Origin: Escherichia coli
Lineage (GTDB): Bacteria > Pseudomonadota > Gammaproteobacteria > Enterobacterales > Enterobacteriaceae
Reading direction: 5' to 3' (one strand)
Length of the DNA: 64,000 nt
Assembly: GCA_002099625.1 (NCBI GenBank)
Contig: GCA_002099625.1_4857.1
Shown here: piece by piece, positions 1 to 64,000 of the stretch
Layout of the letters: each line of letters opens with the position of its first letter
Position numbering within the stretch: position 1 is the first letter of the stretch
Position numbers and translations under genes: made by a program
The notes under the pieces: generated by a model
Told to the model about the DNA's origin: nothing
The model's input: the letters and a program-made list of their open reading frames with translations, nothing else
Database searches by the model: none

Positions 1-208
1 CACCGCCCGGACACAGTTCAGAACGCCCGTAGTTGACCACGGCAAACTCACCCTTCTCCACTGTCACGACTGGTTCATCTTTGTCGCTAAATTTTACAGG
101 TGCGTCGGTTTCCCACATCGGTTTATACTGCGGGAAGTCCTGAATGGTAAAGGCGTTTACTGGCGCAGTAACGCAGAGTATAAACACAGCTAATACAGCA
201 CGCATCAT
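1..208 (-). CDS. secreted or periplasmic protein with N-terminal Sec signal peptide (3' end lies outside window)
   Basis: Minus-strand ATG at 208 (tandem ATG ATG) with GAGGA about 6 nt upstream; translation MMRAVLAVFILCVTAPVNA/FT... has a hydrophobic core and AXA-type cleavage site; reading frame open to position 1. Not in ORF track because partial. Confidence 0.45.
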   Translation of the reverse strand, partial: MMRAVLAVFILCVTAPVNAFTIQDFPQYKPMWETDAPVKFSDKDEPVVTVEKGEFAVVNYGRSELCPGG

Positions 209-210
209 AT

Positions 211-687
211 CTAGTCCTCTTCCAGATAGGGTAGAAGCCAGTCCATTTTCTCCAAACGGTGAATCATGTTGCGAGTGTTTGGCGATACCTGTAAGGCATC
301 ATGGAACTGTTTTTTGAAGTGATGCCAGTGATAAGAGAAAGGTTTTGTTGGATAGCCCGCTTCCTTGAGAACTTCTTCCCACTCCAACCTCTGGATAAGG
401 TGCTCGTCGACCAAAACCTCAACTAAAGCCTTCCAGGCACTCCGACGAAAATGCCGGGACAACCGACGTTTTAAATCGGCATAACTTTTTCTTTTACTGG
501 ACCGTATTGCTGGTGATGTCTTACTGTGATGAAAAGAACGTCTCGTAAGATTCAGAATCTTAACAGGAGTGCCCCTAAGCGAACTGTCTGCAATATTCAG
601 TTCATGCTGAGGAACAAGCTCCACACGGCGGATGACGTTTATACGGGTTCCATCCGTATCTCGTGTTTCGTAAGCAACACGTATCAT
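211..687 (-). CDS. hypothetical basic (Arg/Lys-rich) protein
   Basis: 158-aa ORF, ATG start, tightly packed between neighbours; Arg/Lys-rich middle region. No recognisable motif. Confidence 0.4.
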   Translation of the reverse strand: MIRVAYETRDTDGTRINVIRRVELVPQHELNIADSSLRGTPVKILNLTRRSFHHSKTSPAIRSSKRKSYADLKRRLSRHFRRSAWKALVEVLVDEHLIQRLEWEEVLKEAGYPTKPFSYHWHHFKKQFHDALQVSPNTRNMIHRLEKMDWLLPYLEED

Positions 688-704
688 TATACACTCTCGC
701 TCGT

Positions 705-1190
705 TTAGACGAAATGACCTTCTGCCATCGAAAGAAAAATGGGAACGCTTTCGGCGTAATGTGTTAAAAGCTTTTCCTCCGGTGGCGTGTGTGACGAAAT
801 AACATTGTAGTTCGTCATACGAAAATACCGTTGGCCGTCAGCAGCAATATACCATCGGTCAATCTGGAAGCCTTGTTGGTGAAAGAATCCTAGCGCGGGA
901 ATGTTGGTCGGGTGAACACGACAGCTGACGTGTTTACGATCGGAGTTCTGCTGAAGATACTTAAGCATAAATCTGCCGACACCGCCCCGGCGCGATTCTT
1001 CGGGCACAACCATATAGACCAAATGGCCAGGTTCCCATGCCATGATTCCCCGCACGATATCATCCTCAACAAACATCGTGAGTTTAATAGGCTCCTCACG
1101 GATACTGTTTAAGTCGCGCACCCATTCAACCAGTTCAGGATAAACATTCGCGGGAATCTTATCCTCGACCACATTAATAACAAGCATCAC
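705..1190 (-). CDS. GNAT-family N-acetyltransferase-like protein
   Basis: 161-aa ORF; segment RRGGVGRFMLKYL fits the GNAT motif A pattern (R/Q-x-x-G-x-G/A) used for acetyl-CoA binding; ATGA overlap with upstream gene. Confidence 0.45.
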   Translation of the reverse strand: MMLVINVVEDKIPANVYPELVEWVRDLNSIREEPIKLTMFVEDDIVRGIMAWEPGHLVYMVVPEESRRGGVGRFMLKYLQQNSDRKHVSCRVHPTNIPALGFFHQQGFQIDRWYIAADGQRYFRMTNYNVISSHTPPEEKLLTHYAESVPIFLSMAEGHFV

Positions 1191-1825
1191 TTCTCTCCAC
1201 TAAGCAGGTATCTGGCTTCTGCCAATGACAGGGACGGTTTTAACAGCATGTGTAGCGGCAGGATTGTTGAACGGTGAAACTGTGCCGGTGTTTTTGCCAG
1301 GTGTTCCAGATAGCGATTGACCGACATTTCTTGCCAATCGATAGTAGGACGAACCCAACTTATCTGTAACCATTTCCCCAATGAGACGTCACGCTTACCG
1401 CGTGGCATAATTATACTTAACTTGTACCCGTGGTCAAACTGTCGCGGTGGATGACCCGGCACCCAAGGAACCTCGGGACCTAGCACATCTGTGAGAAACC
1501 CTTCTTTAATTAACACATTTCTGATGGTAGCGAATATCCGTCCTCGTTGCACGGTGATCTCTTTGACATGCGCCATGGCATTTAGTTTACGTTTGGTAAT
1601 CGCAGTAGAGAGTGCACTAACAAACTGCCCTTCAACATACGGCGCGTTCAAACAGCTACGAAACGGCACGACGTAAAACGCTTCCCACAACACTTCTTCA
1701 ACCGCCGACAATAACAACGCTTCTTTCTCAGCTGCAGTAAAATCCACAGACAACATTTTGGTAAACGAACCTAATATAGTGCTAAACGGTAGTAGTACAG
1801 ACCGTTGACGAAATTGTAATTGCAT
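1187..1825 (-). CDS. hypothetical protein
   Basis: 212-aa ORF on the dominant coding strand, tight packing; no motif recognised. Confidence 0.5.
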   Translation of the reverse strand: MQLQFRQRSVLLPFSTILGSFTKMLSVDFTAAEKEALLLSAVEEVLWEAFYVVPFRSCLNAPYVEGQFVSALSTAITKRKLNAMAHVKEITVQRGRIFATIRNVLIKEGFLTDVLGPEVPWVPGHPPRQFDHGYKLSIIMPRGKRDVSLGKWLQISWVRPTIDWQEMSVNRYLEHLAKTPAQFHRSTILPLHMLLKPSLSLAEARYLLSGEK

Positions 1826-1872
1826 TTTTATATTCCTTTTGGTCTTGCTTACACAGTAATTTACGTAGACGT

Positions 1873-1916
1873 AATAAAAAAAATAAGAAGCCTCTTCTCC
1901 CGGAGGAGAAGAGGGC
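1873..1916 (-). terminator. intrinsic terminator downstream of 1921..2493
   Basis: GC-rich hairpin GCCTCTTCTCC-cgga-GGAGAAGAGGGC (1890-1916) followed on the minus strand by a T-rich run (plus-strand A-run 1873-1889). Confidence 0.6.
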
Positions 1917-1920
1917 TTAA

Positions 1921-2493
1921 TTACTCTTTAGGTGCGGTAGTCTGTTGCTTCGCGTTGCTCTTATTCAGCTTATACTCAACGACTTTGGCACCAATGGCCA
2001 TCGAATTGTAAGCAAGCGTCTTAATCGGCCATGTAAAGAACACGGCCTGAGCAAACAAAGGTAAGAGCGCCACAATCAACACATCCGTCAATTCTTGCGG
2101 ATAGTGCAGGTGTGTATCCCAGGCCATTGCTGCGGAGACCAGTACGGTGGTAAGCACCAGTAAAGCGATAAGGACTTTCTGAGGACCTTTTAAATTCGGC
2201 CACAGGGTCAATAACGTTTCTTTGGCGAGCTTTTCATCCATACTCTCCACAGCTGCTTTCGCCTGCGATTCAAACGTCTTCGCCATATTCCCAACCTGTT
2301 CAAGAATCAGGGGGCGCAATGACGTAAGAATCACGTTAGCGGGTTTAGTAACATCAATTTCGACATCACTTCCCAAAGCGGTCTGAGCGGCTGCTTTTAG
2401 TCGGGTGCTCTCTTCCAGGCTTAATTTATTGGTGCCCGCCTGGATAAGAACATCCAACACATCCGTCGAGGCTTCTTGCAAAGACTGCGACAT
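1921..2493 (-). CDS. hypothetical integral membrane protein
   Basis: 190-aa ORF with two or more hydrophobic helices (LIALLVLTTVLVSAAMAW; VLIVALLPLFAQAVFFTWPI). Confidence 0.5.
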   Translation of the reverse strand: MSQSLQEASTDVLDVLIQAGTNKLSLEESTRLKAAAQTALGSDVEIDVTKPANVILTSLRPLILEQVGNMAKTFESQAKAAVESMDEKLAKETLLTLWPNLKGPQKVLIALLVLTTVLVSAAMAWDTHLHYPQELTDVLIVALLPLFAQAVFFTWPIKTLAYNSMAIGAKVVEYKLNKSNAKQQTTAPKE

Positions 2494-2495
2494 CG

Positions 2496-3146
2496 CTATT
2501 TCCTCCGGCGTCTTCCTTTCTGCTTACCGGCCTTAGCTTTAGGAACTTTAACCTTGGGCGGAAGGAGACTATTTAGGTTTAATAAGTTGACCCTGACGAA
2601 GATATTACCCACCGCCACGGCATCGATACTGTGTTCATCCAATACCGATAAGTCGCACCGGGTATGGTTCGCGTAGAGTTTGGTCACCGCTTGTTGCATA
2701 TGCGATTTATCTGTACCCTTTGCTTCCACACCAACGTACGACTTCACAATAATAGGATTAAACCCATGGAGATATTTTTCGGGAAACACGTCCCAAAGCG
2801 TTCGCCGCAACATCAGTTGCAATTCCACCCCAGATTCGTACGCTGAGAGCTTAGCTCTTCGCATGAACGGAGTTTCGGTAGCGACAAAAGTCGGCCTTGC
2901 CAGTTTTAAAAACTCACGAAAGCGTTCTTCTAATTCTACCAAACGCGCATCGCGTTTCCCTACGCACTCACCAAAAGAGCCATTGTGCGTAGGGTCCGCA
3001 ACATGAGCCGTGCCCGCCCAGACAACTTCACCTTGAGGTTGGCCAAATTCCCAGTCGATAACCGCCATCCCAAGATGGGCAGTACCGGGGTCAACAGCCG
3101 CAATCCTCACCATACTGTCGGGTAACCTCGGCTCAGGAATCAGCAT
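2496..3146 (-). CDS. ruvC: RuvC-like Holliday-junction resolvase with basic C-terminal tail
   Basis: N-terminal IAAVDPGTAHLGMAVID resembles the RuvC motif (I-x-G-I-DPG-S/T...G-x-G/A-VI); acidic ATETPF; C-terminal D-x-x-S-IDAVAVG resembles the RuvC D-x-x-DALAIA motif; tail PKVKVPKAKAGKQKGRRRRK. Confidence 0.6.
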   Translation of the reverse strand: MLIPEPRLPDSMVRIAAVDPGTAHLGMAVIDWEFGQPQGEVVWAGTAHVADPTHNGSFGECVGKRDARLVELEERFREFLKLARPTFVATETPFMRRAKLSAYESGVELQLMLRRTLWDVFPEKYLHGFNPIIVKSYVGVEAKGTDKSHMQQAVTKLYANHTRCDLSVLDEHSIDAVAVGNIFVRVNLLNLNSLLPPKVKVPKAKAGKQKGRRRRK

Positions 3147-4033
3147 CAGTTAGCTGTCCCTAAAAACCACGGTGCCGGCTGGCCGATACGGATGGTCAGT
3201 GACAGACGATCGTTGGTCTGTGCCAGGTTAGTGAACAGGGAGATGTAGTACAACGCCTGCACACCGATAGCTTCGTCGTAGCTGAACTGTGAACCGGTAG
3301 CCGACTCACCCGTTTCAGGGGTATCAACGCCAGAGCACAGCGCAATTTCAGAGATAATCGAACTGCGTGGCGTACCACGTAGAATCGCCGTCACGTTCAT
3401 GTATTCCTGAACATCAAACTCAGTCCATGGAATCACCAGGTCCGCGCCCGATTCAACATAACGACCGTCGGGGATCTCTACAGTGCCGTCATCGTCGTAA
3501 TCGTAGTCTGGGAGTTCTTTCGGTACCGGGTTCAGTTCCGCATCGGTATAGACGAAATCTTTGACGGTTTCAACACCGTTTTCGCGAGTGATATCCAGGT
3601 CAGTGGTCTTCACTGCGCGCATGTCGATACGTTTCAGATAATACGCCCAGTAATCCCGCGCGCCGATAGTTTCACGAGTACGGAAAGCGTACTGTTTACG
3701 TTGCTCATCAGATAAGTCATTATCCAATGTACGCAGTACCAATGGAACGCGCGAGAACATCCCTGACGTAATCGGGGATTTCGCGACAGGAACAACGTCT
3801 GCCACAACATCAGACTGATCAACGATGTGACCACGGTTACCCACGCACATGTATCCTAAATGCGGACGTGTAGCGCCATCGGGAACTTTCGAGGTCATGA
3901 GTTTATAAAACTCGTTCATCGTGGATTTCTGTGGGTACTGCACGTCAGCACCTGTCAATAACGCGGTCGTAAGTCGCATCGCGTTAAGAGTCACTGTTGA
4001 CAGTTTACCGTCGTAAACTTTGGTGTTAGCCAT
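3146..4033 (-). CDS. hypothetical protein
   Basis: 295-aa ORF, TAATG-type overlap with downstream gene; no motif recognised. Confidence 0.5.
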   Translation of the reverse strand: MANTKVYDGKLSTVTLNAMRLTTALLTGADVQYPQKSTMNEFYKLMTSKVPDGATRPHLGYMCVGNRGHIVDQSDVVADVVPVAKSPITSGMFSRVPLVLRTLDNDLSDEQRKQYAFRTRETIGARDYWAYYLKRIDMRAVKTTDLDITRENGVETVKDFVYTDAELNPVPKELPDYDYDDDGTVEIPDGRYVESGADLVIPWTEFDVQEYMNVTAILRGTPRSSIISEIALCSGVDTPETGESATGSQFSYDEAIGVQALYYISLFTNLAQTNDRLSLTIRIGQPAPWFLGTAN

Positions 4034-4553
4034 TTAAAAATTCTCCTGGGCGAAACCCGTCGAGTGCCCGTTTAGTTACCAGCTGCGCCAGCTTACGGGG
4101 AGTTGGGTCAACAAAAGTAATCGCAATCGTGCCTTTGAAAGATAGATGGTGCGGGATTAAGCGCGCCTCATACGATTCCATTTCCGGGGTAATCGGTTCA
4201 ACCATGATATCGTAGGTGTCAAGCTGGAGACCCAGCTCATCGACAATATACGGAACTAATTCATGGCTCCATTCTGCCGCACCCTTCGGGACTTCAACCG
4301 TTACGTCTTTAAGTAACTTGTTTAAGTCCGCACGAGTCAGGTAAAACTCTTGGGTGCCGTGTACCCCATTTACAAAGCGCGCCGCAACTTTAGACTCCAC
4401 ACCTTTAGCGCGTCGCTCTGCTTGGGTTAACGGCCACACCCCACGTGGGTTAAACTCGTAGTTATTTTCACTATACGATAACTTAAAAACGTAATTGATT
4501 CTCTCAACCAGAATCTGTTTCGGGGTTTTTGATAAATCTATACGGTATCCCAT
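4026..4553 (-). CDS. hypothetical protein
   Basis: 175-aa ORF on coding strand, short overlap with next gene. Confidence 0.5.
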   Translation of the reverse strand: MGYRIDLSKTPKQILVERINYVFKLSYSENNYEFNPRGVWPLTQAERRAKGVESKVAARFVNGVHGTQEFYLTRADLNKLLKDVTVEVPKGAAEWSHELVPYIVDELGLQLDTYDIMVEPITPEMESYEARLIPHHLSFKGTIAITFVDPTPRKLAQLVTKRALDGFRPGEFLNG

Positions 4554-4560
4554 AAGTCTC

Positions 4561-6744
4561 TCACTTTGGTAATTGGTCTAGCCGGAAGCCATCCATGTCA
4601 CGGTCGGCCACGCGCTCGGCAAGCGTCCACTCCTCAAATGACGTCCGCACACGGATAACATCAATAGGCGGCTGTACCATATCGATCACAACATCCTGCT
4701 CGACCTTCACGCGGATACCAGGGTAGACATTCATCCGCAACTTAATACGTTGCGGGATTGCCATTTCCTTTATCACGGGAGCGACAGGGATGGGCTTATC
4801 CGTCGTCATGAATGAACTACGGCTCACACGCTGCACGTCTGTCAGAGGGTAAATGATATTTGTTGTATCGGCAGCCTCTGCGAGAATATCATCCAGAATC
4901 GGGATGACTGGGTCGGTGACATCGTAGGTGTCAGAACCCATACGTGCGGCAAAATGGACAGTGTACGACGAGAGTTTCGTCATTAACCGCACCATCGCGC
5001 GTTGTATTTCAGCTTGTGAGACAGACGCACGTGTTTCCAGATTAGTGGCCACGTTTAAAGCGTCGGTGGCGATGTCCTGCCAGGTTTCCGCGGAGACTAA
5101 CTCGTAATCAAAACCAAACGTTTTGAAGAACTCGTCGTAATCGCGGTAAGGTAGGTCAAGATCGCACTTATAGTCACGGTAATGGTAGGTAAACAGCATT
5201 GTGCCGGCAGCACGGTCGGCTAGCTTGTGTCGATTATACGAGTAACGGTAACGACGACGCTTCTGCACCATGATTTCGCTGATTTCATCGTACAGCTCAT
5301 CTGCAGACATCAAATTGCCGATAACTTCATGATGCGTGTCCGTGTAATAGTTAATCAACGCATTAAAACGGCCGGGCCATGAGCTTGGCAGATGCTGCTC
5401 CATCTCATCAAAACCAACCCAGCGTTTGATTAGCACACCAAACACGTTCCACACCGGGATTTTATCCAGTGCTACACCCGAATAACCTTTGAAGCTCGCA
5501 TACAAGAACAGTGCCAGCAGCTCTTTTGAAGTGAGCTTTAGCGTGTCCCCGTTCGTTGGGTTAAGAATTTCGTGGTAAATGTTGTACTGTCCACGTGCCA
5601 CGATATGCATCCACTCGTTGAACAAGCCATGCATAAATTCCCAACGTTCGATGGCCTCTGGGTCAATCGCCGTTACCTCAACTAACTTCGTTGGCAGGTT
5701 CGGATACTGCGTCAAGCTCAAACGCCGATCGAGGTCTTCCTGATAGTCAGGTTCGTGCACTGGGTTATTGTACGCCAGATTGATTTCTTTCTGGATGATG
5801 TCAGTTGTGCTAACAATGTCCAGGTCACGACCCGAGTCACGTTCAGTATAGTTAAGCGATGACTGGTAGCCGATCGGGAGAGGTGTCAGGTCATCATCAC
5901 TGCCCGTCGTCGGGTCGTGAATCTGCTGGGCGACCTTATATCCAACAGCAGGCATACCCCAACCCGTCAGCAGGGTGTCAATCATCCAGGTAAAGATTTC
6001 TTCCTTACCAGAGTTACGTTCCCAGTAACGGATGTTGCGATACAGTGTGAATTTCTGCTTGAGGGTCAGGTACGGCATGAACTCGTGCAGTTCTTGGTGC
6101 GAAGCCAAGAACTCGGTCACGTAGTAGGAGTGCGTTTCGGTCGTAAACTGTAACCGTTTGCGGATGTACATGATAAGCCCCGGCCACACCGGGTACTGCT
6201 GCATGTAAAAGGCCAGTACGAAACAGTCGTTGTGAACTTTCCAGCCATCGGCCATGAACCGCACATGTGCCGCACGAATAAAGTTCTCAATATGTGTAAT
6301 TAACGACGTCTCCTGCGGTTCAACTAAAGCAGGATCGTAATACAAAATTGAGCAGTCATCGACACGTATCGCGTATGCAATATCAATCGGATTGAAAGTG
6401 CCTCGAATATATACTGCGTAGTCCGGATACTCGGCGATTAAGTCGTCGATATACTCCGGGTTAGAACGATATACGTTTGAGGTCTTTTTATGACGGGAGA
6501 GGTTCTGCGTCGTTAACTCTATCTGCTCTTGCGTGTCGAGTGACGTAATGTATATCGGCTTGTCGATTGCATGTCGTTTACCTGCTAAGTGTAGGTAATA
6601 CCGCCACGTCTCACGGTTCTCGGAAACGAAACCGCCGTTTTTGGTTATTGCCAGGTTCATCTGTTGTGCGATGCTCTCTGATTTGACAATCAGGGATTTC
6701 GCTAACTGGATAGCCTGGTCACGAAAAATGTTAAATCTCTGCAT
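4561..6744 (-). CDS. hypothetical large protein (727 aa)
   Basis: Long ORF; the track start at 6756 is a TTG, first in-frame ATG is at 6744 (MQRFNIFRDQ...). Start lies 11 bp from the divergent plus-strand start at 6756. Confidence 0.55.
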   Translation of the reverse strand: MQRFNIFRDQAIQLAKSLIVKSESIAQQMNLAITKNGGFVSENRETWRYYLHLAGKRHAIDKPIYITSLDTQEQIELTTQNLSRHKKTSNVYRSNPEYIDDLIAEYPDYAVYIRGTFNPIDIAYAIRVDDCSILYYDPALVEPQETSLITHIENFIRAAHVRFMADGWKVHNDCFVLAFYMQQYPVWPGLIMYIRKRLQFTTETHSYYVTEFLASHQELHEFMPYLTLKQKFTLYRNIRYWERNSGKEEIFTWMIDTLLTGWGMPAVGYKVAQQIHDPTTGSDDDLTPLPIGYQSSLNYTERDSGRDLDIVSTTDIIQKEINLAYNNPVHEPDYQEDLDRRLSLTQYPNLPTKLVEVTAIDPEAIERWEFMHGLFNEWMHIVARGQYNIYHEILNPTNGDTLKLTSKELLALFLYASFKGYSGVALDKIPVWNVFGVLIKRWVGFDEMEQHLPSSWPGRFNALINYYTDTHHEVIGNLMSADELYDEISEIMVQKRRRYRYSYNRHKLADRAAGTMLFTYHYRDYKCDLDLPYRDYDEFFKTFGFDYELVSAETWQDIATDALNVATNLETRASVSQAEIQRAMVRLMTKLSSYTVHFAARMGSDTYDVTDPVIPILDDILAEAADTTNIIYPLTDVQRVSRSSFMTTDKPIPVAPVIKEMAIPQRIKLRMNVYPGIRVKVEQDVVIDMVQPPIDVIRVRTSFEEWTLAERVADRDMDGFRLDQLPK

Positions 6745-6755
6745 CGGAGACCCCA

Positions 6756-9500
6756 ATGGAAGATATTAGTAAATTAACGGGCGACCCCGCGGTAGCTGCC
6801 ATACTGCGTAAGTCCACGAGCCCGTCGGCTCAGCAGCAACGCGGTAAGCGTGAAGATGGCGGCGTTACACCAACCCGTACAGAACTCACGGGCATTGCGA
6901 GTAGCCGCATTCGCACCGTTAAAAATGCCGAACGTATCTTTGATGCGCTCCCTGAGTTAGAGGTCATTGTTACCATCGCGACCTCCTCACTCCTGTCCAC
7001 AAAAGATTTGATTAACACCACGCTGATTTACGACAACGTGGCTGATATCCCGATCGACCTGCGTCAACAGTTGTTGGAACCTGTGCGTGAATTCCATGAC
7101 CACACGCGCCAGTTACCCAACAAACTGTATCAGTGGATTTACGATGCACTGAAATCCAAAGGCGCGAGCCCGGTGTTGCTGATTTCAGATACCGGATTCG
7201 ATGAACTCTTCGGCTTAAAGCCGTCTGTTGCAACCGAATCGTTGCGCCGTAGCCAATCTGACTTCTTTGAACGTCAGTTGGGTATCCTGGGCAAGATTGG
7301 CGGTGAAAACAAACCGAAGGTTGGTGTAGAAAGTATTCTGGGCCGTGCACGTGGCGCTGACAAGCCCACCAAGCCACAAACCATTAAACTTAACTTTGCA
7401 GCAGCCCCTAACAGTCCGTTTAAAGCAGACGGTATGTTAGCTTCCCTGGATATCGTTATCACCGACAACCCGCGTATTACCCTGCTACCAGAGGCTTATC
7501 GCCGTGTGGCACAGGAGAATGCTCGCACCGGCCTGTTCGGTCAGTTAGAGCAGTACGCATATGAACAACCTTCTACGCCGACAGGTGCGTCAGAGTATAA
7601 CGCTGACCAGTTCACAGACAGTGAACAAGAGAAGGCAAAACTCGGTTTAATCAACATCGGCGACCTCAACGAAGCGTACCAGAAAACGCCTGAGCAAAAG
7701 CTTTACGGCGAAGTACCGAAGATGAGTTTCTCCGATGCCAACAAAATCGAATACACGGAACGATTACTGCCAGCAGAGTCCACACTCCCGCTCGTTATCG
7801 GCGACGATGTTCGTAACCCCATAGGTTATCTGGCCATCGTTGACGAAATGGGTAACTTCATTAACTCGCGCTCCACACTTTACGGTGATGCGAACTTCAT
7901 GAACTACCTGAACAACGACGGTATGGTGGATTCAACAATCAACCGTGCGAATCTGGGGATGGGCAACACAACCCGAATCACACCAGACATTGCTAACCGC
8001 TTAACAGCGCGTTATGGTGAAATTGCTGAAGACCAGCTAACCAAAGCTCTGGGTGAGGCGTTGGGTGGTGCTGAGATTAGCATGACAGTAACCGAAACGT
8101 TCAGCCGTATCATGCTGGCGCGCCATCTGGCAAAACGTCATACGCAGGTTATCTATATTCCTGCGGAAAACCTTTGCTATTTTGCCACGGACTTTGATGA
8201 AGATGGTATCGGTGTATCTATTACCGAACGCTCGTTCGTTATCTCTACTGTCCGTATGGCGCTGTTGTTCGCTACCATGAACTCTGCGGTGTTGAACTCT
8301 GCACGTCACATGCAGTACGACATTGAGTTGGCACCAGATGACATGAACGGTCAGAAAACAATTGACCAGCTGAAAACAGACATCATGAACTCCTATAACC
8401 GTCGTCAACCGATGTGGGGGGACATGAACGACACCTGGGCAATGACGACAAACGCAGGTATTGCGTTTAACGTTATTGGTAACGACTACTACGGTAGTAC
8501 CAAAGTGTCTGTGTCGGACACTACGCCGGATTATAAATACCCGGATAAGGATTTCGACGAAGGTCTGTTACGACGTACTTGTCACATCGCAGGTGTTGAC
8601 CCTGACCTGGTAATGACCCCCGAGAACATCGAGTTTGCTTCACAGATCTTCTCTAAATCGTTACTGGTCACCCAGCAGGTTGTTAAGAAGCAAGAGATTC
8701 TCTCTAAGCCACTGACACGTTACGTAGTTAATGGGATGTTGGCCTCTCCGTCGTTGCAATCAGCGATGATTAAAATCATTGCAGAGTACATCAATGCTAA
8801 CGGCAATGGGATGACTACTGACCAGATTACGAAAAAGGTCTCTGAGTATCTGGCTGCGTTTATCAACGGTATGAAAGTAACCTTACCACCGCCAGACACC
8901 TCTGCAGCAGCTTCGCAGATGGAGCTGTTCGATAAACGTACGGAGTTCTTTGAGAAGCTGGCTGATCTGGTTGTAACGGATGACATTGCTGCGCAACTCC
9001 AGCAAGAAGGTATCTCGATGGACCCGAACGATCTGAAGACGATGATCAAATCCTTCTATACGCGCAACTGGCTGCGTAAACAAGGTATTGAAACCGACTT
9101 CTTCGATCTGGTTTACGACGATGATTCTCGTCAGGACAACATCACCATGATGACTGATGAAGCGATGGCTGCTTCGAAAACGCTGATTCAATTGGCGAAA
9201 CGTTTCACCGGGCGACTGGAAACGTTAGCGAAGAATGCCGACCTTGATCCTAACGATGCTTCCGGCGGATTCGGTGGTGGTTTTGATGCGGGCGGTGACA
9301 CCGGCGGTGGTGATGGGGATCTCGGCGGTGGGGGTGACGATGATTTAGACCTCGATCTCGATACGGATAACGGCACCGGTGGTGATAGTACAGAGGAAAC
9401 TACTGAGTCGACCGAAACCACGGAAACAACTACCGAGGGAACGGAAGGCACAGAAGGCGGTGAAGGAACTACCGACGACAACCCAGACAACGTCCTCTAA
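6756..9500 (+). CDS. hypothetical large protein (914 aa) with acidic Gly/Asp/Glu/Thr-rich low-complexity C-terminal tail; possibly virion-associated
   Basis: ATG with GGAGA 5 nt upstream; last ~75 aa are GGFGGGFDAGGDTGGGDGDLGGGGDDDLDLDLDTDNGTGGDSTEETTESTETTETTTEGTEGTEGGEGTTDDNPDNVL; followed by a strong bidirectional terminator. Confidence 0.6.
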   Translation: MEDISKLTGDPAVAAILRKSTSPSAQQQRGKREDGGVTPTRTELTGIASSRIRTVKNAERIFDALPELEVIVTIATSSLLSTKDLINTTLIYDNVADIPIDLRQQLLEPVREFHDHTRQLPNKLYQWIYDALKSKGASPVLLISDTGFDELFGLKPSVATESLRRSQSDFFERQLGILGKIGGENKPKVGVESILGRARGADKPTKPQTIKLNFAAAPNSPFKADGMLASLDIVITDNPRITLLPEAYRRVAQENARTGLFGQLEQYAYEQPSTPTGASEYNADQFTDSEQEKAKLGLINIGDLNEAYQKTPEQKLYGEVPKMSFSDANKIEYTERLLPAESTLPLVIGDDVRNPIGYLAIVDEMGNFINSRSTLYGDANFMNYLNNDGMVDSTINRANLGMGNTTRITPDIANRLTARYGEIAEDQLTKALGEALGGAEISMTVTETFSRIMLARHLAKRHTQVIYIPAENLCYFATDFDEDGIGVSITERSFVISTVRMALLFATMNSAVLNSARHMQYDIELAPDDMNGQKTIDQLKTDIMNSYNRRQPMWGDMNDTWAMTTNAGIAFNVIGNDYYGSTKVSVSDTTPDYKYPDKDFDEGLLRRTCHIAGVDPDLVMTPENIEFASQIFSKSLLVTQQVVKKQEILSKPLTRYVVNGMLASPSLQSAMIKIIAEYINANGNGMTTDQITKKVSEYLAAFINGMKVTLPPPDTSAAASQMELFDKRTEFFEKLADLVVTDDIAAQLQQEGISMDPNDLKTMIKSFYTRNWLRKQGIETDFFDLVYDDDSRQDNITMMTDEAMAASKTLIQLAKRFTGRLETLAKNADLDPNDASGGFGGGFDAGGDTGGGDGDLGGGGDDDLDLDLDTDNGTGGDSTEETTESTETTETTTEGTEGTEGGEGTTDDNPDNVL

Positions 9501-9562
9501 ACAAAAAAGAAAAAGAAATAAGGTTTACCTCTCCCTTCGGGGAGAGGTACCTTTTCTTTTTT
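9501..9562. terminator. bidirectional intrinsic terminator between convergent genes
   Basis: Hairpin TACCTCTCCC-ttcg-GGGAGAGGTA (9526-9549) flanked by an A-run upstream and CTTTTCTTTTTT downstream, so it has a U-tract on either strand. Confidence 0.7.
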
Positions 9563-9863
9563 AATCTTCTGTAGCAGCTTTGGGTTTATTAACCAGTTCG
9601 TCGAGCATGATACCAATCGCCAGAGGGTCGTTCTGGAAAGGTTCTAGCTTTTCCAATACCTTTGTATCCTTTGCTGCTTTTAACGCCTTCAGGAGGCCTT
9701 TACGGGCGTTATAGAAGATTTGCCAGCGACGTCCATGACTGATCGCTGTTTTGGCTTTGTGGAAGTCGGCTAAGAAAGCTTCAGTCGCTTTGTTTTCAGG
9801 TAACTCAAAGCGAAAACGCACACTACGCTCAAAATCCATGTTGACAACAATGAACTTTACCAT
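9561..9863 (-). CDS. hypothetical protein
   Basis: 100-aa ORF, ATG start with GAGG nearby; preceded by an AT-rich palindrome. Confidence 0.45.
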   Translation of the reverse strand: MVKFIVVNMDFERSVRFRFELPENKATEAFLADFHKAKTAISHGRRWQIFYNARKGLLKALKAAKDTKVLEKLEPFQNDPLAIGIMLDELVNKPKAATED

Positions 9864-9875
9864 GCTCGAACCTCA

Positions 9876-9894
9876 TTATAGAGCTACTCTATAA
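9876..9894. promoter_or_regulatory. perfect 8-bp-arm inverted repeat TTATAGAG-cta-CTCTATAA next to the RBS of 9561..9863
   Basis: Read directly; on the minus strand it reads TTATAGAGtagCTCTATAAtGAGGttcgagcATG, i.e. a hairpin or operator immediately 5' of the SD and containing a TATAAT hexamer. Confidence 0.4.
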
Positions 9895-9897
9895 TAA

Positions 9898-10164
9898 TTA
9901 CGCCAGCGTAATGTGGTACTTATCAATGTCAGGGAATCGCTCTTTGATCATCCCGCAGAACATATCTAGCACCGGATCAGTTTTTGCGGCCTTCTCCATC
10001 TCAGGAAAAACGCTACGCAGTGGCACGCCAGGGTTCTGCCCTGCCGTTTTCTTAAGCTCTTCTTTATACTTTGCCAACAGAGATTTAACCCCTGTTGTCT
10101 TCGGGAAGCCACACCCTGCGACCCCATCGTTTTCAAAATAGATTACTGCTTCAACACTAGACAT
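9898..10164 (-). CDS. hypothetical small protein
   Basis: Track ORF starts at a GTG (10182); in-frame ATG at 10164 (MSSVEAVIYFEND...) has GGAG about 9 nt upstream. Confidence 0.45.
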   Translation of the reverse strand: MSSVEAVIYFENDGVAGCGFPKTTGVKSLLAKYKEELKKTAGQNPGVPLRSVFPEMEKAAKTDPVLDMFCGMIKERFPDIDKYHITLA

Positions 10165-10184
10165 TTTAATACTCCATTTCACGG

Positions 10185-10222
10185 TAGAATAAAAAATAAT
10201 AATAGGAGACCCGAAGGTCTCC
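10185..10222 (-). terminator. intrinsic terminator downstream of 10230..11906
   Basis: Hairpin GGAGACC-cgaa-GGTCTCC (10205-10222) followed on the minus strand by a T-rich run (plus-strand GAATAAAAAATAATAATAG). Confidence 0.6.
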
Positions 10223-10229
10223 GTATTAC

Positions 10230-11906
10230 TTAGTACAACACTGGTGCAGTTTTCTCACCATTGCTCAGAAGCAGATAGGTGTGCTGCGGCAGCTGCATCA
10301 ATACAATTGCATGTGGCACGTTTTCCTGCACAGCTTCGTAGATAGATACAACAGGGTCTGCGGTATTGCCCAAAGACGCTACCGTAACCACATCATGCTT
10401 ATCAACGGAATGGTACATGCCTGGAATTACAATAGTGAACTGGCTCTGAATCAGATTAACTACTTTGCCGGAATCGCTCAGCTTAATAGTCAGTTTGCGC
10501 AGAGAGTTCGCCACCATCAAGAACAGGTCACGGAACCAGTCTTCATATTCACTGACGCCGTTGTCGCCAGCGGTTGCAGTGAACAGATCTTTTACGAAGA
10601 AATCAATATCGCTGATTTTGCGTTCGAAATCGATGGCTTTGAACTTCGGCACATCTTTACCGCGCTTAGTGCCCAGCGACAGCGCATTGTGTACCAAGAA
10701 CGTGATGTTCGCCAGGTACGCATTAGCAAAGCGAGAAATCTCACTGATAACCACTTCTGCTTCGCTGCTGTTCGCAATCGCATAATCGTGCAGTTCTTTC
10801 GTGTTCTTACGCAGTTCATCGATCGTACGTTTCACCTTAGCCATGATAGTTTCAACATCTTCTACCAGCGCCAGGCTGTCGAGATCGGATTTCAACGCGT
10901 CGTGCTTAGCAACAAATTGCTTCATGCGTTCGCACATATCAGTGTTAACACCGACCAGATACGCGCGATAACTATCCCGTGCACGCACAATCAGGTCAGC
11001 CCCGTCGTAGAAAACAACCTCTTCATTACCGTTAAAGATATCTTGCAACGGTGTAGCCCAATCACGCGTTTCCGCGTAAACAGATTGCTTAATGCGACTG
11101 TTAGCTTCCTTCGCTGGAATCGACATTTTAAGCTCGGGGGTTTTCAGCTCGTGAAGTGCGTAGTCTTCCATCAAATCAATCTCCTGCAGAATGTTGTTAA
11201 TTGGGCCATTGGTAGTGTCCTTCTCGGTTTCTTCTGTTGCGCCGAGTGGGGAAAGCACTGGGTTATTAACTGTAGCATTAGACACCGGCATTGGTTGTAC
11301 AGGCACCTGTGCTGGTTCAGGCTGGGGCTGTTGTGCTGTGGCTGGGACTACTTGCGCCGGTTGTGGGTTCAGGATAGGATCACTAACCAGGTTAAGACCT
11401 GCACCGCCAGCAATCACGGTTAGTGCCGCATCCGTGTTACCAATCTTAACGCCACCGGATGGCGCAGAAGACATGGTCAAGCCATCAGTAACACGCACAC
11501 CGCCAGAACTGTTACCGCCCAGTAACCCGCCTGCGTTGCTACCACCACCTAAACCACCACTGCCACCCAAACCGCCGGACTGCTGAGAACGAATTTCGGC
11601 AAGAATCTTACCGACTTGTTCCCAAGCATTAACCAGTTTGGTGTGACGATCGTCGTTATACGCGTCGCCTGCGTTATGCACCTGCTGATAGGCAGCTGCT
11701 TTATACGCATCGACTGCATATGCGATAACCTGTGCTTCACTACCCCCTTTGGATGCTGCCCATGCCGCAACATACGTCGCAATCTTTAACGCCTGATCTG
11801 GCGGAATGCTACGACTACGCATCACGTTATTCAACTGCGACAGTACCGCGTCCTGATCGAGGTGTTTAACGATGACGTTTTTGATTTGTTCAACAGTAAT
11901 GCTCAT
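10230..11906 (-). CDS. hypothetical two-domain protein with internal Gly-rich and Pro/Gln-rich linkers
   Basis: 558-aa ORF; internal SGGLGGSGGLGGGSNAGGLLGGNSSGG followed by PQPAQVVPATAQQPQPEPAQVPVQPMPV; AGGAG RBS upstream. Confidence 0.55.
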   Translation of the reverse strand: MSITVEQIKNVIVKHLDQDAVLSQLNNVMRSRSIPPDQALKIATYVAAWAASKGGSEAQVIAYAVDAYKAAAYQQVHNAGDAYNDDRHTKLVNAWEQVGKILAEIRSQQSGGLGGSGGLGGGSNAGGLLGGNSSGGVRVTDGLTMSSAPSGGVKIGNTDAALTVIAGGAGLNLVSDPILNPQPAQVVPATAQQPQPEPAQVPVQPMPVSNATVNNPVLSPLGATEETEKDTTNGPINNILQEIDLMEDYALHELKTPELKMSIPAKEANSRIKQSVYAETRDWATPLQDIFNGNEEVVFYDGADLIVRARDSYRAYLVGVNTDMCERMKQFVAKHDALKSDLDSLALVEDVETIMAKVKRTIDELRKNTKELHDYAIANSSEAEVVISEISRFANAYLANITFLVHNALSLGTKRGKDVPKFKAIDFERKISDIDFFVKDLFTATAGDNGVSEYEDWFRDLFLMVANSLRKLTIKLSDSGKVVNLIQSQFTIVIPGMYHSVDKHDVVTVASLGNTADPVVSIYEAVQENVPHAIVLMQLPQHTYLLLSNGEKTAPVLY

Positions 11907-11937
11907 TGTAAATAATACTCCTTAAGAGATGTAATAA

Positions 11938-13716
11938 TTAGCGGCCGATTTTAGCAATGTCTTCTTCGGTCGGTCTGATGTACGGGTCCAGTTTAGGATT
12001 CCGCATCATTACCAAACTTGGGTTGGTCTTCATGTACGGGTTGAGGATGTTCGCCTTAAACGGTGCCGACTTAGGAATATAATAGACGTTACCACATTCC
12101 AGATGCGACGCGGATGCGTGCTTAGTACGGTCGTTCAAGTTAACGGTCTTGCCTCCTTTCTTCGAACGCTTAGCATCGGTTTCGGTTTGACCGATGGCGT
12201 GCGTAGACACTGCCAATACCATTGATTCTGTAGAGGCATTGAAGAAACTGATACCGCCGTTGCTCGTAATGGTGCGCATCACCAGATTGAGCACGATCTG
12301 TTTGTTCAGTGCGTCTCGAATAGACTTCGCCGCTGTCTCTGGAGTCCGATGTTCCAACTGCCCCAGCTTCCAACGTATTTTCGAGATCGTTGTGGTAAAG
12401 CCACGTTGGCCCAACAGTAAGTAATCGGTTACCGTGAGACGTTTTCCGTACATAGACGGAATATCATCTTGTTTGGTAAGACGAGTACGCACCATCAGCT
12501 GCGTGGTATACCAGAGGAAATCAAACATATCCAAATCATCAGGGATGGACGGATCGTTTGCCATCAGCTCACCACGGAAGGTGCTGTTGACATAGCGTTC
12601 ACATTCCTGGAAGTGGCTGTCCATACTGCGACTCAGTTCGATATCCGAAGGCTTCAGTCCGCGAATACTGCGGCCCAACACTTCACGCCAAGACGCTGCA
12701 GAGTTGAGGTTTGCAATATCTTCGTCCATTGCCATTTCATTAATCTGTGTAAACAGCCCCGGCAGTGTTGGTGCACGACCGTTCTTACTGTTCTGTTTAC
12801 CTGCGTAATAGTGCGCCGCTTTGAAGAATGCGGCAGTCGCTACCAGCAACAGATGTTCGTTTTGATCCCAACGCCCTGCATCGGTGTTAGGCATATCTTC
12901 ACGTTTAACCAACAGCACGTACTGGATGGTCTTCGCGAGTTGTGGCTCACCGGATTGAATCACCACATACTTCGTTAAGTCCACATCACGTACTTTAATT
13001 GCTGGCCAAATCGCCACATCAACGCCCGCATAACGCTTCACGGCTTGTTTAAAGCCATAACGCCCAAAGAGCCAATACATCAGTGGCTTCTCATCGGTGT
13101 CGTGTCCAATCTGTCCGGTTGAGACAAACAGATTCGATGTACCTGGCAAGAACAGCTGCTCAGGGCGACCATTCACCAGAATCTTCGTTGGTTTCTTACA
13201 GAACTTGATCGACACCTTGCGAGTGAAGTCAAAGTTAATAAAGATACCACCATGCTCACGACATATACCAGGTTGATGGATTACAGGTGCTACGTGGTAC
13301 GTTGTACCATAGTAGTTCATTAAGCCGCCACGACGAATAAACGGCAGGCTCATTGGTCGTTGTACCGGGCGAGGATCACCTGGAACTCGGAACGAGGCCA
13401 TTACCATATACGTGTCAGTGGATGAGATGTTAATAATTGACCGGCCACGATTATTTCGTGAATTGTTATCCGACTTCGATAACTTAAAGATAAAAGCTTC
13501 AAACGGCGACATTTGGCGACAACCTAGTACCGTTAACCCTTCTGGTAATTTCGGGTTATCGATTTCATCATACGTCAACTCACGACGTAGAATGGTTGCC
13601 ACACGATCATGTATCCCATCTTTAGCTTGTGTGTACCCAACTCCTTCTGCAATTGCACGATTAAAAGGCACTATTTCGCCTGCCTCTTTAATCTTCCTAA
13701 TCGCATCTTTAAACAC
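11938..13716 (-). CDS. hypothetical protein (592 aa)
   Basis: Long ORF on coding strand; no motif recognised. Confidence 0.55.
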   Translation of the reverse strand: MFKDAIRKIKEAGEIVPFNRAIAEGVGYTQAKDGIHDRVATILRRELTYDEIDNPKLPEGLTVLGCRQMSPFEAFIFKLSKSDNNSRNNRGRSIINISSTDTYMVMASFRVPGDPRPVQRPMSLPFIRRGGLMNYYGTTYHVAPVIHQPGICREHGGIFINFDFTRKVSIKFCKKPTKILVNGRPEQLFLPGTSNLFVSTGQIGHDTDEKPLMYWLFGRYGFKQAVKRYAGVDVAIWPAIKVRDVDLTKYVVIQSGEPQLAKTIQYVLLVKREDMPNTDAGRWDQNEHLLLVATAAFFKAAHYYAGKQNSKNGRAPTLPGLFTQINEMAMDEDIANLNSAASWREVLGRSIRGLKPSDIELSRSMDSHFQECERYVNSTFRGELMANDPSIPDDLDMFDFLWYTTQLMVRTRLTKQDDIPSMYGKRLTVTDYLLLGQRGFTTTISKIRWKLGQLEHRTPETAAKSIRDALNKQIVLNLVMRTITSNGGISFFNASTESMVLAVSTHAIGQTETDAKRSKKGGKTVNLNDRTKHASASHLECGNVYYIPKSAPFKANILNPYMKTNPSLVMMRNPKLDPYIRPTEEDIAKIGR

Positions 13717-13727
13717 ACCGGCCTCCC

Positions 13728-14732
13728 TCAGAGAATCATCCCAACGAGTGCTACCCCTGCAGCCAAATACGCGGGAATGGATTTCAAGAACTCCGAGCTA
13801 TCTTTTCGCTGATAAGCTCGGGACTCGTATTGGTCTTTACGAACATCGGAACGCAACTTAAGCTCATTCGTCTGGATTGCGTTAAGGGTGTTAATCCTCT
13901 CCTTCTCCAGCGCCAGATTATTAAGTTGCGTACGATAATCGAGGTCTTGCCGATTCTTTTTCTCATCGAGATCTTGCAACTTGGCCTGATACGTGGCTTC
14001 CAGCTTCGCACGAACATCTCGCAACTCTGGAATGTTATCGAGCCACCGATAACGCCTCGCTTCATCTTCAGATGCAAACGCCCGGAACGGGGACATCGGG
14101 TCATCGAAAGCGTACATTATCATCTTACCCCCTTCGACACACTCCGCACCACCGATTACCATGTAAATACCCTCGTCGTAATACTTCGATCGAATCGGTT
14201 CGACTTCCAACATCGTTGTATAGAACCTCAGCCACTTTAAAGGTGCTGGGTCTTCGTACTTCTGCACAACTACCACGCCCAAGGCAAATTCTTTACGATC
14301 CCCTCCAGGCTTACCAATAACCTCAGAATCGAGTTTTACTGGTTGGGTAGAGAAAGCCATTCCTAGCTTCTTCAACACCACCAAGTCGCCTCGCATTAAT
14401 GCACCGATATCATCAACTACATACATCAGCGTTGTTTCGCCGTTCGTAGTTAATTCCTTACATATCTGCGCATACTGCTTTGGCGAATGTGCGTCGCGCA
14501 AACCAGATAGGTTAGCACCGTTCGCAAACACCGTATAGGTCACGTAAATAACAATCCCAAATTCCGCCGCTGTGGTGGACGACGGGGCTAAAACAAAATG
14601 CCCGCCACTGAGTTCAGTGACGTAAATGGGAAACCCGGTATTATTTTCGTACGTGATAGTCTTCGACACGGCACCACGGTGCATGGGCCGCTGGGTTAGC
14701 GTTGGCTGAACGTCTAAATCATAACGGTTCAT
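13728..14732 (-). CDS. hypothetical protein with coiled-coil region and C-terminal transmembrane anchor
   Basis: Track start at 14756 is a TTG; first ATG at 14732 (MNRYDL...). C-terminus ...FLKSIPAYLAAGVALVGMIL is hydrophobic; 15-mer promoter motif lies 39 nt upstream of the ATG. Confidence 0.5.
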   Translation of the reverse strand: MNRYDLDVQPTLTQRPMHRGAVSKTITYENNTGFPIYVTELSGGHFVLAPSSTTAAEFGIVIYVTYTVFANGANLSGLRDAHSPKQYAQICKELTTNGETTLMYVVDDIGALMRGDLVVLKKLGMAFSTQPVKLDSEVIGKPGGDRKEFALGVVVVQKYEDPAPLKWLRFYTTMLEVEPIRSKYYDEGIYMVIGGAECVEGGKMIMYAFDDPMSPFRAFASEDEARRYRWLDNIPELRDVRAKLEATYQAKLQDLDEKKNRQDLDYRTQLNNLALEKERINTLNAIQTNELKLRSDVRKDQYESRAYQRKDSSEFLKSIPAYLAAGVALVGMIL

Positions 14733-14771
14733 TGAGCATCCCAGTAATAATACCAAAAGAATTATTCACGT

Positions 14772-14786
14772 AGATAATATCTATCT
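14772..14786 (-). promoter_or_regulatory. conserved 15-mer AGATAATATCTATCT (copy 1 of 5), putative phage promoter
   Basis: Exact 15-mer shared with four other sites; 39 nt upstream of the ATG of 13728..14732 on the minus strand. Confidence 0.55.
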
Positions 14787-14837
14787 CAGATTACTTTGGG
14801 CACGGGTTCATACCCAGTGCCCGTAACGTAAAAAACT

Positions 14838-15536
14838 TTAGGGTATTAGGCGTTGGGCTATTTCGCGGAGTTGGTCGCGGGTTAAATCAGCCAACTTCTG
14901 GTCGCCGAAGCCCAACTTCAGACCCAGCTCGTATCCAGCTTGCGGATACGTGTTCGTGTTTGCTACTGAGAGGAGTGCATCGGCTATCTTTACCATCGTT
15001 AACTCGAGAGACGCATACGGGGCGGGGATCGGCTGATTCACGATTTGGTAATTATAACGCACTGCGGCGTTATCGTAGTCAAACTCCATCCTTCTGCCGA
15101 GAACGTTAAACGACTCCGCAGAATAACTACCAAATGGGTGATTGGCTTTTTCCCACAAATCTTTCCGTTCAGTAAACCCAGTCGCGAAGTTCTGACGTAT
15201 GGTGTCGAATATTTGCGTTGCCTGGCTAGGGTGTATATTTTTCAGCTCATTGTAGTCGTAGTCGGCGATGGAATATAGAGTGAACACAACACCGTTTATA
15301 TTTAACTGCGGATAATCCATCCGCAGACTATCATCACCTTGTAAATGAAGTTCCCACATCCTCACCCACTGCAATATCGCACTTACCGCATCGTGACTGA
15401 GATAAAAATTAGTAGGTTCTTCAGAATTTTCACGGAAGGGAACAGAGCATTCCGATGCAAAAAAGCCGGCTGCCATAAATCCTCTGCCGTCGAACATAGG
15501 CGCAACTAATCTTGATTTTTCTAAATTGATTACCAT
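14838..15536 (-). CDS. hypothetical protein
   Basis: 232-aa ORF, ATG with AAGGAGA RBS; promoter motif 40 nt upstream, terminator further upstream. Confidence 0.55.
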   Translation of the reverse strand: MVINLEKSRLVAPMFDGRGFMAAGFFASECSVPFRENSEEPTNFYLSHDAVSAILQWVRMWELHLQGDDSLRMDYPQLNINGVVFTLYSIADYDYNELKNIHPSQATQIFDTIRQNFATGFTERKDLWEKANHPFGSYSAESFNVLGRRMEFDYDNAAVRYNYQIVNQPIPAPYASLELTMVKIADALLSVANTNTYPQAGYELGLKLGFGDQKLADLTRDQLREIAQRLIP

Positions 15537-15576
15537 TACTGTCTCCTTAAGTTAAAACCGAACGACTCTCTCCCTA

Positions 15577-15591
15577 AGATAATATCTATCT
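15577..15591 (-). promoter_or_regulatory. conserved 15-mer AGATAATATCTATCT (copy 2 of 5), putative phage promoter
   Basis: Exact 15-mer; sits between the capsid-candidate terminator (15602-15640) and the start of 14838..15536, 40 nt from the ATG. Confidence 0.55.
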
Positions 15592-15601
15592 ATAAATTTT
15601 T

Positions 15602-15640
15602 AGAAAAAAAGAAAAAGCTTACTCCCCGAAGGGAGTAAGC
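15602..15640 (-). terminator. intrinsic terminator downstream of the major capsid candidate
   Basis: Hairpin GCTTACTCCC-cgaa-GGGAGTAAGC (15617-15640) followed on the minus strand by TTTTTCTTTTTTTCT. Confidence 0.7.
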
Positions 15641-15671
15641 TAATCTTAGGCAACGTAATCCTTACGGATTA

Positions 15672-17969
15672 TTAGCCGCCAGCGCCTTCACCGCCAGTAC
15701 CTGGCTGGGTACCGCCGCCAACATCACCAGCATTACCACCGTCAGTACCGCCGGTACCGTTGGAAGTAGTAGTGACGTTGAACGCCAGTTTCTCTTCCAC
15801 GAACTTGGTGATACCTTTAATCCAGATCAGACCAGTGATCGGGCAGTGGCAGATGTGCGCGTTACGAGGCTGTACTGCCAGCTCTTTGCTGGTAGCGCCG
15901 TTACGCTGGATGTTGATGTTGGTTACCATGATCGGAGACCAGAAGTGGTTACCCCAGTTCAGAACACAGTAAGAACCATCATCAGCGGTTGGAACTTTCA
16001 GAACCCACTGCAGGCGGCGAGTCCAGCTGCCGTCAGCTTCGTTCTTCACACGCCAGCGGTCATCGTTGGTGGTGATAACTTCGTACTCGTAGCGATCGCC
16101 CAGCAGACGCTGGTCACCCTGAACCAGCAGCAGCATTGCAGCAGTCGGTTCGTCAGTTGCGATAACAACTTTCGGCAGTGCGTTCGGGTCCGCAGTCAGC
16201 AGGCGCAGAGCCGGCATGAAGCGAGAGTCCTGGATAGCACGAGTTACCTGGTCACCGATACGCTGTACCAGACCCTGACGGGCGTTGATGAGCGCATCTT
16301 TGGTATCCAGAGACTGGATCACTTTGTCCACTTCGTAGTCGCTTTCGCTGTACCACGGAGCAACCCAGTGACGGCCCAGGCCGCGGATAGCAGGTTTGTC
16401 CCACGGAGTGATCATGGACGCAGCTGCGTTCTTAACCGCTTCGGTGTAAGACAGAGTCTGAGTGATAGCCAGCATTTCGTTACGGATGTTAACCGCAGAA
16501 ACGAGGTCGTCCAGACGTTCGGTGTCGTCGTATTCAACGCCAACCGGAGATTTGGTCATGATCGGAGAACCGTACTGCAGTTTGTAGTTCTCTTGTTCCC
16601 AAATCGGGTCGAGCAGAAGGCCCTGGGTTCTCCGGTTCTCGTTGGTACGAGTACCGTCGAAGCGCCAGCCCAGCAGCTCCAGTTTCAGGTTGTCGATGAT
16701 CACTTTACCGGTGCCGCTTTCGATATCAACAGCAGTACCAGTTGCGTCGTACAGACCTTCGATTTCCAGAGACGGTGCAGTCACGTCAACACGACCAGAG
16801 AACTGACCGTTGGTGAACAGAGACATGCTGATGTTCATGGAATAACGAATGGTGTAATCGTTCTGTGCCAGAGCGGCCAGTGCCGGGATTTCAGCACCTT
16901 TCCAGTCCAGAGACTTGGCGTTCAGGGAGAACACGGTGCGACGGAACTGCAGGACCAGCTCACGGCCATCACCTTCAGGAGGACGCTGGAAAGTAGCGAA
17001 CTGCATGTCGCGTACGTTCAGTTTGATCAGCGCACCATCTTTCGCTTCTTCGGTCGGCTTACGCACAGACAGCAGCAGGCTACCCAGCGCCGCACCCGGT
17101 GCGATTTCGTCGGTTTCATCGTAACCTTCCTGCACGATACCCGGATGGGCAGACAGCTGGAACAGGTTCAGACGACGTTCAGAGAAGCTCAGGTAGTTGG
17201 TCGGATACGCCGGCACACGACCCAGCTGAACGTTTTCGTTTTCGATGATGTCTTCGGATACGAAGAACTTCGCGTTCTCGCCGGTTTCCATCACGTAAGG
17301 AACGATACGGATAGCATCGTCCTGCAGGACTTTGTGGTTAGACAGCGCGTTATGCAGCGGCTGACGGTTGTCTTCAACCACGTCTTTGGTCAGCAGGGCG
17401 TTCAGGATACCACGAGTTACAGTAGTAACTTTGGTACGAACGGTGATGCCGACGTCGTTGGTGTCCACAGTGATGGTCGGGAACAGGGTTTCTGCAAACT
17501 TGGATTGAGTTTCCAGAGCACGCACGTTCAGCGTCCAGGTCAGACCCAGGTTTTTGTCCAGGTCTTTGTTGGTGTAGTATTCGGTTGCGACCAGCGGAGT
17601 TTTACCGTAGTCAGCAGCCAGAGATGCTGCACCGGAAATAGCGATCGGCATGTAGCTGGCATATTCCGGCTTCGCGCTCTCAGCAGCAACACGGGTCATG
17701 AAGTCATCTTCGTGACCGGCAGCAGCCAGAATCATCGCAGAAGCAACCTGAGCAGCGTGGCTCATGGTTTTGCCAGGGTTTACAGCTTCGTAGTGCTGCT
17801 GAGCAGTGTCACGCAGGTTGGTGAAGCCGGCAGCATTTTTACGTACAGATTCGCCAACGGCTACGGTTTGCCATACGTCATTAGCGGAAGAGCCTGCCTT
17901 GGCAGCAGCGACCAGAGCATTGCCCTGCTGAACCAGCTGGTCCAGACTAGCGATACGGGTATCTTTCAT
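15672..17969 (-). CDS. putative major capsid protein (765 aa) with Ala-rich propeptide-like N-terminus and Gly-rich C-terminal tail; tail sheath is the alternative
   Basis: Strongly host-like codon bias (CTG, CGT, GGT, AAC dominate), own strong terminator, size in the range of phiKZ-type capsid proteins; N-terminal ~130 aa contain several S/A/G-x-E sites (AGHE, VGE, VATE). No homology search done. Confidence 0.45.
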   Translation of the reverse strand: MKDTRIASLDQLVQQGNALVAAAKAGSSANDVWQTVAVGESVRKNAAGFTNLRDTAQQHYEAVNPGKTMSHAAQVASAMILAAAGHEDDFMTRVAAESAKPEYASYMPIAISGAASLAADYGKTPLVATEYYTNKDLDKNLGLTWTLNVRALETQSKFAETLFPTITVDTNDVGITVRTKVTTVTRGILNALLTKDVVEDNRQPLHNALSNHKVLQDDAIRIVPYVMETGENAKFFVSEDIIENENVQLGRVPAYPTNYLSFSERRLNLFQLSAHPGIVQEGYDETDEIAPGAALGSLLLSVRKPTEEAKDGALIKLNVRDMQFATFQRPPEGDGRELVLQFRRTVFSLNAKSLDWKGAEIPALAALAQNDYTIRYSMNISMSLFTNGQFSGRVDVTAPSLEIEGLYDATGTAVDIESGTGKVIIDNLKLELLGWRFDGTRTNENRRTQGLLLDPIWEQENYKLQYGSPIMTKSPVGVEYDDTERLDDLVSAVNIRNEMLAITQTLSYTEAVKNAAASMITPWDKPAIRGLGRHWVAPWYSESDYEVDKVIQSLDTKDALINARQGLVQRIGDQVTRAIQDSRFMPALRLLTADPNALPKVVIATDEPTAAMLLLVQGDQRLLGDRYEYEVITTNDDRWRVKNEADGSWTRRLQWVLKVPTADDGSYCVLNWGNHFWSPIMVTNINIQRNGATSKELAVQPRNAHICHCPITGLIWIKGITKFVEEKLAFNVTTTSNGTGGTDGGNAGDVGGGTQPGTGGEGAGG

Positions 17970-17981
17970 TTCAAGTTTACC

Positions 17982-18506
17982 TTATTTAGATAAATGACAT
18001 GCGTACAACTGCGTCAGCACTTCGTGCGCAGCAAACTGCGTCGACGTACTGAACGTATCATCCACGACACGAGTCTTGGGACGCATATATTTAAAAAGTT
18101 CTGCGCAGAACATCTTTTTCGCAGCGTGGTCTTCACTTAAAGAAAAACCCGGTCCGGATTTAGCTTCTGCAAAAGACGCCACAACAACATCGCCACGTTG
18201 TGAGAACACCCAACGTAAACGACCGTCGAATGATTCCCCATATAAATCAGCAAGGGTTTCATTCGTACCTTTCTCAACCAGGTTTAAGACCTGGTCATAA
18301 TAAAGAGTCGGAAGTGCAGGTGGTGCCATAATCGATTTATAAATCGAAATAGGGTCACTCACTGGCAGTATGATGGAACTAAAGCCCGACGAGCAGTCAT
18401 ATAACCAGTTAAAGAAGCTTGCTTGGAGTTCCTCCAACTTTTTAACGCCAGCCCCTTTATCTATGTTAGATTGAACTTCCCACGGTGGACTAAAACGAAT
18501 TTGCAT
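17982..18506 (-). CDS. hypothetical protein
   Basis: Track ORF extends to 18560 and overlaps the divergent plus gene; the ATG at 18506 (MQIRFSPPWEV...) with GGAG about 10 nt upstream is the likelier start. Confidence 0.45.
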   Translation of the reverse strand: MQIRFSPPWEVQSNIDKGAGVKKLEELQASFFNWLYDCSSGFSSIILPVSDPISIYKSIMAPPALPTLYYDQVLNLVEKGTNETLADLYGESFDGRLRWVFSQRGDVVVASFAEAKSGPGFSLSEDHAAKKMFCAELFKYMRPKTRVVDDTFSTSTQFAAHEVLTQLYACHLSK

Positions 18507-18520
18507 TTTAAGGATGCTCC

Positions 18521-20083
18521 ATGAATAGTAAAATGATGTTGATAACCGCCTTAGCCGCACTGTATACAGAATCTATGCTGACGGACCCTAGCAAGGATCA
18601 TGATGTCATAAGAAAAGTTCTGATGCAGATCAAGCTTCCGGAATATGCGGAAGATGGCGAAGAGCGCTTTGCACTCATCGAGATCAAGGACATTATCACA
18701 TCTATCATAGACGGCGGCATGGAATACGACCACGCGAGCGTTATGAAGCGCTTGAAGCTGGCCACCACTCAAGTACGTCCTCTATACGATACGATTACCA
18801 AATTCCTCGAAGACGATTTGCCCGAGGAAGAAGACAAACGTACCGAGCATCTTAATCGACAACTGTCTCAATATTATTTCCAATTACGTCAATGTTTACA
18901 GAGCGTCGAACTCAAAACAAAAATGGGTCGCGCGTTCGGAGCATTGAATGGAACTGAGACACGTGTTGATCTGAACACCGCAGTGCTCGAACTCAAAGAG
19001 GCGCTATCTACGTTCGGTGAACGCTCTCATAATAAGATTCCATCACTGGTTGGTGAGCTGGTTACGGATAATCGTGCTCCGTTTGTTAAAGTGTTCGACT
19101 CGATTAACAAGAAAGCAGCAGGTAATGGTTTGCAGACGGGCTGGAAAGCCATTAACCAAATGCTCGGTTGTAACAAAGGGATTACCGAAGAACTGTGGCT
19201 AATGCCGGCGTTACCTTTTAACTGTAAGTCTTTGTTCAGTCTCTTACTGAGCTTGTCGATTCCTATCTTCAACACGCCTGAGAAAGTAATGGCGGATGTG
19301 AAGGGCACACTGCAACCAATTATTCTTGACTTGAGTTTAGAAAACGAACTCGACGTTAACTTAGCTTACGGCTATCAAGCACTGTACGGTCATTTTGAAG
19401 GACAAGTTCCACAGATGACCATTGCCCAAGATGCGACCGCTGAAGAGAAGTTAGCACACACAACAGCAATGTCTGATTACCTCTGTGGTAAGATTCGCGC
19501 AAACGGTTGGGACTACGTTTTCCAAAAGCACACCAACTCCGATTTTAAAGTGCACTACATCAACGACCTTATTCTCGACTTACGTCGTCGCGGTTATCAT
19601 GTTGTTGGCATTCGCGCAGACTACTTAGGCACAATCAGCAAAGCAGGACACGGCAACGGTATTGCCGGGAGTGATATCAAAGAAATTTATCGTATTGCTC
19701 GTAACATCCAAGTGGTACGCAACCGTGGGTTCTTAATTGCCCCACACCAGATTTCCCCAGAAGGTAAGCGCTTAAAAGCGTTAGACCCGGTAGGTTTCTG
19801 TAAGAACTTACCTGGTCGTGGTCTTTACGATAGTTGTTCGAGCCTTGATAACGAGGCCGATGGTGAAATGTATTTTAACAAGCGTGTGGTCAACGGCCAT
19901 AGCTTCTTAGAAGTTCAACGCGGTAAGCACCGCACCATTATCGATACTAAAGAATCTTATCACTACACAGTGATACCTTTCCAGGATGTTGGCATCCTGC
20001 CTTGGGATTGTGATAAAGAAGAAACCGTAACAGCGTCGTCTATCAACTTCTTCACCGGTGGAATGGGTGATGATTTGTTCTAA
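18521..20083 (+). CDS. hypothetical protein (520 aa)
   Basis: ATG with AAGGA 6 nt upstream; lone plus-strand gene in a minus-strand block; followed by GC-rich hairpins. Confidence 0.55.
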   Translation: MNSKMMLITALAALYTESMLTDPSKDHDVIRKVLMQIKLPEYAEDGEERFALIEIKDIITSIIDGGMEYDHASVMKRLKLATTQVRPLYDTITKFLEDDLPEEEDKRTEHLNRQLSQYYFQLRQCLQSVELKTKMGRAFGALNGTETRVDLNTAVLELKEALSTFGERSHNKIPSLVGELVTDNRAPFVKVFDSINKKAAGNGLQTGWKAINQMLGCNKGITEELWLMPALPFNCKSLFSLLLSLSIPIFNTPEKVMADVKGTLQPIILDLSLENELDVNLAYGYQALYGHFEGQVPQMTIAQDATAEEKLAHTTAMSDYLCGKIRANGWDYVFQKHTNSDFKVHYINDLILDLRRRGYHVVGIRADYLGTISKAGHGNGIAGSDIKEIYRIARNIQVVRNRGFLIAPHQISPEGKRLKALDPVGFCKNLPGRGLYDSCSSLDNEADGEMYFNKRVVNGHSFLEVQRGKHRTIIDTKESYHYTVIPFQDVGILPWDCDKEETVTASSINFFTGGMGDDLF

Positions 20084-20216
20084 CGAACACTGGGGAGCTT
20101 AGGCTCCCCTACGGGCAGTTTATGCGTCCTGCCAAGATCAAAAAAAAATACGACGAACTATTTATATGCATGGAATTACCCGAGTGTTCCAGCACTCGGG
20201 TAAGAGTTATTTCATG

Positions 20217-20363
20217 TTAACTTTTGTTTAGTAGTATTTCACCTCCTAAACCCTTGATACGACGAACAGTGTTCTGCTTGGGCGCAGTCAACTGTTGTAC
20301 ACGTTGGTTGAATTGGGTTTGCTTAACGTAATAGTTAAGTATTTGCGAACGTAGTTGTTCCAT
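20217..20363 (-). CDS. small Gln-rich protein (48 aa), paralogue 1 of a tandem pair
   Basis: ATG at 20363 with AAGGAGG RBS; MEQLRSQILNYYVKQTQFNQRVQQLTAPKQNTVRRIKGLGGEILLNKS; followed by hairpin CCCGAGTG-ttccag-CACTCGGG (20179-20200). Track ORF is a longer upstream extension. Confidence 0.4.
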   Translation of the reverse strand: MEQLRSQILNYYVKQTQFNQRVQQLTAPKQNTVRRIKGLGGEILLNKS

Positions 20364-20476
20364 GTAGTGCCTCCTTAGGCAGGTTGTTAATATATCGCTG
20401 CGCTGTGGTGGTACACAATGCACCGATATACTGTCACGGGAGTTAAAAGGGGTGCTCGAACACCCCTGGTTAGTGT

Positions 20477-20632
20477 TACTTCTTATTGAAGATGATGTCA
20501 CCTCCTAGTCCTTTAATGGTACGGGTGGAAGTCTGCGTTGGGCGGCTAACCTCTTGCAGACGTTGTTGAAAAGCGACTTGTTTCAGCTGTTGCTGACGCA
20601 GTTGTTGCATAAAGGTATTCATGTTAACCTCT
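20477..20632 (-). CDS. small Gln-rich protein (51 aa), paralogue 2 of a tandem pair
   Basis: ATG at 20632 with GAGG RBS; MNTFMQQLRQQQLKQVAFQQRLQEVSRPTQTSTRTIKGLGGDIIFNKK; shares the C-terminal motif R-x-IKGLGG(D/E)I with paralogue 1; followed by hairpin AGGGGTG-ctcgaa-CACCCCT (20448-20467). Confidence 0.4.
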
Positions 20633-20648
20633 AAGTGGATGTGAATAA

Positions 20649-20688
20649 GCTCTCTCCTTCGGGAGAGAGCGCCTTTTATTTTCTTTTC
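20649..20688 (+). terminator. plus-strand-oriented hairpin plus T-tract with no plus-strand gene upstream
   Basis: GCTCTCTCC-ttcg-GGAGAGAGC (20649-20670) followed by GCCTTTTATTTTCTTTTCGG on the plus strand; sits back-to-back with the minus terminator at 20691-20729. Confidence 0.4.
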
Positions 20689-20690
20689 GG

Positions 20691-20729
20691 AAAATAAATA
20701 TAAAACCCTCTTACCCGAAGGTAAGAGGG
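20691..20729 (-). terminator. intrinsic terminator downstream of 20736..21596
   Basis: Hairpin CCCTCTTAC-ccgaag-GTAAGAGGG (20706-20729) followed on the minus strand by TTTTATATTTATTTT. Confidence 0.6.
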
Positions 20730-20735
20730 GTACTA

Positions 20736-21596
20736 CTACGGTTTATAATCAACTTCGTTGATCTTGCCGCAAGCCGGACAAGCAATGTTCATTGTCTGCG
20801 AAGTATAGCGATGGGTTCTCGGTACTGTAGCGACATGGTTGCGGTTACAGCCGGAACACGTCCAGCCAACCACTGGTGCCTTCGATTGTTTCTGGGCAGG
20901 TGTGTCTTCTTTTAACAATGCGACTACCGCGTGAAATTTACGAAGCTCTGCGTTAACATGCGCTTCCCAGTCGGCGTCCAAACGCGCCGTGAACCAACGT
21001 TGAATCTTCTGGCCAAGTCCGTCTTGATTTTCTTCTTCATGGGACATCACAAACTTGAGATTTGCACGACCCCATTGCACGACGTTCTCTACTTTAATCC
21101 CGTCTACGGTGTCGCTGATTGGCGTATAGTTAAAAGTTGGATAGGTGAGATAACAAGCTTCAGCTGTTGCAAAGACAGTATTGCCTTCAAACAGTGCCAT
21201 GGCCTCATCGCCCTTAGCATCCTTCTGTGCGGCTTCCAATCGTGGGCAATGGAAACCTTCAAGTTGCTGGATTTTGGTCGTTAGCACATTGATACCCTGT
21301 AGCACGGCAATGCGCTTTTTGCTGTCTGTGATCGTCGCCATTACCTTGCACAACGCGCGCGAGATAGCGCTATACATTGACGTTTTGCGGTTTTCATCGA
21401 GGAAACGCTCTTGCTGCTCCAGGTCGTAAGAAGACAGGCCGTAGCTCTGCCCTTCGACCAACACGACATAAGTACGACGTTTGTCGCGGTCCAGCTGGAC
21501 AATGGCCGCATCGGTTAACGGATCGCTAGCCAATACTTCGTGGTTGGGAGGTAGGGGGAAATCCGAACTTTTGATAAAATCAGTAATGCTGTACAT
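20736..21596 (-). CDS. hypothetical protein with C-terminal zinc-ribbon (four Cys)
   Basis: 286-aa ORF; C-terminus CSGCNRNH...CPACGKINEV is a C-x2-C...C-x2-C pattern; AAGGA RBS. Confidence 0.55.
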   Translation of the reverse strand: MYSITDFIKSSDFPLPPNHEVLASDPLTDAAIVQLDRDKRRTYVVLVEGQSYGLSSYDLEQQERFLDENRKTSMYSAISRALCKVMATITDSKKRIAVLQGINVLTTKIQQLEGFHCPRLEAAQKDAKGDEAMALFEGNTVFATAEACYLTYPTFNYTPISDTVDGIKVENVVQWGRANLKFVMSHEEENQDGLGQKIQRWFTARLDADWEAHVNAELRKFHAVVALLKEDTPAQKQSKAPVVGWTCSGCNRNHVATVPRTHRYTSQTMNIACPACGKINEVDYKP

Positions 21597-21599
21597 TTT

Positions 21600-22022
21600 T
21601 TAGTCCTTAAGAGAGTTAATAAAGTCATCTAAACTAATATCACGGAATGGGAAGTAAACACCTTCAAGCGGAATCGTGTAGTGTTCACTAATGGCACGTT
21701 GCCAATCCAGAACAGTTGCAGGGTAGTTCACAACCTCAAAGTTAGGATGCGTGATTGGCGGAATTGCGTTGTAAACATAGCCGTTAATATTTTTCGATGG
21801 GAACGCTGCACGGAACTTCGGCTCCATGTAGAACATTTCTTCTTTTACTTCCTGGCCTTCCCAGAAACGATAGCCACCCTTACCGTCAGGAATATAAATC
21901 GCCTTGTCACGGGGTATAGGGGAATCCTTGGATAGCGGAACAAATCGCCCGTACTGGTCAAGAACCATCCAGTCAGTGTCATTCTTTAAATACTTTTGGA
22001 GCTTCTCATTAATCATTTTCAT
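21600..22022 (-). CDS. hypothetical protein
   Basis: Track ORF extends to 22097 across a terminator hairpin; the ATG at 22022 (MKMINEKLQKY...) with AAGGA RBS is the likelier start. Confidence 0.45.
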   Translation of the reverse strand: MKMINEKLQKYLKNDTDWMVLDQYGRFVPLSKDSPIPRDKAIYIPDGKGGYRFWEGQEVKEEMFYMEPKFRAAFPSKNINGYVYNAIPPITHPNFEVVNYPATVLDWQRAISEHYTIPLEGVYFPFRDISLDDFINSLKD

Positions 22023-22033
22023 GTTCCTTAGGC

Positions 22034-22061
22034 AAAAAATAATACCACCCGTAGGTGGTAT
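22034..22061 (-). terminator. intrinsic terminator downstream of 22075..22263
   Basis: Hairpin TACCACC-cgta-GGTGGTA (22043-22060) followed on the minus strand by TATTATTTTTTGCC. Confidence 0.5.
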
Positions 22062-22074
22062 TAAATTATCTATA

Positions 22075-22263
22075 CTACTTCTTCCCGAGTTCCCCACGGA
22101 ACTTCGCCAGCTCTTCTTTCCAGTCCGGCTTCGGTAGTGCGCTTTTCGGCCCCACGATAAACGTACGTTCTGAGGTTTGCGGATTCACCTCTACTGTTTC
22201 GTTATCTTCCACTTCGCGAAGCACGATTCCGTTTTTACCATCGTAATTAACTAAAACGCCCAT
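22075..22263 (-). CDS. hypothetical small protein (62 aa)
   Basis: ORF in a chain of TAATG-overlapping small genes. Confidence 0.35.
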   Translation of the reverse strand: MGVLVNYDGKNGIVLREVEDNETVEVNPQTSERTFIVGPKSALPKPDWKEELAKFRGELGKK

Positions 22264-22445
22264 TAGTAAATCTCCTGCTGCATTGGAAACACATTACCTG
22301 TCGGTGAGACGAGTAAGACTTGCGCGGTAACGTGAACAATTTCTTCTTCGTCCTGATGACGAACACCGTTAGTGAGATTATCCCACTCACGTTTAACACG
22401 AGGGTGAGATAAGAACTCGGCAAACTGCGTATCAGAAAAGTCCAT
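22263..22445 (-). CDS. hypothetical small acidic protein (60 aa)
   Basis: ATG at 22445 shares a TAATG overlap with the stop of the upstream mini-gene; MDFSDTQFAEFLSHPRVKREWDN... Confidence 0.35.
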   Translation of the reverse strand: MDFSDTQFAEFLSHPRVKREWDNLTNGVRHQDEEEIVHVTAQVLLVSPTGNVFPMQQEIY

Positions 22446-22588
22446 TAGCCGCGACCTGTGCACATGGCAACAGAGTTACCGTTATCGATGCATTTGTTGT
22501 AATCTTGAGTTACAGTGATAGACAGTACCGCGAAAGCAACAACAGCAACGATTGCGAAGATGGCACGTTTATGGTTACGAGTTAACAT
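22445..22588 (-). CDS. small single-pass membrane protein (47 aa), below the ORF-track size cutoff
   Basis: ATG at 22588 with AGGAG 8 nt upstream; MLTRNHKRAIFAIVAVVAFAVLSITVTQDYNKCIDNGNSVAMCTGRG; first gene after the 24-bp promoter motif. Confidence 0.4.
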   Translation of the reverse strand: MLTRNHKRAIFAIVAVVAFAVLSITVTQDYNKCIDNGNSVAMCTGRG

Positions 22589-22640
22589 GGTAATACTCCT
22601 TTAGCTTAATAGTCGATTGAGTTGATAGATTGTCTTCTAT

Positions 22641-22664
22641 CACCTAGGTAATATATATCTGAAA
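22641..22664 (-). promoter_or_regulatory. conserved element CACCTAGGTAATATATATCTGAAA (copy 1 of 2), putative phage promoter
   Basis: 24/24 identity with 31146-31169 and similar over ~40 bp; about 50 nt upstream of the ATG at 22588; minus-strand reading contains TATATATTAC. Confidence 0.5.
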
Positions 22665-22695
22665 TTATTTTTATTCAGAGTACACCCTCTATAAC

Positions 22696-22725
22696 GCTCT
22701 CAAACGCGTTTTGAGAGCTTTTATC
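22696..22725 (+). terminator. perfect 9-bp-stem hairpin with downstream TTTT on the plus strand, in an intergenic regulatory island
   Basis: GCTCTCAAA-cgcgt-TTTGAGAGC (22696-22718) followed by TTTTATCAC; no plus-strand gene upstream, so it may be an RNA structure or a binding-site palindrome rather than a terminator. Confidence 0.35.
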
Positions 22726-22727
22726 AC

Positions 22728-22786
22728 TTTAGAGGGTCGTTCTACCGTTAGAGTGGCTTTAGAAGGTTGTGTGTGCGTTTAGAGGG
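22728..22786. repeat. four imperfect direct repeats of TTAGAG(G/T)G-like units
   Basis: TTTAGAGGG (22728-22736), GTTAGAGTGG (22747-22756), TTTAGAAGG (22758-22766), TTTAGAGGG (22778-22786), spaced 11-20 bp. Confidence 0.45.
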
Positions 22787-22823
22787 CTAAAATAAAGAGA
22801 CCTGGTCTCACAAGGAGACCAGG
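22786..22823 (-). terminator. intrinsic terminator downstream of 22831..23628
   Basis: Hairpin CCTGGTCTC-acaag-GAGACCAGG (22801-22823) followed on the minus strand by TCTCTTTATTTTAGC. Confidence 0.6.
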
Positions 22824-22830
22824 CACACTT

Positions 22831-23628
22831 TTACATCAAATCCAGGCTCTGAGAGACCGCAACTTCCGGTTCACTGATGCCGCTGGTCACTGACAATGTA
22901 AAGCGACGATCGTTAATCACTTCAACTGCCTCGCTCGCACGCAGTGAATACTTATCGGCGATTGGCAGTACACTGTTATCGTTCTGTGGCGGCAGAATCT
23001 GTGCCGGGAACGGAATGTACGAGTTGAAAGTGATATACGGACCGACTTGCATCATCGGGAACACTTCGTTCACGTTATTCGACATCCCTTCATCCGAAGA
23101 GATAACGGAGTGACGCAGACAGGCACGCAAGCCAACGGTGTACTCCGGATCGCGCGATTCGCCGATCAGTGCGAAACGGAACACGTTGAAATCGTAGTCG
23201 TCTGCAGCGAAGTGTTCTGGCAGGATACGCTGTACGTATTCAGGGTAAGTGGTCACGTCACCCGGAATAACATTCACGGCGAGTTTCTGTGCCAGGAAAT
23301 ACGCATTCGCGAAACCGTACTGCCCCGCCAGCGCAGCTGATATCGGTGCAGTGGTTACGCAGTGCAGGAACAAGTGATAACCCAGCCCGCCTTTATCTTC
23401 GATTGCCAGGTCCTTCTTACTCTGCACACCGTCAGCAGTATAAATAACTGCCACTGTTTTATCCAACGTTGATGCCATGACAAAATCCAACTGCACCTCA
23501 CCGCTTTGCGGCAGTACCTTAACCAGGCGATCCCAGAGCTTGGTCGGTTTGGTGAAGTTAGCGGCTTCGTACGCATCAATGTCGAGAACAGTTTGGCCGG
23601 TCATGCGAAAGGTGTGAATCGCTTTCAT
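22831..23628 (-). CDS. hypothetical protein
   Basis: 265-aa ORF on coding strand. Confidence 0.55.
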   Translation of the reverse strand: MKAIHTFRMTGQTVLDIDAYEAANFTKPTKLWDRLVKVLPQSGEVQLDFVMASTLDKTVAVIYTADGVQSKKDLAIEDKGGLGYHLFLHCVTTAPISAALAGQYGFANAYFLAQKLAVNVIPGDVTTYPEYVQRILPEHFAADDYDFNVFRFALIGESRDPEYTVGLRACLRHSVISSDEGMSNNVNEVFPMMQVGPYITFNSYIPFPAQILPPQNDNSVLPIADKYSLRASEAVEVINDRRFTLSVTSGISEPEVAVSQSLDLM

Positions 23629-23671
23629 TGCAATATTTTCCTTAAGGTTACTTACGGGTCATACTAGATGA

Positions 23672-24985
23672 CTAAGCTGTAAATTTTTCATCTTTGAGCC
23701 AAAGACTCAGTTGTGATTGGGTGTTATAGCGTCCTGATGCCATCGTTTGACCGTCGACAGCAGACTGGAACACTTCACCCACCAACGTGCCGTAGCGGGT
23801 ATAGACCCCATACTCGTTGGCAAAAACGTATTTTACTGGCATACCGGGATATAGGATGCCGTGCGTTGATCGGTTCCAGGTTGTTTGCACAATCGTACCC
23901 AGACCCATCTCCAGTTTAGACCGCTGTGGTTTATCGGTATCGCTAAAGTGCTTATCAGGATCGATTGGTGCGTTAACCACACCACCTGGATACGCAGCAG
24001 GGTCGGCCTGTGCCACAAATTTATCAGGTGTGGTCATACTGATGTCGCCAGGCGTAAATGAACTACTACGCCCATCCAACACACGTACAGACCCTACCCG
24101 GTAACCCGTACCCTGGTTAAGCGCGGCCTGGTCACGGTATTCCAAACTACTGGTGTCGCCGCCACAAATCAGATAGATAACATTACCCGCGATATCGGTG
24201 GTGCGGTCAATGTGAGCAGCCTGTTCACGAGGCAAGTTATAAATGACCAGTTTAGGCTTCGTTGTGTTATTAAACTTCAACGAGTCCCAAGGTCGATACA
24301 GATACCATCGTTGTAGGTATTGGAAGACCCCAATACCTTTGCTGTAAACACCGTAATGGTTCTGCAGATAATCAAACACGCTTAAGAAGTCTTCGGAGTC
24401 TGGTATAACGATGTCCCGATATGCCTGCTGTTCTTCTTCATCGTATTCAATCCCTTTCAACTGCCCCTCTGCAGCCACCCCTTCCGGCAACGTATCCGCC
24501 AATATCGAGCGAGCCACTGTTAACCCATCTGTTTCGTGGTAGATGCCGCCCACTTGACGATTACGCAGGAACCACATCGACTCATCCATCAGCTCCAATG
24601 TTACCAATGCGATAGATTTCTCATCAGACTGACTCAAGAACATCGTCGGTGATTCCGCGTTGTGGTCGCGGTTATTTATCACGATGCCGCGGTAGTTAAA
24701 GACCCCTGCGATTTTCTGTCCACGACGCAGTAACAGCTTTACCTTCAAATCCCCTTCTGCGGACGATGTGATCATTCGCATGTGGCTGTAGGGGATAGCC
24801 AAGGTGAGATGTGTCAATAAACAGATATCACGCGTAAAGTGACCGGTGTGAATGATAGACAGCATCTTCAACACCGTCACTGGGGCACCGTGCACCGTGA
24901 GGAATATCCCGTAGTCGATAGCCGGTAACCCCCGAGCATTAGCGATGTGACCGTTCGCCATCTGTTGTAACCGACCAAACGACAT
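23672..24985 (-). CDS. hypothetical protein (437 aa)
   Basis: Long ORF on coding strand; no motif recognised. Confidence 0.55.
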   Translation of the reverse strand: MSFGRLQQMANGHIANARGLPAIDYGIFLTVHGAPVTVLKMLSIIHTGHFTRDICLLTHLTLAIPYSHMRMITSSAEGDLKVKLLLRRGQKIAGVFNYRGIVINNRDHNAESPTMFLSQSDEKSIALVTLELMDESMWFLRNRQVGGIYHETDGLTVARSILADTLPEGVAAEGQLKGIEYDEEEQQAYRDIVIPDSEDFLSVFDYLQNHYGVYSKGIGVFQYLQRWYLYRPWDSLKFNNTTKPKLVIYNLPREQAAHIDRTTDIAGNVIYLICGGDTSSLEYRDQAALNQGTGYRVGSVRVLDGRSSSFTPGDISMTTPDKFVAQADPAAYPGGVVNAPIDPDKHFSDTDKPQRSKLEMGLGTIVQTTWNRSTHGILYPGMPVKYVFANEYGVYTRYGTLVGEVFQSAVDGQTMASGRYNTQSQLSLWLKDEKFTA

Positions 24986-25524
24986 TAGCGACCTCCTCGG
25001 GCTCTATAAGCGTACTCAATACGTTTCATAATCGTATCATTAAAACGGTGGAGTTTAGACTCCAGGCGGACCTGTCCAAATAACGACTGAACACAGTCCG
25101 CCATCGTTGCGGTGGGTTTCTTGAAATACCCGTAGCGGTTAGCCACAGGAAACAGTTTCGAAGCCAGCACATTGAACTGACGCAACCCTTCGATAGGGAC
25201 TTCCCGGTAAATCAGCGTCGGGTTCTCCAGATAGTTCAGCCAGTCCGCAAGGTGTTCCATAATCCACCCGTACACTTTAATCCCGTCATGCGGGTCGTGT
25301 ACATCCAACGCACCACCTGTCGCTAAATACTCGGCAGCTTCTGAGGGGTGCAGATAGATAGGCTTCATGTTCAGTAACAACGCTTGTCGTTTCTTCGGGT
25401 CTTCTGGCAAGAACAATCCGTGTTCCTGACTGGCGTAGGTTGTGATGGTTGCGTATTCCGGTACCCGGAAGAACACCCACGCTTTAAACAGCATAAATGC
25501 TGCACTGCGCTTCTTCTCCGACAT
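24985..25524 (-). CDS. hypothetical protein
   Basis: 179-aa ORF, overlap-coupled to neighbours. Confidence 0.5.
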   Translation of the reverse strand: MSEKKRSAAFMLFKAWVFFRVPEYATITTYASQEHGLFLPEDPKKRQALLLNMKPIYLHPSEAAEYLATGGALDVHDPHDGIKVYGWIMEHLADWLNYLENPTLIYREVPIEGLRQFNVLASKLFPVANRYGYFKKPTATMADCVQSLFGQVRLESKLHRFNDTIMKRIEYAYRARGGR

Positions 25525-25526
25525 TA

Positions 25527-26882
25527 CTACCTCGCGTATTTCAAAATCACGTAGACCATCGGGACGTAATAGAACTGACTGTCCTTCGGTAAAGCCAGCA
25601 CCAATTCTGCTAAACGCGCAGCCACTTCACTAGGTACTGGTTGTTTGTTCAGATACAGGTACAAACAATGCTCCAGAACCGAGCTATACGAGCCGCTATA
25701 GAACGTTTCGCTTAACAGGTAGGGTTTATACGTCAACGGCAGAAAAGCCACCATATCCTCGCCTGCGTTGCCCTGATACTCAGGGAACATAACCGGTTCG
25801 AATGCTTCGAACTCTGGCCACTCCCCATCGTACGTTGCCAACTGACGAATCTGTGATGTAAAGTAACGCGTTGAACTGAACTGTGACCATGCGATGGTGT
25901 TGCGGGTCTGCATCGTTCTGAACGTGCGCGGGTTAACTGCGCTGCATTCTTTCTCGACGTAAGGTAGCAGTTCTGGCTGTTGATTTAACAACACCGTGAA
26001 CAGCGTTTCGATATCTTGCACGGGTTTCGGCGGGTGCGGGTAAATACGGATATCTTTACCAACGGTTCGAAGACCGATACCCTTCACAAACATCGCCAAG
26101 AAGACGTCGTAGTAGCCGCCTGCCTTTAACCCGTCGAGTTTCCAGTCGCGTGGATAAGCAAGGGTTTCTAAACTGGTATCGTAGAAGCGACGGACAAACG
26201 TCGTCTCAATGTCCTTAATGCGGTCTCCCAGCTCCAGGAACGTACGATATTCGTTGGGGGTCAGTAAGGTATCACCACCGGTCCACGCACGCTCACGGAC
26301 GTAATGGAGCGTTCTGACGGTACACAGACGAATCGTCTCTGCAATCTGCGGCGTAATCTCGTACAACATCGTGTAACGTATTTGATACGTTGCAATTTTG
26401 TTGTTCGACATTCGGGTAACGGTAGTGATGTTAAACAGTCCGTGTCGATGATCACCTATTGGGGCAACGAAGAAGTCTCCTTCATTCGGTGTAATCGATG
26501 CTACCAAGGTCGACGTCCCGGTCAGTTCGAAAGTCTTACGTTGTTCGTCCTGCGTACGGTCGAGCGGTGCGTTAACACGTAATGACAGATTAACAATCTT
26601 AAGCAGCTGTTGCGTAGGGCTGTCATTCTGAGTATCGAACATCGTCTTCGGATCGTTACGACCCGACAACGCGTGATAAAAATCAACCGGCCATTCAGAA
26701 CCTTCGTTGTATTGCAGGAGATACTGTTTCGGAATCCTGTCGAAGTCCGTTACCGTGGTGCGGGTTGGAATCGTTACCAAGTTGCTGGCTTCTTTCACCC
26801 CGTCCTGCGGTTTATTGATAATCGGAATTTCAGGTTCAACAGGAACGAATTTAGTATCACCCCTCTTGTTCGCCTTGAGCAT
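25527..26882 (-). CDS. hypothetical protein (451 aa)
   Basis: Long ORF on coding strand. Confidence 0.55.
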   Translation of the reverse strand: MLKANKRGDTKFVPVEPEIPIINKPQDGVKEASNLVTIPTRTTVTDFDRIPKQYLLQYNEGSEWPVDFYHALSGRNDPKTMFDTQNDSPTQQLLKIVNLSLRVNAPLDRTQDEQRKTFELTGTSTLVASITPNEGDFFVAPIGDHRHGLFNITTVTRMSNNKIATYQIRYTMLYEITPQIAETIRLCTVRTLHYVRERAWTGGDTLLTPNEYRTFLELGDRIKDIETTFVRRFYDTSLETLAYPRDWKLDGLKAGGYYDVFLAMFVKGIGLRTVGKDIRIYPHPPKPVQDIETLFTVLLNQQPELLPYVEKECSAVNPRTFRTMQTRNTIAWSQFSSTRYFTSQIRQLATYDGEWPEFEAFEPVMFPEYQGNAGEDMVAFLPLTYKPYLLSETFYSGSYSSVLEHCLYLYLNKQPVPSEVAARLAELVLALPKDSQFYYVPMVYVILKYAR

Positions 26883-28359
26883 TATCGGCTCCTCTGATGG
26901 CTATAATCGTGGTATTAAATTGCGTCAACAGGACACGGCGATAGAACTTCGTGATTTCATCAATCACACTTGGTGGTAACACAGGTTTATCCCACCACCA
27001 ATCCGGGCAATCCCAATCTGGGAATAACCACTCAATAAGCACTTTTGCCGCTTTTGGATAAAGATGCAGTGGCCATAAGTCCAGATTACGCCAGTCGTGT
27101 ATTGCCGACTCTGTTAAGTAGTACGCTTTCTCGACATGAACTTCACGGTTACGTAGCGAGAAGACACCGTTTTCCCAATGGTAGAAACGTGGTTCAATGA
27201 TTTGACCGTTCTCGAACAACTCCATACGGATAATGCCCGTCTGACCTGTCGGGTCTATCGTGCGGCAGTGTTCAATATAAGGAACCACCTCAGCGTTCCA
27301 AACATACGGCAGGTCGTCAATGCTACAAACTTCAGGATCGGTCATGTTTTCTTCACCGAATGCTACATCGGTGCCGAACACATGCAGAAGCTTTGCTTTT
27401 AGCGGCGAGTGTGTACGTTCAAACTGTTCTGTCGGTGACAGCAGATACGGTAGGCGTAAGAACTGGCGAGATTCATTAATCCACCAAGTACCGTCAAGGT
27501 TCTTTTGCTGTTGGTGACGTTGCACGCCCTCTTCATTACTCACAAACGGTGGGTCTATCTCAGGCCACCATTCATCAGGCAACGGTGTCTGGTTGATGAT
27601 GTACGGGTAGGTAATCACCACCTCTTCGGGTCGCTGATATGAGAAGCGTATAACGAAGCTGGTCTCGTAATGGTTTTCGTCGTTATCCCAGGTAGGAGAG
27701 ATAACATCGTAAACCGTCTCGATACGGGTTGGTGCGTAGCGTACCGCTAAGACATTCTGACCACCGGCGACATTACCTGTGGTGAAAACGTCTGGTGTGA
27801 AGTGCGCCTTTAGATAATCTTTAAAGTCGTCGTACTTCGGCACACGTGTCCCTGCGGCGATATAGCATTCGTTCAATAGCTTAAGCGCGGGCTTTGGAAT
27901 CAGGTAGTACGCTTCGGATTCCGTCATGGTCGAATAGCGACCCATGTCGATAAGTGAATCCAGGCGGTTCGCCCAACGTAACAATTCGTCGCGTGATGGG
28001 CCGACACGCCGGAGCGTGATGGTCACGTTATACATTACGCGGACAGGAGCAGCGCGTACTTGGTCTTCGGGATTATGGAAGAATGGAATCTCTGCCGCTA
28101 ACCCAACTTGACGGTTAATGCGTGCGCGTTCATCACGTTCTTCTTCCACTTCGACGTAGACACGGTTCGGTGCTGAATAGTCCACCGGTGTCTCATCGCC
28201 GAGCGTAGAGCCTGGCTGATGGGCGGTGTTGAAGCTATCCGTGAAAACAACACTGGCACGTTCAATACCAGATTCGTTTAGCACACGTTCTACGACGCCG
28301 TCGACCACAGCTTTGCGCATGGTCTTGTCCAACGACGGAATTTCAAAATACTGTTGCAT
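26857..28359 (-). CDS. hypothetical protein (500 aa)
   Basis: Long ORF on coding strand; Trp-rich N-terminal region. Confidence 0.55.
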   Translation of the reverse strand: MQQYFEIPSLDKTMRKAVVDGVVERVLNESGIERASVVFTDSFNTAHQPGSTLGDETPVDYSAPNRVYVEVEEERDERARINRQVGLAAEIPFFHNPEDQVRAAPVRVMYNVTITLRRVGPSRDELLRWANRLDSLIDMGRYSTMTESEAYYLIPKPALKLLNECYIAAGTRVPKYDDFKDYLKAHFTPDVFTTGNVAGGQNVLAVRYAPTRIETVYDVISPTWDNDENHYETSFVIRFSYQRPEEVVITYPYIINQTPLPDEWWPEIDPPFVSNEEGVQRHQQQKNLDGTWWINESRQFLRLPYLLSPTEQFERTHSPLKAKLLHVFGTDVAFGEENMTDPEVCSIDDLPYVWNAEVVPYIEHCRTIDPTGQTGIIRMELFENGQIIEPRFYHWENGVFSLRNREVHVEKAYYLTESAIHDWRNLDLWPLHLYPKAAKVLIEWLFPDWDCPDWWWDKPVLPPSVIDEITKFYRRVLLTQFNTTIIAIRGADNAQGEQEG

Positions 28360-28395
28360 TAGCTGTCCCTCGTTGTAGTCATATCACTGGCCTAA

Positions 28396-28430
28396 AACGC
28401 AAAAAAAAGAAAGGGAGCCGAAACTCCCTT
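28396..28430 (-). terminator. intrinsic terminator downstream of 28437..28766
   Basis: Hairpin AAGGGAG-ccgaaa-CTCCCTT (28411-28430) followed on the minus strand by TCTTTTTTTTGCGTTTT. Confidence 0.65.
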
Positions 28431-28436
28431 CGTGTT

Positions 28437-28766
28437 TTAGTGGGCCAGCCAAGCTAGCTGCCACTTCTTACATTTTATTCCGCTGTGTCCAACCGGATTG
28501 CGGATAATGTCCATCGTTTTCCCGACAACGAATTCAATCATCTTGTCTGATAGCATTTTACCCATCGCGATAGAGAGGGCCGTAACCTGATCAGGGTCAT
28601 CGATGTACGCATAGACCGGCTCATTACTGCCGAAGATAAGATAGAAGGAACCCTCGCAGGCCACGATTGAGGTCAGTGGCACGATGCACCCGGTATACAC
28701 TCTCGCCAGTTCAGCCGCTTTTGGGGTTACTTCCATTACGTAACCCTTAACAGATTTCTTTTCCAC
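28437..28766 (-). CDS. hypothetical protein
   Basis: 109-aa ORF immediately downstream of the DHFR gene. Confidence 0.5.
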   Translation of the reverse strand: MEKKSVKGYVMEVTPKAAELARVYTGCIVPLTSIVACEGSFYLIFGSNEPVYAYIDDPDQVTALSIAMGKMLSDKMIEFVVGKTMDIIRNPVGHSGIKCKKWQLAWLAH

Positions 28767-28767
28767 T

Positions 28768-29319
28768 TTAAACTCCAGCGATACGATTTAAAATTTGATA
28801 CGTCCAACGGTGCGTGTGTTTCTGGCCGTCGGGTAAATGGGTCATGGTGTAGTCGACTTGAAAAACATCTCTGTCGATTTCTGGGAAGAAAGCATCGGCA
28901 CCTTCAACAGCGATGTCAATACGCGATAGATAGATACGATCCACTCGAGCGAGGGTTTGATGATAAATTGATGCGCCACCAATAATCATCACCTCTTGCT
29001 CTTTCCCGGTATCTTTCTCAATACGTTCCAGAGCTTTGATAGCTAAGTCAATACTCGTGTGATACGTCACCAAACGCATGTCCGTGTGTTCTTCCCGGCC
29101 ACTAATATAAGCTTCTGGGTTACGAGTAACGATTAAGTTACCGCGGTTAGGCAAAGGACGACAACCTAACGATTCCCAGGTCTTACTACCCATGATAACG
29201 TTCTTCCCTGTGGTAATTGCCTTAAAGTTAGCCAGGTCGGCAGGCAGACGCCACGGCAGTTCATTGTTTTTACCGATGGCATTGTTGCGGTCCATCGCGA
29301 CGATAATAGAGAGTTTCAC
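28768..29319 (-). CDS. folA: dihydrofolate reductase
   Basis: 183 aa; IVAMDRNNAIGKNNELPWRLPADLANFK... and VIMGSKTWESLGCRPLPNRGNLIVTR... match the canonical DHFR N-terminal half (compare E. coli FolA [32 protein letters not shown]...[21 protein letters not shown]), plus MIIGGASIYHQTLARVDRIYLSRID. Confidence 0.85.
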   Translation of the reverse strand: MKLSIIVAMDRNNAIGKNNELPWRLPADLANFKAITTGKNVIMGSKTWESLGCRPLPNRGNLIVTRNPEAYISGREEHTDMRLVTYHTSIDLAIKALERIEKDTGKEQEVMIIGGASIYHQTLARVDRIYLSRIDIAVEGADAFFPEIDRDVFQVDYTMTHLPDGQKHTHRWTYQILNRIAGV

Positions 29320-29687
29320 GGTTTGCTCCTACGGGCTTTAGATAATTCTTTCATTGCGTGGCGTAAATGGCGACTAAATTCAAGACGGCTATACGAGAAT
29401 GTCACCGGATAGTCCAGAATCACCGACAGTGATACCGTTCTGGCATCCACATCGACCAACAGACTGTTCGTACAGCAACCTGCAAACATCCCACCACCAA
29501 CCAACGGCCTCTTAAGCCTAATAGTTAGCGTGCCAAGCCATTCCCTGTCGCCGAGCAGCAACAAGGCCTCTGCCAGGTCTTCTTCAACTATCGCTAGACA
29601 GTATTCGTCATCTCGTACACGGAGGCGAATCTGCGGTTCTACGTTTGCGGTTTCTGGCATCATCTCAAATTTAAATTTATCGGTCAT
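29316..29687 (-). CDS. hypothetical protein
   Basis: 123-aa ORF, ATGA-coupled to the DHFR gene. Confidence 0.5.
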   Translation of the reverse strand: MTDKFKFEMMPETANVEPQIRLRVRDDEYCLAIVEEDLAEALLLLGDREWLGTLTIRLKRPLVGGGMFAGCCTNSLLVDVDARTVSLSVILDYPVTFSYSRLEFSRHLRHAMKELSKARRSKP

Positions 29688-29693
29688 CTCACA

Positions 29694-29727
29694 ATCCCAA
29701 AAAAGAAGGTGGCTTGTTAGGCCACCT
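29694..29727 (-). terminator. intrinsic terminator downstream of 29735..30280
   Basis: Hairpin AAGGTGGC-ttgttag-GCCACCTT (29705-29727) followed on the minus strand by CTTTTTTGG. Confidence 0.55.
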
Positions 29728-29734
29728 TATTAAA

Positions 29735-30280
29735 TCATTGAACCATACGCTGCGCGTCGTAAGACGGTGCGAGGTTCACAACACGACCATGTAGAGTTTG
29801 CTCTGCTTCGTCTAACAGGTCATCGCGTACGAGCGTCTGGCGAATGTAAAGCGTTGCCCGTATCCCCTCAGCGCTGTAAGGCGCGGTGACCATTTTGGTC
29901 TGGTAACCTTCAATCGTCACCGGAACACGCTCGCCATTACGACGAACAAAATGCTCCAGCTTACCGTAATCGTGACTGCAGACTTTAGACATGTCAGACA
30001 ATCCCGCATCGATTAAGTATTTCCAAAGACTGACGATGCCTTCTGAGCAATGTTTGTTAAGTTCACCTTCGACGACAAACTCGTACCCACCGTACGTTAG
30101 AATGTGCGTGCCTGCTGAACGACGGTCACATTCTAAAATGAACACGCCCAGACCAATCATAACCGGACGTGGGATTGTCATGACACTGGTACTAAATTGC
30201 AGCGTAGTAACCTCATCCCAAAGGGGCGATGATTTGTCGTTGCTTACACTAATAACATCTTTGAGATTGACACGTTTCAT
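29735..30280 (-). CDS. hypothetical protein
   Basis: 181-aa ORF on coding strand. Confidence 0.5.
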   Translation of the reverse strand: MKRVNLKDVISVSNDKSSPLWDEVTTLQFSTSVMTIPRPVMIGLGVFILECDRRSAGTHILTYGGYEFVVEGELNKHCSEGIVSLWKYLIDAGLSDMSKVCSHDYGKLEHFVRRNGERVPVTIEGYQTKMVTAPYSAEGIRATLYIRQTLVRDDLLDEAEQTLHGRVVNLAPSYDAQRMVQ

Positions 30281-30338
30281 TATAAATACTCCTTACGATT
30301 AATGGTCGATTACATACGGTTTCAGGCTAACGTAATAT

Positions 30339-31100
30339 TTACGCTGCTGGTTCTTCAGCGGTTTTCACTTCAACTGGTTTCATCAACGAGTTCGCACAGT
30401 CGAAGATAGCATCCAGGAAACCACGGAACGGCTTCATGGCTTCACGCTGGGCGTTCTGACGTTCTTCTTCAATTGCTTCTTCTTGCGCCTGAATTTCTTC
30501 AGCAGTCAGCTCTGGGTGTTCCGTCATGCTTTCTGCCAGGGTCATCACTTTCGGCTGCGCATTCAGAATCGGAATACGGCGGATGACCTTGGTGATATTC
30601 CCGAGCTTCATGCCACCCAGCATGGTATCGAACAGCGTACCGAAATCTTGCAGTGGGTCTTCGCTGATTTCCAGTACCGCCGGAGTCGCAACCAGACCAA
30701 AGGCAATGACCAATTCAACGGCAGTGTCAGTGACGTGCGCAGCGAACGGGGTGTCTTCCATCTGCAGGTAATTGTTGCCATTATAGGTCACCGGAATGAA
30801 TTTGATTTCTTCCCCTTTCTTCAGTCGCAGTGTATCGACTGCGGCTTTGTACTGAACTTCGTACAGTTCCGGTTTAACACCGTCAACGTTATCCAGTGTA
30901 AAGAGCAGGTCACCAACCGCCATACGGCGCGGCAGTTTGCGTTTGTTGATTTCGCGCAGCCAGACTTGTAAGCCGGTGAATTGAATTGGGGACAGTCTAA
31001 TTTTAAAGCCGTTGGTTGCTTGCAGGATAGCACCGTCGTCTTCGCTACGTTCGATAGAGCCATTAGCCAGAGTAAGCAGATTGATAGTTTTCATTTTCAT
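30339..31100 (-). CDS. hypothetical protein
   Basis: 253-aa ORF; first gene downstream of the second copy of the 24-bp promoter motif. Confidence 0.5.
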   Translation of the reverse strand: MKMKTINLLTLANGSIERSEDDGAILQATNGFKIRLSPIQFTGLQVWLREINKRKLPRRMAVGDLLFTLDNVDGVKPELYEVQYKAAVDTLRLKKGEEIKFIPVTYNGNNYLQMEDTPFAAHVTDTAVELVIAFGLVATPAVLEISEDPLQDFGTLFDTMLGGMKLGNITKVIRRIPILNAQPKVMTLAESMTEHPELTAEEIQAQEEAIEEERQNAQREAMKPFRGFLDAIFDCANSLMKPVEVKTAEEPAA

Positions 31101-31145
31101 ATTCCTTAAGTAATGGTCAGTTAGTAAAGCAAATCATTGTTTGCT

Positions 31146-31169
31146 CACCTAGGTAATATATATCTGAAA
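31146..31169 (-). promoter_or_regulatory. conserved element CACCTAGGTAATATATATCTGAAA (copy 2 of 2), putative phage promoter
   Basis: 24/24 identity with 22641-22664; lies between the terminator 31187-31227 and the ATG at 31100, about 45 nt upstream. Confidence 0.5.
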
Positions 31170-31186
31170 ATTATTGTAATCGGAGA

Positions 31187-31227
31187 CAAAAAAAGAAGAG
31201 GTAAATCCCCCACCGAAGTGGGGGATT
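31187..31227 (-). terminator. intrinsic terminator downstream of tandem paralogue A
   Basis: Hairpin AATCCCCC-accgaagt-GGGGGATT (31204-31227) followed on the minus strand by TACCTCTTCTTTTTTTGTC. Confidence 0.65.
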
Positions 31228-31238
31228 CGCCAGTCTAA

Positions 31239-32498
31239 TTACTTAGACTTTTCATACGCACCGATACCAGCGCTGATGTAGCCGTTAACGCCGGCGATCA
31301 GGTTTTTCTGGCCAGTTGCAACGCAACGTTCGGTCCAGGAGATGTACTGGTTCGCAACGGTGATTGCACGACGCGCAACACGGACGTTGGAAGTCAGTTC
31401 AGCATTGTCATCGATCTTCACGCCGTCGATACGTTTCAGCAGCGCCTCAATAGCCCGCTCGTACGATTCTTGAGCCTGGTTATTTTTGTGGTACGCTTTC
31501 ACGTTCTCTTCGACTGCTTTACCCAGCTGGTTGAAGAACGCAACCAGAGAAGACAGCGTCTGAGCAGACGGAGTAGAAACAGATTTTTCTACGCTGCCTT
31601 CAGCATCGATAACGGTGAAGGAAGCTTCCAGGTCATCCCCGTTCACTTTCACGTCAGCTTTACCGATCTGGTTACCCAGCAGTTGAACTTCGCCCGCTTT
31701 GCCTGCAGTGGCTTTGTTAACCGCTGCTGCGAAGCCGCTGTTCAGTTTGCCGCCTTCAACTGCGCTGACCATGCTGGTTGCAGCTTTGACCACTGCATCC
31801 TGCTCGCCGTAGATGCTGCCGATAGTAGACAGAACACCTTTCAGTGCATTGATGTCGTCACCAACAAACTTACCACCGGTGGTCAGGTTCTTAATGAACC
31901 CACCGCTAATGGTGTCTTTCTTCTGCTTGCCCAGGCCACGCAGAGCCGCGTCATATTTCTTAGCGCGCGCCTGAATGGATTTACCCTGGTTGCTGAACTT
32001 GAGCCAGCGATCTTTGATTTTACGGCCTTGTTCTTTCAGCCAGTCGAAGATACGCTGCAGGAACGCTTTGATGTCGTCCCACAGTGATTCGCGAGCAACC
32101 TGACGGCGTTTACGTGCGCCGTAAGATTCCTGCGCAACGCTTACGCGGTGATCAAATGCCCAACGTTTACGGATAGATTCCTGCGCAACGTCCAGCTGCT
32201 CAGCAGCTTCGTCAGGCATATCTTCTTCCACTTCCATTGGCTCTTCGCCATCTTCGCCTTCACCGTCAGCGGCGGCTTCAGCAGCATCAACTGCATCCAG
32301 CTGTGCATCAGTTTCGTCACCGTCTTCTGCCAGCACGTCTGCTTCTGCGTCCAGCTGGTCGATCGGTTTGGTGTCATGCTCGATGTCAGCCAGAGTACCT
32401 TCCACGGACTCAGCCGGCAGCTCGATACCATCTGGAACGACAGTGCCTGCGCCTTCGACAGATTCACGAGCGAGTTTACTTTTTACAAAGTTTGCCAT
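31239..32498 (-). CDS. abundant alpha-helical Ala/Lys-rich protein, tandem paralogue A (419 aa); candidate internal head or scaffold-like virion protein
   Basis: Strong codon bias; N-terminal 15 aa (MANFVKSKLARESVE) and C-terminal AGIGAYEKSK identical to the neighbouring gene; acidic N-terminal ~105 aa ending VAQE then basic SIRKRWA. Confidence 0.6.
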   Translation of the reverse strand: MANFVKSKLARESVEGAGTVVPDGIELPAESVEGTLADIEHDTKPIDQLDAEADVLAEDGDETDAQLDAVDAAEAAADGEGEDGEEPMEVEEDMPDEAAEQLDVAQESIRKRWAFDHRVSVAQESYGARKRRQVARESLWDDIKAFLQRIFDWLKEQGRKIKDRWLKFSNQGKSIQARAKKYDAALRGLGKQKKDTISGGFIKNLTTGGKFVGDDINALKGVLSTIGSIYGEQDAVVKAATSMVSAVEGGKLNSGFAAAVNKATAGKAGEVQLLGNQIGKADVKVNGDDLEASFTVIDAEGSVEKSVSTPSAQTLSSLVAFFNQLGKAVEENVKAYHKNNQAQESYERAIEALLKRIDGVKIDDNAELTSNVRVARRAITVANQYISWTERCVATGQKNLIAGVNGYISAGIGAYEKSK

Positions 32499-32575
32499 CT
32501 TTTTCTATCCTCTAGGCGGTACGCCGTGTACCGCCATTAATGATTTGTCAACTGACGTTCAGTACGTAAAGCGGA

Positions 32576-33853
32576 TTAAGCTTTAGACTTTTCGTACGCG
32601 CCAATACCAGCACCGATGTAGCCGTTCAGGCCGCTGATAACAGTGTTACCAACGTGAGCCACAGCACGGTTCAGAGTCTGGTAGTTACGCACAGCCTGGT
32701 CAGCCGCAGTGCGTGCATTACGCAGCGCTTCCCACTCGCCTTCGTCGTTGGATTTTTTCAGAGCGGCAGCAGCTTTGGCAGCAGCCTCTTCCAGTTTCTC
32801 AACGTCAGCGTCGTAGCTGCGGAAGTCTTGCAGGACTTTCTCGAAGCCTTTACCGATAACGTCCAGGGCAGACGCAGCAGATGCCAGTGCAGAAATAGCC
32901 GGAGTAGCGATTTCTTTCGTTTCAGAAACGTCACCCGTCGACAGGAAGGCCACTGCGGTGAATTCCTGACCGCCTGCCAGAGTTTTGCTGCCGGTCTGTA
33001 CATAGGCGTTGCCTGGCAGTGCCAGAACTTTCTGACCGCCTTCGCCGTCTTCGAATTGCGGCAGTGCGCGCAGTTTCTTCGCAGCGGTACCAAACAGGGC
33101 AACGTCAACAGCGCCTTTAGCAGCGGTTGCGGTACCGTCTGAAGTTTTGGTGATCGCTACAGCAGAGTCAGCCGCCTGAGAGGACAGCTTGTTGATGGCA
33201 TCTTTCGCTTTACCGCCGGTCAGCTCTTTCGCGATAGCGATAGAGTTGGCCACATCGAATTCACCTTCGATAGACAGTTTGCTAATAAAGCCACCAGAAA
33301 TGTTTTCTTTCTTCTGTTTGCCGAGCTTACGCAGCATCTCCTGGTAAGCTTTCGCACGTTTCTGCGCGGACTTACCAACGTTGATGTACTTCAGTTTCAG
33401 CTCTTTCGCTTTCGCGATAACTGCTTTACACAGTTCAACGAAGCGTTCGAACAGATCTTTCAGGGTTTCTTTCCAGCCTTCCTGAGCTGCTTTGGTCATG
33501 CCACGGCCGCGACGATAAGATTCGCGTGCCAGTTTGGTACGATCGATAGCCCAACGCTTACGGATAGATTCCTGCGCCACTTCGGTGTGAGCGATGGCTT
33601 CTTCAGGCATCTCTTCACCGTTTTCGATTTTTTCGTCAGCAGCGTCGATAGCAGCTTCGGTACGCTCGGTATCAGCAGCCAGGGTTTCCTGGTCACCATC
33701 GAGCTGTTCCAGCTGACCGTCGATAGACGCAACTTCTGCCAGCTGAACGTCGATGTTCTCTTCTGCCGGTTCAACGTTGCTCAGACCGTCGATTACGTCG
33801 CCGGTAGCTTCAACGGACTCGCGGGCGAGTTTACTTTTTACAAAGTTTGCCAT
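32576..33853 (-). CDS. abundant alpha-helical Ala/Lys-rich protein, tandem paralogue B (425 aa)
   Basis: Same N- and C-terminal peptides as paralogue A; shared internal blocks AQESIRKRWA, LGKQKK-x-x-ISGGFI, GLNGYI-x-AGIGAYEKSK; codon-biased. Confidence 0.6.
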   Translation of the reverse strand: MANFVKSKLARESVEATGDVIDGLSNVEPAEENIDVQLAEVASIDGQLEQLDGDQETLAADTERTEAAIDAADEKIENGEEMPEEAIAHTEVAQESIRKRWAIDRTKLARESYRRGRGMTKAAQEGWKETLKDLFERFVELCKAVIAKAKELKLKYINVGKSAQKRAKAYQEMLRKLGKQKKENISGGFISKLSIEGEFDVANSIAIAKELTGGKAKDAINKLSSQAADSAVAITKTSDGTATAAKGAVDVALFGTAAKKLRALPQFEDGEGGQKVLALPGNAYVQTGSKTLAGGQEFTAVAFLSTGDVSETKEIATPAISALASAASALDVIGKGFEKVLQDFRSYDADVEKLEEAAAKAAAALKKSNDEGEWEALRNARTAADQAVRNYQTLNRAVAHVGNTVISGLNGYIGAGIGAYEKSKA

Positions 33854-33886
33854 TTGTTTCGGTTCCTTTGGTTATAACCCAATTAC

Positions 33887-33920
33887 ACGCCCCTAGATAA
33901 GGGGCCCCCTTAGGGACGTG
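33887..33920. promoter_or_regulatory. nested dyad symmetry (CACGCCCCTA ... TAGGGACGTG enclosing TAAGGGG-c-CCCCTTA) between 33910..34467 and paralogue B
   Basis: Read directly; overlaps the stop codon of the upstream gene and lies about 35 nt upstream of the paralogue B start; no U-tract on the minus strand. Confidence 0.35.
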
Positions 33921-34467
33921 CGATTTTTAAAAACACTGCTAACGACGAGATCATATCGGATAACCCGTTCGGACGTGTCAACCAACGTGCCAGCAGTTCG
34001 TGGTCTGCATAAGATAATAGACGCCGGTCAGGCGTGTACGTCTGATGCGCAGTTCCCATACGGCGAACTTGCCCACTACGACCGTAAGCCGCAGCAAGAA
34101 GTCGTGAGCCCAGAGAACCAGTTCGCTCTACTTGCTTAGTAGAGTGGATATCGTTCATGTACGATACCAGAAGAACGGACCACTGTCCTGTTGACACTGT
34201 ACGGCGTTTACCGTCAAGTATGAACGATGCAGTTTCGTTATAGAACGTATTAAACGTAAAACCGACCTGCGGATATTCGTCATATAATACTTGTTGGACA
34301 GAGTCAGCGCCCATCATGCGGAAATACGGCAACACAACGGCTGCAGCTTCCAGGGTTTCATGTATCAGTTCGTCGTCATGAACCAGCACGGGGTTTTGGG
34401 TCAGTTTCGCCATGTAGTTTTTAATCAACTTCTCGGCGAGGTTAAAATTCTGGTCATTGTCAAACAT
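33910..34467 (-). CDS. hypothetical protein
   Basis: 185-aa ORF on coding strand. Confidence 0.5.
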   Translation of the reverse strand: MFDNDQNFNLAEKLIKNYMAKLTQNPVLVHDDELIHETLEAAAVVLPYFRMMGADSVQQVLYDEYPQVGFTFNTFYNETASFILDGKRRTVSTGQWSVLLVSYMNDIHSTKQVERTGSLGSRLLAAAYGRSGQVRRMGTAHQTYTPDRRLLSYADHELLARWLTRPNGLSDMISSLAVFLKIARP

Positions 34468-34490
34468 GAGACTCTCCTGATAATACGGTC

Positions 34491-35423
34491 TTAGACCAGA
34501 CCGTATTTTTTCTCCAGACGTTCACGTTTGTACTTGAGTTCCATCAAACGCTTTTCGTGCGCTTCGATGAGTTTCTCAATGTGCACGTCCCCTTCACCGG
34601 CAGCCAGTTGTTTCTTGTACAACAGAATACGCAGCTCAGTCGCTTTCGCGGCTTCCACGCACTCGTCGTAACGATCCATTTGCCATTCTGCAATGTTCAG
34701 ACGCACGCGGTAAATAATCGACAGCGGGAACGGAACGGAGGACATACCCAGTGGGTCAGTGGTGTTCGAACCGAACTGCTGAACCAATTGGCTATATGTC
34801 TCTTCGTCAAACACCGCTTCAGGTATCTCAGCGTAGTCTGCTTTCAGTTTGGTAATGGGGGTTGCCAGGACGCGCACCGCAATACAGAAAGACGTCTTAC
34901 GAGTTTGCAGATACTGAAGGTCTTTCGGACCGATTCCCTTCACTGCAATGTTCGAGTCTTGTACAGCGGCAATCTCTTCGGCCGTGATGTAGTTAATCAG
35001 GGTGCTAGCGTAACCGACGAAGAATTCGATCATATCCAGCAACTGCAACACGGTTTGTTTGTTGAACGTTAGAGATGATGTCACTAACGTCTTCCCGATG
35101 TCGCGGTCGATACACTGCTCCAGGAAAGGTCGCAGCGCCTGTACGTTCTGCATAGACGCGATGACGTACTCCAGCATACTTGCGTTACGTAACCCTTTAA
35201 CTTCCAAACCGGAGCTATGCAGGTACTTAACGATTTCAGTAGAAAGGTCAGCAACAGGCTTCGCTTTAAATGGCTTACCCTGGATACTTCCTACCAGTTC
35301 CTGGAGGTTCTGGAACTGTGGCTCTAACGCAGCAATCGAGTCGCAGTTAGATGACAGTTGGTTTTTTAAGTTCGTGGCTTCGAAGCTCGGCAGCAACATC
35401 GCCAACATATTCGGAATCGGCAT
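34491..35423 (-). CDS. hypothetical protein
   Basis: Track ORF starts at 35468 and overlaps the upstream gene by 35 nt; the ATG at 35423 (MPIPNMLAML...) just after the upstream stop is the likelier start. Confidence 0.5.
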   Translation of the reverse strand: MPIPNMLAMLLPSFEATNLKNQLSSNCDSIAALEPQFQNLQELVGSIQGKPFKAKPVADLSTEIVKYLHSSGLEVKGLRNASMLEYVIASMQNVQALRPFLEQCIDRDIGKTLVTSSLTFNKQTVLQLLDMIEFFVGYASTLINYITAEEIAAVQDSNIAVKGIGPKDLQYLQTRKTSFCIAVRVLATPITKLKADYAEIPEAVFDEETYSQLVQQFGSNTTDPLGMSSVPFPLSIIYRVRLNIAEWQMDRYDECVEAAKATELRILLYKKQLAAGEGDVHIEKLIEAHEKRLMELKYKRERLEKKYGLV

Positions 35424-35433
35424 TCTTTTCCCC

Positions 35434-36552
35434 TTACAGTACCGGATTCGCGCCGACGCGATAGGCATCGATGATTTTGTTTACATCGCCGCTACCGGAC
35501 TTCGCCTTGCTAAAGTCTGATTTGTCGAGTTCTTGAGACCCGGTCTGACCACGCGTATAAATGGTTACACGGTTCCAGGTCTGGTCGACAACCACGTAGT
35601 AAACAGTCAGGGTGTCTTTGAACACACGCTGGCGGATATTGTAATCATCGAAGTCACCGCCCAGCTGAGCAGTCAGATCGTCGATAGTTTCTTGAGAAAC
35701 CACCATAACCGAAGACGCGTTGTTGATGGATGGGCTCAGCGTCAGCAGGCCAGACAGCCAGTTGGCGTTTTTCTTTTCCATCATCTTACGGTAATAACCG
35801 GACTTATCACGGAAGCGGTTCTTACGGTATTCTTCAATGAGGTCATTACACAGCGCGATATCTTTCGCGTAGCTGAGAGAACCGACCTTCGCACGCAGCA
35901 CACGTTCCCAGAAGGTTTTGGTTTGATCGCTGAACGCAATGAGCGTTTTCATTTCGTCGGTCGGCAGAGACTTCACATCAAGACGCAGACGCATCGGCAG
36001 CTCGACTTTATTACCGTCACGTTCGAAGGTAACAGAGAACACTTTACCGTTGGACAGACCTTCTTGATCATGCAGGAGCTTCAGCGTGTTGTTCGGCAGC
36101 ACAGAACCTGCGGACGATTCAGTCGCTACTTTGTTATCGGATTTCTGGCGACGGGATTCACCGACCGCAAGCCCGATTTTATCGTATGACGGCAGCGCGT
36201 GACGGGAGGACTCGCCGATTGCGAAAGACGCTAAGCGAGAACCCGAACGTGCAGCCGCGTCGAGGGCATTACGACGGGTGCTAACCTGGTCAAGCGTACC
36301 AAGGATATCAACCTCAGGAACACCTACCAGAATTGAGATGGCGGTAAGTTGGTTGCCCGCGAGCAGGATTTGGATTTTCTCCAGAATACCTGGCAGGTAA
36401 TCTAAGCCCAACAGACTTTGTTCAACCAGCGTGGTGTGCTCGTTGTACAGCACAGAGTTGAATTCTTCCGTCGATTCCGCCCGCTGGCGAAGCAGCATGG
36501 GAAACTTAGAAAGAAAGGAGACGAGCGATGTCTCAAATGTTTTTTCTGCCAT
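35434..36552 (-). CDS. hypothetical protein (372 aa)
   Basis: ATG at 36552 with GGAG on the minus strand inside the palindrome CTCCGGAG shared with the divergent plus-strand gene. Confidence 0.55.
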   Translation of the reverse strand: MAEKTFETSLVSFLSKFPMLLRQRAESTEEFNSVLYNEHTTLVEQSLLGLDYLPGILEKIQILLAGNQLTAISILVGVPEVDILGTLDQVSTRRNALDAAARSGSRLASFAIGESSRHALPSYDKIGLAVGESRRQKSDNKVATESSAGSVLPNNTLKLLHDQEGLSNGKVFSVTFERDGNKVELPMRLRLDVKSLPTDEMKTLIAFSDQTKTFWERVLRAKVGSLSYAKDIALCNDLIEEYRKNRFRDKSGYYRKMMEKKNANWLSGLLTLSPSINNASSVMVVSQETIDDLTAQLGGDFDDYNIRQRVFKDTLTVYYVVVDQTWNRVTIYTRGQTGSQELDKSDFSKAKSGSGDVNKIIDAYRVGANPVL

Positions 36553-36574
36553 TTTTAACTAAACTCCGGAGTTA

Positions 36575-37837
36575 ATGATGAGTAACGAGACCGATAAGAA
36601 CGATCCGGGGTATGACCCGAATACCGACTACGACAATTCGTATCAAAACCCGAATAATATCGATGCAGTACCATCGGTCGCCGACTACTTTGACCGTCGA
36701 CTGTCCGATGCGAAACCCACCACGGCGTACAACGTTAATGATGAGTTATCGGGTTGGAATGACCGTATCCGTCTTACGTTAGGTTTGGGTCTGGCTGCGC
36801 AGCGTGTGACCAACCCCTACATGGGGTTCAACCATATGATGGCGTCGAACCCGACGCCTGTTAACCGTGAGTACGGTGGCCTAACCTTCATTACCCGCCC
36901 TGACTTCAACTTGTGCTTTGACAACATTGCCAACTCGCGCAAGATGTCGAACATGGCTTCTCAGCCGAAATCGTCACTCGACTATTCCATTCTGGCAGCG
37001 TTAGACCCAGATTTTGAATTGGGGTTCTCTGATTCACCGATGGAAGATGGACGAAGAAAGAACCGTTTGGGCACGCCATTCATGAAGGACATTATGTTTG
37101 ACAATCTTCAGGCATTCATACCATTGCTGAGTACGCAGATGCTGAGCCTCTCGGGGATGCCTGACCAGTCTGTCGATAACTGGATGTCTGAAGAAGGTTT
37201 AATGCGCGAACAGTGGGGTATGGTTGACTCCACACATGAAATCAATAACCAGTACAGCATGTCAATGTCGCTGAACAACCCATACGGCAACCCTATCATG
37301 CGAATGATGGGCGTGTGGCTGGAATATATGTCCGGCATTAAGATGGGTAAGTTCAAACCGAAGATGCGTAATTCCATCCAACGTCGCATTGACTACCAGT
37401 CGAGGATGTACGGGTTTAAATACGACGCGCTCGGAAACATCACTCGTTTCTGGACAGCGTGTGTTTGTTGGCCAATGAACGATAACGCCGGTCAAATGGC
37501 GAATGTCGATAACACCAAGCCTCAATTAAATGACGACACCACAATTAACCTCAACTGGCAATGCATCGGGGCGCGCTTCGATGACCCATTGTACATGGAG
37601 ATGTTCAACTTGACGGTGTCTATGTTTAACCCGGATATGATGCCGCAACCAGGGAGCGTTGCAGCGGGCAACTTTATCCCGATTGCTGAAGACCAGCTTG
37701 TGCCGATTGCACCACAGCTACTACCGCTGTTCAACTACTACGGCTATCCGCACATCGACTCCCTGCGTCGTAAACTGACCTGGTATGTTTATCAGGCAGA
37801 TTACCAATTCATCCTTAAACGAGCGGGCTTACTGTAA
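36575..37837 (+). CDS. hypothetical protein (420 aa)
   Basis: ATG at 36575 with GGAG 10 nt upstream; only 22 bp separate it from the divergent minus-strand start. Confidence 0.55.
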   Translation: MMSNETDKNDPGYDPNTDYDNSYQNPNNIDAVPSVADYFDRRLSDAKPTTAYNVNDELSGWNDRIRLTLGLGLAAQRVTNPYMGFNHMMASNPTPVNREYGGLTFITRPDFNLCFDNIANSRKMSNMASQPKSSLDYSILAALDPDFELGFSDSPMEDGRRKNRLGTPFMKDIMFDNLQAFIPLLSTQMLSLSGMPDQSVDNWMSEEGLMREQWGMVDSTHEINNQYSMSMSLNNPYGNPIMRMMGVWLEYMSGIKMGKFKPKMRNSIQRRIDYQSRMYGFKYDALGNITRFWTACVCWPMNDNAGQMANVDNTKPQLNDDTTINLNWQCIGARFDDPLYMEMFNLTVSMFNPDMMPQPGSVAAGNFIPIAEDQLVPIAPQLLPLFNYYGYPHIDSLRRKLTWYVYQADYQFILKRAGLL

Positions 37838-40797
37838 TGACTACGAAAACGTACGACGCATTATCGAAAGACTTGCTACTGATGGCACATAACCCATCAG
37901 CAATGCAGTCATTAATGCTGAACCAGCTCCAAGACGTGCAGGACGCCGACGGGCAAATCCTGCTACGTGACCCGACCGACCCGGTGGTCTACATGACCGA
38001 AGTCGGAATTACGATGGGTCACACGATTATCCAGGGCGATCGGGACACCATTCCGAAAATGTTCCCCTCTATGGCACAAACTCACGACGATCTGTTTCGC
38101 CATATGTCTGACGTGGATTATGTCGATGTTTTTGCCCAGCCATCACAAGCGACCTTACTGTTGCTTCTAGATGTCGACTCTCTATTAGCGAAGGCGATGC
38201 CGTTAAACGTGGCAGGTATTCGTAAAGTCGTGATTCCACGGGATACCGTCTTTACTGTTTCAGGTTACAACTTTGCCATTCAGTATCCCATCGAAATTCG
38301 AGTGCTGCCGTATGGTACCGTTGATAATCCAGCCTTCCAGGTCTTGTGGATTACCGAAACCCAGTCACCGATATCGCCCGTAACCACTAACGCGTTGGAC
38401 TGGGAACTGACAAGTGTTCCTAGCACACCGTCGCAGATACTGGCTATCCGTATTCCGGTGATGCAGTACAGTGTAAAGGACGAGAACGATACGTTGTTGG
38501 GGCAGAACACGTTTGTGATGACGCGCACGTTCACCAACAAGTTCTTCTACGCACGGGTGTGGAATAAACCGTCCAATTCAAACACCTGGACAGAAATCCA
38601 CCACACGCACAGTCGTGACGTTTACGATCCAAACACACCTACGGCGCTGATTCAAGTCGTTAACCAATCCATTCGCTGTACGATACCGTCTATCTACATG
38701 GCGAAGAACCTGGTAAGTGGTGAAATCCGCATGGACGTATATACGACCATCGGGCCACTCGACCTCGACGTTTCTGCATTTCCGGCGGACGAATACACCT
38801 TCTCATTGCGCGACTTGAACGGTGAATACGACGCGGGATACATCAATCCGTTGAAATCATTCTCCATCAAAATGTTGGTTGCGGAAGAAGGCAGTTACGC
38901 CACCGGGGGGCGTACACAACTTTCGTTTGATGAGCTGCGTGACCGTGTGGTAAACAATGCAGTGGGGATTCGCAAACTGCCAGTAACAGAGAAACAGTTA
39001 GAAGCCACGGTATCGGATTACGGCCTGACCTTGTCCAAGCCGAACGATTACGTAACTGGGCGTACTTACTTCCTGACTGCGCCGATGCCGGAGTCCACGT
39101 TATCTAAAGTGAGTTCCCCTATCGGGACCATCACCGCCCCGCTGTACTTTAGCTGGGATGAACTGGTGAAACTGCCGACGGTCCGTATTAACGGCAACCG
39201 TTTGACGATTGAGCCGGATACGCTGTATCGCTTCACGGATACCAGTCTGCAAATCGATGCGGAGATGACCATCCTTGCGAAGACCATGCGTAAAGAAGAT
39301 TTGGTTAACGCGGGTAACACTAACCGTTACCTGTTCACGCCGTTCCATTACGTGGTGGACATTAACAACAAATCTTGCGATGTTCGTATTTACCAACTCG
39401 ATAAACCGCAGTTGAACTCAAAACGTTTCGTTAGCACCAACGTGACAACGGAGCTGAGTGTTGTCACTGCAGATTATCAGATTGAGAAAACGAGCGAAGG
39501 TTATATCCTGCGCACTGTGACTAAGTCAGAACCGCCATACCAGGCGTTAAGTGATGACCAAGTCTTTGCACAGATTTCCTTCTCGCCACGCAACGCAGAC
39601 GGTAAGTTGGCGTACATCAACGGCACCTTAGTGGGTCGTCAAGGTTCGGAGCGTGTATGGGAATTCTTGTTGAAAACCAATCTCGATGTTGACCGTAACG
39701 ATGAGCTGATTATCAACAACACCCGAATCACCACCGAAGTGGATGTGGACACACCTGCACCGTTGTTAACCGAGTATAACGTGTTCTACGGCTGTACGGG
39801 TTACTACCCCGGTAATTACGAACGCGCTGAAATGGATACAATGATTGTACCGCCTGCACGCGATGGTATTGGGATTACTCATGAGATTTTCAAAATCGAG
39901 CTGGGTAAAGCCATGTCCTATTACTGGCGAAAAGCACGTGCAGTAACAGACAGCATCAACTACGAATACTACCAGAAGGATGTTCTGGCGTATTGGGAAA
40001 AGGATGTTATTAAAACCAAAGACGATGGTGTAACGCCTGAGTATACGTACGACCCTAATGCTGTTCCACCGTTGCAAATCACGTACCTGCATCGCAAAGG
40101 CGATCCGAAAATAGACCCGGCCACCGGTGAACAAGAAATCGCACACCACGTTGGGGAGCAAATCTTCGACGGGAACGGTCAGCCTATTATTGCGAAGCCG
40201 CGCAGTATTAAGTTCCGTAGTGAAATGGCTGTCTTTGATGCCCGTTATAAGTTCGCAACCACGAAAGCGGTTAAAACGTACCTTGATAGCGTAATTGACA
40301 ACATCATCAACTATGTTACGGTGGTACTGCCTAATCTGAAACCGCTGCTGTTGGAGCAAACTGAAGGCTTCTTTGTTCCTATCACCACGATGGGTTATAT
40401 CGACGTACGTACCGAAGACGGGGTTGTGTCACCACTGCCTGCTGAAAACCAGTTCACTGTCAAATATTACCTCACGGCAGCGAACCGCGCAAACAGCGAG
40501 CTTCTGGCACAAATCCGGAAACGGACTTCGCAAGTCATTAACGATTATCTGTCAACACATCTGACCGTTTCAGCAACCGAGATTGGTAATGCGCTACGCA
40601 CCACGCTTAACGATGCCATTATCGGTGTTGAACTCGACGACATGGGGCCAGATAAAGACCTGCGACTGTTCACTGTCATCACCGAAGCGGCACGTGCCAC
40701 GATTGGTAAGAAGCTCGATATCGAAGCCAATGGCGACATCGGTTTGAAAGATGACATCGTACTGTCGTACAACCGTCACGATACCGAAAAAGAATAA
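37837..40797 (+). CDS. hypothetical large protein (986 aa), possibly virion structural
   Basis: Long ORF ATGA-coupled to the upstream gene; followed by a strong bidirectional terminator; no motif recognised. Confidence 0.6.
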   Translation: MTTKTYDALSKDLLLMAHNPSAMQSLMLNQLQDVQDADGQILLRDPTDPVVYMTEVGITMGHTIIQGDRDTIPKMFPSMAQTHDDLFRHMSDVDYVDVFAQPSQATLLLLLDVDSLLAKAMPLNVAGIRKVVIPRDTVFTVSGYNFAIQYPIEIRVLPYGTVDNPAFQVLWITETQSPISPVTTNALDWELTSVPSTPSQILAIRIPVMQYSVKDENDTLLGQNTFVMTRTFTNKFFYARVWNKPSNSNTWTEIHHTHSRDVYDPNTPTALIQVVNQSIRCTIPSIYMAKNLVSGEIRMDVYTTIGPLDLDVSAFPADEYTFSLRDLNGEYDAGYINPLKSFSIKMLVAEEGSYATGGRTQLSFDELRDRVVNNAVGIRKLPVTEKQLEATVSDYGLTLSKPNDYVTGRTYFLTAPMPESTLSKVSSPIGTITAPLYFSWDELVKLPTVRINGNRLTIEPDTLYRFTDTSLQIDAEMTILAKTMRKEDLVNAGNTNRYLFTPFHYVVDINNKSCDVRIYQLDKPQLNSKRFVSTNVTTELSVVTADYQIEKTSEGYILRTVTKSEPPYQALSDDQVFAQISFSPRNADGKLAYINGTLVGRQGSERVWEFLLKTNLDVDRNDELIINNTRITTEVDVDTPAPLLTEYNVFYGCTGYYPGNYERAEMDTMIVPPARDGIGITHEIFKIELGKAMSYYWRKARAVTDSINYEYYQKDVLAYWEKDVIKTKDDGVTPEYTYDPNAVPPLQITYLHRKGDPKIDPATGEQEIAHHVGEQIFDGNGQPIIAKPRSIKFRSEMAVFDARYKFATTKAVKTYLDSVIDNIINYVTVVLPNLKPLLLEQTEGFFVPITTMGYIDVRTEDGVVSPLPAENQFTVKYYLTAANRANSELLAQIRKRTSQVINDYLSTHLTVSATEIGNALRTTLNDAIIGVELDDMGPDKDLRLFTVITEAARATIGKKLDIEANGDIGLKDDIVLSYNRHDTEKE

Positions 40798-40843
40798 AAA
40801 GCACTACCCTCTCCTTCGGGAGAGGGTAGCCTTTTATTTTATT
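40793..40843. terminator. bidirectional intrinsic terminator between convergent genes
   Basis: Hairpin CTACCCTCTCC-ttcg-GGAGAGGGTAG (40804-40829) with CTTTTATTTTATTC downstream and an A-run upstream. Confidence 0.7.
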
Positions 40844-42572
40844 CGCCGTCAAGCATGTTTTTGCGATTATTGCCTTTCACCAACGGGTTACGTTTGGCCA
40901 GGTTCAGTATCGTCTGCAGTGTAGCGGCAGCACCGCAACAACGACGCACCAACGACAGGTTACGTCGCAAGCCGACGAAGAGGTCTTCATCCCCGTCTGG
41001 GGAGAATAACACCATCGAGAGTTCACGACCGTCGGTACGCAGGCCAGAAGGCTGATTAAGCTCATTCATGATGACTTCGCTAATCAGGTTAACGTATTCA
41101 ACGTTATCCTTGGTTGCTTTCTGGAACTGCTCCAACACTTTAATCGTGTTGTTAACCGCCTTATCCAGCGCACTGTAACGATTCAGGTTAGTCGCAGCGG
41201 TGTCGTTGGTAAAGCCTTGTTTACCTAACGTTACCACTACAGCCAGCAACTCACGTTCGTCACCAACCGATAACGTGCCTGCCTGGCGCATTTGCTCTAA
41301 GCACTCGCGTCCCAAGAACGCAGATGCTTGTGCGTTGACCAATACCTTACCAGGCACGAAGTCCACACCATCATCATGACCCACTAAACCACGAACTTTG
41401 TTTTCTGGGATAACGACCAAAGGTGCAGTAGCGTATTCGAATCCTTTGCGGGAAACGTCGCTGATGATGAAGTTCATCGTGGTGTTCAGCTGCGCTAACG
41501 CCTGACCGAAAATAAGCGCGGTGTCGTGTGCTGCTTTGTTAACTTGCTTACCGTTGTGCGTGGTGGTTGAACCTTGCTGATTCTTAAAACCTTCGGCGAC
41601 GCTTGGGTCAATCATCGCTTTAAAGGCACTCTGGAGCGAGCCAAAGTAGCCGATAAGTTCGCTGGCAACATTCGACATCTGATGGAAGTTCAACAGGTTC
41701 GGAATACGCACACCGGCTTCGCGAGCAGACTTCGGTAACGCCTGCCAGGCTTTCTTACCCACTTCAATCGGGTAGATACCGTACGTCACGTTATGTTGTA
41801 ACAGGGTATCTAACAGATCGTGAATAACCTGCTGGCTTGACTGACGTTTCTTAGTGTAGCCTTTGAACAACTCAGTGAACGGCGAACGACCCAGTGCGCT
41901 GCTCAAGTCGTTCAGATACTCTTCCGCGTTCATGTTCGTAAACACTTCGTCGGCCATCGCGATAGCCAAGTTCAGGTTTTCCAGGTCACGACCTTTCAGA
42001 CCCTTAGAGGCTTCGATGTATGCATCTTTCACTGCGCTGATTTTCAGCTGACCGATGATAGTGTTTTCGGTCTGGGAGAAACTCTCTGCTTTTTCGCCGA
42101 CTTTCTCAGCGTAACCTTCGCCGTCGAATTCGCCATTACCAGCAAACCCGTTACCATTGCTGATAATCCAACCGATGATTTTGATAATCGCGGTCATGAT
42201 TAACACAACCAATCCCACTTTACCTGCATTTGCCCAGGATTCGAGCGCAACAATAGTCTCTTTCTGGTGCGTGCGGGTATAGTTCGAGGTCAGGATTTTG
42301 CGAACGGCTTCGGGAATTGTACCTGGGCGAGAAGATTCAACCGCGACGGCGACATCTTTCGACAGACCTGCGCGACGAACTTCGTCAAGAATCGCTTCAA
42401 TTTGCAGAATCAGTCGAGAGCCGTAGATTAAGTCGGCTTCGTTGCGTTGCATGTACAGATTGAGCTGGTTGACAGAATCAATACGCTCGGCCATACGTGA
42501 ACGCAGGACTTCACCGATCTCCCCCAAACGCCATTTGGGGTGGGTGGCGTTACCTGTCATTTCCATGCTCAT
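40839..42572 (-). CDS. hypothetical protein with one predicted transmembrane helix (577 aa)
   Basis: Long ORF; hydrophobic segment VGLVVLIMTAIIKIIGWII. Confidence 0.55.
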   Translation of the reverse strand: MSMEMTGNATHPKWRLGEIGEVLRSRMAERIDSVNQLNLYMQRNEADLIYGSRLILQIEAILDEVRRAGLSKDVAVAVESSRPGTIPEAVRKILTSNYTRTHQKETIVALESWANAGKVGLVVLIMTAIIKIIGWIISNGNGFAGNGEFDGEGYAEKVGEKAESFSQTENTIIGQLKISAVKDAYIEASKGLKGRDLENLNLAIAMADEVFTNMNAEEYLNDLSSALGRSPFTELFKGYTKKRQSSQQVIHDLLDTLLQHNVTYGIYPIEVGKKAWQALPKSAREAGVRIPNLLNFHQMSNVASELIGYFGSLQSAFKAMIDPSVAEGFKNQQGSTTTHNGKQVNKAAHDTALIFGQALAQLNTTMNFIISDVSRKGFEYATAPLVVIPENKVRGLVGHDDGVDFVPGKVLVNAQASAFLGRECLEQMRQAGTLSVGDERELLAVVVTLGKQGFTNDTAATNLNRYSALDKAVNNTIKVLEQFQKATKDNVEYVNLISEVIMNELNQPSGLRTDGRELSMVLFSPDGDEDLFVGLRRNLSLVRRCCGAAATLQTILNLAKRNPLVKGNNRKNMLDGE

Positions 42573-43012
42573 GAAATTTGCCCTTTCAATTCTGCCATGT
42601 AGAAACCAACCACTTCCATAAAGCGGCTAATCCACAGACCGACGGTTTCCCAGATATCTTCCCCGAGTGCCTGGTTGAAAATCTCACGAACTGAGAAACT
42701 TTCCAGAGCTTTAGCGCCACCATACACGTTGCAGTAACGATTGCAGTACAGACCCACGGTCATGTCCTCAATCACGCCCAAATCAACACAGTACAGCTCG
42801 TTAACGTCAGAGACGATGTTACGCATTACCGGACGTAAAAACGTCCCAGCGGCCTCTGCAGCGCCATATTGGCCATTATCAGCCAGTACCGCGTTATACG
42901 CCAGTGAGAAAGCAACCAGGCCGGTCAAAGCACGTTGGGCGTGTACACCTTTCCCTTCGTTGGTACGTTTGAAATCCAGTACCAGGTTATTTAAAGAAAC
43001 TTTATGCGTCAT
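42569..43012 (-). CDS. hypothetical protein
   Basis: 147-aa ORF, ATGA-coupled. Confidence 0.5.
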   Translation of the reverse strand: MTHKVSLNNLVLDFKRTNEGKGVHAQRALTGLVAFSLAYNAVLADNGQYGAAEAAGTFLRPVMRNIVSDVNELYCVDLGVIEDMTVGLYCNRYCNVYGGAKALESFSVREIFNQALGEDIWETVGLWISRFMEVVGFYMAELKGQIS

Positions 43013-43027
43013 GTTAAGTACCCTTAC

Positions 43028-44380
43028 TTAGGAAGAAGTCGCCTGACTAAGCTTCGCAGAAGCCACACGCAGGTCATTAGAAAGATAGCGTTCCATCGTA
43101 CGCTGATAATCCACCCCAGCACGTTCACGACGACCACCAGGGGTCAACGTTTTCATGATGAAGCTAAAGACGTTGTCTTTGTCTTTCACGGTTTTCAGTA
43201 ATTCGTCGATAGACGCAATGCCCTGCAGAATACGTTTACGATGTTCGTTCGCTTCTTTCGTGGTGCTACCTTTTAAGGTGTTCAGCTCCTCCACTAAGTT
43301 ACGACGCATCGTCTCAAAACGTTCCTGCGGCGGATCGTAGATGGTGTTGCGTGGGTCGTTCACAATCAGGCCGAACGCGACTGAGATAGTCGTGAAGAAC
43401 AGGCCGACTGGGTTGGACGATGCCACAATCAGCAGCGAAACGTTAAGCATTTCCAGCATCAGATGCACACCGTAGTTCATGTACGACGCGTTCCGGCAGA
43501 GATAGAATTGAGACGTTTCGATTTTGTACAGGGCTGACGCCAGGTACGGGGCTGCACCAAAGCGAGCTGCGAAGTCATCTGCAGCACGTTCCCAGGTACG
43601 GTTAGCGAACCCTTCCGAACCGGTAACAAACGGACGCTCAAGCAGAATGTCTGTCACCAGATGCATGTAGATGTTCTCTTTAGACATCTCTTTGCAGATA
43701 GTTTCCGGCTGATTCACTTTGGTGTTCAGCATACGTTCAACGTCTTTTACGACTTTCAAACGCACAGTCGGGTCTTCGGTTTGCATCATGCGGTTCGCTG
43801 CAGCATCCGCAATCAGGTTCGTTACTACCGTACGCATCAAGGTACGGAAATAGTAATAGACGTGGCCGACTTCATGTAGAATAATCGCCGCGACTTCTAA
43901 ATCCGTTAACTCGATACCGGTCAGTAGTTTCGGGGTCAGCCAAAGTGGGGACGGCACCTTGCTGAGTTCGCCTGAAAGCTTCGCATTTTTATCGTCGAAC
44001 TCGCCGTTCAGCTCGTTCTCTTTTAAGAACTTACTGTAGACATCCAGGTCGGTGTTGCCCTGCACCATCTTGCGTTGCAGGTCGGCGATGATTGGGTTGT
44101 TCGCGTCGAGCTTCGGTGGCTCCACACCCGCAAACACAACGTCCGCCACACCTAAGTCGGACCCGTTACGAGGCAGGACTGTAATACCGTTGTTGTCAAA
44201 GACCCAGGCAGCAATACCAGAACTCTGATAACCCGCTGGCGAGAAGTCGCCCGCATCACGGAACTTACGTACCACTTCCGCCAAAGAGGCGAGTTTCTTT
44301 TTATCTTGGAATCCGATGGACTCCGAGGCCACGGCTTTCGCGTCGGCCAACGAGGTTATGTGCTTTTGCCAGTGTCCCAT
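43028..44380 (-). CDS. HExxH zinc-metallopeptidase-like protein
   Basis: 450-aa ORF containing AAIILHEVGHVYYY (HExxH in a hydrophobic helix context); the third zinc ligand was not identified. Confidence 0.45.
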   Translation of the reverse strand: MGHWQKHITSLADAKAVASESIGFQDKKKLASLAEVVRKFRDAGDFSPAGYQSSGIAAWVFDNNGITVLPRNGSDLGVADVVFAGVEPPKLDANNPIIADLQRKMVQGNTDLDVYSKFLKENELNGEFDDKNAKLSGELSKVPSPLWLTPKLLTGIELTDLEVAAIILHEVGHVYYYFRTLMRTVVTNLIADAAANRMMQTEDPTVRLKVVKDVERMLNTKVNQPETICKEMSKENIYMHLVTDILLERPFVTGSEGFANRTWERAADDFAARFGAAPYLASALYKIETSQFYLCRNASYMNYGVHLMLEMLNVSLLIVASSNPVGLFFTTISVAFGLIVNDPRNTIYDPPQERFETMRRNLVEELNTLKGSTTKEANEHRKRILQGIASIDELLKTVKDKDNVFSFIMKTLTPGGRRERAGVDYQRTMERYLSNDLRVASAKLSQATSS

Positions 44381-44450
44381 TTAGACGTTCCTTTTAGAAA
44401 ATACGTTACCCACAAATCAGTATAGCAGACACCATATTTGAGAGTAGACC

Positions 44451-46235
44451 ATGGAAATCAATACCTATTACGCACCCGAGGATGTCATCGCTAAAGAGTG
44501 CAAGCACGTCGCTTATGCGACGGACGAAGAAAAAGAAAATGACTTTGTCCTCATCAAAGAGGTCATCCATACTAAGGATGGCAGGCTTATCCCGCGCTTG
44601 GTAATGCGTGAGAATTTAAAGCGTCCGGTGTACGTTACCCGTGAAGAATATCGTAACCACCAGGAGAAAAAAGAGTTCGAAGAAAAAGGAAAATGTCAAG
44701 AACTCTGGACTACTGATGCGCAGATGGCGAAGACGTTGCAGATGGGTTTAGGTGCGCGTTTCCCTGACCCGAAAAAGAACCTGCGGCGTGTTTGTACTAG
44801 CCCGTACGTTTATTGGGCCGACTTACCGATTACCAGCTGGATTAAACAGAAATACTTAAAACGCTGGCCGAACAACATCAGTCCTAACCGTCTTTGCGTA
44901 TACGACGTGGAGACCAACGAAAAGGACGGCACGAAGGAACCCTGGATCGTGTCATTTATCTTAGATGATGAAATCCATTTCTTTGGTGCTAAGAACTATA
45001 TGGACCGTATCGGTAAAAACGCGGAAGAAGTCATTCTCAAAAAAGCACAGGAACTGTTAAGCAAAATCGAGTTCGACGAGAAAGACAAAAAGACTGGCGA
45101 GAAGGTGACAAAGACCAAAGACATTATCAGTGGTTATAAAATCTTCACCTATACCTGCGCTACAGCAGGGCAGTGTATCGTCAGGATGTTCGAAGAGATT
45201 CATCCGCGTCTTCCTGATTTGCTGGTCGCATGGAACCACCAGTTCGATATTTCACGCATGTTAGAAACCTTGCAGAAAGAAGGTATCGATCCGCTGGGTG
45301 TCTTTAACCATCCGGATGTGCCGGAGAAATACCGTCGTCTGTGGTTTAAAGAAGACCAGGCGAACAAAAAGACGGAATCCAAGTCACTCACCAAAGCACC
45401 GTCTCAACAGTGGCACGTACTCTACTGTACTGCGTCTTTCTACTGTGTGGATGCCATGGTGCTGTTTCGTTCGTTGCGTGTCCACGAAGGGCAACGTCCT
45501 TCGTACAAGTTATCTGCCATACTGTACACCGAACTCGGTTTACACAAACTCGACATTCCTGGACTGCCGTATGAAGATAACCTGCAATGGCACATAAAAG
45601 CACAACGGGACTACCCTGCCGAATATGCCGTATACAACATGATGGATAACTTGTTAATCGTGTTGCTGGATAAGAAGACGAACGACCTGTCTTCAGCAAT
45701 ATCCATTCTGGCAGGTTTCTCAATGTACGATATCTTCCCGTCGCTACCAAAACGTATCTGCGTGGCCTTTACCTATTATCTGTATGACAAAGGATACGTC
45801 ATCGGTTCCGTAGGGTCTGCAATGCGTAACGATTACGATGAAGAGGTTATCGGTACAGACGGTTGGATTGTTACCCTGACGGCATGTATGAATGCTGAGA
45901 ACGGTCTGAATAACATTCTGGAGGAGATTGACGAATATTACTCTGCGTTCCGTGGTCAAACTGCGGATGCGGACTTAACCCAGGCTTACCCATCGGCCAC
46001 AAACATGATGAACCAGTCTCGTGAGACCACACTCATTGAGCTGCTATCCATCAATGGGGTTAGTGAAGAGATTCGACGTCGCACGGGCGTCAACTTAACT
46101 GCTGGGCGAGTTAATGCCATGGAAATAGCGACAGACTTCTTCTGCTTACCGGACAAAGACACTGTCCTGTCTACGTTCTTACGTAAGCAAGGGGAAGTAG
46201 TGACAGAGCCTATGGAGTACATCTGCGGGTTCTAA
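44451..46235 (+). CDS. DnaQ-like 3'-5' exonuclease domain protein, probable N-terminal fragment of a split family-B DNA polymerase
   Basis: Exo I LCVYDVETNE (D-x-E), Exo II AWNHQFDISRM (N-x2-3-FD), Exo III YAVYNMMDNL (Y-x3-D) in the correct order and spacing; no clear polymerase motifs A/B/C in this 594-aa ORF. Confidence 0.6.
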   Translation: MEINTYYAPEDVIAKECKHVAYATDEEKENDFVLIKEVIHTKDGRLIPRLVMRENLKRPVYVTREEYRNHQEKKEFEEKGKCQELWTTDAQMAKTLQMGLGARFPDPKKNLRRVCTSPYVYWADLPITSWIKQKYLKRWPNNISPNRLCVYDVETNEKDGTKEPWIVSFILDDEIHFFGAKNYMDRIGKNAEEVILKKAQELLSKIEFDEKDKKTGEKVTKTKDIISGYKIFTYTCATAGQCIVRMFEEIHPRLPDLLVAWNHQFDISRMLETLQKEGIDPLGVFNHPDVPEKYRRLWFKEDQANKKTESKSLTKAPSQQWHVLYCTASFYCVDAMVLFRSLRVHEGQRPSYKLSAILYTELGLHKLDIPGLPYEDNLQWHIKAQRDYPAEYAVYNMMDNLLIVLLDKKTNDLSSAISILAGFSMYDIFPSLPKRICVAFTYYLYDKGYVIGSVGSAMRNDYDEEVIGTDGWIVTLTACMNAENGLNNILEEIDEYYSAFRGQTADADLTQAYPSATNMMNQSRETTLIELLSINGVSEEIRRRTGVNLTAGRVNAMEIATDFFCLPDKDTVLSTFLRKQGEVVTEPMEYICGF

Positions 46236-46287
46236 AACAAAAAAAAGAAAGGCCTCTCTACCCTAGGGTAGAGAGGTACTTTTATTT
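46236..46287. terminator. bidirectional intrinsic terminator between convergent genes
   Basis: Hairpin CCTCTCTACC-ctag-GGTAGAGAGG (46253-46276) with TACTTTTATTT downstream and AAAACAAAAAAAAGAAA upstream. Confidence 0.7.
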
Positions 46288-46786
46288 AGCCGCCGAAGGC
46301 GTGCATAACCAGCGAACGCAGGTCCGGGTCGTTCAAGCGACGGGCCAGGCGGTCAACGTCGTTGGTATCACGGAAACGGCCTTTATCGGCGCAACGTGCG
46401 TAACGAATCAGCATGTTAATAAAGATAACGAAGACTTCACGTTCGTCACGATTCGGGAAGTTCTCACTGATACGGTTATTAGCAGCCGGTGCGTAGAAAA
46501 TACCGTTACGGTGCTTATTAGCCGCTTCTACAAAGGCGTAGAAACCATCCAGGAAGGCCTGACCGCGCAGTTTAAACAGCTCACGGAAAGAGTGATGCAG
46601 CTTATTATACGCATCTTTCTCAGCCTGGGTACCAGATGGTTTACGTGGGCCGGCATTGTTACCTGCTTCATCGAGCATCGTGGTGATCAGTTTAACACGA
46701 TATTGGTCGTCGTTGCTGTAAGAAGCGCTATCACGGACCACGCCTTCTGTACGCGGGTCAAGGGTAGTAGTGTCTTTCTTAGTCAT
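46286..46786 (-). CDS. hypothetical protein
   Basis: Track ORF starts at 46861 and overlaps the upstream gene by 62 nt; the ATG at 46786 (MTKKDTTTLDPRT...) is the likelier start. Confidence 0.45.
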   Translation of the reverse strand: MTKKDTTTLDPRTEGVVRDSASYSNDDQYRVKLITTMLDEAGNNAGPRKPSGTQAEKDAYNKLHHSFRELFKLRGQAFLDGFYAFVEAANKHRNGIFYAPAANNRISENFPNRDEREVFVIFINMLIRYARCADKGRFRDTNDVDRLARRLNDPDLRSLVMHAFGG

Positions 46787-46799
46787 GAGGAAACAATCC

Positions 46800-48098
46800 T
46801 TAGGTGATGTGGAATTTAGGGATGTACTCTTTAACCACGGTTTCACGACCGTGCATCGCACCCATTGCAGTGGTCATAACGTTCGAGAAGCCGGAAGAGA
46901 TATCCGCAGCGATTGCCCGTGGCTCTTCTGCTTTGTGTGCAGAGGCGCACGCCGCACAACAGTCTACGTGACCTTGCTGACATAAGATGGGTCGGCGGAG
47001 TCGAACAACTTTACCAAATTGAGTTTTCAAATACTCTTCAGTAAGTTGGGTAACTTTACCGTTAATCATCGCGTTCATGCCAACATAACGCTTGTAGTTA
47101 TACTGGTTAATTACAAGTGCATGTGTCAGTTTTGTCCCGCAATCTCCAGGCACGATTTTGTGGTTCTGGAAGATCATCTGGATGATACGTACTTGCTCCC
47201 CGCCCTTGGCAGTTTCTGCACCACGCATGAAGGAACCTTCTCGCGTATCATTGAATTTCTCTACCAGATACTTCATCCCGGTCTGATCAACTTCCATCAG
47301 ACTCGTTGGGATTAAGGTAAAATCTGCCCCTTCTTTAAAAGCGGTCTGAATACCGTACATCAGCATCAGCTTACGGCGACGCATACGCGCTTTAGGCGAG
47401 CTGTAGAACTCAACGGACTGGTCGCCACTCAACCACTCTTTATCAAGTTCGTCGAGAGCTTTTTCAATCATAACGATAACCGCAGGGTTATCCAGCTCGT
47501 CTTTATGCTTCAACAGCAACGCATCACGTACCTTATACGCGTCAGGATGCGTTGTAAGGCTTCTAATAGTACCGGTTGGGGCTATCCCACGACACAACGG
47601 GGCAAGCTCGTGTAGACCCCCTACAAAGCGTCCTATCATGTATGGTCGAATCGCGTCTTCGTTGTCTGGATCGGTGTCATCATATTCCACACAACGTTCG
47701 TACATCTCTTTACGGTAGGCTAGCGGGTCACGAGACTCTGCCAGATACGGGAGACGGGTACCGAAAGCGTAATAGATAGCAATCCAGTTAAAGACATAGC
47801 GACCCACGGTAGTCGGAATAGGACCAGCTAAACCTGGGTACATCTCAGGACGCAATTCAAACTGCTCTTCCGGCACGAACAGCTCTTCATCTTTTTTGCA
47901 CCCTTCAATCGGCACCCACTTGGTTTCTTCGTTTTCCCAGTAATGGGGCAAGCCGTCAATGTAGTTCAGGTCGTATTGCTCAGGTGGCTCACCTTTTTCA
48001 TTAAAGATAGCCACGTTGAAAACCGCAATACGCCACACCAGTCTACGCCAAGCTTCTGCTTTACACGCAGCGACCAGATAATCAATCTTGTTCATCAT
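46800..48098 (-). CDS. hypothetical protein with Cys-rich C-terminal cluster (432 aa)
   Basis: Long ORF; C-terminal CQQGHVDCCAACASAHK suggests a metal-binding site. Confidence 0.55.
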   Translation of the reverse strand: MMNKIDYLVAACKAEAWRRLVWRIAVFNVAIFNEKGEPPEQYDLNYIDGLPHYWENEETKWVPIEGCKKDEELFVPEEQFELRPEMYPGLAGPIPTTVGRYVFNWIAIYYAFGTRLPYLAESRDPLAYRKEMYERCVEYDDTDPDNEDAIRPYMIGRFVGGLHELAPLCRGIAPTGTIRSLTTHPDAYKVRDALLLKHKDELDNPAVIVMIEKALDELDKEWLSGDQSVEFYSSPKARMRRRKLMLMYGIQTAFKEGADFTLIPTSLMEVDQTGMKYLVEKFNDTREGSFMRGAETAKGGEQVRIIQMIFQNHKIVPGDCGTKLTHALVINQYNYKRYVGMNAMINGKVTQLTEEYLKTQFGKVVRLRRPILCQQGHVDCCAACASAHKAEEPRAIAADISSGFSNVMTTAMGAMHGRETVVKEYIPKFHIT

Positions 48099-48966
48099 CT
48101 ACCTCCGCGTCCCCACTAGCGTATATGACTTTCAACGCTTCCAATCCTTTCCGCAAGATTTCTCCAGGCGGGACGTTGTCGACGTTCAACAGGGCAAGGT
48201 TCTTTTCTAAGTCACCGTAAGCCCCGTCAAACTCCGCATGAGGAATAATCGATAAGCCCACTGCATACATTGTCAGCAAATCAATTTCGCTAATGTCTTC
48301 TACGCGAAACTCTAACGACTGCTGCACTACCGTTAAGTCTGGCTCAGCAGGCAGATTCATAAAGACAAACGCTGACGGGTTCTCAGGGAACAACCGCAAG
48401 TAAGTGACGATACGCTCTTGGCGCACATCATCGCTGTTTCGTTTCTGGCTTTCCAACGACTCTGCTGCTAAGAAGTTTTCCATCACGGTAAGCACGCGTG
48501 GACTTACAACAGTAATCAGGTCTTCAAAGTGCAGGTTTTCGTCACCGTAAACATAACGACACATGTTCTCCAGGATATACTCTGGTGTCTCACCAGAGGA
48601 GACGATCCCGTAAAGAGCGTCGCTATCTTCAAACTCTTCGAAGGCTTCCAACACACCGTGAAGGATACGTACGGTTTCTTTCGGTTTCTGGAAGACGATT
48701 TGTGGATTAAGTCCGATACCGAGGCGGTTGCCTAATCCAACCGCTACCTTCACGATAATGGATTCCAGACGGACAGTTTCGTCCGCGGGGTCAGACAACG
48801 GGTTGCTATAAACATCGGATAACGCCACATCGTAACCGTAATCCATACCGAGCGTCACTAAATCTAGCATCGGTGCTGCACGACCTTCGTGACGGTTGAC
48901 TGTCAATACAGCCGCATAGTCGGTATAAATATCAATCATGGCTCTGTTCCATAGTGAAAAGGGCAT
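48082..48966 (-). CDS. hypothetical protein
   Basis: 294-aa ORF on coding strand. Confidence 0.5.
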   Translation of the reverse strand: MPFSLWNRAMIDIYTDYAAVLTVNRHEGRAAPMLDLVTLGMDYGYDVALSDVYSNPLSDPADETVRLESIIVKVAVGLGNRLGIGLNPQIVFQKPKETVRILHGVLEAFEEFEDSDALYGIVSSGETPEYILENMCRYVYGDENLHFEDLITVVSPRVLTVMENFLAAESLESQKRNSDDVRQERIVTYLRLFPENPSAFVFMNLPAEPDLTVVQQSLEFRVEDISEIDLLTMYAVGLSIIPHAEFDGAYGDLEKNLALLNVDNVPPGEILRKGLEALKVIYASGDAEVDDEQD

Positions 48967-48979
48967 TCATACCAAGGCG

Positions 48980-49010
48980 AATAAAAAAAGAAAACGGGGC
49001 CGAAGCCCCG
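48980..49010 (-). terminator. intrinsic terminator downstream of 49019..49390
   Basis: Hairpin CGGGGC-cgaa-GCCCCG (48995-49010) followed on the minus strand by TTTTCTTTTTTTATTCGCC. Confidence 0.6.
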
Positions 49011-49018
49011 AATTTCTA

Positions 49019-49390
49019 TTAATGTCCCGTCAGATCTTTCTCCAGCTCCTTTAACGCACGTTCACCTGCCACCTGTTCGCCGGCTTTGGCGATAATCGCT
49101 TTGCGACGACGGATGTTGTCGAGCATCAGGAGTATCTGCCAGCGAGGGCGGTCGAGGAACTCGTCTATCGACATCCGGTAGTTTTCACCGACCTCTTCAC
49201 GTAAGTAAGTGGCGTACCAGATATCGTAAAGACTACCGTATACCGGGTTTTCAAAATCCGACAACCCTACCTGATGGTCGCCGGTATTAAGAGCCAGTGT
49301 ACGGTCATACGCTTCCAGAAGCTCGTTATGGGCTTCCTGATACGTAATAGGACGTGTGCTACGCTGCTTGAAGAGAGAGGTGGTATCCAT
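49019..49390 (-). CDS. hypothetical protein
   Basis: 123-aa ORF. Confidence 0.5.
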   Translation of the reverse strand: MDTTSLFKQRSTRPITYQEAHNELLEAYDRTLALNTGDHQVGLSDFENPVYGSLYDIWYATYLREEVGENYRMSIDEFLDRPRWQILLMLDNIRRRKAIIAKAGEQVAGERALKELEKDLTGH

Positions 49391-49434
49391 CTTGAGCGTT
49401 GTGATGATTTGCTCGGACGGAACGTCTTCCTGGT

Positions 49435-51405
49435 CTAGCCAATATCGGCGTATTGATCCAGCAAGAATTTCTGAATCTCGGACACCACTCGAGAGAGCAC
49501 GAAAAAAACCCTGTCCGGTGAGATGGTAACAATACCACGATACAGACCGTCTTTCTCGCCGTGTGTTTTACCGCACGCCGGGCAGCGTTTACCCATGTAA
49601 CCGAATACCGCTAAACGTGTACGTTCGTTGTATTCAGCAATTGCGTTTTCAAACTGGCCAACGTAGATACGGTCGGAAGACAGCTCTTCTAGCATCTCAA
49701 CGATTTTCGCTGTGTCGGTTTCAGTTTGTGGGATAACCTGCATTTCACCGTTTACTTCACGTTGCTCGTTAACAGTGATAGATTTCACCATGTGAGCATA
49801 GCGCGTTAAGCGACGGGCTTCCGCAGTTAAACGCATATGGGATTCACGTTCACGCTCGGTAGCAAATTCAGACAGCGCTGCCGTAGTTGACGCGTTAACA
49901 TCTTCAATCCACTTCTCAGTGGAGTCAAAGAAGCTACCCAGGGTAGAACGGCCAAATTCAACACGCACGTCGTGGTATTCAAATACCGAGGATGGGTCAA
50001 CCTGATGCGCCGCGATATATTCGCGCTGTTCAGCAATGGAAATCACTGGACGCTCAGTACCGCGTTGACGTGCCCACAGTTGTTTCTGCAGGTCGCTAAA
50101 CAGACCGGAACCGAAACGGATACAGCGTGCGATATTCAGCTTCACATCTTCCTGCTGAGTACAACCGTCCTCACCGCACATCAGCGTCCATGGAATACCA
50201 GACGGCCATTTCGCTTGCAGCGGACCCAGAATTACCAGCCAGTAGTCAGCCAGATCAATGGTATCCAACAGCACAGTACGCAGATCGTTACCCGCGCAGT
50301 CGATGGTTGCTTCAGTAACAAACTGAAGTGCGAATTCAACCATGTGACGCATGTACACACCAGAAGACGACGACAGCATCAAACCGTAGGTCTGCATACC
50401 GATGGTCGCAGTTTCCAGTGTGAGGCGCATGTCGAAGTCACAAAGGTCACGTTCATGCGGTGCGCGGAAGCCCACGTAGATACCTGTGGCCGGCAACCAA
50501 ACCATATTCGGAATACCCGACTTACGTACACGGCGCAAAGCAGCCAGCGCGCCAGTGTGCATATTGTCACGCGGTGCAATAGCACCAGAAGCCTTACCGT
50601 CCGGCAACATCACACGCTGTTCCCAAGCGGTGTCGCCACGGTCCAGTGCACCCGCGAATGCTGGTACGCCGTCCTGTAGACGTGGCGGGGTCATGTTCAA
50701 AGCACGATAGATGTCGTCGTATACCTGTTGCTGTTCAGGGCTTTCGAATAGCAGCCGGCCGTCTTTCGGTGAACGTTTAATATTACCGAGGAACTTTTGC
50801 AGGGAGTCTGCAATGATGTTAGGGTCTTGTTTCAGACCAATCAACATCTTCGACTGTGTCAGAATACGATCAGCTTCGTCTTCACCCATTTCGGCAGTTT
50901 CAGCTAAATGGGTATTACCGAAGTTAATCTCACGCACCTGTTGTTGTTCCGGAACCTTCGGTGCTGCATCTTCCATTTCTTTTACAGCCGGCTGGGCCGG
51001 TGCAACCGCTTCCGGAGCTTTTGGCTGCGGAGCAGGTTCTACCGCAGGCGCTTTCTCTACTACCGGTTCCGGGGCACGATGTAGGTGCTCCTGCACCTGT
51101 TCAGCAAAAGTCTGAGGTGCCGGTGGTACAGGCGCAGCAGGTTCAGGCAACGCCTCTTCTACAAACGTCGGACGCTCAAGCTTAGGCTCAGGACGATGAT
51201 AGTGTTGGTGATAAACTTCTTCTGCACGGGCAAAAGAAAAATCGGGATTGGCTTGTTTAATAGCCATGATGATTGCATCCGAGGTCGCGTCATCAGGCAC
51301 GGTCGGAAGAATCATCTCTTGTTGGGTAGCAGCCGCCACAGGGGCTGGCTGGTCGGGATTAGGGCGACGGGCATTACCCGGACGCTGATCTTGGATCTCA
51401 GACAT
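49435..51405 (-). CDS. hypothetical protein with Pro/Ala-rich N-terminal linker and C-terminal CxxC motif (656 aa)
   Basis: N-terminal PAAPVPPAPQ...APAVEPAPQPKAPEAVAPAQPAV; C-terminal KRCPACGKTHGE. Confidence 0.55.
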   Translation of the reverse strand: MSEIQDQRPGNARRPNPDQPAPVAAATQQEMILPTVPDDATSDAIIMAIKQANPDFSFARAEEVYHQHYHRPEPKLERPTFVEEALPEPAAPVPPAPQTFAEQVQEHLHRAPEPVVEKAPAVEPAPQPKAPEAVAPAQPAVKEMEDAAPKVPEQQQVREINFGNTHLAETAEMGEDEADRILTQSKMLIGLKQDPNIIADSLQKFLGNIKRSPKDGRLLFESPEQQQVYDDIYRALNMTPPRLQDGVPAFAGALDRGDTAWEQRVMLPDGKASGAIAPRDNMHTGALAALRRVRKSGIPNMVWLPATGIYVGFRAPHERDLCDFDMRLTLETATIGMQTYGLMLSSSSGVYMRHMVEFALQFVTEATIDCAGNDLRTVLLDTIDLADYWLVILGPLQAKWPSGIPWTLMCGEDGCTQQEDVKLNIARCIRFGSGLFSDLQKQLWARQRGTERPVISIAEQREYIAAHQVDPSSVFEYHDVRVEFGRSTLGSFFDSTEKWIEDVNASTTAALSEFATERERESHMRLTAEARRLTRYAHMVKSITVNEQREVNGEMQVIPQTETDTAKIVEMLEELSSDRIYVGQFENAIAEYNERTRLAVFGYMGKRCPACGKTHGEKDGLYRGIVTISPDRVFFVLSRVVSEIQKFLLDQYADIG

Positions 51406-52060
51406 TAGCCGCTTCCTCGGTTTCTACTACAACGTCGTTGTGATCGACGATGGCGTTTTTAGGGAGTTCTTTCGAATTATTAGCCAAAGCTTCGGCCAAC
51501 AGAACTTCGGCTTGTTCCACGGTATGACCGTTATTCAGCGCCTGCTTCACGAACTTCACTTTCGCGTTATACGTGGAGAAGATTTCGATACTGGTGCCCT
51601 GAATATCCATCGCAAGCATGTTTGCCCGCTGGTCAATCAGGGACAGTTCGGTGTGGTCGACGTGGAACTGGTCTTTGATTTCTTTCCACGTTTTGCTGTT
51701 ATCGTTCAGCATGTCAAACACCGGCACCGCCTTAGCGTCTGCCTCAACAATCAGTTTACCGAACAGCTCTTTGCCCTGTTGGCACATGCCAAGGAAAGCC
51801 GCCTGTGCTTCATCCAGCGCTTTCAATGTGAAAGCTTTCAGCTCTTCGTGCGCAATGGCTTCAGTTACTTCACGCTCCCGATCGATTTTGCCTGACAGGA
51901 ATTCGGTACTTTCGATAAACACAGCTTGTTTTTTCAACACAGACTGCATCATCGCCTTGACGAAATCGCGTGCGTCTTTACGTGGGTTATAAGCGGGTTT
52001 CTTTTTGCGACGACTCATCGTAATAATCCTTTTGAAATTAGGGGTTGGGTGTATACACAA
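51398..52060 (-). CDS. hypothetical protein with basic N-terminus
   Basis: 220-aa ORF; MSRRKKKPAYNPRK... Confidence 0.5.
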   Translation of the reverse strand: MCIHPTPNFKRIITMSRRKKKPAYNPRKDARDFVKAMMQSVLKKQAVFIESTEFLSGKIDREREVTEAIAHEELKAFTLKALDEAQAAFLGMCQQGKELFGKLIVEADAKAVPVFDMLNDNSKTWKEIKDQFHVDHTELSLIDQRANMLAMDIQGTSIEIFSTYNAKVKFVKQALNNGHTVEQAEVLLAEALANNSKELPKNAIVDHNDVVVETEEAANV

Positions 52061-52078
52061 TATACACCCAAAACGTGA

Positions 52079-52462
52079 TTAACTTGCATCGTGTGGAACA
52101 GTCACCCAATCGTGCCATTTTTCAGAGTAAAGCCGATAAGCCATCTTTGGATTCTGATCGACGCTACCGGCCGGGTTCTCATTCCACAACACGTACGTAT
52201 ATAACTCGTACGACGAAGTGTTACGGATACTTGACGTGCGGGTGACGTAGTACGTCAACCCGCGTTGGTTAAGGAACAGGCCGCTGTAATGTTCAGTGAC
52301 CATGTAGTAGTGAAACGCCTGGTTGATAGTGGCGTCGGTGCAGAGTTTCTTAGCGACGTCTTCTACGCCGGGATACGCCTTTAGAATGTTTTCGAGAAAA
52401 CTTGCTAAAGTCATTCCGATGTAGGGTGGCAGCGGCTCTGCTGGACGCGGCGGAGTGAGCAT
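52079..52462 (-). CDS. hypothetical protein
   Basis: 127-aa ORF; overlaps the 3' end of the helicase ORF in another frame, so the exact start is uncertain. Confidence 0.35.
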   Translation of the reverse strand: MLTPPRPAEPLPPYIGMTLASFLENILKAYPGVEDVAKKLCTDATINQAFHYYMVTEHYSGLFLNQRGLTYYVTRTSSIRNTSSYELYTYVLWNENPAGSVDQNPKMAYRLYSEKWHDWVTVPHDAS

Positions 52463-54056
52463 GTGATTTCCTTACAACGTAGGGGGATGTCGCGATACGG
52501 AACGACAATACGACATCCTTGAGTGATTTCTGGCGGGCATTCAGGTAATTGCAATGCTTCGGTACGTTATACGCATGGAATAACCACACCGTTGGGTCTA
52601 TTTCACCCCATTCGTTGTGGAGAATCTTACGTGGACGACCGGCCATCTGTTCGTTCAGTTGCTGGTCTTCTACCGGGGTTGAAATGTACATGTGTACCAA
52701 CCCAGGTTTATCGACCGCAGTCCCCGCTTTCCCCGGTGTGGAGATAGAGAAGTCTGCTTGGATAAAGTCGTCATACGAATCGCCTGCATTATATTTCGCC
52801 ACCATCAACGGATGGAATACAGGGTCACGCGATAACTTATCTTTCACATACTCGGTAAAGAACTCACACATCGCTACCGTAGCAAAGAGTATCAAACATT
52901 TTTGGCCAGGTTGATACCGTTTAAGGAACGATTTCTCAACCACATCCCAGATCATGTTCGCGTATTCTAAATGCAAGTTCTCTTTAATCAGCTTCCCTTC
53001 GAAGAGTTTGTGGTTATACGGCGTCATCTTCGACGCCCACCACGCAAACTTCTTATCATCCAGTCGATAGTACAACGCCTTCACGTCAACCACCGGAATG
53101 ATTGGAATACTGATTCGGTACTCCATTGGGAAACGTTCTAAATACCGCTCCGCGATAAAGGCTTTACTGCTACCCGGCTTAAGGGTTGCAGACATCTCTA
53201 TCGATGCCGGAGGGTTCAACATTATACCAGCCATGTAAACGAGGTGAAAATGCTCGTGCACCTCATCCATCGCCACCAGACCCACACCCAGAACATCATA
53301 AAACGTATCCAGGTCCACAGGGTTAGTCGCAGCAGTGTTAATGTACTCCTTCAGGAAACGCTGTAGAGAGACCGTGGGGAGGATTATTACCTTAATACCA
53401 CGACTATCTAACTCTCCCGACTTACCCATCTCCAGCGCGTCGTAAATCGCCTGTACGCCTGTACAAACTAACACCTCGTCACGAAGTATACGAAGTCCTG
53501 TTTCATCATCACAGACGTCAAACAGCCATTTGGGAACGTACGACGGACGGTGAATCAATGCGGTACGGGTTCCCCGTTTAACCATCGACTTCATACACGA
53601 CTTCGTCTTCCCACGACCTGTCTGAATGGCGAAGATTGTCTGTGGTCGGTTTGGATCGGACGCTGCATCCACAACCTCGTTCTGATAGTAGAAACGCGAC
53701 TCCGGATCGCTTTCTACCATCGAGAAGCCGTAGTTATCAAATGTACAGCAGTAAGGTGTTCCTCGCTCAGGATGGTGCTCTGTCAGCTTGTACTGAAAAG
53801 CATATTCAATTGCTGCTCGTTGGAGGATATGTTTAATCTTCTCAGCGAACACTTTATGGAAAATGAACGTCCTTAAAGACGGAATGTGGGCGTAGTACGC
53901 GTCACCGCGTTCCGTAGTTATTCGTCCATGTTGCTTGCCCATCTTTGGGGCGTGCATATTCTCTTCGGCCCACGCGAGTATGGCCCTTTCAGCCTGGCGG
54001 ATAGGGACTTCAACCCGTACCCCCATACTCGTGTAAGTCATTTGAATTTCTACCAT
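52350..54056 (-). CDS. superfamily-2 DExH-box helicase
   Basis: Walker A AIQTGRGKTKS; Walker B/DExH LVAMDEVHEH; motif III MSATLK; motif VI-like QMAGRPRK. Track start at 54113 translates the terminator hairpin; the ATG at 54056 (MVEIQMTYTS...) is the likelier start. Confidence 0.7.
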   Translation of the reverse strand: MVEIQMTYTSMGVRVEVPIRQAERAILAWAEENMHAPKMGKQHGRITTERGDAYYAHIPSLRTFIFHKVFAEKIKHILQRAAIEYAFQYKLTEHHPERGTPYCCTFDNYGFSMVESDPESRFYYQNEVVDAASDPNRPQTIFAIQTGRGKTKSCMKSMVKRGTRTALIHRPSYVPKWLFDVCDDETGLRILRDEVLVCTGVQAIYDALEMGKSGELDSRGIKVIILPTVSLQRFLKEYINTAATNPVDLDTFYDVLGVGLVAMDEVHEHFHLVYMAGIMLNPPASIEMSATLKPGSSKAFIAERYLERFPMEYRISIPIIPVVDVKALYYRLDDKKFAWWASKMTPYNHKLFEGKLIKENLHLEYANMIWDVVEKSFLKRYQPGQKCLILFATVAMCEFFTEYVKDKLSRDPVFHPLMVAKYNAGDSYDDFIQADFSISTPGKAGTAVDKPGLVHMYISTPVEDQQLNEQMAGRPRKILHNEWGEIDPTVWLFHAYNVPKHCNYLNARQKSLKDVVLSFRIATSPYVVRKSHAHSAASSRAAATLHRNDFSKFSRKHSKGVSRRRRRR

Positions 54057-54070
54057 GCTGCCCCTCTTCG

Positions 54071-54099
54071 CACAAAAAAAGAGGGGCGCAAGGCCCCTC
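54071..54099 (-). terminator. intrinsic terminator downstream of 54103..56208, overlapping the helicase RBS
   Basis: Hairpin GAGGGGC-gcaa-GGCCCCTC (54081-54099) followed on the minus strand by TTTTTTTGTG; the downstream CGAAGAGGGG can alternatively pair with the 3' arm. Confidence 0.55.
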
Positions 54100-54102
54100 G
54101 GT

Positions 54103-56208
54103 TTACAACTCAATTACCACAGCGGCTCCTAGGTCATCGTACAACGATGCCGGGATTTTGTACTCGGTATAAAAACCAACGCGATCGATATTCCCCTGCT
54201 GTCCTTCAAACAACAACATCGGAATTGCCGAGCGCAAACTAATGAGCGTGTTGTGATCGACAAACCGTTTCCCGGTGGCATTAGTAGAATCCTCACTGTC
54301 AAATCCTACTGCCGGGAACGGATTGGTTGGCGACTCTACACGAGATATCGCCAACATAATCGCAATATGCGTCATCGGTATACCACTCAGCTTACGCTGG
54401 ATATACTTAAACGTGTCCATCAACGCATAAGTACACTGTTTCTCTGTAGCACCACCCATCTCAACCAACGTCACTGGTTTCACACGACCTTGTTTCTTGT
54501 TCAGCTTCACAGTCGATGCCGTGTTGATGATTTCCACAATGTCTTCGTTCTTATCGGCAGCAATCGAACGGAGCTTGGTTTCTAAGCCGGCTACGAACTC
54601 TGCCATCGATTCAGAACGGTTGGTGTAGACCAGGACCGGGTGTTTCGGGTTCCATCCTTTTAAGGGGATTTCTACTGTCTTCTTCTCGATACGAATGTTC
54701 GCTCGTTGTTTCAAGAAGTAGTGCAGGAACGGTTTAGAGAAGTTCCCACAAACACCCATTCGCACATCGATAGAATCCGCAGCGATTATCTGCCCATCTT
54801 CTAAACGACGTTGGAAAGTTAAGTCGGTGATTTCTGGTAATGCCGTTTCATCAATTGCATCGAGATCTTCATGATACGCAATCTGGCTCAGCTCCGAATA
54901 AATTTTGTCGGTAACAACCAACTCGTATTCTGACCAATTCCCACGCTGTGGTTTTGGCAGCAAGCACAACCCTTTCAGAGAGTTATGTTTGTATTCGGTC
55001 ATATACTCACGCATACGTGGGGTGAGTACCAGGTTGAGCAGATAACGCAAGAAGTCAAGGTGCTTGGTAGAGAGAATTCCCTGTGTACCCTTTTCCGAGA
55101 TGGACGTGGACGCCAGGTGACCTGGTGACGTACCTTCAGAGAGGTTATAAATCAAATCCCCCATACAGGTCGCACAGATGGACTGATTCGCCATCTCTTT
55201 ACAGGTCATGGCACTACGGAAGACCAGCGGTTTGCCAACCAGGTCTGCGTATCCACCTTTCTCAAATCTCAACCACGGACCATTATCGCCTTCTAAACGA
55301 TAACGCATCCCCACCATCGCTTTATAGGCACGCTCATCCAGCTGCGTATCCTTAAACGTGTAGCGGTGTGCGTGAGTTGTACCGCAGTCGTCGTACGTGA
55401 AATACATCAGTACGTTTGCTGCCAACTGCAGTTTACGTGAGGCGTATTCTGCTTCGGCAATCTTGTCAGTGTTGTACAAGTGGGAACGTGAAGTTGCACC
55501 GGATTCTTTCAAACGCGAAATAACCGAGTGCATTCCGGTAAAGAAGCCTTCCCACACCTGATTGGTGTATACACGTGAGTCAATTTCTGACGTTTTACCA
55601 CGCACGAAGGCTTGCAGTACCTGGTTCATCTTCACAGTACCGTCCAGTACCGACATCACGACCGGGTTATACCGTAGCGCAGGGTCTTTGAAGATTTTCT
55701 CGATAAGCTTGTACGCTTCTTCAACCATATCCTGACCATCTTCATCGTAGCCAGTAGGGTATTGCACTTCCCACTGACGGATGAGTTCGAAGTTCGGGTG
55801 GTCGTAGATCTCCATCATCGTATCAAAGTCGATTGTCGTACAATAGGACAGCAAGTTCTTCACTGTCATGTTGAACGCATCGGCGTAGACATGTTGACTC
55901 AGGATATAACGCGTTTCAGCAAGGTCGACACCTGCTTTACGGGCCAGTACCGCTGCTTCCGACATAAAGTCCAGATGCAGGTCATCTGTTGCTACCTGAC
56001 CTGGACGATACGCCATGGTCGATGGAGTGGGCACCTGCGGATACAGACGCGACACACCCCAATACGGCCAGCTGAGTTTGATGTGGCGACTAGACATTTC
56101 CAACGACTTACCATCGTCGAATGTCACGTAATAACGCCCGCGTAGTTTCCACACCTGATCAGAGTTAAGCATACGCAAATCACGTACGTGTACAGAACGA
56201 CCCGCCAT
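54103..56208 (-). CDS. hypothetical large protein (701 aa); possible RNA polymerase beta-prime-like C-terminal fragment
   Basis: TAATG overlap with the RNAP beta fragment gene; EKGTQGILSTKH weakly resembles the beta-prime trigger-loop motif GTQLTMRTFH. The RNAP assignment is tentative and the NADFDGD motif is absent. Confidence 0.5.
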   Translation of the reverse strand: MAGRSVHVRDLRMLNSDQVWKLRGRYYVTFDDGKSLEMSSRHIKLSWPYWGVSRLYPQVPTPSTMAYRPGQVATDDLHLDFMSEAAVLARKAGVDLAETRYILSQHVYADAFNMTVKNLLSYCTTIDFDTMMEIYDHPNFELIRQWEVQYPTGYDEDGQDMVEEAYKLIEKIFKDPALRYNPVVMSVLDGTVKMNQVLQAFVRGKTSEIDSRVYTNQVWEGFFTGMHSVISRLKESGATSRSHLYNTDKIAEAEYASRKLQLAANVLMYFTYDDCGTTHAHRYTFKDTQLDERAYKAMVGMRYRLEGDNGPWLRFEKGGYADLVGKPLVFRSAMTCKEMANQSICATCMGDLIYNLSEGTSPGHLASTSISEKGTQGILSTKHLDFLRYLLNLVLTPRMREYMTEYKHNSLKGLCLLPKPQRGNWSEYELVVTDKIYSELSQIAYHEDLDAIDETALPEITDLTFQRRLEDGQIIAADSIDVRMGVCGNFSKPFLHYFLKQRANIRIEKKTVEIPLKGWNPKHPVLVYTNRSESMAEFVAGLETKLRSIAADKNEDIVEIINTASTVKLNKKQGRVKPVTLVEMGGATEKQCTYALMDTFKYIQRKLSGIPMTHIAIMLAISRVESPTNPFPAVGFDSEDSTNATGKRFVDHNTLISLRSAIPMLLFEGQQGNIDRVGFYTEYKIPASLYDDLGAAVVIEL

Positions 56209-58445
56209 TATTTATCCTCCCGAATTGGACGCACTAATTCAAAACCTTCACAGCGATGGATGTTACGTATCATCCTGTCAATCTGCGAATCACCCATTGG
56301 TAGTTTCTTACGATCGACCAGCACCCCTGGATTGGTTGGTGTTGGCGAGTTATACAGCCCCGTTACGATCGCACGGTGTACCGCTGGGTTATTAGCGCGG
56401 TCATGAGTTTCGGGGAAGTTGCCCGGACCAAAGCCGTCGGTAAGACGCTGCTCGGAAGGACCACCCCACTTCAACCCTTTCAGGTTAATCGGATATGAAC
56501 CACGTCCTTGGTTGGATGCATCAATACAACCCAAATAGTTCGTGTACATCGACGAGATACTGGAGAACTCACGACCGGTTTTATCCAGGCGCAGAGTCTC
56601 TACCATGCCGACGTAGAACTGGTTCTTCGTCCACTCTTTCTCACCCTGATAGTTAGTAATCAGTAGCTTAGACTTGCGTGGTGCATACTCGCCTAGAGCA
56701 CGGCAGATTTCTACCTGGGTGGCATTCAATTCGTGGGGAAGCCAGATACGAATCGTGAAGTCGTAAATCTCTTTAAAGAGTTCCAGACGTGACCCAGTAT
56801 CCGGGTGACTGGCATTGAGATAGAATGTCCAGCGTGGGTTATAGCGATCGATATAGTCCATCAGGATTTCCCAGGCTTCATCAACCTGGTTGGCGGCAAG
56901 TAATGGTTTCAACCGCATCTTCAACTGCTCGGATGCAGCAGACCAATACATGTGGAACAGCGCAGCATAAGTCGAACGACGAATTACGGCGTTCATGGAA
57001 CGAATGACATGCACACGTTCTCCGAACTCGTTAATCGGCATTTCTTCATCAGGCCGCACTGCGCCCACGATACCTTTTGTACCTGAACGGTCGGTGATTT
57101 TCGATGAGACGGTAACTGGGATTGGATAACGTACCACGATGCGTATCGTGTAACTACCAATTGGGTCCCAGAGACCACGCTGAACCGGCTGCGCCAGTTT
57201 GTTCAACACGTTCTTATCAGCAGAACGGTTATACTCGCCTTTGCGCATGGCTTCATCGTATTCACGACCAATCTCTTCACGGAAGTCGTTATAGACTTCA
57301 TACGTCTCAGAACAGAACGCCTTGTCGAGAATCTCAAACGCTTTCGGTGACCAGACAATATTCTTGTCCTTGGACATCGCAAAATAGAACCGCACGATAT
57401 CATTGTAAAAACGTTTCAAAGCGTTCGCGTAGTGATCTAACTCGCGTTTGTTCTCTTCGGTACATGCGATATTGTTAACACCACGATCGCATTTGGTTTC
57501 GTCCCGCCATACCTGAATATCAACGACACGAGAACCAGTACGTTCCATCTTTTCAAAGTCGCCAGCCTGACGCGCTTTGTAATGCTCAGGGTCGGCATCA
57601 ACATACTCACAACGGTCGAAGTGCGGAGAGATATGTTGTGTTTCGCCCACGTGTGAGTCAATAGCCGCCCACAGCTTATCGAAACGACGCGCGGCTATAA
57701 CCAACCCATCATCGCGAATTGCCTGTCCTTTATTGGGCAGGTACTGTGGTCGACGAACGCCATCAATACCCGTTGTCCCATACGTATCAAGCAGGTACTC
57801 GTCGTCGCGCAAGGTAAAGTCGATTGCACGCAAACCATAAGCGTGCATCGCCTTCGCTGCAGTTTCGGAGATGGTGTACGAGTCCTCGATAATGTCCGGG
57901 TGCGACATTGTCACAGTGTGCAGGTTGACCCCATCGACAAACTCACCGTCTTTCTGTGCCGGCAGCACGGTAAGCATTTCATCTTTTTCCAGGTGCTGAG
58001 TCTGCCCGCGCAGCAACGCCTGAAGTTTCCCAGTAGCCTCTTTCTTAGACGAGAAAATGTTATCGTGGTTGGTGTAATACTTGATATCGATTACATCAAT
58101 CATCACTTTGCGCTGGTTGGTTAAATCTGCGCGCGTGAAGAAGATAACATGTTGGAGCGGATCGTGATCCCCTTCACGACCATAGCGTGCAAAAACAGCT
58201 GCACGAGTAACACCTTCTTTGGTTGTGTAACTGCACACGGTACCACTATCTTCCACGATATCGTTAAAACAATAATCGTGGTAGTTCACATCAGCGCCGG
58301 TAAAATGGATAGTCGGGTCTGGATTGTCCAGTGGTACCGCCGACTTCATATGTCCACCCACCATTGAGGCACGTGCCCCAGATACGCCAGTGATATTCAC
58401 CTCACGGTCAGCAACGCTTGACATGAGTTCGACTGGTGTTTTCAT
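56208..58445 (-). CDS. multisubunit RNA polymerase beta subunit, C-terminal fragment (745 aa)
   Basis: DRSGTKGIVGAVRPDEEMPINEFGERVHVI aligns with the conserved bacterial RpoB block [30 protein letters not shown]; downstream LKGLKWGGPSEQR resembles LGGKAQFGGQR. ATG with AAGGAG RBS; promoter 15-mer 30 nt upstream. Confidence 0.65.
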   Translation of the reverse strand: MKTPVELMSSVADREVNITGVSGARASMVGGHMKSAVPLDNPDPTIHFTGADVNYHDYCFNDIVEDSGTVCSYTTKEGVTRAAVFARYGREGDHDPLQHVIFFTRADLTNQRKVMIDVIDIKYYTNHDNIFSSKKEATGKLQALLRGQTQHLEKDEMLTVLPAQKDGEFVDGVNLHTVTMSHPDIIEDSYTISETAAKAMHAYGLRAIDFTLRDDEYLLDTYGTTGIDGVRRPQYLPNKGQAIRDDGLVIAARRFDKLWAAIDSHVGETQHISPHFDRCEYVDADPEHYKARQAGDFEKMERTGSRVVDIQVWRDETKCDRGVNNIACTEENKRELDHYANALKRFYNDIVRFYFAMSKDKNIVWSPKAFEILDKAFCSETYEVYNDFREEIGREYDEAMRKGEYNRSADKNVLNKLAQPVQRGLWDPIGSYTIRIVVRYPIPVTVSSKITDRSGTKGIVGAVRPDEEMPINEFGERVHVIRSMNAVIRRSTYAALFHMYWSAASEQLKMRLKPLLAANQVDEAWEILMDYIDRYNPRWTFYLNASHPDTGSRLELFKEIYDFTIRIWLPHELNATQVEICRALGEYAPRKSKLLITNYQGEKEWTKNQFYVGMVETLRLDKTGREFSSISSMYTNYLGCIDASNQGRGSYPINLKGLKWGGPSEQRLTDGFGPGNFPETHDRANNPAVHRAIVTGLYNSPTPTNPGVLVDRKKLPMGDSQIDRMIRNIHRCEGFELVRPIREDK

Positions 58446-58475
58446 TCGTAAATGCTCCTTTTGGTTACCTCGGTA

Positions 58476-58490
58476 AGATAATATCTATCT
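58476..58490 (-). promoter_or_regulatory. conserved 15-mer AGATAATATCTATCT (copy 3 of 5), in a 66-bp divergent intergenic region
   Basis: Exact 15-mer; 30 nt from the minus-strand ATG at 58445 and 21 nt from the plus-strand ATG at 58512, so it could serve either gene. Confidence 0.55.
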
Positions 58491-58511
58491 GTTTTATTTT
58501 AAGGAGAGACG

Positions 58512-58835
58512 ATGCTAGATAAATTTGCTACCTTATCCGAAATAATACCTTCGCCTGATTCGACCAAGTATAAGGTGTTGCATGACTATACAGACTTCCT
58601 TCGCAAACACCCAGATACTACAGAAGAAGTTGTTGACCCAAAATATGCCTACCCAGAGGTACACAGTTTCTACGCGTACTGTCGTCTCAAACAGTACGAT
58701 AATAGTATTATTTATCCGATGATGTTAATGAACGGAATTTCTACTCCGTTTGATTTCACGCCAGAGATAAGGACCTTATTGGTTCCTAGTGTCGGTGTGG
58801 TAAGTAACATCTTATCGACTATCGTAGAATCTTGA
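58512..58835 (+). CDS. hypothetical small protein (107 aa), visibly more AT-rich than its neighbours
   Basis: ATG with AAGGAGAG RBS; lone plus-strand gene; lower GC and different codon usage by eye. Confidence 0.5.
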   Translation: MLDKFATLSEIIPSPDSTKYKVLHDYTDFLRKHPDTTEEVVDPKYAYPEVHSFYAYCRLKQYDNSIIYPMMLMNGISTPFDFTPEIRTLLVPSVGVVSNILSTIVES

Positions 58836-58866
58836 AAAAAAGAAGGGACGCCCAGTCCCTTCTTTC
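58834..58866. terminator. terminator hairpin between convergent genes
   Basis: Hairpin GAAGGGAC-gccca-GTCCCTTC (58842-58862) with an A-run upstream (U-tract for the minus strand) and a weak TTTCT downstream. Confidence 0.5.
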
Positions 58867-58872
58867 TAACGC

Positions 58873-60240
58873 TTAACGTAAATTAGCTGATGAGAATGGT
58901 AGGTTGCCTAAACTGCTGCTACTTCCGCCACCTAAACCACCCAGACCACCTAACACGTCACTACTCCCTCCTAAGAGGTTGGTGCTACCGCCGCCCAACT
59001 GCGTGCTACCCCCCAAGAGATTATTACTACTTCCCAGCAAACCAGAACCCAGACCACTTTCTTTCGTCACCGCATTACCACGCAGCGCCTCACCGAGAGA
59101 CAGTTCTTTAATTGTCCCTTTCGGTAAATGGCCGTTGTTCTCACGCAGCGCTTCCTGAATCTTCGGTGCTAACGCATTGAAGCTATTAGCTGAAGACGCC
59201 TGTTGCGCTTTCTTCGCACGGAAATAGTTTACCGGATCGTTGAGATCAAGATTTTCCTGCGGAGCTTGTTGAGAAGCTAAAGCAACGACCGGCTTTGTGC
59301 CGGCAGGTGTACGCCCGATACGGAAATCCGTTGCGGTGGTGTCTGTTGCCTGATCGGTGCGTGGGCCGGTATTATACGGCAGAGTTTGGATAACGTTATC
59401 ATAAACGCTCATGTTATCCAGTTGGCCAATCCATTCTTCTTCTAACGGACGCAGTGGAGTGTGGTCACGCAGACCACGAACCACTTGATTGTAGTTGGTC
59501 ACGTATTGTGCCCAACCGCGTGCCAAAGAACCGAAGTACGGACGCGGATCGTTAGAACCCGTAACCGAAGGATACCAACCAAACACTGCAGTGAGCAGGT
59601 TAAAGATAATGACCTTATCCTGCTTACGCTGGAGCTTGGCACCGAAGAATGTTGCCGTACCATCCAGCGACTCTTCTTCAAACATGTGTTTGTAGTTCGC
59701 CACACGGATATATTTGATACCTTCAATGGTCATATCGCTGGAGATGAAGATACTGGTGATCTTTGTCTTTTTATCTTCTTCCAGCAACCCGTAAACGTAG
59801 TTCTTCACTGCGTGCCAGCTCTGAACCAGTTTCTTATCCATCGTTGGATCTTTCAGGTCAGCACAAACCACATCGCTTAAAAACTTCTTGTACGCTGCCA
59901 GACGGATATTTTTTCCTTCGGCTGCTGTTTCCAAAATCGCATCGATTAACTCGAAGCTTTTCAGGAAGAGGTTCGCGTTGATGGCTTTCTTCAGGAAACG
60001 AATCGTTCCAGATTCGCCAGCCAGTACCGATTCACACAGTGGGTGGAACGCATGACATTCACTACCTTCGTCATCTTCCAACCCACGCTTAATCATCGCT
60101 GCAGTTGGAAGCACCAAGCGGCGCTTCACTTTGTTGTAGGTGAACATTGCCGGATGACCATCATCGATAGTCAGCATGTCACCTTCGAATCCGTATCCGA
60201 GCGAGGTCAGAAACGAACGGTAGAATTCAATCAATTTCAT
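58873..60240 (-). CDS. hypothetical protein with Gly/Leu/Ser-rich low-complexity C-terminal tail (455 aa)
   Basis: C-terminal ~60 aa GLGSGLLGSSNNLLGGSTQLGGGSTNLLGGSSDVLGGLGGLGGGSSSSLGNL... Confidence 0.55.
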   Translation of the reverse strand: MKLIEFYRSFLTSLGYGFEGDMLTIDDGHPAMFTYNKVKRRLVLPTAAMIKRGLEDDEGSECHAFHPLCESVLAGESGTIRFLKKAINANLFLKSFELIDAILETAAEGKNIRLAAYKKFLSDVVCADLKDPTMDKKLVQSWHAVKNYVYGLLEEDKKTKITSIFISSDMTIEGIKYIRVANYKHMFEEESLDGTATFFGAKLQRKQDKVIIFNLLTAVFGWYPSVTGSNDPRPYFGSLARGWAQYVTNYNQVVRGLRDHTPLRPLEEEWIGQLDNMSVYDNVIQTLPYNTGPRTDQATDTTATDFRIGRTPAGTKPVVALASQQAPQENLDLNDPVNYFRAKKAQQASSANSFNALAPKIQEALRENNGHLPKGTIKELSLGEALRGNAVTKESGLGSGLLGSSNNLLGGSTQLGGGSTNLLGGSSDVLGGLGGLGGGSSSSLGNLPFSSANLR

Positions 60241-60252
60241 GGTTAATAATCC

Positions 60253-61953
60253 TTAATCAATGAGACCGTTGCCGAGTCCGTTTCCGCCTATACCGCCTAA
60301 GCCACCACCCAGGTCAAGACCTCCAAGAGGATCTAAGCCACCTGTGTTAGTTGGAATGTTAGATAGCATTCGACCCCGGCCTTGGCCTTTCTCGAATTCT
60401 GTATAACCTTCTTCCACGGCTTTCAACAGCGTTGCGGTGTTCTGTGCCAGCTCACCAACGTATTTGAGATCGGTGGTGTTGCCGGTATGGAGACGGAATT
60501 GCATAAACGACGCGTAGGTGTAATATTCCAGCGGTTCGTCGTCGACACGGATTTCAATACGAGTAACGGTCCCCAACAATGCGGTGACCAGCATGTGGCA
60601 GCGAATATGGTTATGTTTAGTAACCTGAACCATCGCTTCTTTCATGTTCTGCAAGAAACGACGACCTAATGCAGCAGGTAACTGATGGTGCGTGATGCTG
60701 CTGACTGAGTTAGGAATAACTTCCAACGTAGGCTCTATCATGATATCTGTGTTGCGGTTATCAAAGACAAAGCTCACTTCACCAATCAGGTTACGTGACA
60801 TAATCGGCCCGATAGACATAGCCAGATCATACGCAACTAGACTACCCTGCGTGGAGAAGCCATTACGTCCAATCCAGTGGTCGGTTTGGTTAACCAGCCC
60901 TGCACCCAACCCACGGCGACTTGCCAGCGCCAGCGATTCACGGATACATTCATCCAACCGCATTGGGTTGACAATCGCATTACGCAAATCAGCCAAACGG
61001 AACGTCGCCTTACTGGTTGCTTTCCAACCGCCAGATACATCAGACATCCCGTTCTGGAGTGCTTGACGCATCGCAGCAATCAGTTCGTGGTTGCTGTAGT
61101 TACGGATAACACCACGCTGCTTCAATTCAGATTCAACGCCGATGGAGTTATTACCTGCAAAGAAGCTTTCCACGCTACCGAGTTCGGTATCTACCCCAGA
61201 GCTTGCCAGATACGCATTACTGATGGCAGATACGTAGTTTTCTGGACGCTGGAGTTGGGATACCATCAACTGTGGTGCAGAGCTACTGGTTGCGGATAGC
61301 ACAGAGTCGCTCGTTGGGACGAACTTCTCACCGCTATTCATTTCAATACGTTTTACCATGTCCGCTGCTTTCGCGATCGAAATGATATCTACCGTACTTT
61401 CTGTTTGACCTTCAACAGACAGCGCTTTCGATAAAACGTAGTTATCCAGTAGACGGAATGAGTCTGGGTTCAATGTTTTGCCGCCCAGGGCATCGTGTGT
61501 ATACGTTGCCTGTAAGCCGTAGATGTCGTTAATGTACAACACCATATCGTCCGGCAGCAGGCTACCCAGGCTGGTTTCTGCCTGACTGGTATAACCGGAT
61601 ACGATGTATTGCGTTTCCTGAGTGCGTGTTGCATTCAGAGGTTTAGCAATAAACACCGCCACGAAGTTAAAGATACCGGTATCACGTGATTCCCATTGGA
61701 ACTGTACAGGACGATTGTCATCATCGGACACGTTGATGAATGGACGCTCAAAACCATTCTGGGTGCCATCGAAGCCCACGATGGCAGATAATGCTTCTTG
61801 ATACTGCTGTGTTCCCACAGCTTTTTCCCCGCCCAGTTCAACCGCTGCTGCTAAGTCATCCAGTGCACCCGTCGATGCGTTAAAGCCGATGCGGCGACGA
61901 ACTTGCTCTGGAACATCGTAGACCGGATACATCAGTAGATTTACAAGCTGCAT
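60253..61953 (-). CDS. hypothetical protein with Gly/Leu-rich C-terminal tail (566 aa)
   Basis: C-terminus GGLDPLGGLDLGGGLGGIGGNGLGNGLID; adjacent to another Gly-tailed protein. Confidence 0.55.
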   Translation of the reverse strand: MQLVNLLMYPVYDVPEQVRRRIGFNASTGALDDLAAAVELGGEKAVGTQQYQEALSAIVGFDGTQNGFERPFINVSDDDNRPVQFQWESRDTGIFNFVAVFIAKPLNATRTQETQYIVSGYTSQAETSLGSLLPDDMVLYINDIYGLQATYTHDALGGKTLNPDSFRLLDNYVLSKALSVEGQTESTVDIISIAKAADMVKRIEMNSGEKFVPTSDSVLSATSSSAPQLMVSQLQRPENYVSAISNAYLASSGVDTELGSVESFFAGNNSIGVESELKQRGVIRNYSNHELIAAMRQALQNGMSDVSGGWKATSKATFRLADLRNAIVNPMRLDECIRESLALASRRGLGAGLVNQTDHWIGRNGFSTQGSLVAYDLAMSIGPIMSRNLIGEVSFVFDNRNTDIMIEPTLEVIPNSVSSITHHQLPAALGRRFLQNMKEAMVQVTKHNHIRCHMLVTALLGTVTRIEIRVDDEPLEYYTYASFMQFRLHTGNTTDLKYVGELAQNTATLLKAVEEGYTEFEKGQGRGRMLSNIPTNTGGLDPLGGLDLGGGLGGIGGNGLGNGLID

Positions 61954-61965
61954 TTTAAATACTCC

Positions 61966-63600
61966 TTAAGAATTAAACCATTCAACTTCTTCTAACTTGC
62001 GACGTGCATTCAACACCATAAACTCCGCCAGGCTATTGTGCAGTGACAAGTGAGGTATATAGTTTGGCTGATCCGTCTCACACTTCAGCAGCGCAGCTGC
62101 TTCTGGTGTAGCCCTGAGATGGAACAGATACGGGTTGATGTGATCCTTGTGTAACAAGGTCAGTGATTCCCGTGGTGTAGATTGCGGTTCGAGATTACGC
62201 GGGTTGCGATACTCCTGAAGATAATATCTATCTAAATCTGCTTTGAGTTCAGATCGAATTGGGTCGGCTGCATAACCGGCAGACATCTCAGAACGCACCA
62301 TATTGCAACTTAACAGTTGCGCAACGTCATACATTCCATAATTGAGATAAGTTGCCTGTGCCAACGCCATACCGTAGCGAAACGCTTCTGGCCCACATTC
62401 AGTATACGTCTTATAATGCGCGCTACGATGGAGTGCTAATGCGACTAACCATTCGTGCAACGTATAGACAGGACCGTCATGTGTTGCCAGTTGCGAATCA
62501 ATCAATAACTTAACATCTGCTGGAGCGGCATTATCCAGACGCATTGTTTTCAAGAAAGAGCGGTATTCTTTAAATACGTACTCGGTACGGACGTATTCTT
62601 TCATCTGTGCAGGAGAACGTGCCTGCACCAAATCCATGGCGTTTATCTTACCCTTTTCGCCATTGAATACCACACTTTCCGGATGCGCTTTTAACAGCAC
62701 CGGCTGGTTAGAGATTTTGTTTGCAAAACCTGTTTCAATCTCTTGTTTAACCAGAAAATACATGCCGGTGACGATATTGTTGTTAACCATGATTTCAACC
62801 GGTAATTCACCACCGACTTCACGGACAGCCAACAATTTAATAATAGCATACGCCAGGATATAATCTTCCATCATATCCGTGCCATAGCCCCGCACCGTAG
62901 CCAGTACCGACAAACTGGTGCTGTTCGTACCTTTGTTTGCCAGTTCTTTTTCTACCTTTTCCATCACTGTCTGTAGGAACCCACGCAGTTTCGGAATAGC
63001 AGGTAAAGACATGACTTCCGTGTCTTGAAGCATCTCCAGACAGTATGTCAGATTGTACACCATTTTCCGGTGTGTTTCGATTGGCAAGTTCTTACCTATC
63101 GGGAACGTCCCCATGGTGAGGAACACCGGAATATACGGTTTAATCATCAGAACCAGTATCAACAACTCGTAATAGTCCGGACGAATGTACGTCATCGCTT
63201 CCGGATAATTACTGTTCATTTCATCGTGCGTATCTTCCATGTTCTGCGGAATCCACAGCTTATCGATGGGATACAGCTTACGATACACTTCGGCCTTGTG
63301 GAACTTCGCAATCGTCTGCACAATCTTCGGCATGTGCTTACGCTGCGTTTCCGTCGATTCGTTTGCCAGCTCGTCCAGCATCAGATACGCCATGAACAGT
63401 TCATCTTGTTCGTCTGGCGTTAAATAATCCCACACGCGTTGTAATTCCATGAAGAGAATGTTGTCGCGTGCAATCTGTTTACCTTTAACAGTGATGTAGT
63501 CGGGTGCGTTGTTATCCTTCCGATAACGTAAGCCAATAAATGTGACCTCTTGACCGTGATGCTCGATTGTCATCCGGTCTTTAATCTTCGTAATTTTCAT
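61966..63600 (-). CDS. hypothetical protein (544 aa)
   Basis: ATG with GGAG RBS; promoter 15-mer 34 nt upstream; one further 15-mer copy is embedded in its 3' coding region. Confidence 0.55.
   Translation of the reverse strand: MKITKIKDRMTIEHHGQEVTFIGLRYRKDNNAPDYITVKGKQIARDNILFMELQRVWDYLTPDEQDELFMAYLMLDELANESTETQRKHMPKIVQTIAKFHKAEVYRKLYPIDKLWIPQNMEDTHDEMNSNYPEAMTYIRPDYYELLILVLMIKPYIPVFLTMGTFPIGKNLPIETHRKMVYNLTYCLEMLQDTEVMSLPAIPKLRGFLQTVMEKVEKELANKGTNSTSLSVLATVRGYGTDMMEDYILAYAIIKLLAVREVGGELPVEIMVNNNIVTGMYFLVKQEIETGFANKISNQPVLLKAHPESVVFNGEKGKINAMDLVQARSPAQMKEYVRTEYVFKEYRSFLKTMRLDNAAPADVKLLIDSQLATHDGPVYTLHEWLVALALHRSAHYKTYTECGPEAFRYGMALAQATYLNYGMYDVAQLLSCNMVRSEMSAGYAADPIRSELKADLDRYYLQEYRNPRNLEPQSTPRESLTLLHKDHINPYLFHLRATPEAAALLKCETDQPNYIPHLSLHNSLAEFMVLNARRKLEEVEWFNS
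62219..62233 (-). promoter_or_regulatory. conserved 15-mer AGATAATATCTATCT (copy 4 of 5), embedded in coding sequence
   Basis: Exact 15-mer inside 61966..63600 (encoding DRYYLQ), about 265 nt upstream of the start of 60253..61953; candidate internal promoter. Confidence 0.4.
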
Positions 63601-63634
63601 TATAGTTGAACTCCGCGAATAGTCGATTGCACTG

Positions 63635-63649
63635 AGATAATATCTATCT
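63635..63649 (-). promoter_or_regulatory. conserved 15-mer AGATAATATCTATCT (copy 5 of 5), putative phage promoter
   Basis: Exact 15-mer 34 nt upstream of the ATG at 63600. Confidence 0.55.
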
Positions 63650-63696
63650 CAATCTTCTTACAGTGTGTGTTGCAGGACCACGCATAAGCGTTAATA

Positions 63697-63735
63697 GCCC
63701 AAGGTTTCCCTTGGGCGTATTTTTTATTTTGTTTC
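63697..63735 (+). terminator. hairpin plus T-tract oriented for the plus strand, located just past the stop of a minus-strand gene
   Basis: GCCCAAGG-tttc-CCTTGGGC (63697-63716) followed on the plus strand by GTATTTTTTATTTTGTTTC; on the minus strand it is preceded by an A-tract and lacks a U-tract. Confidence 0.45.
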
Positions 63736-64000
63736 TTAGAGGAATTCGTCGTAAGAATCAGTGGTTGCTGGAGGTGCAGATTGTTGCTGTTGATAACCGC
63801 CGCTACGCTGACCGCCACCCTGGCCACCGCCGTATCCGCCACGACCGAAGCTACCACCACCTTGCTGGAATTCACGCGGCTTATATTTCTCTTCCAGGTT
63901 CTGTAAGAACTTCTCGAAGTTAGTGATAAACGCACGTGCACAGCGCTCAGCAAGTTCTAAATCAGAAACCTGCTGGCCGTCGCGGAAAATACGGAAACCT
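63736..64000 (-). CDS. protein with Gly/Gln-rich RGG/YGG-type tail and acidic C-terminal tip (N-terminus outside window)
   Basis: Frame read by hand: ...NLEEKYKPREFQQGGGSFGRGGYGGGQGGGQRSGGYQQQQSAPPATTDSYDEFL-stop. Differs from the track ORF 63600..63953, which runs across the promoter and hairpin in another frame. Confidence 0.45.
   Translation of the reverse strand, partial: GFRIFRDGQQVSDLELAERCARAFITNFEKFLQNLEEKYKPREFQQGGGSFGRGGYGGGQGGGQRSGGYQQQQSAPPATTDSYDEFL

What the first reader, a model, noticed from the sequence alone, without database searches (positions are those of the whole stretch)
31239..33853. Tandem paralogues with identical N-terminal 15 aa and C-terminal 10 aa, acidic propeptide-like N-regions and an A-x-E junction
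The two genes share MANFVKSKLARESVE and AGIGAYEKSK with about 40% identity between. The first 29 nt are identical, then codons diverge synonymously, pointing to selection on the N-terminal peptide. Each has an acidic ~100-aa N-region ending VAQE followed by basic SIRKRWA, fitting the S/A/G-x-E prohead-protease cleavage reported for phiKZ-type head and inner-body proteins. Strong codon bias and a private terminator suggest very high expression.
Basis: partly seen in the sequence, partly recalled or inferred. Interest (0 to 1): 0.7.

Follow-up and report, generated by a model that had tools for sequence, protein, structure and literature searches.

The report
Known SPN3US internal head protein pair
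These two neighbouring genes are the already well-studied gp53 and gp54 of the giant Salmonella phage SPN3US, very abundant proteins packed inside the phage head and trimmed by the phage's own protease, so the finding is real but already published.

Summary
Two minus-strand genes (32576-33853, 425 aa; 31239-32498, 419 aa) share MANFVKSKLARESVE, AGIGAYEKSK and 34% identity overall. The first 29 nt are identical, and the next five codons all differ synonymously.

The window is 98% identical to Salmonella jumbo phage SPN3US. The genes are its gp53 (100% identical protein) and gp54 (3 substitutions), both Pfam PF12699 phiKZ-like internal head proteins.

Everything central in the finding is published:
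- The identical 15-residue N-termini and a T4 capsid-targeting-sequence analogy (Ali 2017).
- More than 600 copies of each per head.
- Cleavage by prohead protease gp245 at A-x-E, in vivo and in vitro.

It is not the mature N-terminus. The mature ends are G126 (after AQE-125) in gp53 and S138 (after ARE-137) in gp54.

What I add:
- Across 15 phage lineages the variable leader residues and the C-terminal tail co-vary between the two paralogues within each genome (72% vs 32% identity; p<5e-5). One clear 47-nt gene conversion was found.
- A covarying hairpin lies between the two genes.
- By homology with phiKZ gp93/gp162, the acidic segment may remain as a capsid-lining fragment.

Verdict: already known, low interest.

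The parts
32576..33853 (-). Gene for the 425-aa internal head (ejection) protein, equal to SPN3US gp53; Pfam PF12699
   Evidence: ORF. 100% identical protein to SPN3US gp53, with 9 synonymous nt differences. PF12699 E 3.3e-75. RefSeq annotation is 'internal head protein'.
31239..32498 (-). Gene for the 419-aa paralogue, equal to SPN3US gp54; Pfam PF12699
   Evidence: ORF. 99.3% identical to SPN3US gp54, with V197I, N214D and T268A, all in the mature domain. PF12699 E 5.4e-57.
33818..33853 (-). gp53 leader, residues 1-12 (MANFVKSKLARE), basic, removed at ARE-12
   Evidence: Sequence. pI 10. ARE-12 cleavage published. N3, F4, A10, E12 and S13 invariant in 44 homologues.
32463..32498 (-). gp54 leader, residues 1-12, identical peptide; first 29 nt identical to gp53
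   Evidence: Cleavage here is inferred from gp53 and from the motif.
33569..33817 (-). gp53 acidic segment, residues 13-95, ending VAQE (AQE-95 cleavage site)
   Evidence: 26 D/E against 2 K/R, pI 4.05. AQE-95 cleavage published. Colinear with phiKZ gp93 by BLASTP, 8-191 vs 9-234, E 5e-4.
32178..32462 (-). gp54 acidic segment, residues 13-107, ending VAQE (candidate site AQE-107, not reported)
   Evidence: 35 D/E against 1 K/R, pI 4.05.
33479..33568 (-). gp53 basic linker, residues 96-125 (SIRKRWA...AAQE), holding the invariant ARE-111 motif and the maturation site AQE-125
   Evidence: pI 11.6. Invariant E95, S96, R100, W101, E111, S112. AQE-125 is the published maturation site.
32088..32177 (-). 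gp54 basic linker, residues 108-137, with AQE-124 and the maturation site ARE-137
   Evidence: published sites.
32579..33478 (-). gp53 mature domain, residues 126-425: basic (pI 9.2), long helical bundle with a small beta-hairpin subdomain
   Evidence: AlphaFold model pLDDT 82, pTM 0.79. Fold shared with more than 100 jumbo-phage virion proteins.
31242..32087 (-). gp54 mature domain, residues 138-419 (pI 9.4)
   Evidence: published mature N-terminus SLWDDIK.
32582..32611 (-). gp53 C-terminal motif AGIGAYEKSK, followed by one Ala
   Evidence: G416, I417, A419 and Y420 invariant or nearly so. The tail co-varies with that of the paralogue.
31242..31271 (-). gp54 C-terminal motif AGIGAYEKSK
32515..32535 (-). 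Hairpin between the two genes (GGCGGTAC-ACGGC-GTACCGCC), directly upstream of the gp54 Shine-Dalgarno AGAGGA (32508-32513)
   Evidence: Alignment of 13 phages: 5 of 7 pairs keep pairing through changes on both sides; AGAGGA invariant.
31188..31228 (-). Intrinsic terminator after gp54 (11-bp stem, TTCG loop, T-run)
33863..33912 (-). Conserved non-coding element upstream of gp53 (TAAGGGGGCCCCTTATCTAGGGGCGTGTAATTGGGTTATAACCAAAGGAA); candidate promoter or 5' UTR element
   Evidence: Nearly invariant in phages whose gp53 is only 56-76% identical. Unique in the window. Function not tested.

Best explanation
The two genes are gp53 and gp54 of an SPN3US-type Salmonella jumbo phage. They are tandem paralogues of the phiKZ-like internal head protein family (PF12699).

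Expression (inferred from the layout): they appear to be transcribed together late in infection. The unit begins with a conserved upstream element, has a hairpin plus a strong Shine-Dalgarno between the genes, and ends in one terminator. Codon usage is the most biased in the window after the capsid gene.

Precursor layout (shown here): each precursor has four parts.
1. A basic 12-residue leader ending in A-R-E|S.
2. An acidic segment of 83-95 residues (pI 4).
3. A basic 30-residue linker carrying two or three more A-x-E|S sites.
4. A basic, mainly helical domain of about 290 residues.

Shown by others:
- More than 600 copies of each protein enter the prohead.
- In a protease-deficient mutant, the mottled capsids carry a T=1 inner shell built mainly of these two proteins.
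- Prohead protease gp245 cuts gp53 at E12, E95 and E125, and gp54 at E124 and E137.
- The mature domains stay inside the DNA-filled head. The SPN3US authors classify them as ejection proteins, by homology with phiKZ inner-body proteins.

Inferred:
- The leader acts as a capsid-targeting label of the T4 CTS type and is removed after docking.
- By colinear homology with phiKZ gp93/gp162, the acidic segment released between E12 and E95/E107 contacts the inner capsid surface and may partly persist there.
- The leader's variable residues and the extreme C-terminal tail are kept matched between the two paralogues within each genome. The likely causes are short-tract gene conversion, selection for recognition by one shared partner, or both.
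For: Identity:
- 98.4% nt identity to SPN3US. gp53 100% and gp54 99.3% identical, with all mapped sites intact.
- PF12699 at E 3e-75 and 5e-57.
- The fold matches more than 100 phiKZ-like virion or internal head proteins, TM up to 0.82.
- Synteny with phiKZ: window gp50 matches gp89 (E 8e-34) and gp51 matches gp90 (E 4e-18), followed by the internal head protein array.

Published experiments:
- Abundance and head location.
- Cleavage sites in Table 2, and in vitro cleavage.
- Inner shell of the mottled capsid.
- Published cleavage logo V-A-x-E|S.

Architecture:
- Charge segmentation.
- Invariant A10/E12/S13, E95/S96, A109/E111/S112 and A123/E125 in 44 homologues.

Expression: Nc and Fop ranks 2 and 3 of 52; terminator; covarying hairpin plus invariant Shine-Dalgarno.

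Concerted evolution:
- Five leader residues: 0.72 identity for same-genome paralogues, against 0.32 for cross-genome paralogues and 0.32-0.36 for orthologues, p<5e-5. The middle of the protein gives 0.31 against 0.30.
- C-terminal tail: 0.69 against 0.42, p<5e-5.
- L005 has 47 identical nt where its sister genomes L006-L008 have a divergent 5' end.

Capsid-lining idea:
- phiKZ gp93 residues 14-84 and gp162 residues 19-134 are resolved on the inner capsid surface.
- gp53 propeptide peptides persist in purified heads.
- gp53 residues 8-191 align with gp93 residues 9-234.
Against: - The targeting role of the leader has never been tested, in SPN3US or here.
- Retention of the acidic fragment on the SPN3US capsid is extrapolated from phiKZ at about 25-29% identity. 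The published peptide persistence could equally reflect uncleaved molecules.
- Synonymous-site support for gene conversion is modest outside L005: the same-codon rate is 0.79 within genomes against 0.64 across genomes. The cross-genome baseline is itself high, so constrained 5' codon choice explains much of the 29-nt identity.
- The lineages in the permutation test are not fully independent phylogenetically.
- The biochemical function of the mature helical domain remains unknown. PDB fold searches gave nothing specific.
Confidence: 0.9

Rival explanations
1. The identical termini reflect only strong purifying selection on an ancient peptide, with each paralogue evolving independently.
For: Five consecutive synonymous differences in the A-R-E-S-V codons show amino-acid-level constraint there. 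N3, F4, A10, E12 and S13 are invariant family-wide.
Against: Residues 5-9 are not conserved between phages (orthologue identity 0.32-0.36), yet they match between paralogues of one genome (0.72). Presence or absence of Ala2 also matches within every genome. Independent evolution predicts that same-genome and cross-genome paralogue identity are equal, as is seen for the rest of the protein (0.31 vs 0.30).
Confidence: 0.15
2. The 29-nt identity marks a nucleic-acid element, such as a translation-initiation region or another mRNA signal shared by the two messages, rather than a peptide signal.
For: Identity starts at the ATG, at the ribosome-binding region of two extremely highly expressed genes. 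Codon choice in codons 3-9 is unusually uniform across the whole family: the cross-genome same-codon rate is 0.64, against 0.46-0.58 elsewhere.
Against: The tract differs between phages at non-synonymous positions, while the encoded leader keeps its basic character and its cleavage motif. The upstream UTRs of the two genes are unrelated. The peptide is a demonstrated protease substrate (ARE-12). phiKZ paralogues keep an analogous peptide (..SLE|S) with unrelated DNA.
Confidence: 0.15
3. The whole N-terminal 125-137 residues are a disposable propeptide. The acidic part would neutralise or shield the basic mature domain, or act as a scaffold, and would then be chopped up and expelled with no part retained.
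For: This is the general rule in tailed phages and the default view of the SPN3US authors. Multiple internal cuts fit clearance of small fragments. Acidic and basic charges are complementary. The AlphaFold model places confident helices 34-100 within one compact model, pTM 0.79.
Against: The homologous fragments of phiKZ gp93 and gp162 are retained and ordered on the capsid inner surface. gp53 propeptide peptides are over-represented in purified heads.
Confidence: 0.45
4. The mature domains are ClyA-type alpha-pore-forming or membrane-remodelling proteins that are ejected to act on host membranes.
Confidence: 0.05

Closest known systems
Salmonella phage SPN3US gp53 and gp54 ('Paralog family A', high-abundance ejection proteins; Ali et al. 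2017, PMC5694885; Viruses 2023, PMC10052503; Heymann et al. 2020, PMC7552025)
   Same: The same proteins: gp53 is 100% identical and gp54 99.3% identical. Gene order, the leader, all five mapped gp245 cleavage sites and the C-terminus are the same.
   Different: The host phage is a close variant: 98.4% nt identity to SPN3US, best match Salmonella phage 1252 at 98.9%. gp54 has three conservative substitutions in the mature domain.
phiKZ inner-body / internal head proteins gp92-97, gp162, gp163 (Pfam PF12699; Thomas et al. 2012; Yang et al. 2024, PMC11297242)
   Same: Same Pfam family and predicted fold. Same genomic position after the gp89/gp90 homologues. Short N-terminal leader ending in a small-x-E|S protease site (kz93 ..KLSLE|SIED against gp53 ..KLARE|SVEA). 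Multiple propeptide cleavages and a helical C-terminal domain kept in the head.
   Different: phiKZ has five homologues by the SPN3US authors' count (gp93, 94, 95, 162, 163), and eight proteins with this fold by the phiKZ capsid study, against two here. Copy numbers are lower there. The protease motif is S/A/G-x-E there and A-x-E here. phiKZ packs them into a cylindrical inner body, while SPN3US shows a T=1 inner shell in capsids made by a protease-deficient mutant. The conserved GY-x-x-AGI-x-AY C-terminus is absent from the phiKZ proteins.
T4 internal proteins IPI, IPII, IPIII and Alt with their capsid targeting sequence (Mullaney and Black 1996, as cited in PMC7411985)
   Same: Abundant basic proteins packed with the DNA and ejected. 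A leader of about 10-20 residues is conserved among otherwise divergent proteins and is removed by the prohead protease after a Glu.
   Different: No sequence or Pfam relationship was found. Here the leader is followed by a long acidic segment and further cuts, whereas T4 IPs lose only the short leader. A targeting function is demonstrated for T4 but untested here.

Membership tests
PF12699 phiKZ-like internal head proteins | Full-length match to the Pfam HMM above the gathering score | tested here: met
   254.1 and 194.2 bits against a cut-off of 27; profile positions 2-387 of 387.
PF12699 phiKZ-like internal head proteins | Shared helix-rich fold with other jumbo-phage internal head proteins | tested here: met
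   AlphaFold model pLDDT 82. 103 BFVD matches at E<=1e-3, TM up to 0.82, including 201phi2-1, PhiPA3, Ea35-70 and RSF1 virion proteins.
PF12699 phiKZ-like internal head proteins | Conserved position downstream of the gp89/gp90/gp91-type head genes | tested here: met
   Window gp50 matches phiKZ gp89 (E 8e-34) and gp51 matches gp90 (E 4e-18). The third neighbour has the same size and position but gave no BLAST hit.
PF12699 phiKZ-like internal head proteins | Physical presence inside the head of purified virions | not testable with these tools
   Published for the identical SPN3US proteins: more than 600 copies each, and present in tailless heads.
Substrates of the phiKZ-type prohead protease (MEROPS S80; SPN3US gp245) | Cleavage C-terminal to Glu in a small-x-E motif (A-x-E, with V/A at P4 and S at P1' preferred in SPN3US) | tested here: met
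   Motifs LARE|S, VAQE|S, AAQE|G, VAQE|S and VARE|S are present and family-invariant.
T4-type capsid-targeting-sequence (CTS) proteins | Short N-terminal leader conserved among divergent internal proteins and ending at a prohead-protease site | tested here: met
   A 12-residue leader shared by paralogues that are 34% identical overall; ARE-12 is cleaved.
T4-type capsid-targeting-sequence (CTS) proteins | Leader necessary and sufficient to carry a protein into the prohead | not testable with these tools
   Only proposed by analogy in PMC5694885. No experiment was found.
T4-type capsid-targeting-sequence (CTS) proteins | Homology to T4 IPI/IPII/IPIII/Alt | tested here: not met
   The Pfam scan returns only PF12699, so this is a functional analogy and not membership.
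ClyA-family alpha-pore-forming toxins | Significant structural similarity to the ClyA/Hbl/Mak helical tail plus hydrophobic beta-tongue head | tested here: not met
   [not shown]

The most novel reading that the evidence does not exclude
The two ends of these paralogues form a genome-specific address label. The variable leader residues (5-9) and the last three or four residues are kept matched between gp53 and gp54 within each phage, while differing between phages. This matching would arise from recurrent micro gene conversion, from co-evolution with a single docking partner in the prohead core, or from both. In addition, the acidic segment released between the first two cuts would not be waste but would persist as a capsid-lining element, as in phiKZ gp93/gp162. 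None of this is stated in the SPN3US papers I read: they hold no mention of gene conversion, concerted evolution or the C-terminal motif.
Probability: 0.4. Interest if true: 0.4.

Novelty: already known. Interest (0 to 1): 0.2.

Why it matters
As flagged, the finding rediscovers from raw sequence what a decade of SPN3US and phiKZ work has established: abundant internal head proteins with a conserved leader and multi-site A-x-E processing. That is a good validation of reading sequence alone, but it opens no new question.

The small additions here could help the groups working on jumbo-phage head assembly:
- Co-variation of both termini within genomes points to the exact residues to swap in a capsid-targeting test.
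- An invariant but unreported ARE-111 motif in gp53, and AQE-107 in gp54, are specific cleavage-site predictions.
- The covarying hairpin between the genes and the conserved upstream element are candidate regulators of two of the most highly expressed late genes.

A defined targeting label would also be useful for loading foreign proteins into jumbo-phage heads.

Tried and rejected
3. Profile search of PDB sequences with the 44-sequence alignment. It found only SNF7 at E 0.11, over the acidic coiled region. Uninformative.
4. C-terminal AYE|KSK as a conserved protease site. It fits A-x-E in SPN3US, but the Glu is A, G, S, K or D in orthologues. Rejected as a family feature.
5. Pure gene conversion as the full explanation of the 29-nt identity. 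The synonymous-site test gave only 0.79 against 0.64, with a high family-wide baseline, so I downgraded it to conversion plus constrained 5' codons. L005 remains the one clear conversion event.
6. Searching the window for further copies of the element upstream of gp53, or for other genes carrying the leader or C-terminal motif. None were found.
8. tblastn of gp53 against the phage collection did not reach phiKZ, so I fetched the phiKZ locus by accession instead.
Full report
**1. What is in the sequence**

Two ORFs lie head-to-tail on the minus strand: 32576-33853 (425 aa) and 31239-32498 (419 aa). BLASTP gives 34% identity over the full length, E 5e-53.

- Both begin MANFVKSKLARESVE. From the ATG, 29 nt are identical, and the next five codons (A, R, E, S, V) each differ by one synonymous change.
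- Both carry AGIGAYEKSK at the C-terminus, with four synonymous differences. The 425-aa protein has one extra Ala after it.
- Each protein divides into a basic 12-residue leader (pI 10), an acidic stretch, a basic linker and a basic C-terminal domain.
- The acidic stretch is gp53 residues 13-95 (26 D/E, 2 K/R) and gp54 residues 13-107 (35 D/E, 1 K/R), both pI 4.05. Each ends in VAQE.
- The linker starts SIRKRWA (pI above 10.7). The C-terminal domain has pI 9.2-9.4.
- By effective number of codons and by frequency of optimal codons, the two genes rank 2nd and 3rd of 52 ORFs. Only the 765-aa ORF at 15672-17969 ranks higher, and by colinearity with SPN3US that is the major capsid gene.
- A strong intrinsic terminator follows the second gene.

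The corrections are 34% identity instead of about 40%, the extra terminal Ala, and one terminator serving the pair.

**2. What it is**

The region is 98.4% identical in DNA to Salmonella jumbo phage SPN3US, and 98.9% identical to Salmonella phage 1252. RefSeq annotates both genes as 'internal head protein'.

- The 425-aa protein is 100% identical to SPN3US gp53; all nine nt differences are synonymous.
- The 419-aa protein differs from gp54 at three positions, all in the mature domain.
- Both match Pfam PF12699, phiKZ-like internal head proteins, end to end (E 3e-75 and 5e-57).
- An AlphaFold model of gp53 built on 44 homologues (pLDDT 82, pTM 0.79) shows very long paired helices plus a small beta-hairpin subdomain.
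- That model matches more than 100 predicted structures of virion or internal head proteins from phiKZ-like phages, TM up to 0.82.
- The neighbours upstream are homologous to phiKZ gp89 and gp90. In phiKZ these precede the gp92-97 internal head protein array.

**3. What is already published for these exact proteins**

Ali et al. 2017 (PMC5694885):
- gp53 and gp54 form 'Paralog family A', similar to pfam12699, and are present at more than 600 copies each per head.
- It notes that they contain AXE-12 and SXE-15, that phiKZ gp93 is cut at SLE-13, and that the conservation is reminiscent of T4 capsid targeting sequences.

The 2023 mass-spectrometry study (PMC10052503):
- It maps gp245 cleavages at ARE-12, AQE-95 and AQE-125 in gp53, and at AQE-124 and ARE-137 in gp54.
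- The mature N-termini are GWKETLK (gp53) and SLWDDIK (gp54).
- The cleavage logo is A-x-E with V preferred at P4 and S at P1'.
- Recombinant gp245 cleaves gp53 in vitro.
- gp53 propeptide peptides persist in purified heads.

Heymann et al. 2020 (PMC7552025) studied 'mottled' capsids made by a protease-deficient mutant. These carry a T=1 inner shell built mainly of uncleaved gp53 and gp54.

One correction applies. The VAQE|SIRK junction is the mapped AQE-95 cut of gp53. It is an internal propeptide cut, not the mature end. The equivalent AQE-107 of gp54 has not been reported.

**4. What I add: the termini evolve in concert**

I collected 72 homologues and 23 loci from viral contigs. In 19 of these, including the window, both tandem paralogues are complete.

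- Every gp53-type ORF scores far higher against gp53 than against gp54, and the reverse holds for gp54-type ORFs. The duplication therefore predates all sampled phages.
- If the copies then evolved independently, gp53 of phage A should resemble gp54 of phage A no more than gp54 of phage B.
- That expectation holds for the body of the protein: 31% against 30% identity.
- It fails for the five variable leader residues after M(A)NF: 72% identity for same-genome paralogues, against 32% for cross-genome paralogues. Orthologue identity there is only 32-36%. Permutation p<5e-5.
- Derived states shared by both copies include VKSKL (SPN3US), AKTRA (L005), AQRNL (L009), IQQ[RK]L (L010-L014) and MQ[KQ]RA (L020-L022).
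- The presence or absence of Ala2 also always matches within a genome.
- The three residues after the C-terminal A[YH] behave the same way: 69% against 42%, p<5e-5.
- In contrast, A10-x-E12-S13 is invariant in all 44 sequences, and its codons are saturated with synonymous differences (same-codon rate 0.46 both within and across genomes).

**5. How the matching might arise**

- One event is unambiguous. In L005 the gp54-type gene shares 47 identical nt with its own gp53-type gene. Its sister genomes L006-L008 encode YKNKI there with different DNA.
- Elsewhere, identical tracts of 23-29 nt start at the ATG and end around codon 9-10. The upstream regions of the two genes are unrelated.
- The synonymous-site signal is only moderate. 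The same-codon rate given the same residue is 0.79 within genomes against 0.64 across genomes.
- That cross-genome baseline is itself high, so 5' codon choice is constrained family-wide.

My reading is short-tract conversion plus constrained 5' codons. Selection for a shared partner is possible but not shown. The lineages in my permutation test are not fully independent, so the p-values overstate the certainty. At least five separately derived matched states still make the pattern robust.

**6. Mechanism**

Shown, here or in the literature: the precursor architecture, head location and abundance, the cleavage sites, the protease, and the inner shell in capsids from the protease-deficient mutant.

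Inferred:
- (a) The leader is a T4-CTS-like label, removed at ARE-12.
- (b) The acidic segment may contact the capsid's inner face and may partly stay there. In the phiKZ capsid structure (PMC11297242), gp93 residues 14-84 and gp162 residues 19-134 are ordered as fibres cementing hexamers on the inner surface. Both fragments are bounded by the mapped cleavage sites. Their helical domains are unresolved and are assigned to the inner body.
- gp53 residues 8-191 align colinearly with gp93 residues 9-234 (E 5e-4), and the leaders are alike (KLSLE|SIED against KLARE|SVEA).
- (c) The basic mature domains, released from their acidic partners, remain with the DNA.

What the mature domain does after ejection is unknown. 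PDB fold searches were uninformative.

**7. Expression unit**

- Between the two genes lies a hairpin, directly followed by an invariant AGAGGA. Across 13 phages, 5 of its 7 pairs are kept through compensatory changes. It has no T-run.
- About 50 nt upstream of gp53 are nearly invariant in phages whose gp53 is only 56-76% identical. The element is unique in the window.
- Their roles were not tested. Candidates are a processing or stability site for the hairpin and a late promoter or leader for the upstream element.

**8. Verdict**

The additions are minor extensions of a well-characterised system: concerted evolution of both termini, the predicted ARE-111 and AQE-107 sites, the hairpin between the genes, and the capsid-lining hypothesis transferred from phiKZ.

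Noticed in passing
window 32515-32535 (minus strand), with Shine-Dalgarno at 32508-32513: Hairpin between the two genes (GGCGGTAC-ACGGC-GTACCGCC), directly followed by an invariant AGAGGA. In 13 phages, 5 of 7 stem pairs are maintained by compensatory changes. It has no T-run, so it is not a canonical terminator. It may be an mRNA processing, stability or translational-control element.
   Followed up: partly
window 33863-33912 (minus strand): About 50 nt of non-coding sequence upstream of the first gene (TAAGGGGGCCCCTTATCTAGGGGCGTGTAATTGGGTTATAACCAAAGGAA). It is almost invariant across phages whose coding sequence is only 56-76% identical, and it contains a GCCCC-N7-GGGGC hairpin and the palindrome GGTTATAACC. 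It is unique in the window. Candidate late promoter or leader.
   Followed up: partly
window 33518-33541 (minus strand), gp53 residues 105-112: gp53 repeats its leader's cleavage context internally (TKLARESY against SKLARESV). A109, E111 and S112 are invariant in 44 homologues, which predicts an additional gp245 site, ARE-111, absent from the published table. The parallel VAQE|S at gp54 residue 107 is also unreported.
   Followed up: partly
window 15672-17969 (minus strand): This 765-aa ORF has the strongest codon bias in the window (Nc 33.0, Fop 0.75). [quoted passage not shown]
   Followed up: partly
L005 5349-5395 compared with L006-L008 (IMG/VR contigs from sample 3300045988 and 3300029126): A natural 47-nt gene-conversion event. 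One of four sister genomes has replaced the 5' end of its gp54-type gene (YKNKI leader) with that of its own gp53-type gene (AKTRA leader).
   Followed up: yes
proteins P0052-P0058 (Salmonella phage SPFM5-SPFM20 records): Annotated 396-432-aa 'hypothetical proteins' that consist of rearranged pieces of gp53. They start with its C-terminal part and end with ...LARESVEATGDVIDG. They look like assembly or annotation artefacts in those records and not real genes.
   Followed up: no
[not shown]
   Followed up: partly
window 34491-36552 (minus strand): The two head-protein genes upstream of the pair are homologous to phiKZ gp89 and gp90 (E 8e-34 and 4e-18). The gene block from the gp89/gp90 homologues to the internal head protein array is therefore syntenic between Seoulvirus and Phikzvirus. 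The third gene, at the gp91 position, gave no BLAST hit.
   Followed up: partly

Follow-up and report, generated by a model that had tools for sequence, protein, structure and literature searches.

Genomic context and identity of the gene

The gene under study occupies positions 43028-44380 on the minus strand of a 64,000-nt stretch of the Escherichia coli assembly GCA_002099625.1, referred to here in its entirety as the window. It was called as an open reading frame (ORF) of 450 aa with an ATG start, and a Shine-Dalgarno-like AAGGA can be read in the sequence at 44389-44393 of the same strand, 8-9 nt 5' of the start codon. Two further minus-strand genes lie downstream, one of 147 aa (42569-43012, PHROG 8529) and one of 577 aa (40839-42572, PHROG 8131). 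On the other side, a DNA polymerase subunit gene is divergently oriented, with a piece of an RNA polymerase beta-subunit gene beyond it.

The window shows 98-99% nucleotide identity to Salmonella phage SPN3US and to other, closely related 240-kb jumbo phages of the genus Seoulvirus. The 450-aa product shares 99.8% amino acid identity with the SPN3US protein encoded at 43079-44431, annotated as "putative virion structural protein 1", and matches PHROG 2767 over its full length (E = 1.7e-167, aa 1-447 against profile positions 1-441/442). Gene numbers were assigned from the published start of gp47 in SPN3US, nt 44887/44899 (Ali et al. 2017, PMC5694885), so that the 577-aa ORF is gp47, an essential head "ejection" protein, the 147-aa ORF is gp46, and the 450-aa ORF is gp45. 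The latter is thus SPN3US gp45 (YP_009153339), a member of PHROG 2767, with SEGD1_047 (AMR59696.1) as its positional ortholog in a phage of the same species and phiKZ gp84 as its distant counterpart. The window gene is the same as SPN3US gp45 and SEGD1_047, at the same genomic position and with no gene-level difference; the layout of a divergent polymerase gene and gp45 followed by two same-strand head genes is identical in the window, SPN3US and SEGD1.

In phiKZ, the ortholog gp84 is 27% identical and keeps HEIGH, EQLAD, the hydrophobic hairpin and an S-N-E10 cleavage site, features that are described below for gp45. The phiKZ genes gp84-85-86 also correspond in order and size to gp45-46-47 (gp85, 149 aa; gp86, 422 aa; AF399011, 5921-7649). 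The homology of the two downstream pairs that this order led us to expect was not borne out, because pairwise BLASTP detected no similarity of phiKZ gp85 and gp86 to gp46 and gp47, and the correspondence is positional only. The phiKZ genes could be either very divergent orthologs or non-homologous replacements.

Most database records label gp45 and its homologs simply as "virion structural protein", and several GenBank relatives, both close and distant, carry the names "beta-barrel assembly-enhancing protease" or "putative M48 family lipoprotein protease". The SEGD1 ortholog has been described as a [quoted passage not shown] (Iyer et al. 2021, PMC7824862), so that the core of the present finding had already been predicted computationally. 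A literature search returned no experimental study of gp45 activity, zinc binding or role, no functional study of phiKZ gp84 (PHIKZ084), and no report of injection of either protein. PHIKZ084 appears as expression counts only in an antisense-oligomer study, and neither a preprint on the Goslar virion structure nor a 2026 jumbo-phage review mentions a metalloprotease. Two of the literature matches to "gp84" concern proteins of that name in unrelated phages and were discarded.

Conservation of the HExxH motif and its partner

The gp45 protein carries a single HExxH, the HEVGH at aa 169-173 (positions 43862-43876, minus strand; H169, E170 and H173) in the context AAIILHEVGHVYYYF. A preliminary description, made from the DNA alone, had called the product an HExxH metallopeptidase-like protein on the strength of this one motif in a hydrophobic helix. 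The count and the setting were both borne out, since HEVGH occurs once in the 450 residues and falls within helix 160-199 of the AlphaFold2 model. Taken by itself the motif carries little weight. From the composition of the long ORFs in the window, HExxH is expected by chance 0.015 times per 450-aa protein and 0.85 times over all of them, and two were observed. The other is HEHFH in a minus-strand ORF at 52350-54113, a DNA helicase (phrog_16, E = 1.3e-58), where it was dismissed as a chance occurrence and provides a useful negative control. As the bare motif does not exceed chance, the significance of the one in gp45 comes from its conservation and from profile matches.

Relatives were collected by a word-indexed search, which gave 35 hits, followed by a profile search run exhaustively over 1.84 billion representatives, which returned 2,426 clusters at E <= 1e-3, of which 960 remained at E <= 1e-30. 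Nearly all of these are 400-460 residues long and match gp45 end to end. In alignments of 100-141 relatives that are 21-66% identical to gp45 (mean column identity 25-29%), only a handful of columns never vary, namely G137, H169, E170, G172, H173, E264, D268 and R354; E20 reaches 99-100%. E264 and D268 belong to the segment ERAAD (43577-43591, minus strand), which fits the E-x-x-A-D motif of M48 peptidases; position 267 is A or S in 139 of 141 relatives. The family thus keeps HExGH and an E-x-x-[A/S]-D about 90 residues further on, and little else, and in these alignments H169, E170, G172, H173, E264 and D268 are under strict selection.

A further motif, Y-D-x-P-x-x-R (Y348, D349, P351 and R354; 43319-43339, minus strand), directly follows the hydrophobic hairpin and is nearly as conserved as the catalytic residues, with R354 invariant, D349 kept in 98% and Y348 in 94% of the sequences. 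No counterpart of this motif was found in M48 enzymes.

Affinity to the M48 peptidases

The only relevant Pfam match of gp45 is Peptidase_M48 over aa 152-288 (E = 0.0044), at 17.3 bits against a gathering threshold of 20.3 bits. When 100 divergent relatives were scanned singly, 43 matched Peptidase_M48 at E <= 0.01 (best 2e-5), and no other Pfam family recurred in more than two of them. A single-sequence search of the PDB sequences with gp45 yielded only spurious exportin matches, so that a family profile was needed. The profile built from 140 sequences identified human ZMPSTE24 (E = 4e-5) among all PDB sequences with both motifs aligned: the family HElGH to HELGH, and r-s-w-E-q-l-A-D-q-F-A to R-R-F-E415-F-Q-A-D-A-F-A. 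The chain of the ZMPSTE24 E336A mutant scored 6 bits lower against this profile. In ZMPSTE24, H335, H339 and E415 are the zinc ligands and E336 is the catalytic base. By this alignment, H169 and H173 are the predicted first two zinc ligands of gp45 and E170 the predicted catalytic base, while E264, aligned with E415, is the predicted third ligand. The search for a third zinc ligand recommended in the preliminary description therefore points, at the level of aligned sequences, to E264 in helix 256-273.

A profile-profile comparison (hhalign) of the family with the E. coli K-12 M48 set (HtpX, BepA, LoiP and YcaL) gave a probability of 91.9% and E = 6.8e-7 over 36 columns (aa 138-175). This stretch takes in the signature block of M48 enzymes, running from the "NAFA" strand up to and including HExxH. 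The strand-turn block that precedes the active-site helix in M48 enzymes ("NAFA ... GLL ... E..A.. HE..H") is thus present in gp45. Among the NCBIfam models, gp45 leaves only a 12.8-bit trace to HtpX. Four independent tests, namely Pfam, the Pfam matches of the relatives, the family profile against the PDB and the profile-profile comparison, point to M48 at the sequence level. Together with the invariant catalytic residues, the profile matches support the original view of gp45 as a metallopeptidase-like protein.

The peptidases grouped in MEROPS family M48 (Ste24/ZMPSTE24, HtpX, Oma1, BepA, LoiP and YcaL; PF01435; gluzincin clan MA) share with gp45 the HExxH motif, the glutamate helix with E-x-x-A-D downstream of it, the strand-turn-helix block in front of it, and hydrophobic, membrane-type segments. 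Unlike these enzymes, gp45 has an extra N-terminal domain of ~105 residues, a helical insert of roughly 90 residues between HExxH and ExxAD, and a C-terminal helical bundle of 100 residues; its hairpin follows the glutamate helix, whereas that of HtpX lies between the two motifs, and gp45 is packaged in a virus capsid with a leader that is removed by a protease. Since it falls below the curated Pfam threshold and has a distinct global architecture, gp45 is an M48-like outlier rather than a curated member of the family.

Against this background, the idea that HEVGH arose by chance in an unrelated helical protein can be given a probability close to nil. Such a motif would indeed be expected about 0.85 times in the long ORFs of the window, and the helicase supplies another; but in gp45 the motif and its correctly spaced ExxAD partner are fully invariant family-wide, and three profile methods independently lead to M48, by which this reading is already refuted.

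Predicted structure and the hydrophobic hairpin

The AlphaFold2 model of gp45, built on the 100-sequence alignment, reached a pLDDT of 91.2 and a pTM of 0.91. Residues 1-20 are disordered in the model (pLDDT ~50) and are followed by an N-terminal alpha/beta domain. The predicted M48-like catalytic core, delimited at aa 126-290 (43511-44005, minus strand) from the modelled secondary structure, Pfam and hhalign, runs through strands 126-129, 134-137 and 144-148, the HExxH helix 160-199, the helical insert and the E264 helix 256-273. Beyond the glutamate helix, two hydrophobic helices (303-320 and 324-340) lead into the C-terminal helical bundle.

These two helices form a conserved hydrophobic hairpin at aa 303-340 (43361-43474, minus strand), recognized by Kyte-Doolittle hydropathy and by the modelled helices. 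The 19-residue mean hydropathy rises to 1.64 in gp45 and to 1.93 in the family average; 96% of the relatives exceed 1.6, the classical transmembrane threshold, and their median maximum is 2.2 near the hairpin position. In the model, the hairpin is placed with high confidence inside the globule, and it may be no more than a buried part of the helical fold.

Foldseek searches of the PDB with the gp45 model placed ZMPSTE24/Ste24p at the top (E >= 0.07, TM ~0.16), and no solved protease gave a statistically significant global match. In BFVD, the remote structural relatives bear the names "Zincin protease", "Peptidase M48" and "BepA". These include the "Zincin protease" paralogs of Bacillus phage AR9 and "Peptidase M48" proteins of uncultured Myoviridae (BFVD/UniProt), which resemble gp45 over most of its length (Foldseek E 6e-6 to 2e-3, TM ~0.4) at only 13-16% identity. 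This comparison of models suggests that the packaged-peptidase architecture may extend to AR9-like jumbo phages.

Virion location and processing by gp245

In the published SPN3US virion proteome, gp45 is listed as "50.3 kDa (48.2 processed), Head. Processed at ASE-20" (Ali et al. 2017, Table 1, PMC5694885). Its SC/M of 2.99 compares with 1.29 for the 12-copy portal, and its spectral-count abundance lies above the portal and below the ~264-copy tail sheath (PMC5694885). It is accordingly a mid-abundance head protein present in tens of copies. A later study counts gp45, with its 20-residue propeptide, among the nine substrates of the prohead protease gp245 (2023, PMC10052503). The propeptide MGHWQKHITSLADAKAVASE (44321-44380, minus strand), shown by published mass spectrometry to be cut by gp245 after ASE-20, is followed directly by SIGF, and the N-terminus of the window protein therefore fits this cut exactly. 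E20 is conserved in 140 of 141 relatives, with S, A or G at P3 in 127 of 141, and the N-terminus of phiKZ gp84 reads MLHTIEISNE/V (the slash marks the cleavage site here and below). Since the cleavage-site Glu occurs in essentially every member and phiKZ gp84 has such a site, removal of the leader is an ancestral trait.

The low pLDDT of residues 1-20 indicates that the leader is flexible. It is short, and the model leaves it disordered instead of docking it on the active site. It resembles a T4-style capsid-targeting sequence, which it probably is, and not an inhibitory prodomain; the likeness to capsid-targeting sequences was also remarked upon by Ali et al. (PMC5694885).

The T4 gp21-type prohead serine proteases, SPN3US gp245 and phiKZ gp175, are located in the head and conserved in phiKZ-like phages, as is gp45, but their catalytic class and fold are unrelated to it, and no match of gp45 to the prohead protease family was found in Pfam (E <= 1) or PHROG (0.01). 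As gp245 processes gp45, the latter is a substrate of the prohead protease and not its paralog. The suggestion in the preliminary description that this family differs from the head-maturation proteases of phiKZ-type phages has thus held. Published mass spectrometry mapped 14 cleavage sites in SPN3US head proteins, every one of them consistent with the gp245 motif, and found 42 head proteins uncleaved; semi-tryptic termini in the phiKZ virion are enriched for the LSxE (S-A-G-x-E) signature only. The lack of any trace of a second specificity on virion proteins weakens the idea of a second maturation protease.

Putative fusion proteins and a possible connection to gp47

Eight metagenomic relatives are putative fusions of 800-1450 aa (P0054, P0067, P0084, P0097, P0125, P0134, P0158 and P0122). 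The gp45-like part is C-terminal in seven of them and N-terminal in P0122. All seven C-terminal fusions keep a [G/A/S/T]-x-E site at the junction (GME/A, AME/A, STE/S, TLE/S and others), which implies that the prohead protease would cut them as polyproteins. The extra regions gave no Pfam match. In P0067 and P0134, the segment ahead of the gp45-like part is similar to gp47 residues 52-126 (BLASTP ~3e-5, ~34 bits; PHROG 8131, 1.5e-6). The putative link between gp45 and gp47 is a weak one, since it is drawn from a similarity of ~34 bits in proteins predicted from metagenomes.

The gp47 protein has a published maturation site at ALE-111. A hydrophobic helix, VGLVVLIMTAIIKIIGWII, was observed at aa 119-137 with a Kyte-Doolittle value of 2.58, eight residues after this site, so that mature gp47 would begin almost directly with a transmembrane-grade segment.

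Proposed function

There is good support for regarding gp45 as an M48-like protein of the capsid whose catalytic residues are intact. From its sequence we infer that it is an active zinc peptidase; its site of action and its substrate are a matter of speculation. We propose, with a probability of roughly 60%, that gp45 is a packaged M48-type zinc metalloprotease that loses its leader to gp245, is probably ejected, and acts at the host inner membrane. In this scheme, gp45 is made with the flexible 20-residue leader, which gp245 clips after Ala-Ser-Glu20 during head maturation, as the published mass spectrometry shows. The mature 48-kDa protein would bind zinc through H169, H173 and E264 and use E170 as the catalytic base, roles that are predicted from the invariant motifs and from their alignment to ZMPSTE24 and HtpX. 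It would then probably be ejected with the DNA, insert into or dock on the host inner membrane, and, at the site of entry, cut either host proteins or phage proteins ejected at the same time, perhaps jointly with gp47.

The M48 enzymes characterised so far are known to be active at membranes, where their substrates are unfolded or membrane-associated. The membrane action of this family and the conserved hairpin, taken with the fact that gp245 accounts for all mapped cuts, suggest that head maturation is not the main job of gp45. The membrane substrates of M48 enzymes, the hairpin, the gp47 link and the missing second specificity likewise favour an enzyme that works at the host membrane after ejection. 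Against this stands the entry of Ali et al., who list gp45 under "Head" and not under "Head ejection" (PMC5694885).

A different role, suggested by Iyer et al. 2021 (PMC7824862), would keep the enzyme at work inside the capsid. After losing its leader, gp45 could serve as a second morphogenetic or clean-up protease that degrades freed propeptides or pieces of scaffold or makes extra maturation cuts and thereby clears space for the DNA. A head protein at tens of copies would suit this task, and cleavage of its leader by gp245 could place the two activities in order. Substrate would be at hand, as maturation of SPN3US frees propeptides of 111-254 residues from abundant proteins (PMC10052503). 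The published cleavage maps do not favour such an activity, given that gp245 accounts for 14 of 14 mapped SPN3US sites, that 42 head proteins are uncleaved, and that the phiKZ termini carry the LSxE/S-A-G-x-E signature only. Moreover, fragments of the gp47 propeptide are still detectable in wild-type virions, so that any clean-up would not be thorough (PMC5694885). The role would also leave the conserved transmembrane-grade hairpin unexplained. M48 enzymes favour extended peptide substrates, which accords with the digestion of propeptides. On balance, we consider a clean-up role rather unlikely. It is more improbable still that gp45 is a structural or scaffolding pseudo-enzyme that retains an ancestral protease fold, cleaves nothing and uses its metal site for stability only. 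The bare "virion structural protein" label of most records, the lack of activity reports in the literature search and a global architecture unlike that of any solved protease in the Foldseek comparison would all agree with such a protein. Pseudo-enzymes usually lose the catalytic base, but among 141 sequences with an overall identity of only ~25%, E170 never varies, and neither do the two His residues, the Glu predicted as third ligand or the ExxAD Asp.

Returning to the proposed action after ejection, a more specific version can be formulated tentatively, although we regard it as doubtful in its details. As an ejected effector, gp45 would lose its leader in the capsid, pass down the tail along with the DNA, insert its hairpin into the inner membrane or into the early-infection vesicle and, together with gp47, cleave host envelope proteins or co-ejected proteins. 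This version draws on the early-infection vesicle that encloses injected Chimalliviridae genomes and on the putative occurrence of gp45 and gp47 as one polyprotein in some phages. If it were true, genome delivery or the formation of the vesicle would depend on proteolysis by an ejected effector.

The phiKZ-like phages (Chimalliviridae) package more than 50 head proteins, most of them without a known function. Within this set, gp45 is conserved group-wide with a complete predicted catalytic site, and its phiKZ ortholog orf84 has no transposon insertions in the filtered essentiality table (PMC12676376, Table S2). The same Tn-seq paper reports polar-effect artefacts in the adjacent orf85-86, and the evidence for essentiality of orf84 is therefore suggestive only (PMC12676376). 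Knowing the substrate would explain either a step of capsid maturation or the first minutes of infection, when DNA and proteins are enclosed in the vesicle. As the gene and its zincin-like prediction are published, the value of the present analysis lies in a sharper, testable hypothesis that names the catalytic residues, the hairpin and the gp47 link. It refines "zincin-like" to M48-like with a named predicted third ligand, and adds the family-wide cleavage-site Glu, the transmembrane-grade hairpin after the core and the putative polyprotein fusions.

Variation at the locus among Seoulviruses

The SPLA and SPFM Seoulviruses have an extra hypothetical ORF of 141 aa (~460 bp) between gp45 and gp46, for instance at 729-1154 of the locus in Salmonella phage SPLA3 (OR413581.1). 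The ORF is absent from the window and from SPN3US, and its site corresponds to the gp45/gp46 junction near window positions 43012-43028. Several SPFM records, such as LR535901.1 and LR535908.1, match window positions 42500-44500 in 31-32 short pieces, and the gp45 homologs in these records appear truncated (P0028-P0034). The fragmentation resembles the outcome of indel-rich sequencing or assembly errors more than a biological feature.

Follow-up and report, generated by a model that had tools for sequence, protein, structure and literature searches.

Does a gene that encodes the three exonuclease motifs of a family B DNA polymerase (PolB) specify a proofreading exonuclease only, or a part of the polymerase itself? 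The question is raised by an ATG-started open reading frame (ORF) which encodes 594 aa plus a stop codon and lies within a 64-kb stretch of DNA, referred to here as the window (Table 1). The preliminary description of this locus, made from the letters of the sequence, read the ORF as a standalone DnaQ-like exonuclease domain lacking recognizable polymerase motifs and proposed a split family B DNA polymerase whose polymerase domain would be encoded elsewhere. The ORF as delimited there is confirmed in its extent, start codon and strand, and it is bracketed, as stated there, by a divergent start region and a bidirectional terminator-like site. The window comes from an SPN3US-like Salmonella jumbo phage (Seoulvirus): its DNA is 97.7–98.7% identical to that of SPN3US-group phages, the gene order around the ORF matches that of SPN3US, and the encoded protein shares 99.8% aa identity with SPN3US gp44, while its counterpart in NC_027402.1 is annotated as “DNA polymerase.”

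The ORF is the sole + strand gene among − strand neighbors. A sigma-70 promoter scan found no site in the intergenic region upstream, and its total counts corresponded to the shuffled expectation. As the phage uses its own RNA polymerases, the missing sigma-70-like site is expected and uninformative. The hairpin downstream is a perfect palindrome with a stem of 11 bp when read on the + strand or 10 bp on the − strand, a loop of 4 nt and T-runs on both strands. Terminator-like sites show no excess in the region (two found, 2.2 expected from shuffles), and the weight of this hairpin therefore comes from its placement between convergent genes. An additional 462 bases found in the SPLA5c/SPFM relatives were considered as a possible intron or intein of the polymerase gene and rejected, since they make up a small additional ORF that lies two genes upstream.

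Table 1. Features of the ORF and its flanks; positions refer to the window, residue numbers to the ORF product.
Feature	Position	Strand	Basis or remarks
Divergent intergenic region, 70 bp; presumed promoter region and RBS	44381..44450	.	Between − strand gene 43028..44380 and the ORF
Gene for the probable N-terminal subunit of a split family B DNA polymerase (DNAP-N type; SPN3US gp44 orthologue)	44451..46235	+	phrog_3011, SPN3US identity, NC_027402.1 annotation
N-terminal beta-rich domain, aa 1–120	44451..44810	+	AF2 pLDDT 77–98, six beta strands; upstream of the part aligning to RB69 from residue 82/91
3′-5′ exonuclease domain and return of the N-domain, aa 121–455	44811..45815	+	hhalign, hmmsearch, Foldseek; AF2 pLDDT mostly >90
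Exo I, D152-V-E154 (V150-Y-D152-V-E154)	44904..44912	+	D152 and E154 invariant (41/41); aligned with RB69 D114-I-E116
Exo II, N262-H-Q-F265-D266	45234..45248	+	N262 in 40/41, D266 in 41/41; aligned with RB69 N217...F221-D222
Exo III, Y395-N-M-M-D399	45633..45647	+	Y395 and D399 invariant (41/41); aligned with RB69 Y323-NIID327
First palm-domain segment, aa 456–533	45816..46049	+	Aligned to RB69 ~383–436; AF2 pLDDT 35–52 despite high conservation
Polymerase motif A, D506-A-D508-L-T-Q-A-Y513-P514-S515	45966..45995	+	Aligned with RB69 D411-LTSLYPS
Lineage-specific C-terminal tail, aa 534–594	46050..46232	+	Beyond the RB69-alignable region; pLDDT 46–76
Bidirectional intrinsic-terminator-like hairpin	46252..46277	.	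Between the ORF and convergent gene 46286..46787/46861 (−)

Membership of the ORF in a non-polymerase exonuclease family is not borne out by the homology searches. The profile phrog_3011, labeled “DNA polymerase,” matches it at full length, residues 4–586 falling on profile positions 1–574 of 576 (E = 6e-251). Pfam gives no match even at E ≤ 10 and a single-sequence phmmer search against the PDB returned noise only, so that a family profile is required to place this protein. With such a profile, hmmsearch against the PDB identifies RB69 gp43 (E = 2.8e-9), and hhalign comparison with seven unsplit T4-like PolBs reaches 99.1% probability and E = 1.1e-18, in agreement with the PolB assignment proposed initially. 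The hhalign span links ORF residues 129–533 to RB69 91–436 and passes through Exo I–III and motif A. The AF2 model of the ORF alone has a mean pLDDT of 83.5 and is confident over residues 1–455. Its top Foldseek matches are RB69 gp43, archaeal PolB and Pol epsilon (E ~1e-12, probability 1.00), the whole model matching RB69 gp43 across 458–500 columns.

Exo I, II and III follow one another in the canonical order originally noted, and each conforms to its PolB consensus (DxE; Nx2–3[F/Y]D; Yx3D). The acidic and tyrosine residues of these motifs do not vary among 41 homologues that are 22–75% identical. A triad of this kind might also mark an RNase H-like superfamily DEDD exonuclease with no replicative role, one that serves repair, recombination or the breakdown of host DNA and has no relation to the polymerase; a relative in Serratia phage Moabite is in fact annotated as “ribonuclease H-like superfamily protein,” and no other replication gene adjoins the ORF. 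This explanation is very improbable, because the alignment exceeds the DEDD core and takes in PolB-specific flanks from RB69 82/91 to 436, motif A included, because the ORF co-occurs genus by genus with the chain carrying Pfam domain PF20286, and because the phiKZ proteins form a 1:1 complex (PMC13648687).

Contrary to the initial statement that recognizable polymerase motifs are lacking, profile searches locate polymerase motif A at residues 506–515. The initial description itself named such a match inside the ORF as refuting, and its statement on missing polymerase motifs accordingly fails. In both profile-sequence and profile-profile alignments, D508 is the counterpart of the metal ligand D411 of RB69, and Y513 that of RB69 Y416. 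All 41 homologues retain D506, D508, Y513, P514 and N521, and motif A forms the most conserved block of the ORF, with 23% of columns at least 90% conserved vs. ~11% elsewhere. The AF2 model falls to a pLDDT of 35–52 around the motif, and the motif A stretch on its own is weak in the profile search against the PDB (domain i-Evalue 19–120); the weight of the assignment derives from colinearity, the hhalign result and the invariance of the residues. Motifs B (Kx3NSxYG) and C (DTDS) are truly absent from the ORF, and to this extent the original statement stands. The ORF product is a polymerase fragment that extends from the PolB N-terminal domain through the exonuclease into the first palm segment, where motif A lies. 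With palm residues 456–533 and an invariant motif A it is more than the standalone DnaQ-like domain described at first: DnaQ/epsilon-type proofreading subunits have the DEDDy exonuclease fold and catalytic residues in common with it, but not the PolB-specific N-terminal domain or the palm fragment. The tail that follows the palm segment contains the conserved residues R543, L549, G552, N555, E558 and P567 and may contact a partner chain.

Such a partner has been described for the same phage species, where SPN3US gp44 and gp18 were termed a “split subunit DNA polymerase” (PMC5694885; PMC5105663). The gp18 orthologue is a protein of 759 aa assigned to PF20286 (“Divergent Family B DNA polymerase,” divDNApol). 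Its gene was not found within the 64-kb window; it occupies 11544..13823 in SPN3US and 172610..174889 in the closest relative, ~27 kb from the ORF on the opposite strand, a position ~9.6 kb past the right end of the window. From these relatives, 98–99% identical in sequence, the gene is expected in this particular genome as well. The two proteins match one unsplit PolB family, phrog_262, in a colinear manner, ORF residues 120–450 on profile positions 91–369 and partner residues 417–543 on 576–701. A split family B polymerase, as initially suspected, is upheld, and its polymerase domain is indeed encoded elsewhere as regards motifs B and C, motif A being retained on the ORF.

The partner carries motif B as K157-TLNNGMS-G165 and motif C as S418-D419-T420-D421-S422, with K157, N160, N161, S164, G165, D419 and D421 invariant in its family. 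Comparison of the partner family with PolB by hhalign is moderately significant (88.6% probability, E = 2.6e-6) and aligns partner residues 76/87–185 with RB69 432/451–588 and residues 497–545 with RB69 706–754. When the partner is modeled alone, pLDDT drops below 50 exactly at motif B (164–186) and motif C (417–421), and motif C is a coil instead of a beta-hairpin. A Foldseek search with this model is weak and serves as a consistency check only, with RB69 gp43 as the top match (E = 4e-3, TM ~0.2). No intein-like sequence is evident on inspection of the ORF C-terminus or the partner N-terminus.

The location of motif A bears on an alternative in which the ORF encodes a standalone proofreading exonuclease subunit comparable to E. 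coli epsilon, the gp18-type chain is self-sufficient with both active-site aspartates, and the C-terminal 140 residues of the ORF act as a docking module with a fossil motif A. Two computational studies point in this direction. Kazlauskas and Venclovas placed both aspartates, D229 and D398 of phage EL, in the polymerase chain and regarded the other ORF as the exonuclease (Kazlauskas and Venclovas, 2011; PMC3201878), and Iyer et al. described polymerases without a fused exonuclease, the latter being encoded elsewhere (Iyer et al., 2021; PMC7824862); the Pfam result, which shows no polymerase domain in the ORF, agrees with them. In an EL-like protein whose numbering yields D398 as the second Asp of motif C, however, D229 follows motif B, which departs from the canonical A-B-C order. 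The D229 column contains D in 24/29 sequences and N in the other 5/29, SPN3US gp18 having N226 at this position, and in the AF2 model the residue sits between helices of a helical insert rather than on a palm beta strand. Furthermore, no partner segment aligns with motif A of RB69, alternative hhalign alignments included, whereas the ORF residues are invariant and belong to the most conserved block of the protein. Two other partner sites were tried as a second motif A and rejected: the N-terminal “RDIDVxxxY,” whose aspartates are variable (D17 in 17/28, D19 in 19/28), and the invariant D288, which, like N226, belongs to the helical insert that follows motif B. An exonuclease subunit that contributes nothing to the polymerase site is accordingly improbable.

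Both chains are found in similar numbers of phage records, 295 for the ORF and 302 for the partner. Their counts are equal in the seven genera common to both top-ten tables, namely Pseudomonas (81/81), Erwinia (62/62), Vibrio (23/23), Serratia (21/21), Aeromonas (20/20), Klebsiella (16/16) and Ralstonia (13/13), and in seven ORF/partner homologue pairs the longest contigs are of equal size. ORF homologues are present in phiKZ-group, EL, Erwinia and Vibrio jumbo phages. Among the best-scoring 150 of 743 representatives with E ≤ 1e-30, nearly all are ~490–680 aa long and no fused form occurs. P0216 (894 aa) was considered as a natural fusion of both halves and rejected, as its C-terminal extension bears no relation to the partner (0.2% probability in hhalign). 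Two halves lying 27 kb apart on opposite strands could also be what is left of an intact polymerase gene broken by genome rearrangement, the ORF then being a decaying or inactive remnant. Since the ORF is intact and of equal length across hundreds of clusters, every catalytic residue is invariant and the gene has a terminator-like site of its own, this explanation is extremely improbable and effectively refuted by the conservation pattern; the phiKZ complex is, moreover, active in vitro (PMC13648687).

The ORF belongs to the family of the phiKZ-type split PolB (SPN3US gp44 + gp18; phiKZ DNAP-N + DNAP-C) and is effectively the gp44 gene of SPN3US, with no substantive difference. The difference concerns how that enzyme has been described, motif A being placed here on the ORF chain whereas two computational papers assign it the exonuclease only. 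A similar distribution of motifs is seen in the split T4-like polymerases gp43A/gp43B of IME13, Aeromonas AP1 and Acinetobacter fHyAci03, in which motif A likewise belongs to the N-terminal fragment, together with the N-domain and exonuclease, and motifs B and C lie on the C-terminal one. In these, the break falls at RB69 ~503–514, in the fingers, while that between ORF and partner falls at ~432–451, in the palm and before the fingers; the differing positions indicate that the two splits are independent. The gp43A and gp43B genes are adjacent and either lie 53 nt apart, overlap by 4 nt or have ~2 kb of inserted ORFs between them, in contrast to the 27 kb between the genes studied here, and their products are readily recognized as PolB, unlike the ORF with its lack of a Pfam match. 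The unsplit gp43 of T4 and RB69, a single chain of 898–903 aa, has its N-domain, Exo I–III and motif A in an order colinear with the ORF, and RB69 gp43 is the best structural match at 13–15% identity in the structural alignment. Compared with gp43, the phiKZ-type enzyme is extended by ~135 residues on the two sides of the break (ORF 534–594 and partner 1–75) and by ~210 aa of helical insert separating motif B from motif C. Family B polymerases encoded as two genes are also known in archaea, such as PolB1/PolB2 of Methanothermobacter and the split-intein PolB of Nanoarchaeum, where the break positions differ from that of the ORF/partner pair and, in Nanoarchaeum, the halves are rejoined by the split intein.

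Taken together, the ORF product is very likely the N-terminal subunit of a phiKZ-type replicative DNA polymerase of family B that is built from two polypeptides, with a gp18-type protein as the second chain. The alignments place the break inside the palm/polymerase domain and not at the boundary between exonuclease and polymerase. The ORF chain would provide the PolB N-terminal domain, a complete DEDDy 3′-5′ proofreading exonuclease and the first strand-helix element of the palm with motif A, in which D508 would act as metal ligand and Y513 would take the position of RB69 Y416. The partner chain would contribute the fingers (motif B with K157, N160/N161 and S164-G165), the long helical insert, motif C, the KxY region and the thumb. 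Assembly of the two chains in a 1:1 ratio would then create a polymerase active site from both, with D508 presumably located beside D419/D421 and the tails (ORF 534–594, partner 1–75) possibly forming the interface between the chains. Under this model neither chain would polymerize alone, and the exonuclease site would reside wholly on the ORF chain. It is considered likely that the active site is composite in this sense, D508 and Y513 being contributed by the “exonuclease” chain and motifs B and C by the product of a gene 27 kb distant, contradicting EL D229 as motif A; that PolB underwent independent splits on more than one occasion, always shortly after motif A; and that the tails would form a new module between the subunits.

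The split polymerase of phiKZ-related phages is already known, from computational work in 2011–2012, the naming of SPN3US gp18/gp44 in 2016–2017 and the biochemistry and cryo-EM of the phiKZ enzyme since; the original description is reportedly that of Cornelissen et al. in 2012. The 2011 placement of motif A in the polymerase chain, which the present evidence contradicts, appears to be wrong, and this is the one modest addition. An October 2026 preprint describes phiKZ DNAP-N and DNAP-C as a stable 1:1 complex active in vitro in primer extension, with a 2.1 Å cryo-EM structure homologous to B-family polymerases (Basu et al., bioRxiv 2026.09.30.755723; PMC13648687). This structure probably shows already which chain carries motif A, and the composite-site reading, even if true, may therefore not be new. 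The result has little weight as a discovery and is of practical use only. A fitting annotation for the ORF is [quoted passage not shown] related records bearing the less accurate labels “DNA polymerase II,” “T4-like DNA polymerase,” “RNase H-like protein” and “hypothetical protein.” A gp18-type chain expressed alone should be inactive if its motif A comes from the other chain.

The ORF, the only plus-strand gene amid a run of minus-strand genes, begins with ATG and was recovered with the coordinates and length assigned to it in the preliminary description. The divergent start region and bidirectional terminator reported there are also real: a 70-bp spacer separates the ORF from the upstream gene, and a perfect palindrome with T-runs on both strands begins 16 bases after the stop codon, followed by a convergent gene. 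A promoter scan found no sigma-70-like promoter in the spacer, which is uninformative since phages of this group rely on RNA polymerases of their own for transcription. The 5 kb surrounding the ORF share 97.7-98.7% identity and their gene order with SPN3US-group Salmonella jumbo phages (genus Seoulvirus). At the protein level, the ORF and its SPN3US counterpart, annotated "DNA polymerase" in RefSeq (YP_009153338.1), share 99.8% identity.

Coordinates of the ORF, its flanking elements and other genes of the window
Feature	Coordinates	Strand	Remarks
ORF	44451..46235	+	ATG start, 594 aa
Divergent upstream gene	43028..44380	-	450 aa
Intergenic region	44381..44450		70 bp, between ORF and divergent gene
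Perfect palindromic hairpin	46252..46277		T-runs on both strands
Convergent gene (mechanical ORF)	46286..46861	-	GTG start at 46861; 62-nt overlap with next gene
RNA polymerase fragment	46800..48098	-	phrog_2962 "RNA polymerase beta subunit"
RNA polymerase fragment	54103..56208	-	RefSeq "RNA polymerase beta subunit"
RNA polymerase fragment	56208..58445	-	RefSeq "RNA polymerase beta subunit"
Helicase	18521..20083	+	"replicative helicase" in closest relative
Helicase	52350..54113	-	matches phrog_16 "DNA helicase"

The product of the divergent upstream gene has no Pfam match, falls in phrog_2767 (function unknown) and is labeled "beta-barrel assembly-enhancing protease" in one relative and "virion structural protein 1" in SPN3US; it carries an HExxH motif in "ILHEVGHVYYY" and may be a virion-associated zinc metalloprotease. 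At about 43012..43028, phage SPLA5c has ~462 bases more than the window, encoding an additional 141-aa ORF (L015 29..454) between the homologues of 42569..43012 and the upstream gene; the insertion lies outside the polymerase gene. In SPFM phages the region is longer by the same amount. In relatives, the convergent gene encodes a shorter 166-aa product (46287..46787) and its PHROG match starts at residue 25; its true start is probably at 46787.

The ORF gave no Pfam match even at E<=10, and a single-sequence search of the PDB returned noise only. Among PHROGs, it matches phrog_3011 "DNA polymerase" over its full length (E=6e-251), and residues 120-450 weakly match phrog_262, the ordinary PolB family, at positions 91-369. 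An alignment of 41 of the 95 collected homologues (22-75% identity) contains 19 invariant columns, including D152 and E154 (Exo I), D266 (Exo II), and Y395 and D399 (Exo III), and its profile retrieved RB69 gp43, an unsplit PolB, from the PDB (E=2.8e-9). Foldseek with the AlphaFold2 model (mean pLDDT 83.5; mostly >90 over residues 1-455) returned RB69 gp43, archaeal PolBs and Pol epsilon (E about 1e-12, probability 1.00). The exonuclease identity first proposed from the Exo I-III motifs is thus confirmed far beyond chance.

The further claim that the protein lacks polymerase motifs does not hold. Additional invariant columns (D506, D508, Y513, P514, and N521) lie within DADLTQAYPSATNMMNQSRET, which resembles RB69 motif A, DLTSLYPSIIRQVNISPET. 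In the profile search of the PDB, this stretch formed a third aligned segment (RB69 404-431), weak taken alone and colinear with the two exonuclease segments. Comparison by hhalign with seven unsplit T4-like polymerases (RB69, T4, Vibrio F86, phiM7, syn9, PhiW-14, and moki) gave one alignment (99.1% probability, E=1.1e-18) of ORF 129-533 on RB69 91-436, which spans Exo I-III and places D508-LTQAYPS on RB69 D411-LTSLYPS. Conservation in the protein peaks at the motif A block, where 23% of columns are at least 90% conserved vs. about 11% elsewhere.

SPN3US carries a second "DNA polymerase" CDS at 11544..13823 (759 aa, YP_009153312.1), the protein cited as a jumbo-phage "group 1" divergent polymerase (Iyer et al.; PMC7824862). 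This partner matches PF20286 "Divergent Family B DNA polymerase" (E=4.6e-284) and, weakly, PF00136, and its match to phrog_262 (positions 576-701) is downstream of and colinear with that of the ORF. Across 28 partner homologues, motif B residues K157, N160, N161, S164, and G165 and the motif C stretch S418-D419-T420-D421-S422-T423 are invariant. Against the unsplit polymerases, the partner family aligned at residues 76/87-185 (RB69 432/451-588) and 497-545 (RB69 706-754), and no alternative hhalign alignment touches RB69 motif A. The ORF alignment thus ends at RB69 about 436 and the partner alignment begins at about 432-451, which puts the break within the palm domain, between motif A and the fingers; it is flanked by lineage-specific stretches of ~60 (ORF 534-594) and ~75 residues (partner 1-75). 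Within the window no partner was found: its family profile matched no six-frame segment, and tblastn matches were chance-level. The closest relative, OQ383623.1, has the partner gene on the opposite strand (172610..174889), 27 kb away from the ORF, which corresponds to a position ~9.6 kb past the right end of the window. The proposed outline, a split PolB with its remainder encoded elsewhere, therefore stands, but the cut falls in the palm interior rather than ahead of all polymerase motifs. The partner C-terminal end carries a conserved "NRTRLLSDYY", suggested as a clamp-binding-like signature (Kazlauskas and Venclovas; PMC3201878), followed by a poorly conserved, unmodelled acidic tail; the motif could be a docking site for the clamp-derived Rhc subunit reported in phiKZ.

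Earlier computational work regarded the ORF-type chain as a separate 3'-5' exonuclease and placed both catalytic aspartates on the other chain, at EL D229 and D398 (Kazlauskas and Venclovas, 2011; PMC3201878), and the exonuclease has been described as "encoded elsewhere" (Iyer et al., 2021; PMC7824862). However, in an EL-like protein (L014) numbered such that D398 is the second Asp of "SDTD," D229 falls in "QFADRDLIQS," downstream of motif B and hence outside the canonical A-B-C order. Its column holds D in 24 of 29 sequences and N in five, Asn being the residue of SPN3US-group proteins (N226 in SPN3US gp18, the partner). In the partner AlphaFold2 model, a confidently predicted helical insert has N226 and the invariant D288 between its helices, not on a palm strand, and the N-terminal "RDIDV" aspartates are variable. 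The reading of EL D229 as motif A is probably a mis-assignment, and the only invariant, RB69-alignable motif A of the two-chain system is that of the ORF. Modelled alone, the ORF is confident to residue 455, with pLDDT 35-52 over the conserved 460-560 segment. The partner model is mostly confident but drops under a pLDDT of 50 in motif B (164-168, 176-186) and motif C (417-421), the latter as coil without the canonical beta-hairpin, and its Foldseek matches to PolB are weak (RB69 gp43 top, E=4e-3). Each half is thus poorly modelled at exactly those palm-core elements that would need to pair across the two chains, a pattern that fits co-folding without proving it.

A precedent for PolB catalytic motifs divided over two chains is provided by T4-like gp43A/gp43B, of which three cases (IME13, AP1, and fHyAci03) were mapped on RB69. 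In these phages, gp43A ends at about residue 503 (AP1: 486) and gp43B starts at about 514-520; motif A is on gp43A where the canonical pattern is recognisable (IME13, fHyAci03), and all three carry motifs B and C on gp43B. This break lies ~70 residues further along than that between ORF and partner, and the two genes are adjacent, in contrast to the 27 kb and opposite strands separating ORF and partner. The differing break position and gene arrangement indicate that the T4-like and SPN3US-type splits are independent events.

Homologues of the ORF occur in 295 phage records and those of the partner in 302, with equal counts in the seven genera common to both top-ten tables (Pseudomonas 81/81, Erwinia 62/62, Vibrio 23/23, Serratia 21/21, Aeromonas 20/20, Klebsiella 16/16, Ralstonia 13/13). 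A search of 1.84 billion representatives yielded 743 ORF homologues at E<=1e-30; almost all of the best 150 measure about 490-680 aa, and no ORF-partner fusion is among them. The matched genus counts and the lack of a fused form among these 150 indicate that the split is ancestral to and fixed in this phage lineage. The one long metagenomic outlier (P0216, 894 aa) was rejected as a fusion, its C-terminal extension of ~330 aa being unrelated to the partner; the extension could be gene-calling read-through or an added domain. Six Pseudomonas jumbo phages (H103-H108; about 267-302 kb, apparently phiKZ group) match the ORF by tblastn in two pieces, which in five (H104-H108) cover 1881 nt, ~150 nt more than the 578 aligned residues require, and suggest an insertion or variable loop in the phiKZ-group version. 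Several SPFM entries (P0039, P0040, P0042, P0051-P0053) combine a high HMMER score with a BLAST query coverage of only 4-11% and resemble frameshifted or miscalled copies of the ORF gene in those records.

The RNA polymerase fragments of the window are pieces of the split multisubunit enzyme typical of phiKZ-like phages and represent, like the split polymerase, another core enzyme in pieces. Neither helicase gene adjoins the ORF, and the inspected part of the window has no gene annotated as RNase H or Rhc-like. None of the ten neighboring ORFs (37837..54113) matches Pfam at E<=0.001 and seven belong to PHROGs without an assigned function; the Pfam-blank neighbors show the strong divergence of the phage group.

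A split polymerase is already known for this very phage species, and experiments in the family support it: according to an October 2026 preprint, the phiKZ counterparts DNAP-N and DNAP-C assemble into a stable 1:1 complex, its 2.1 A cryo-EM structure is homologous to B-family polymerases, and a third subunit, Rhc, combines an RNase H domain with a clamp-like domain (PMC13648687). The present analysis adds modestly to this with evidence that motif A lies on the ORF chain, correcting the earlier computational assignment. If so, the active site would be a composite of both chains.
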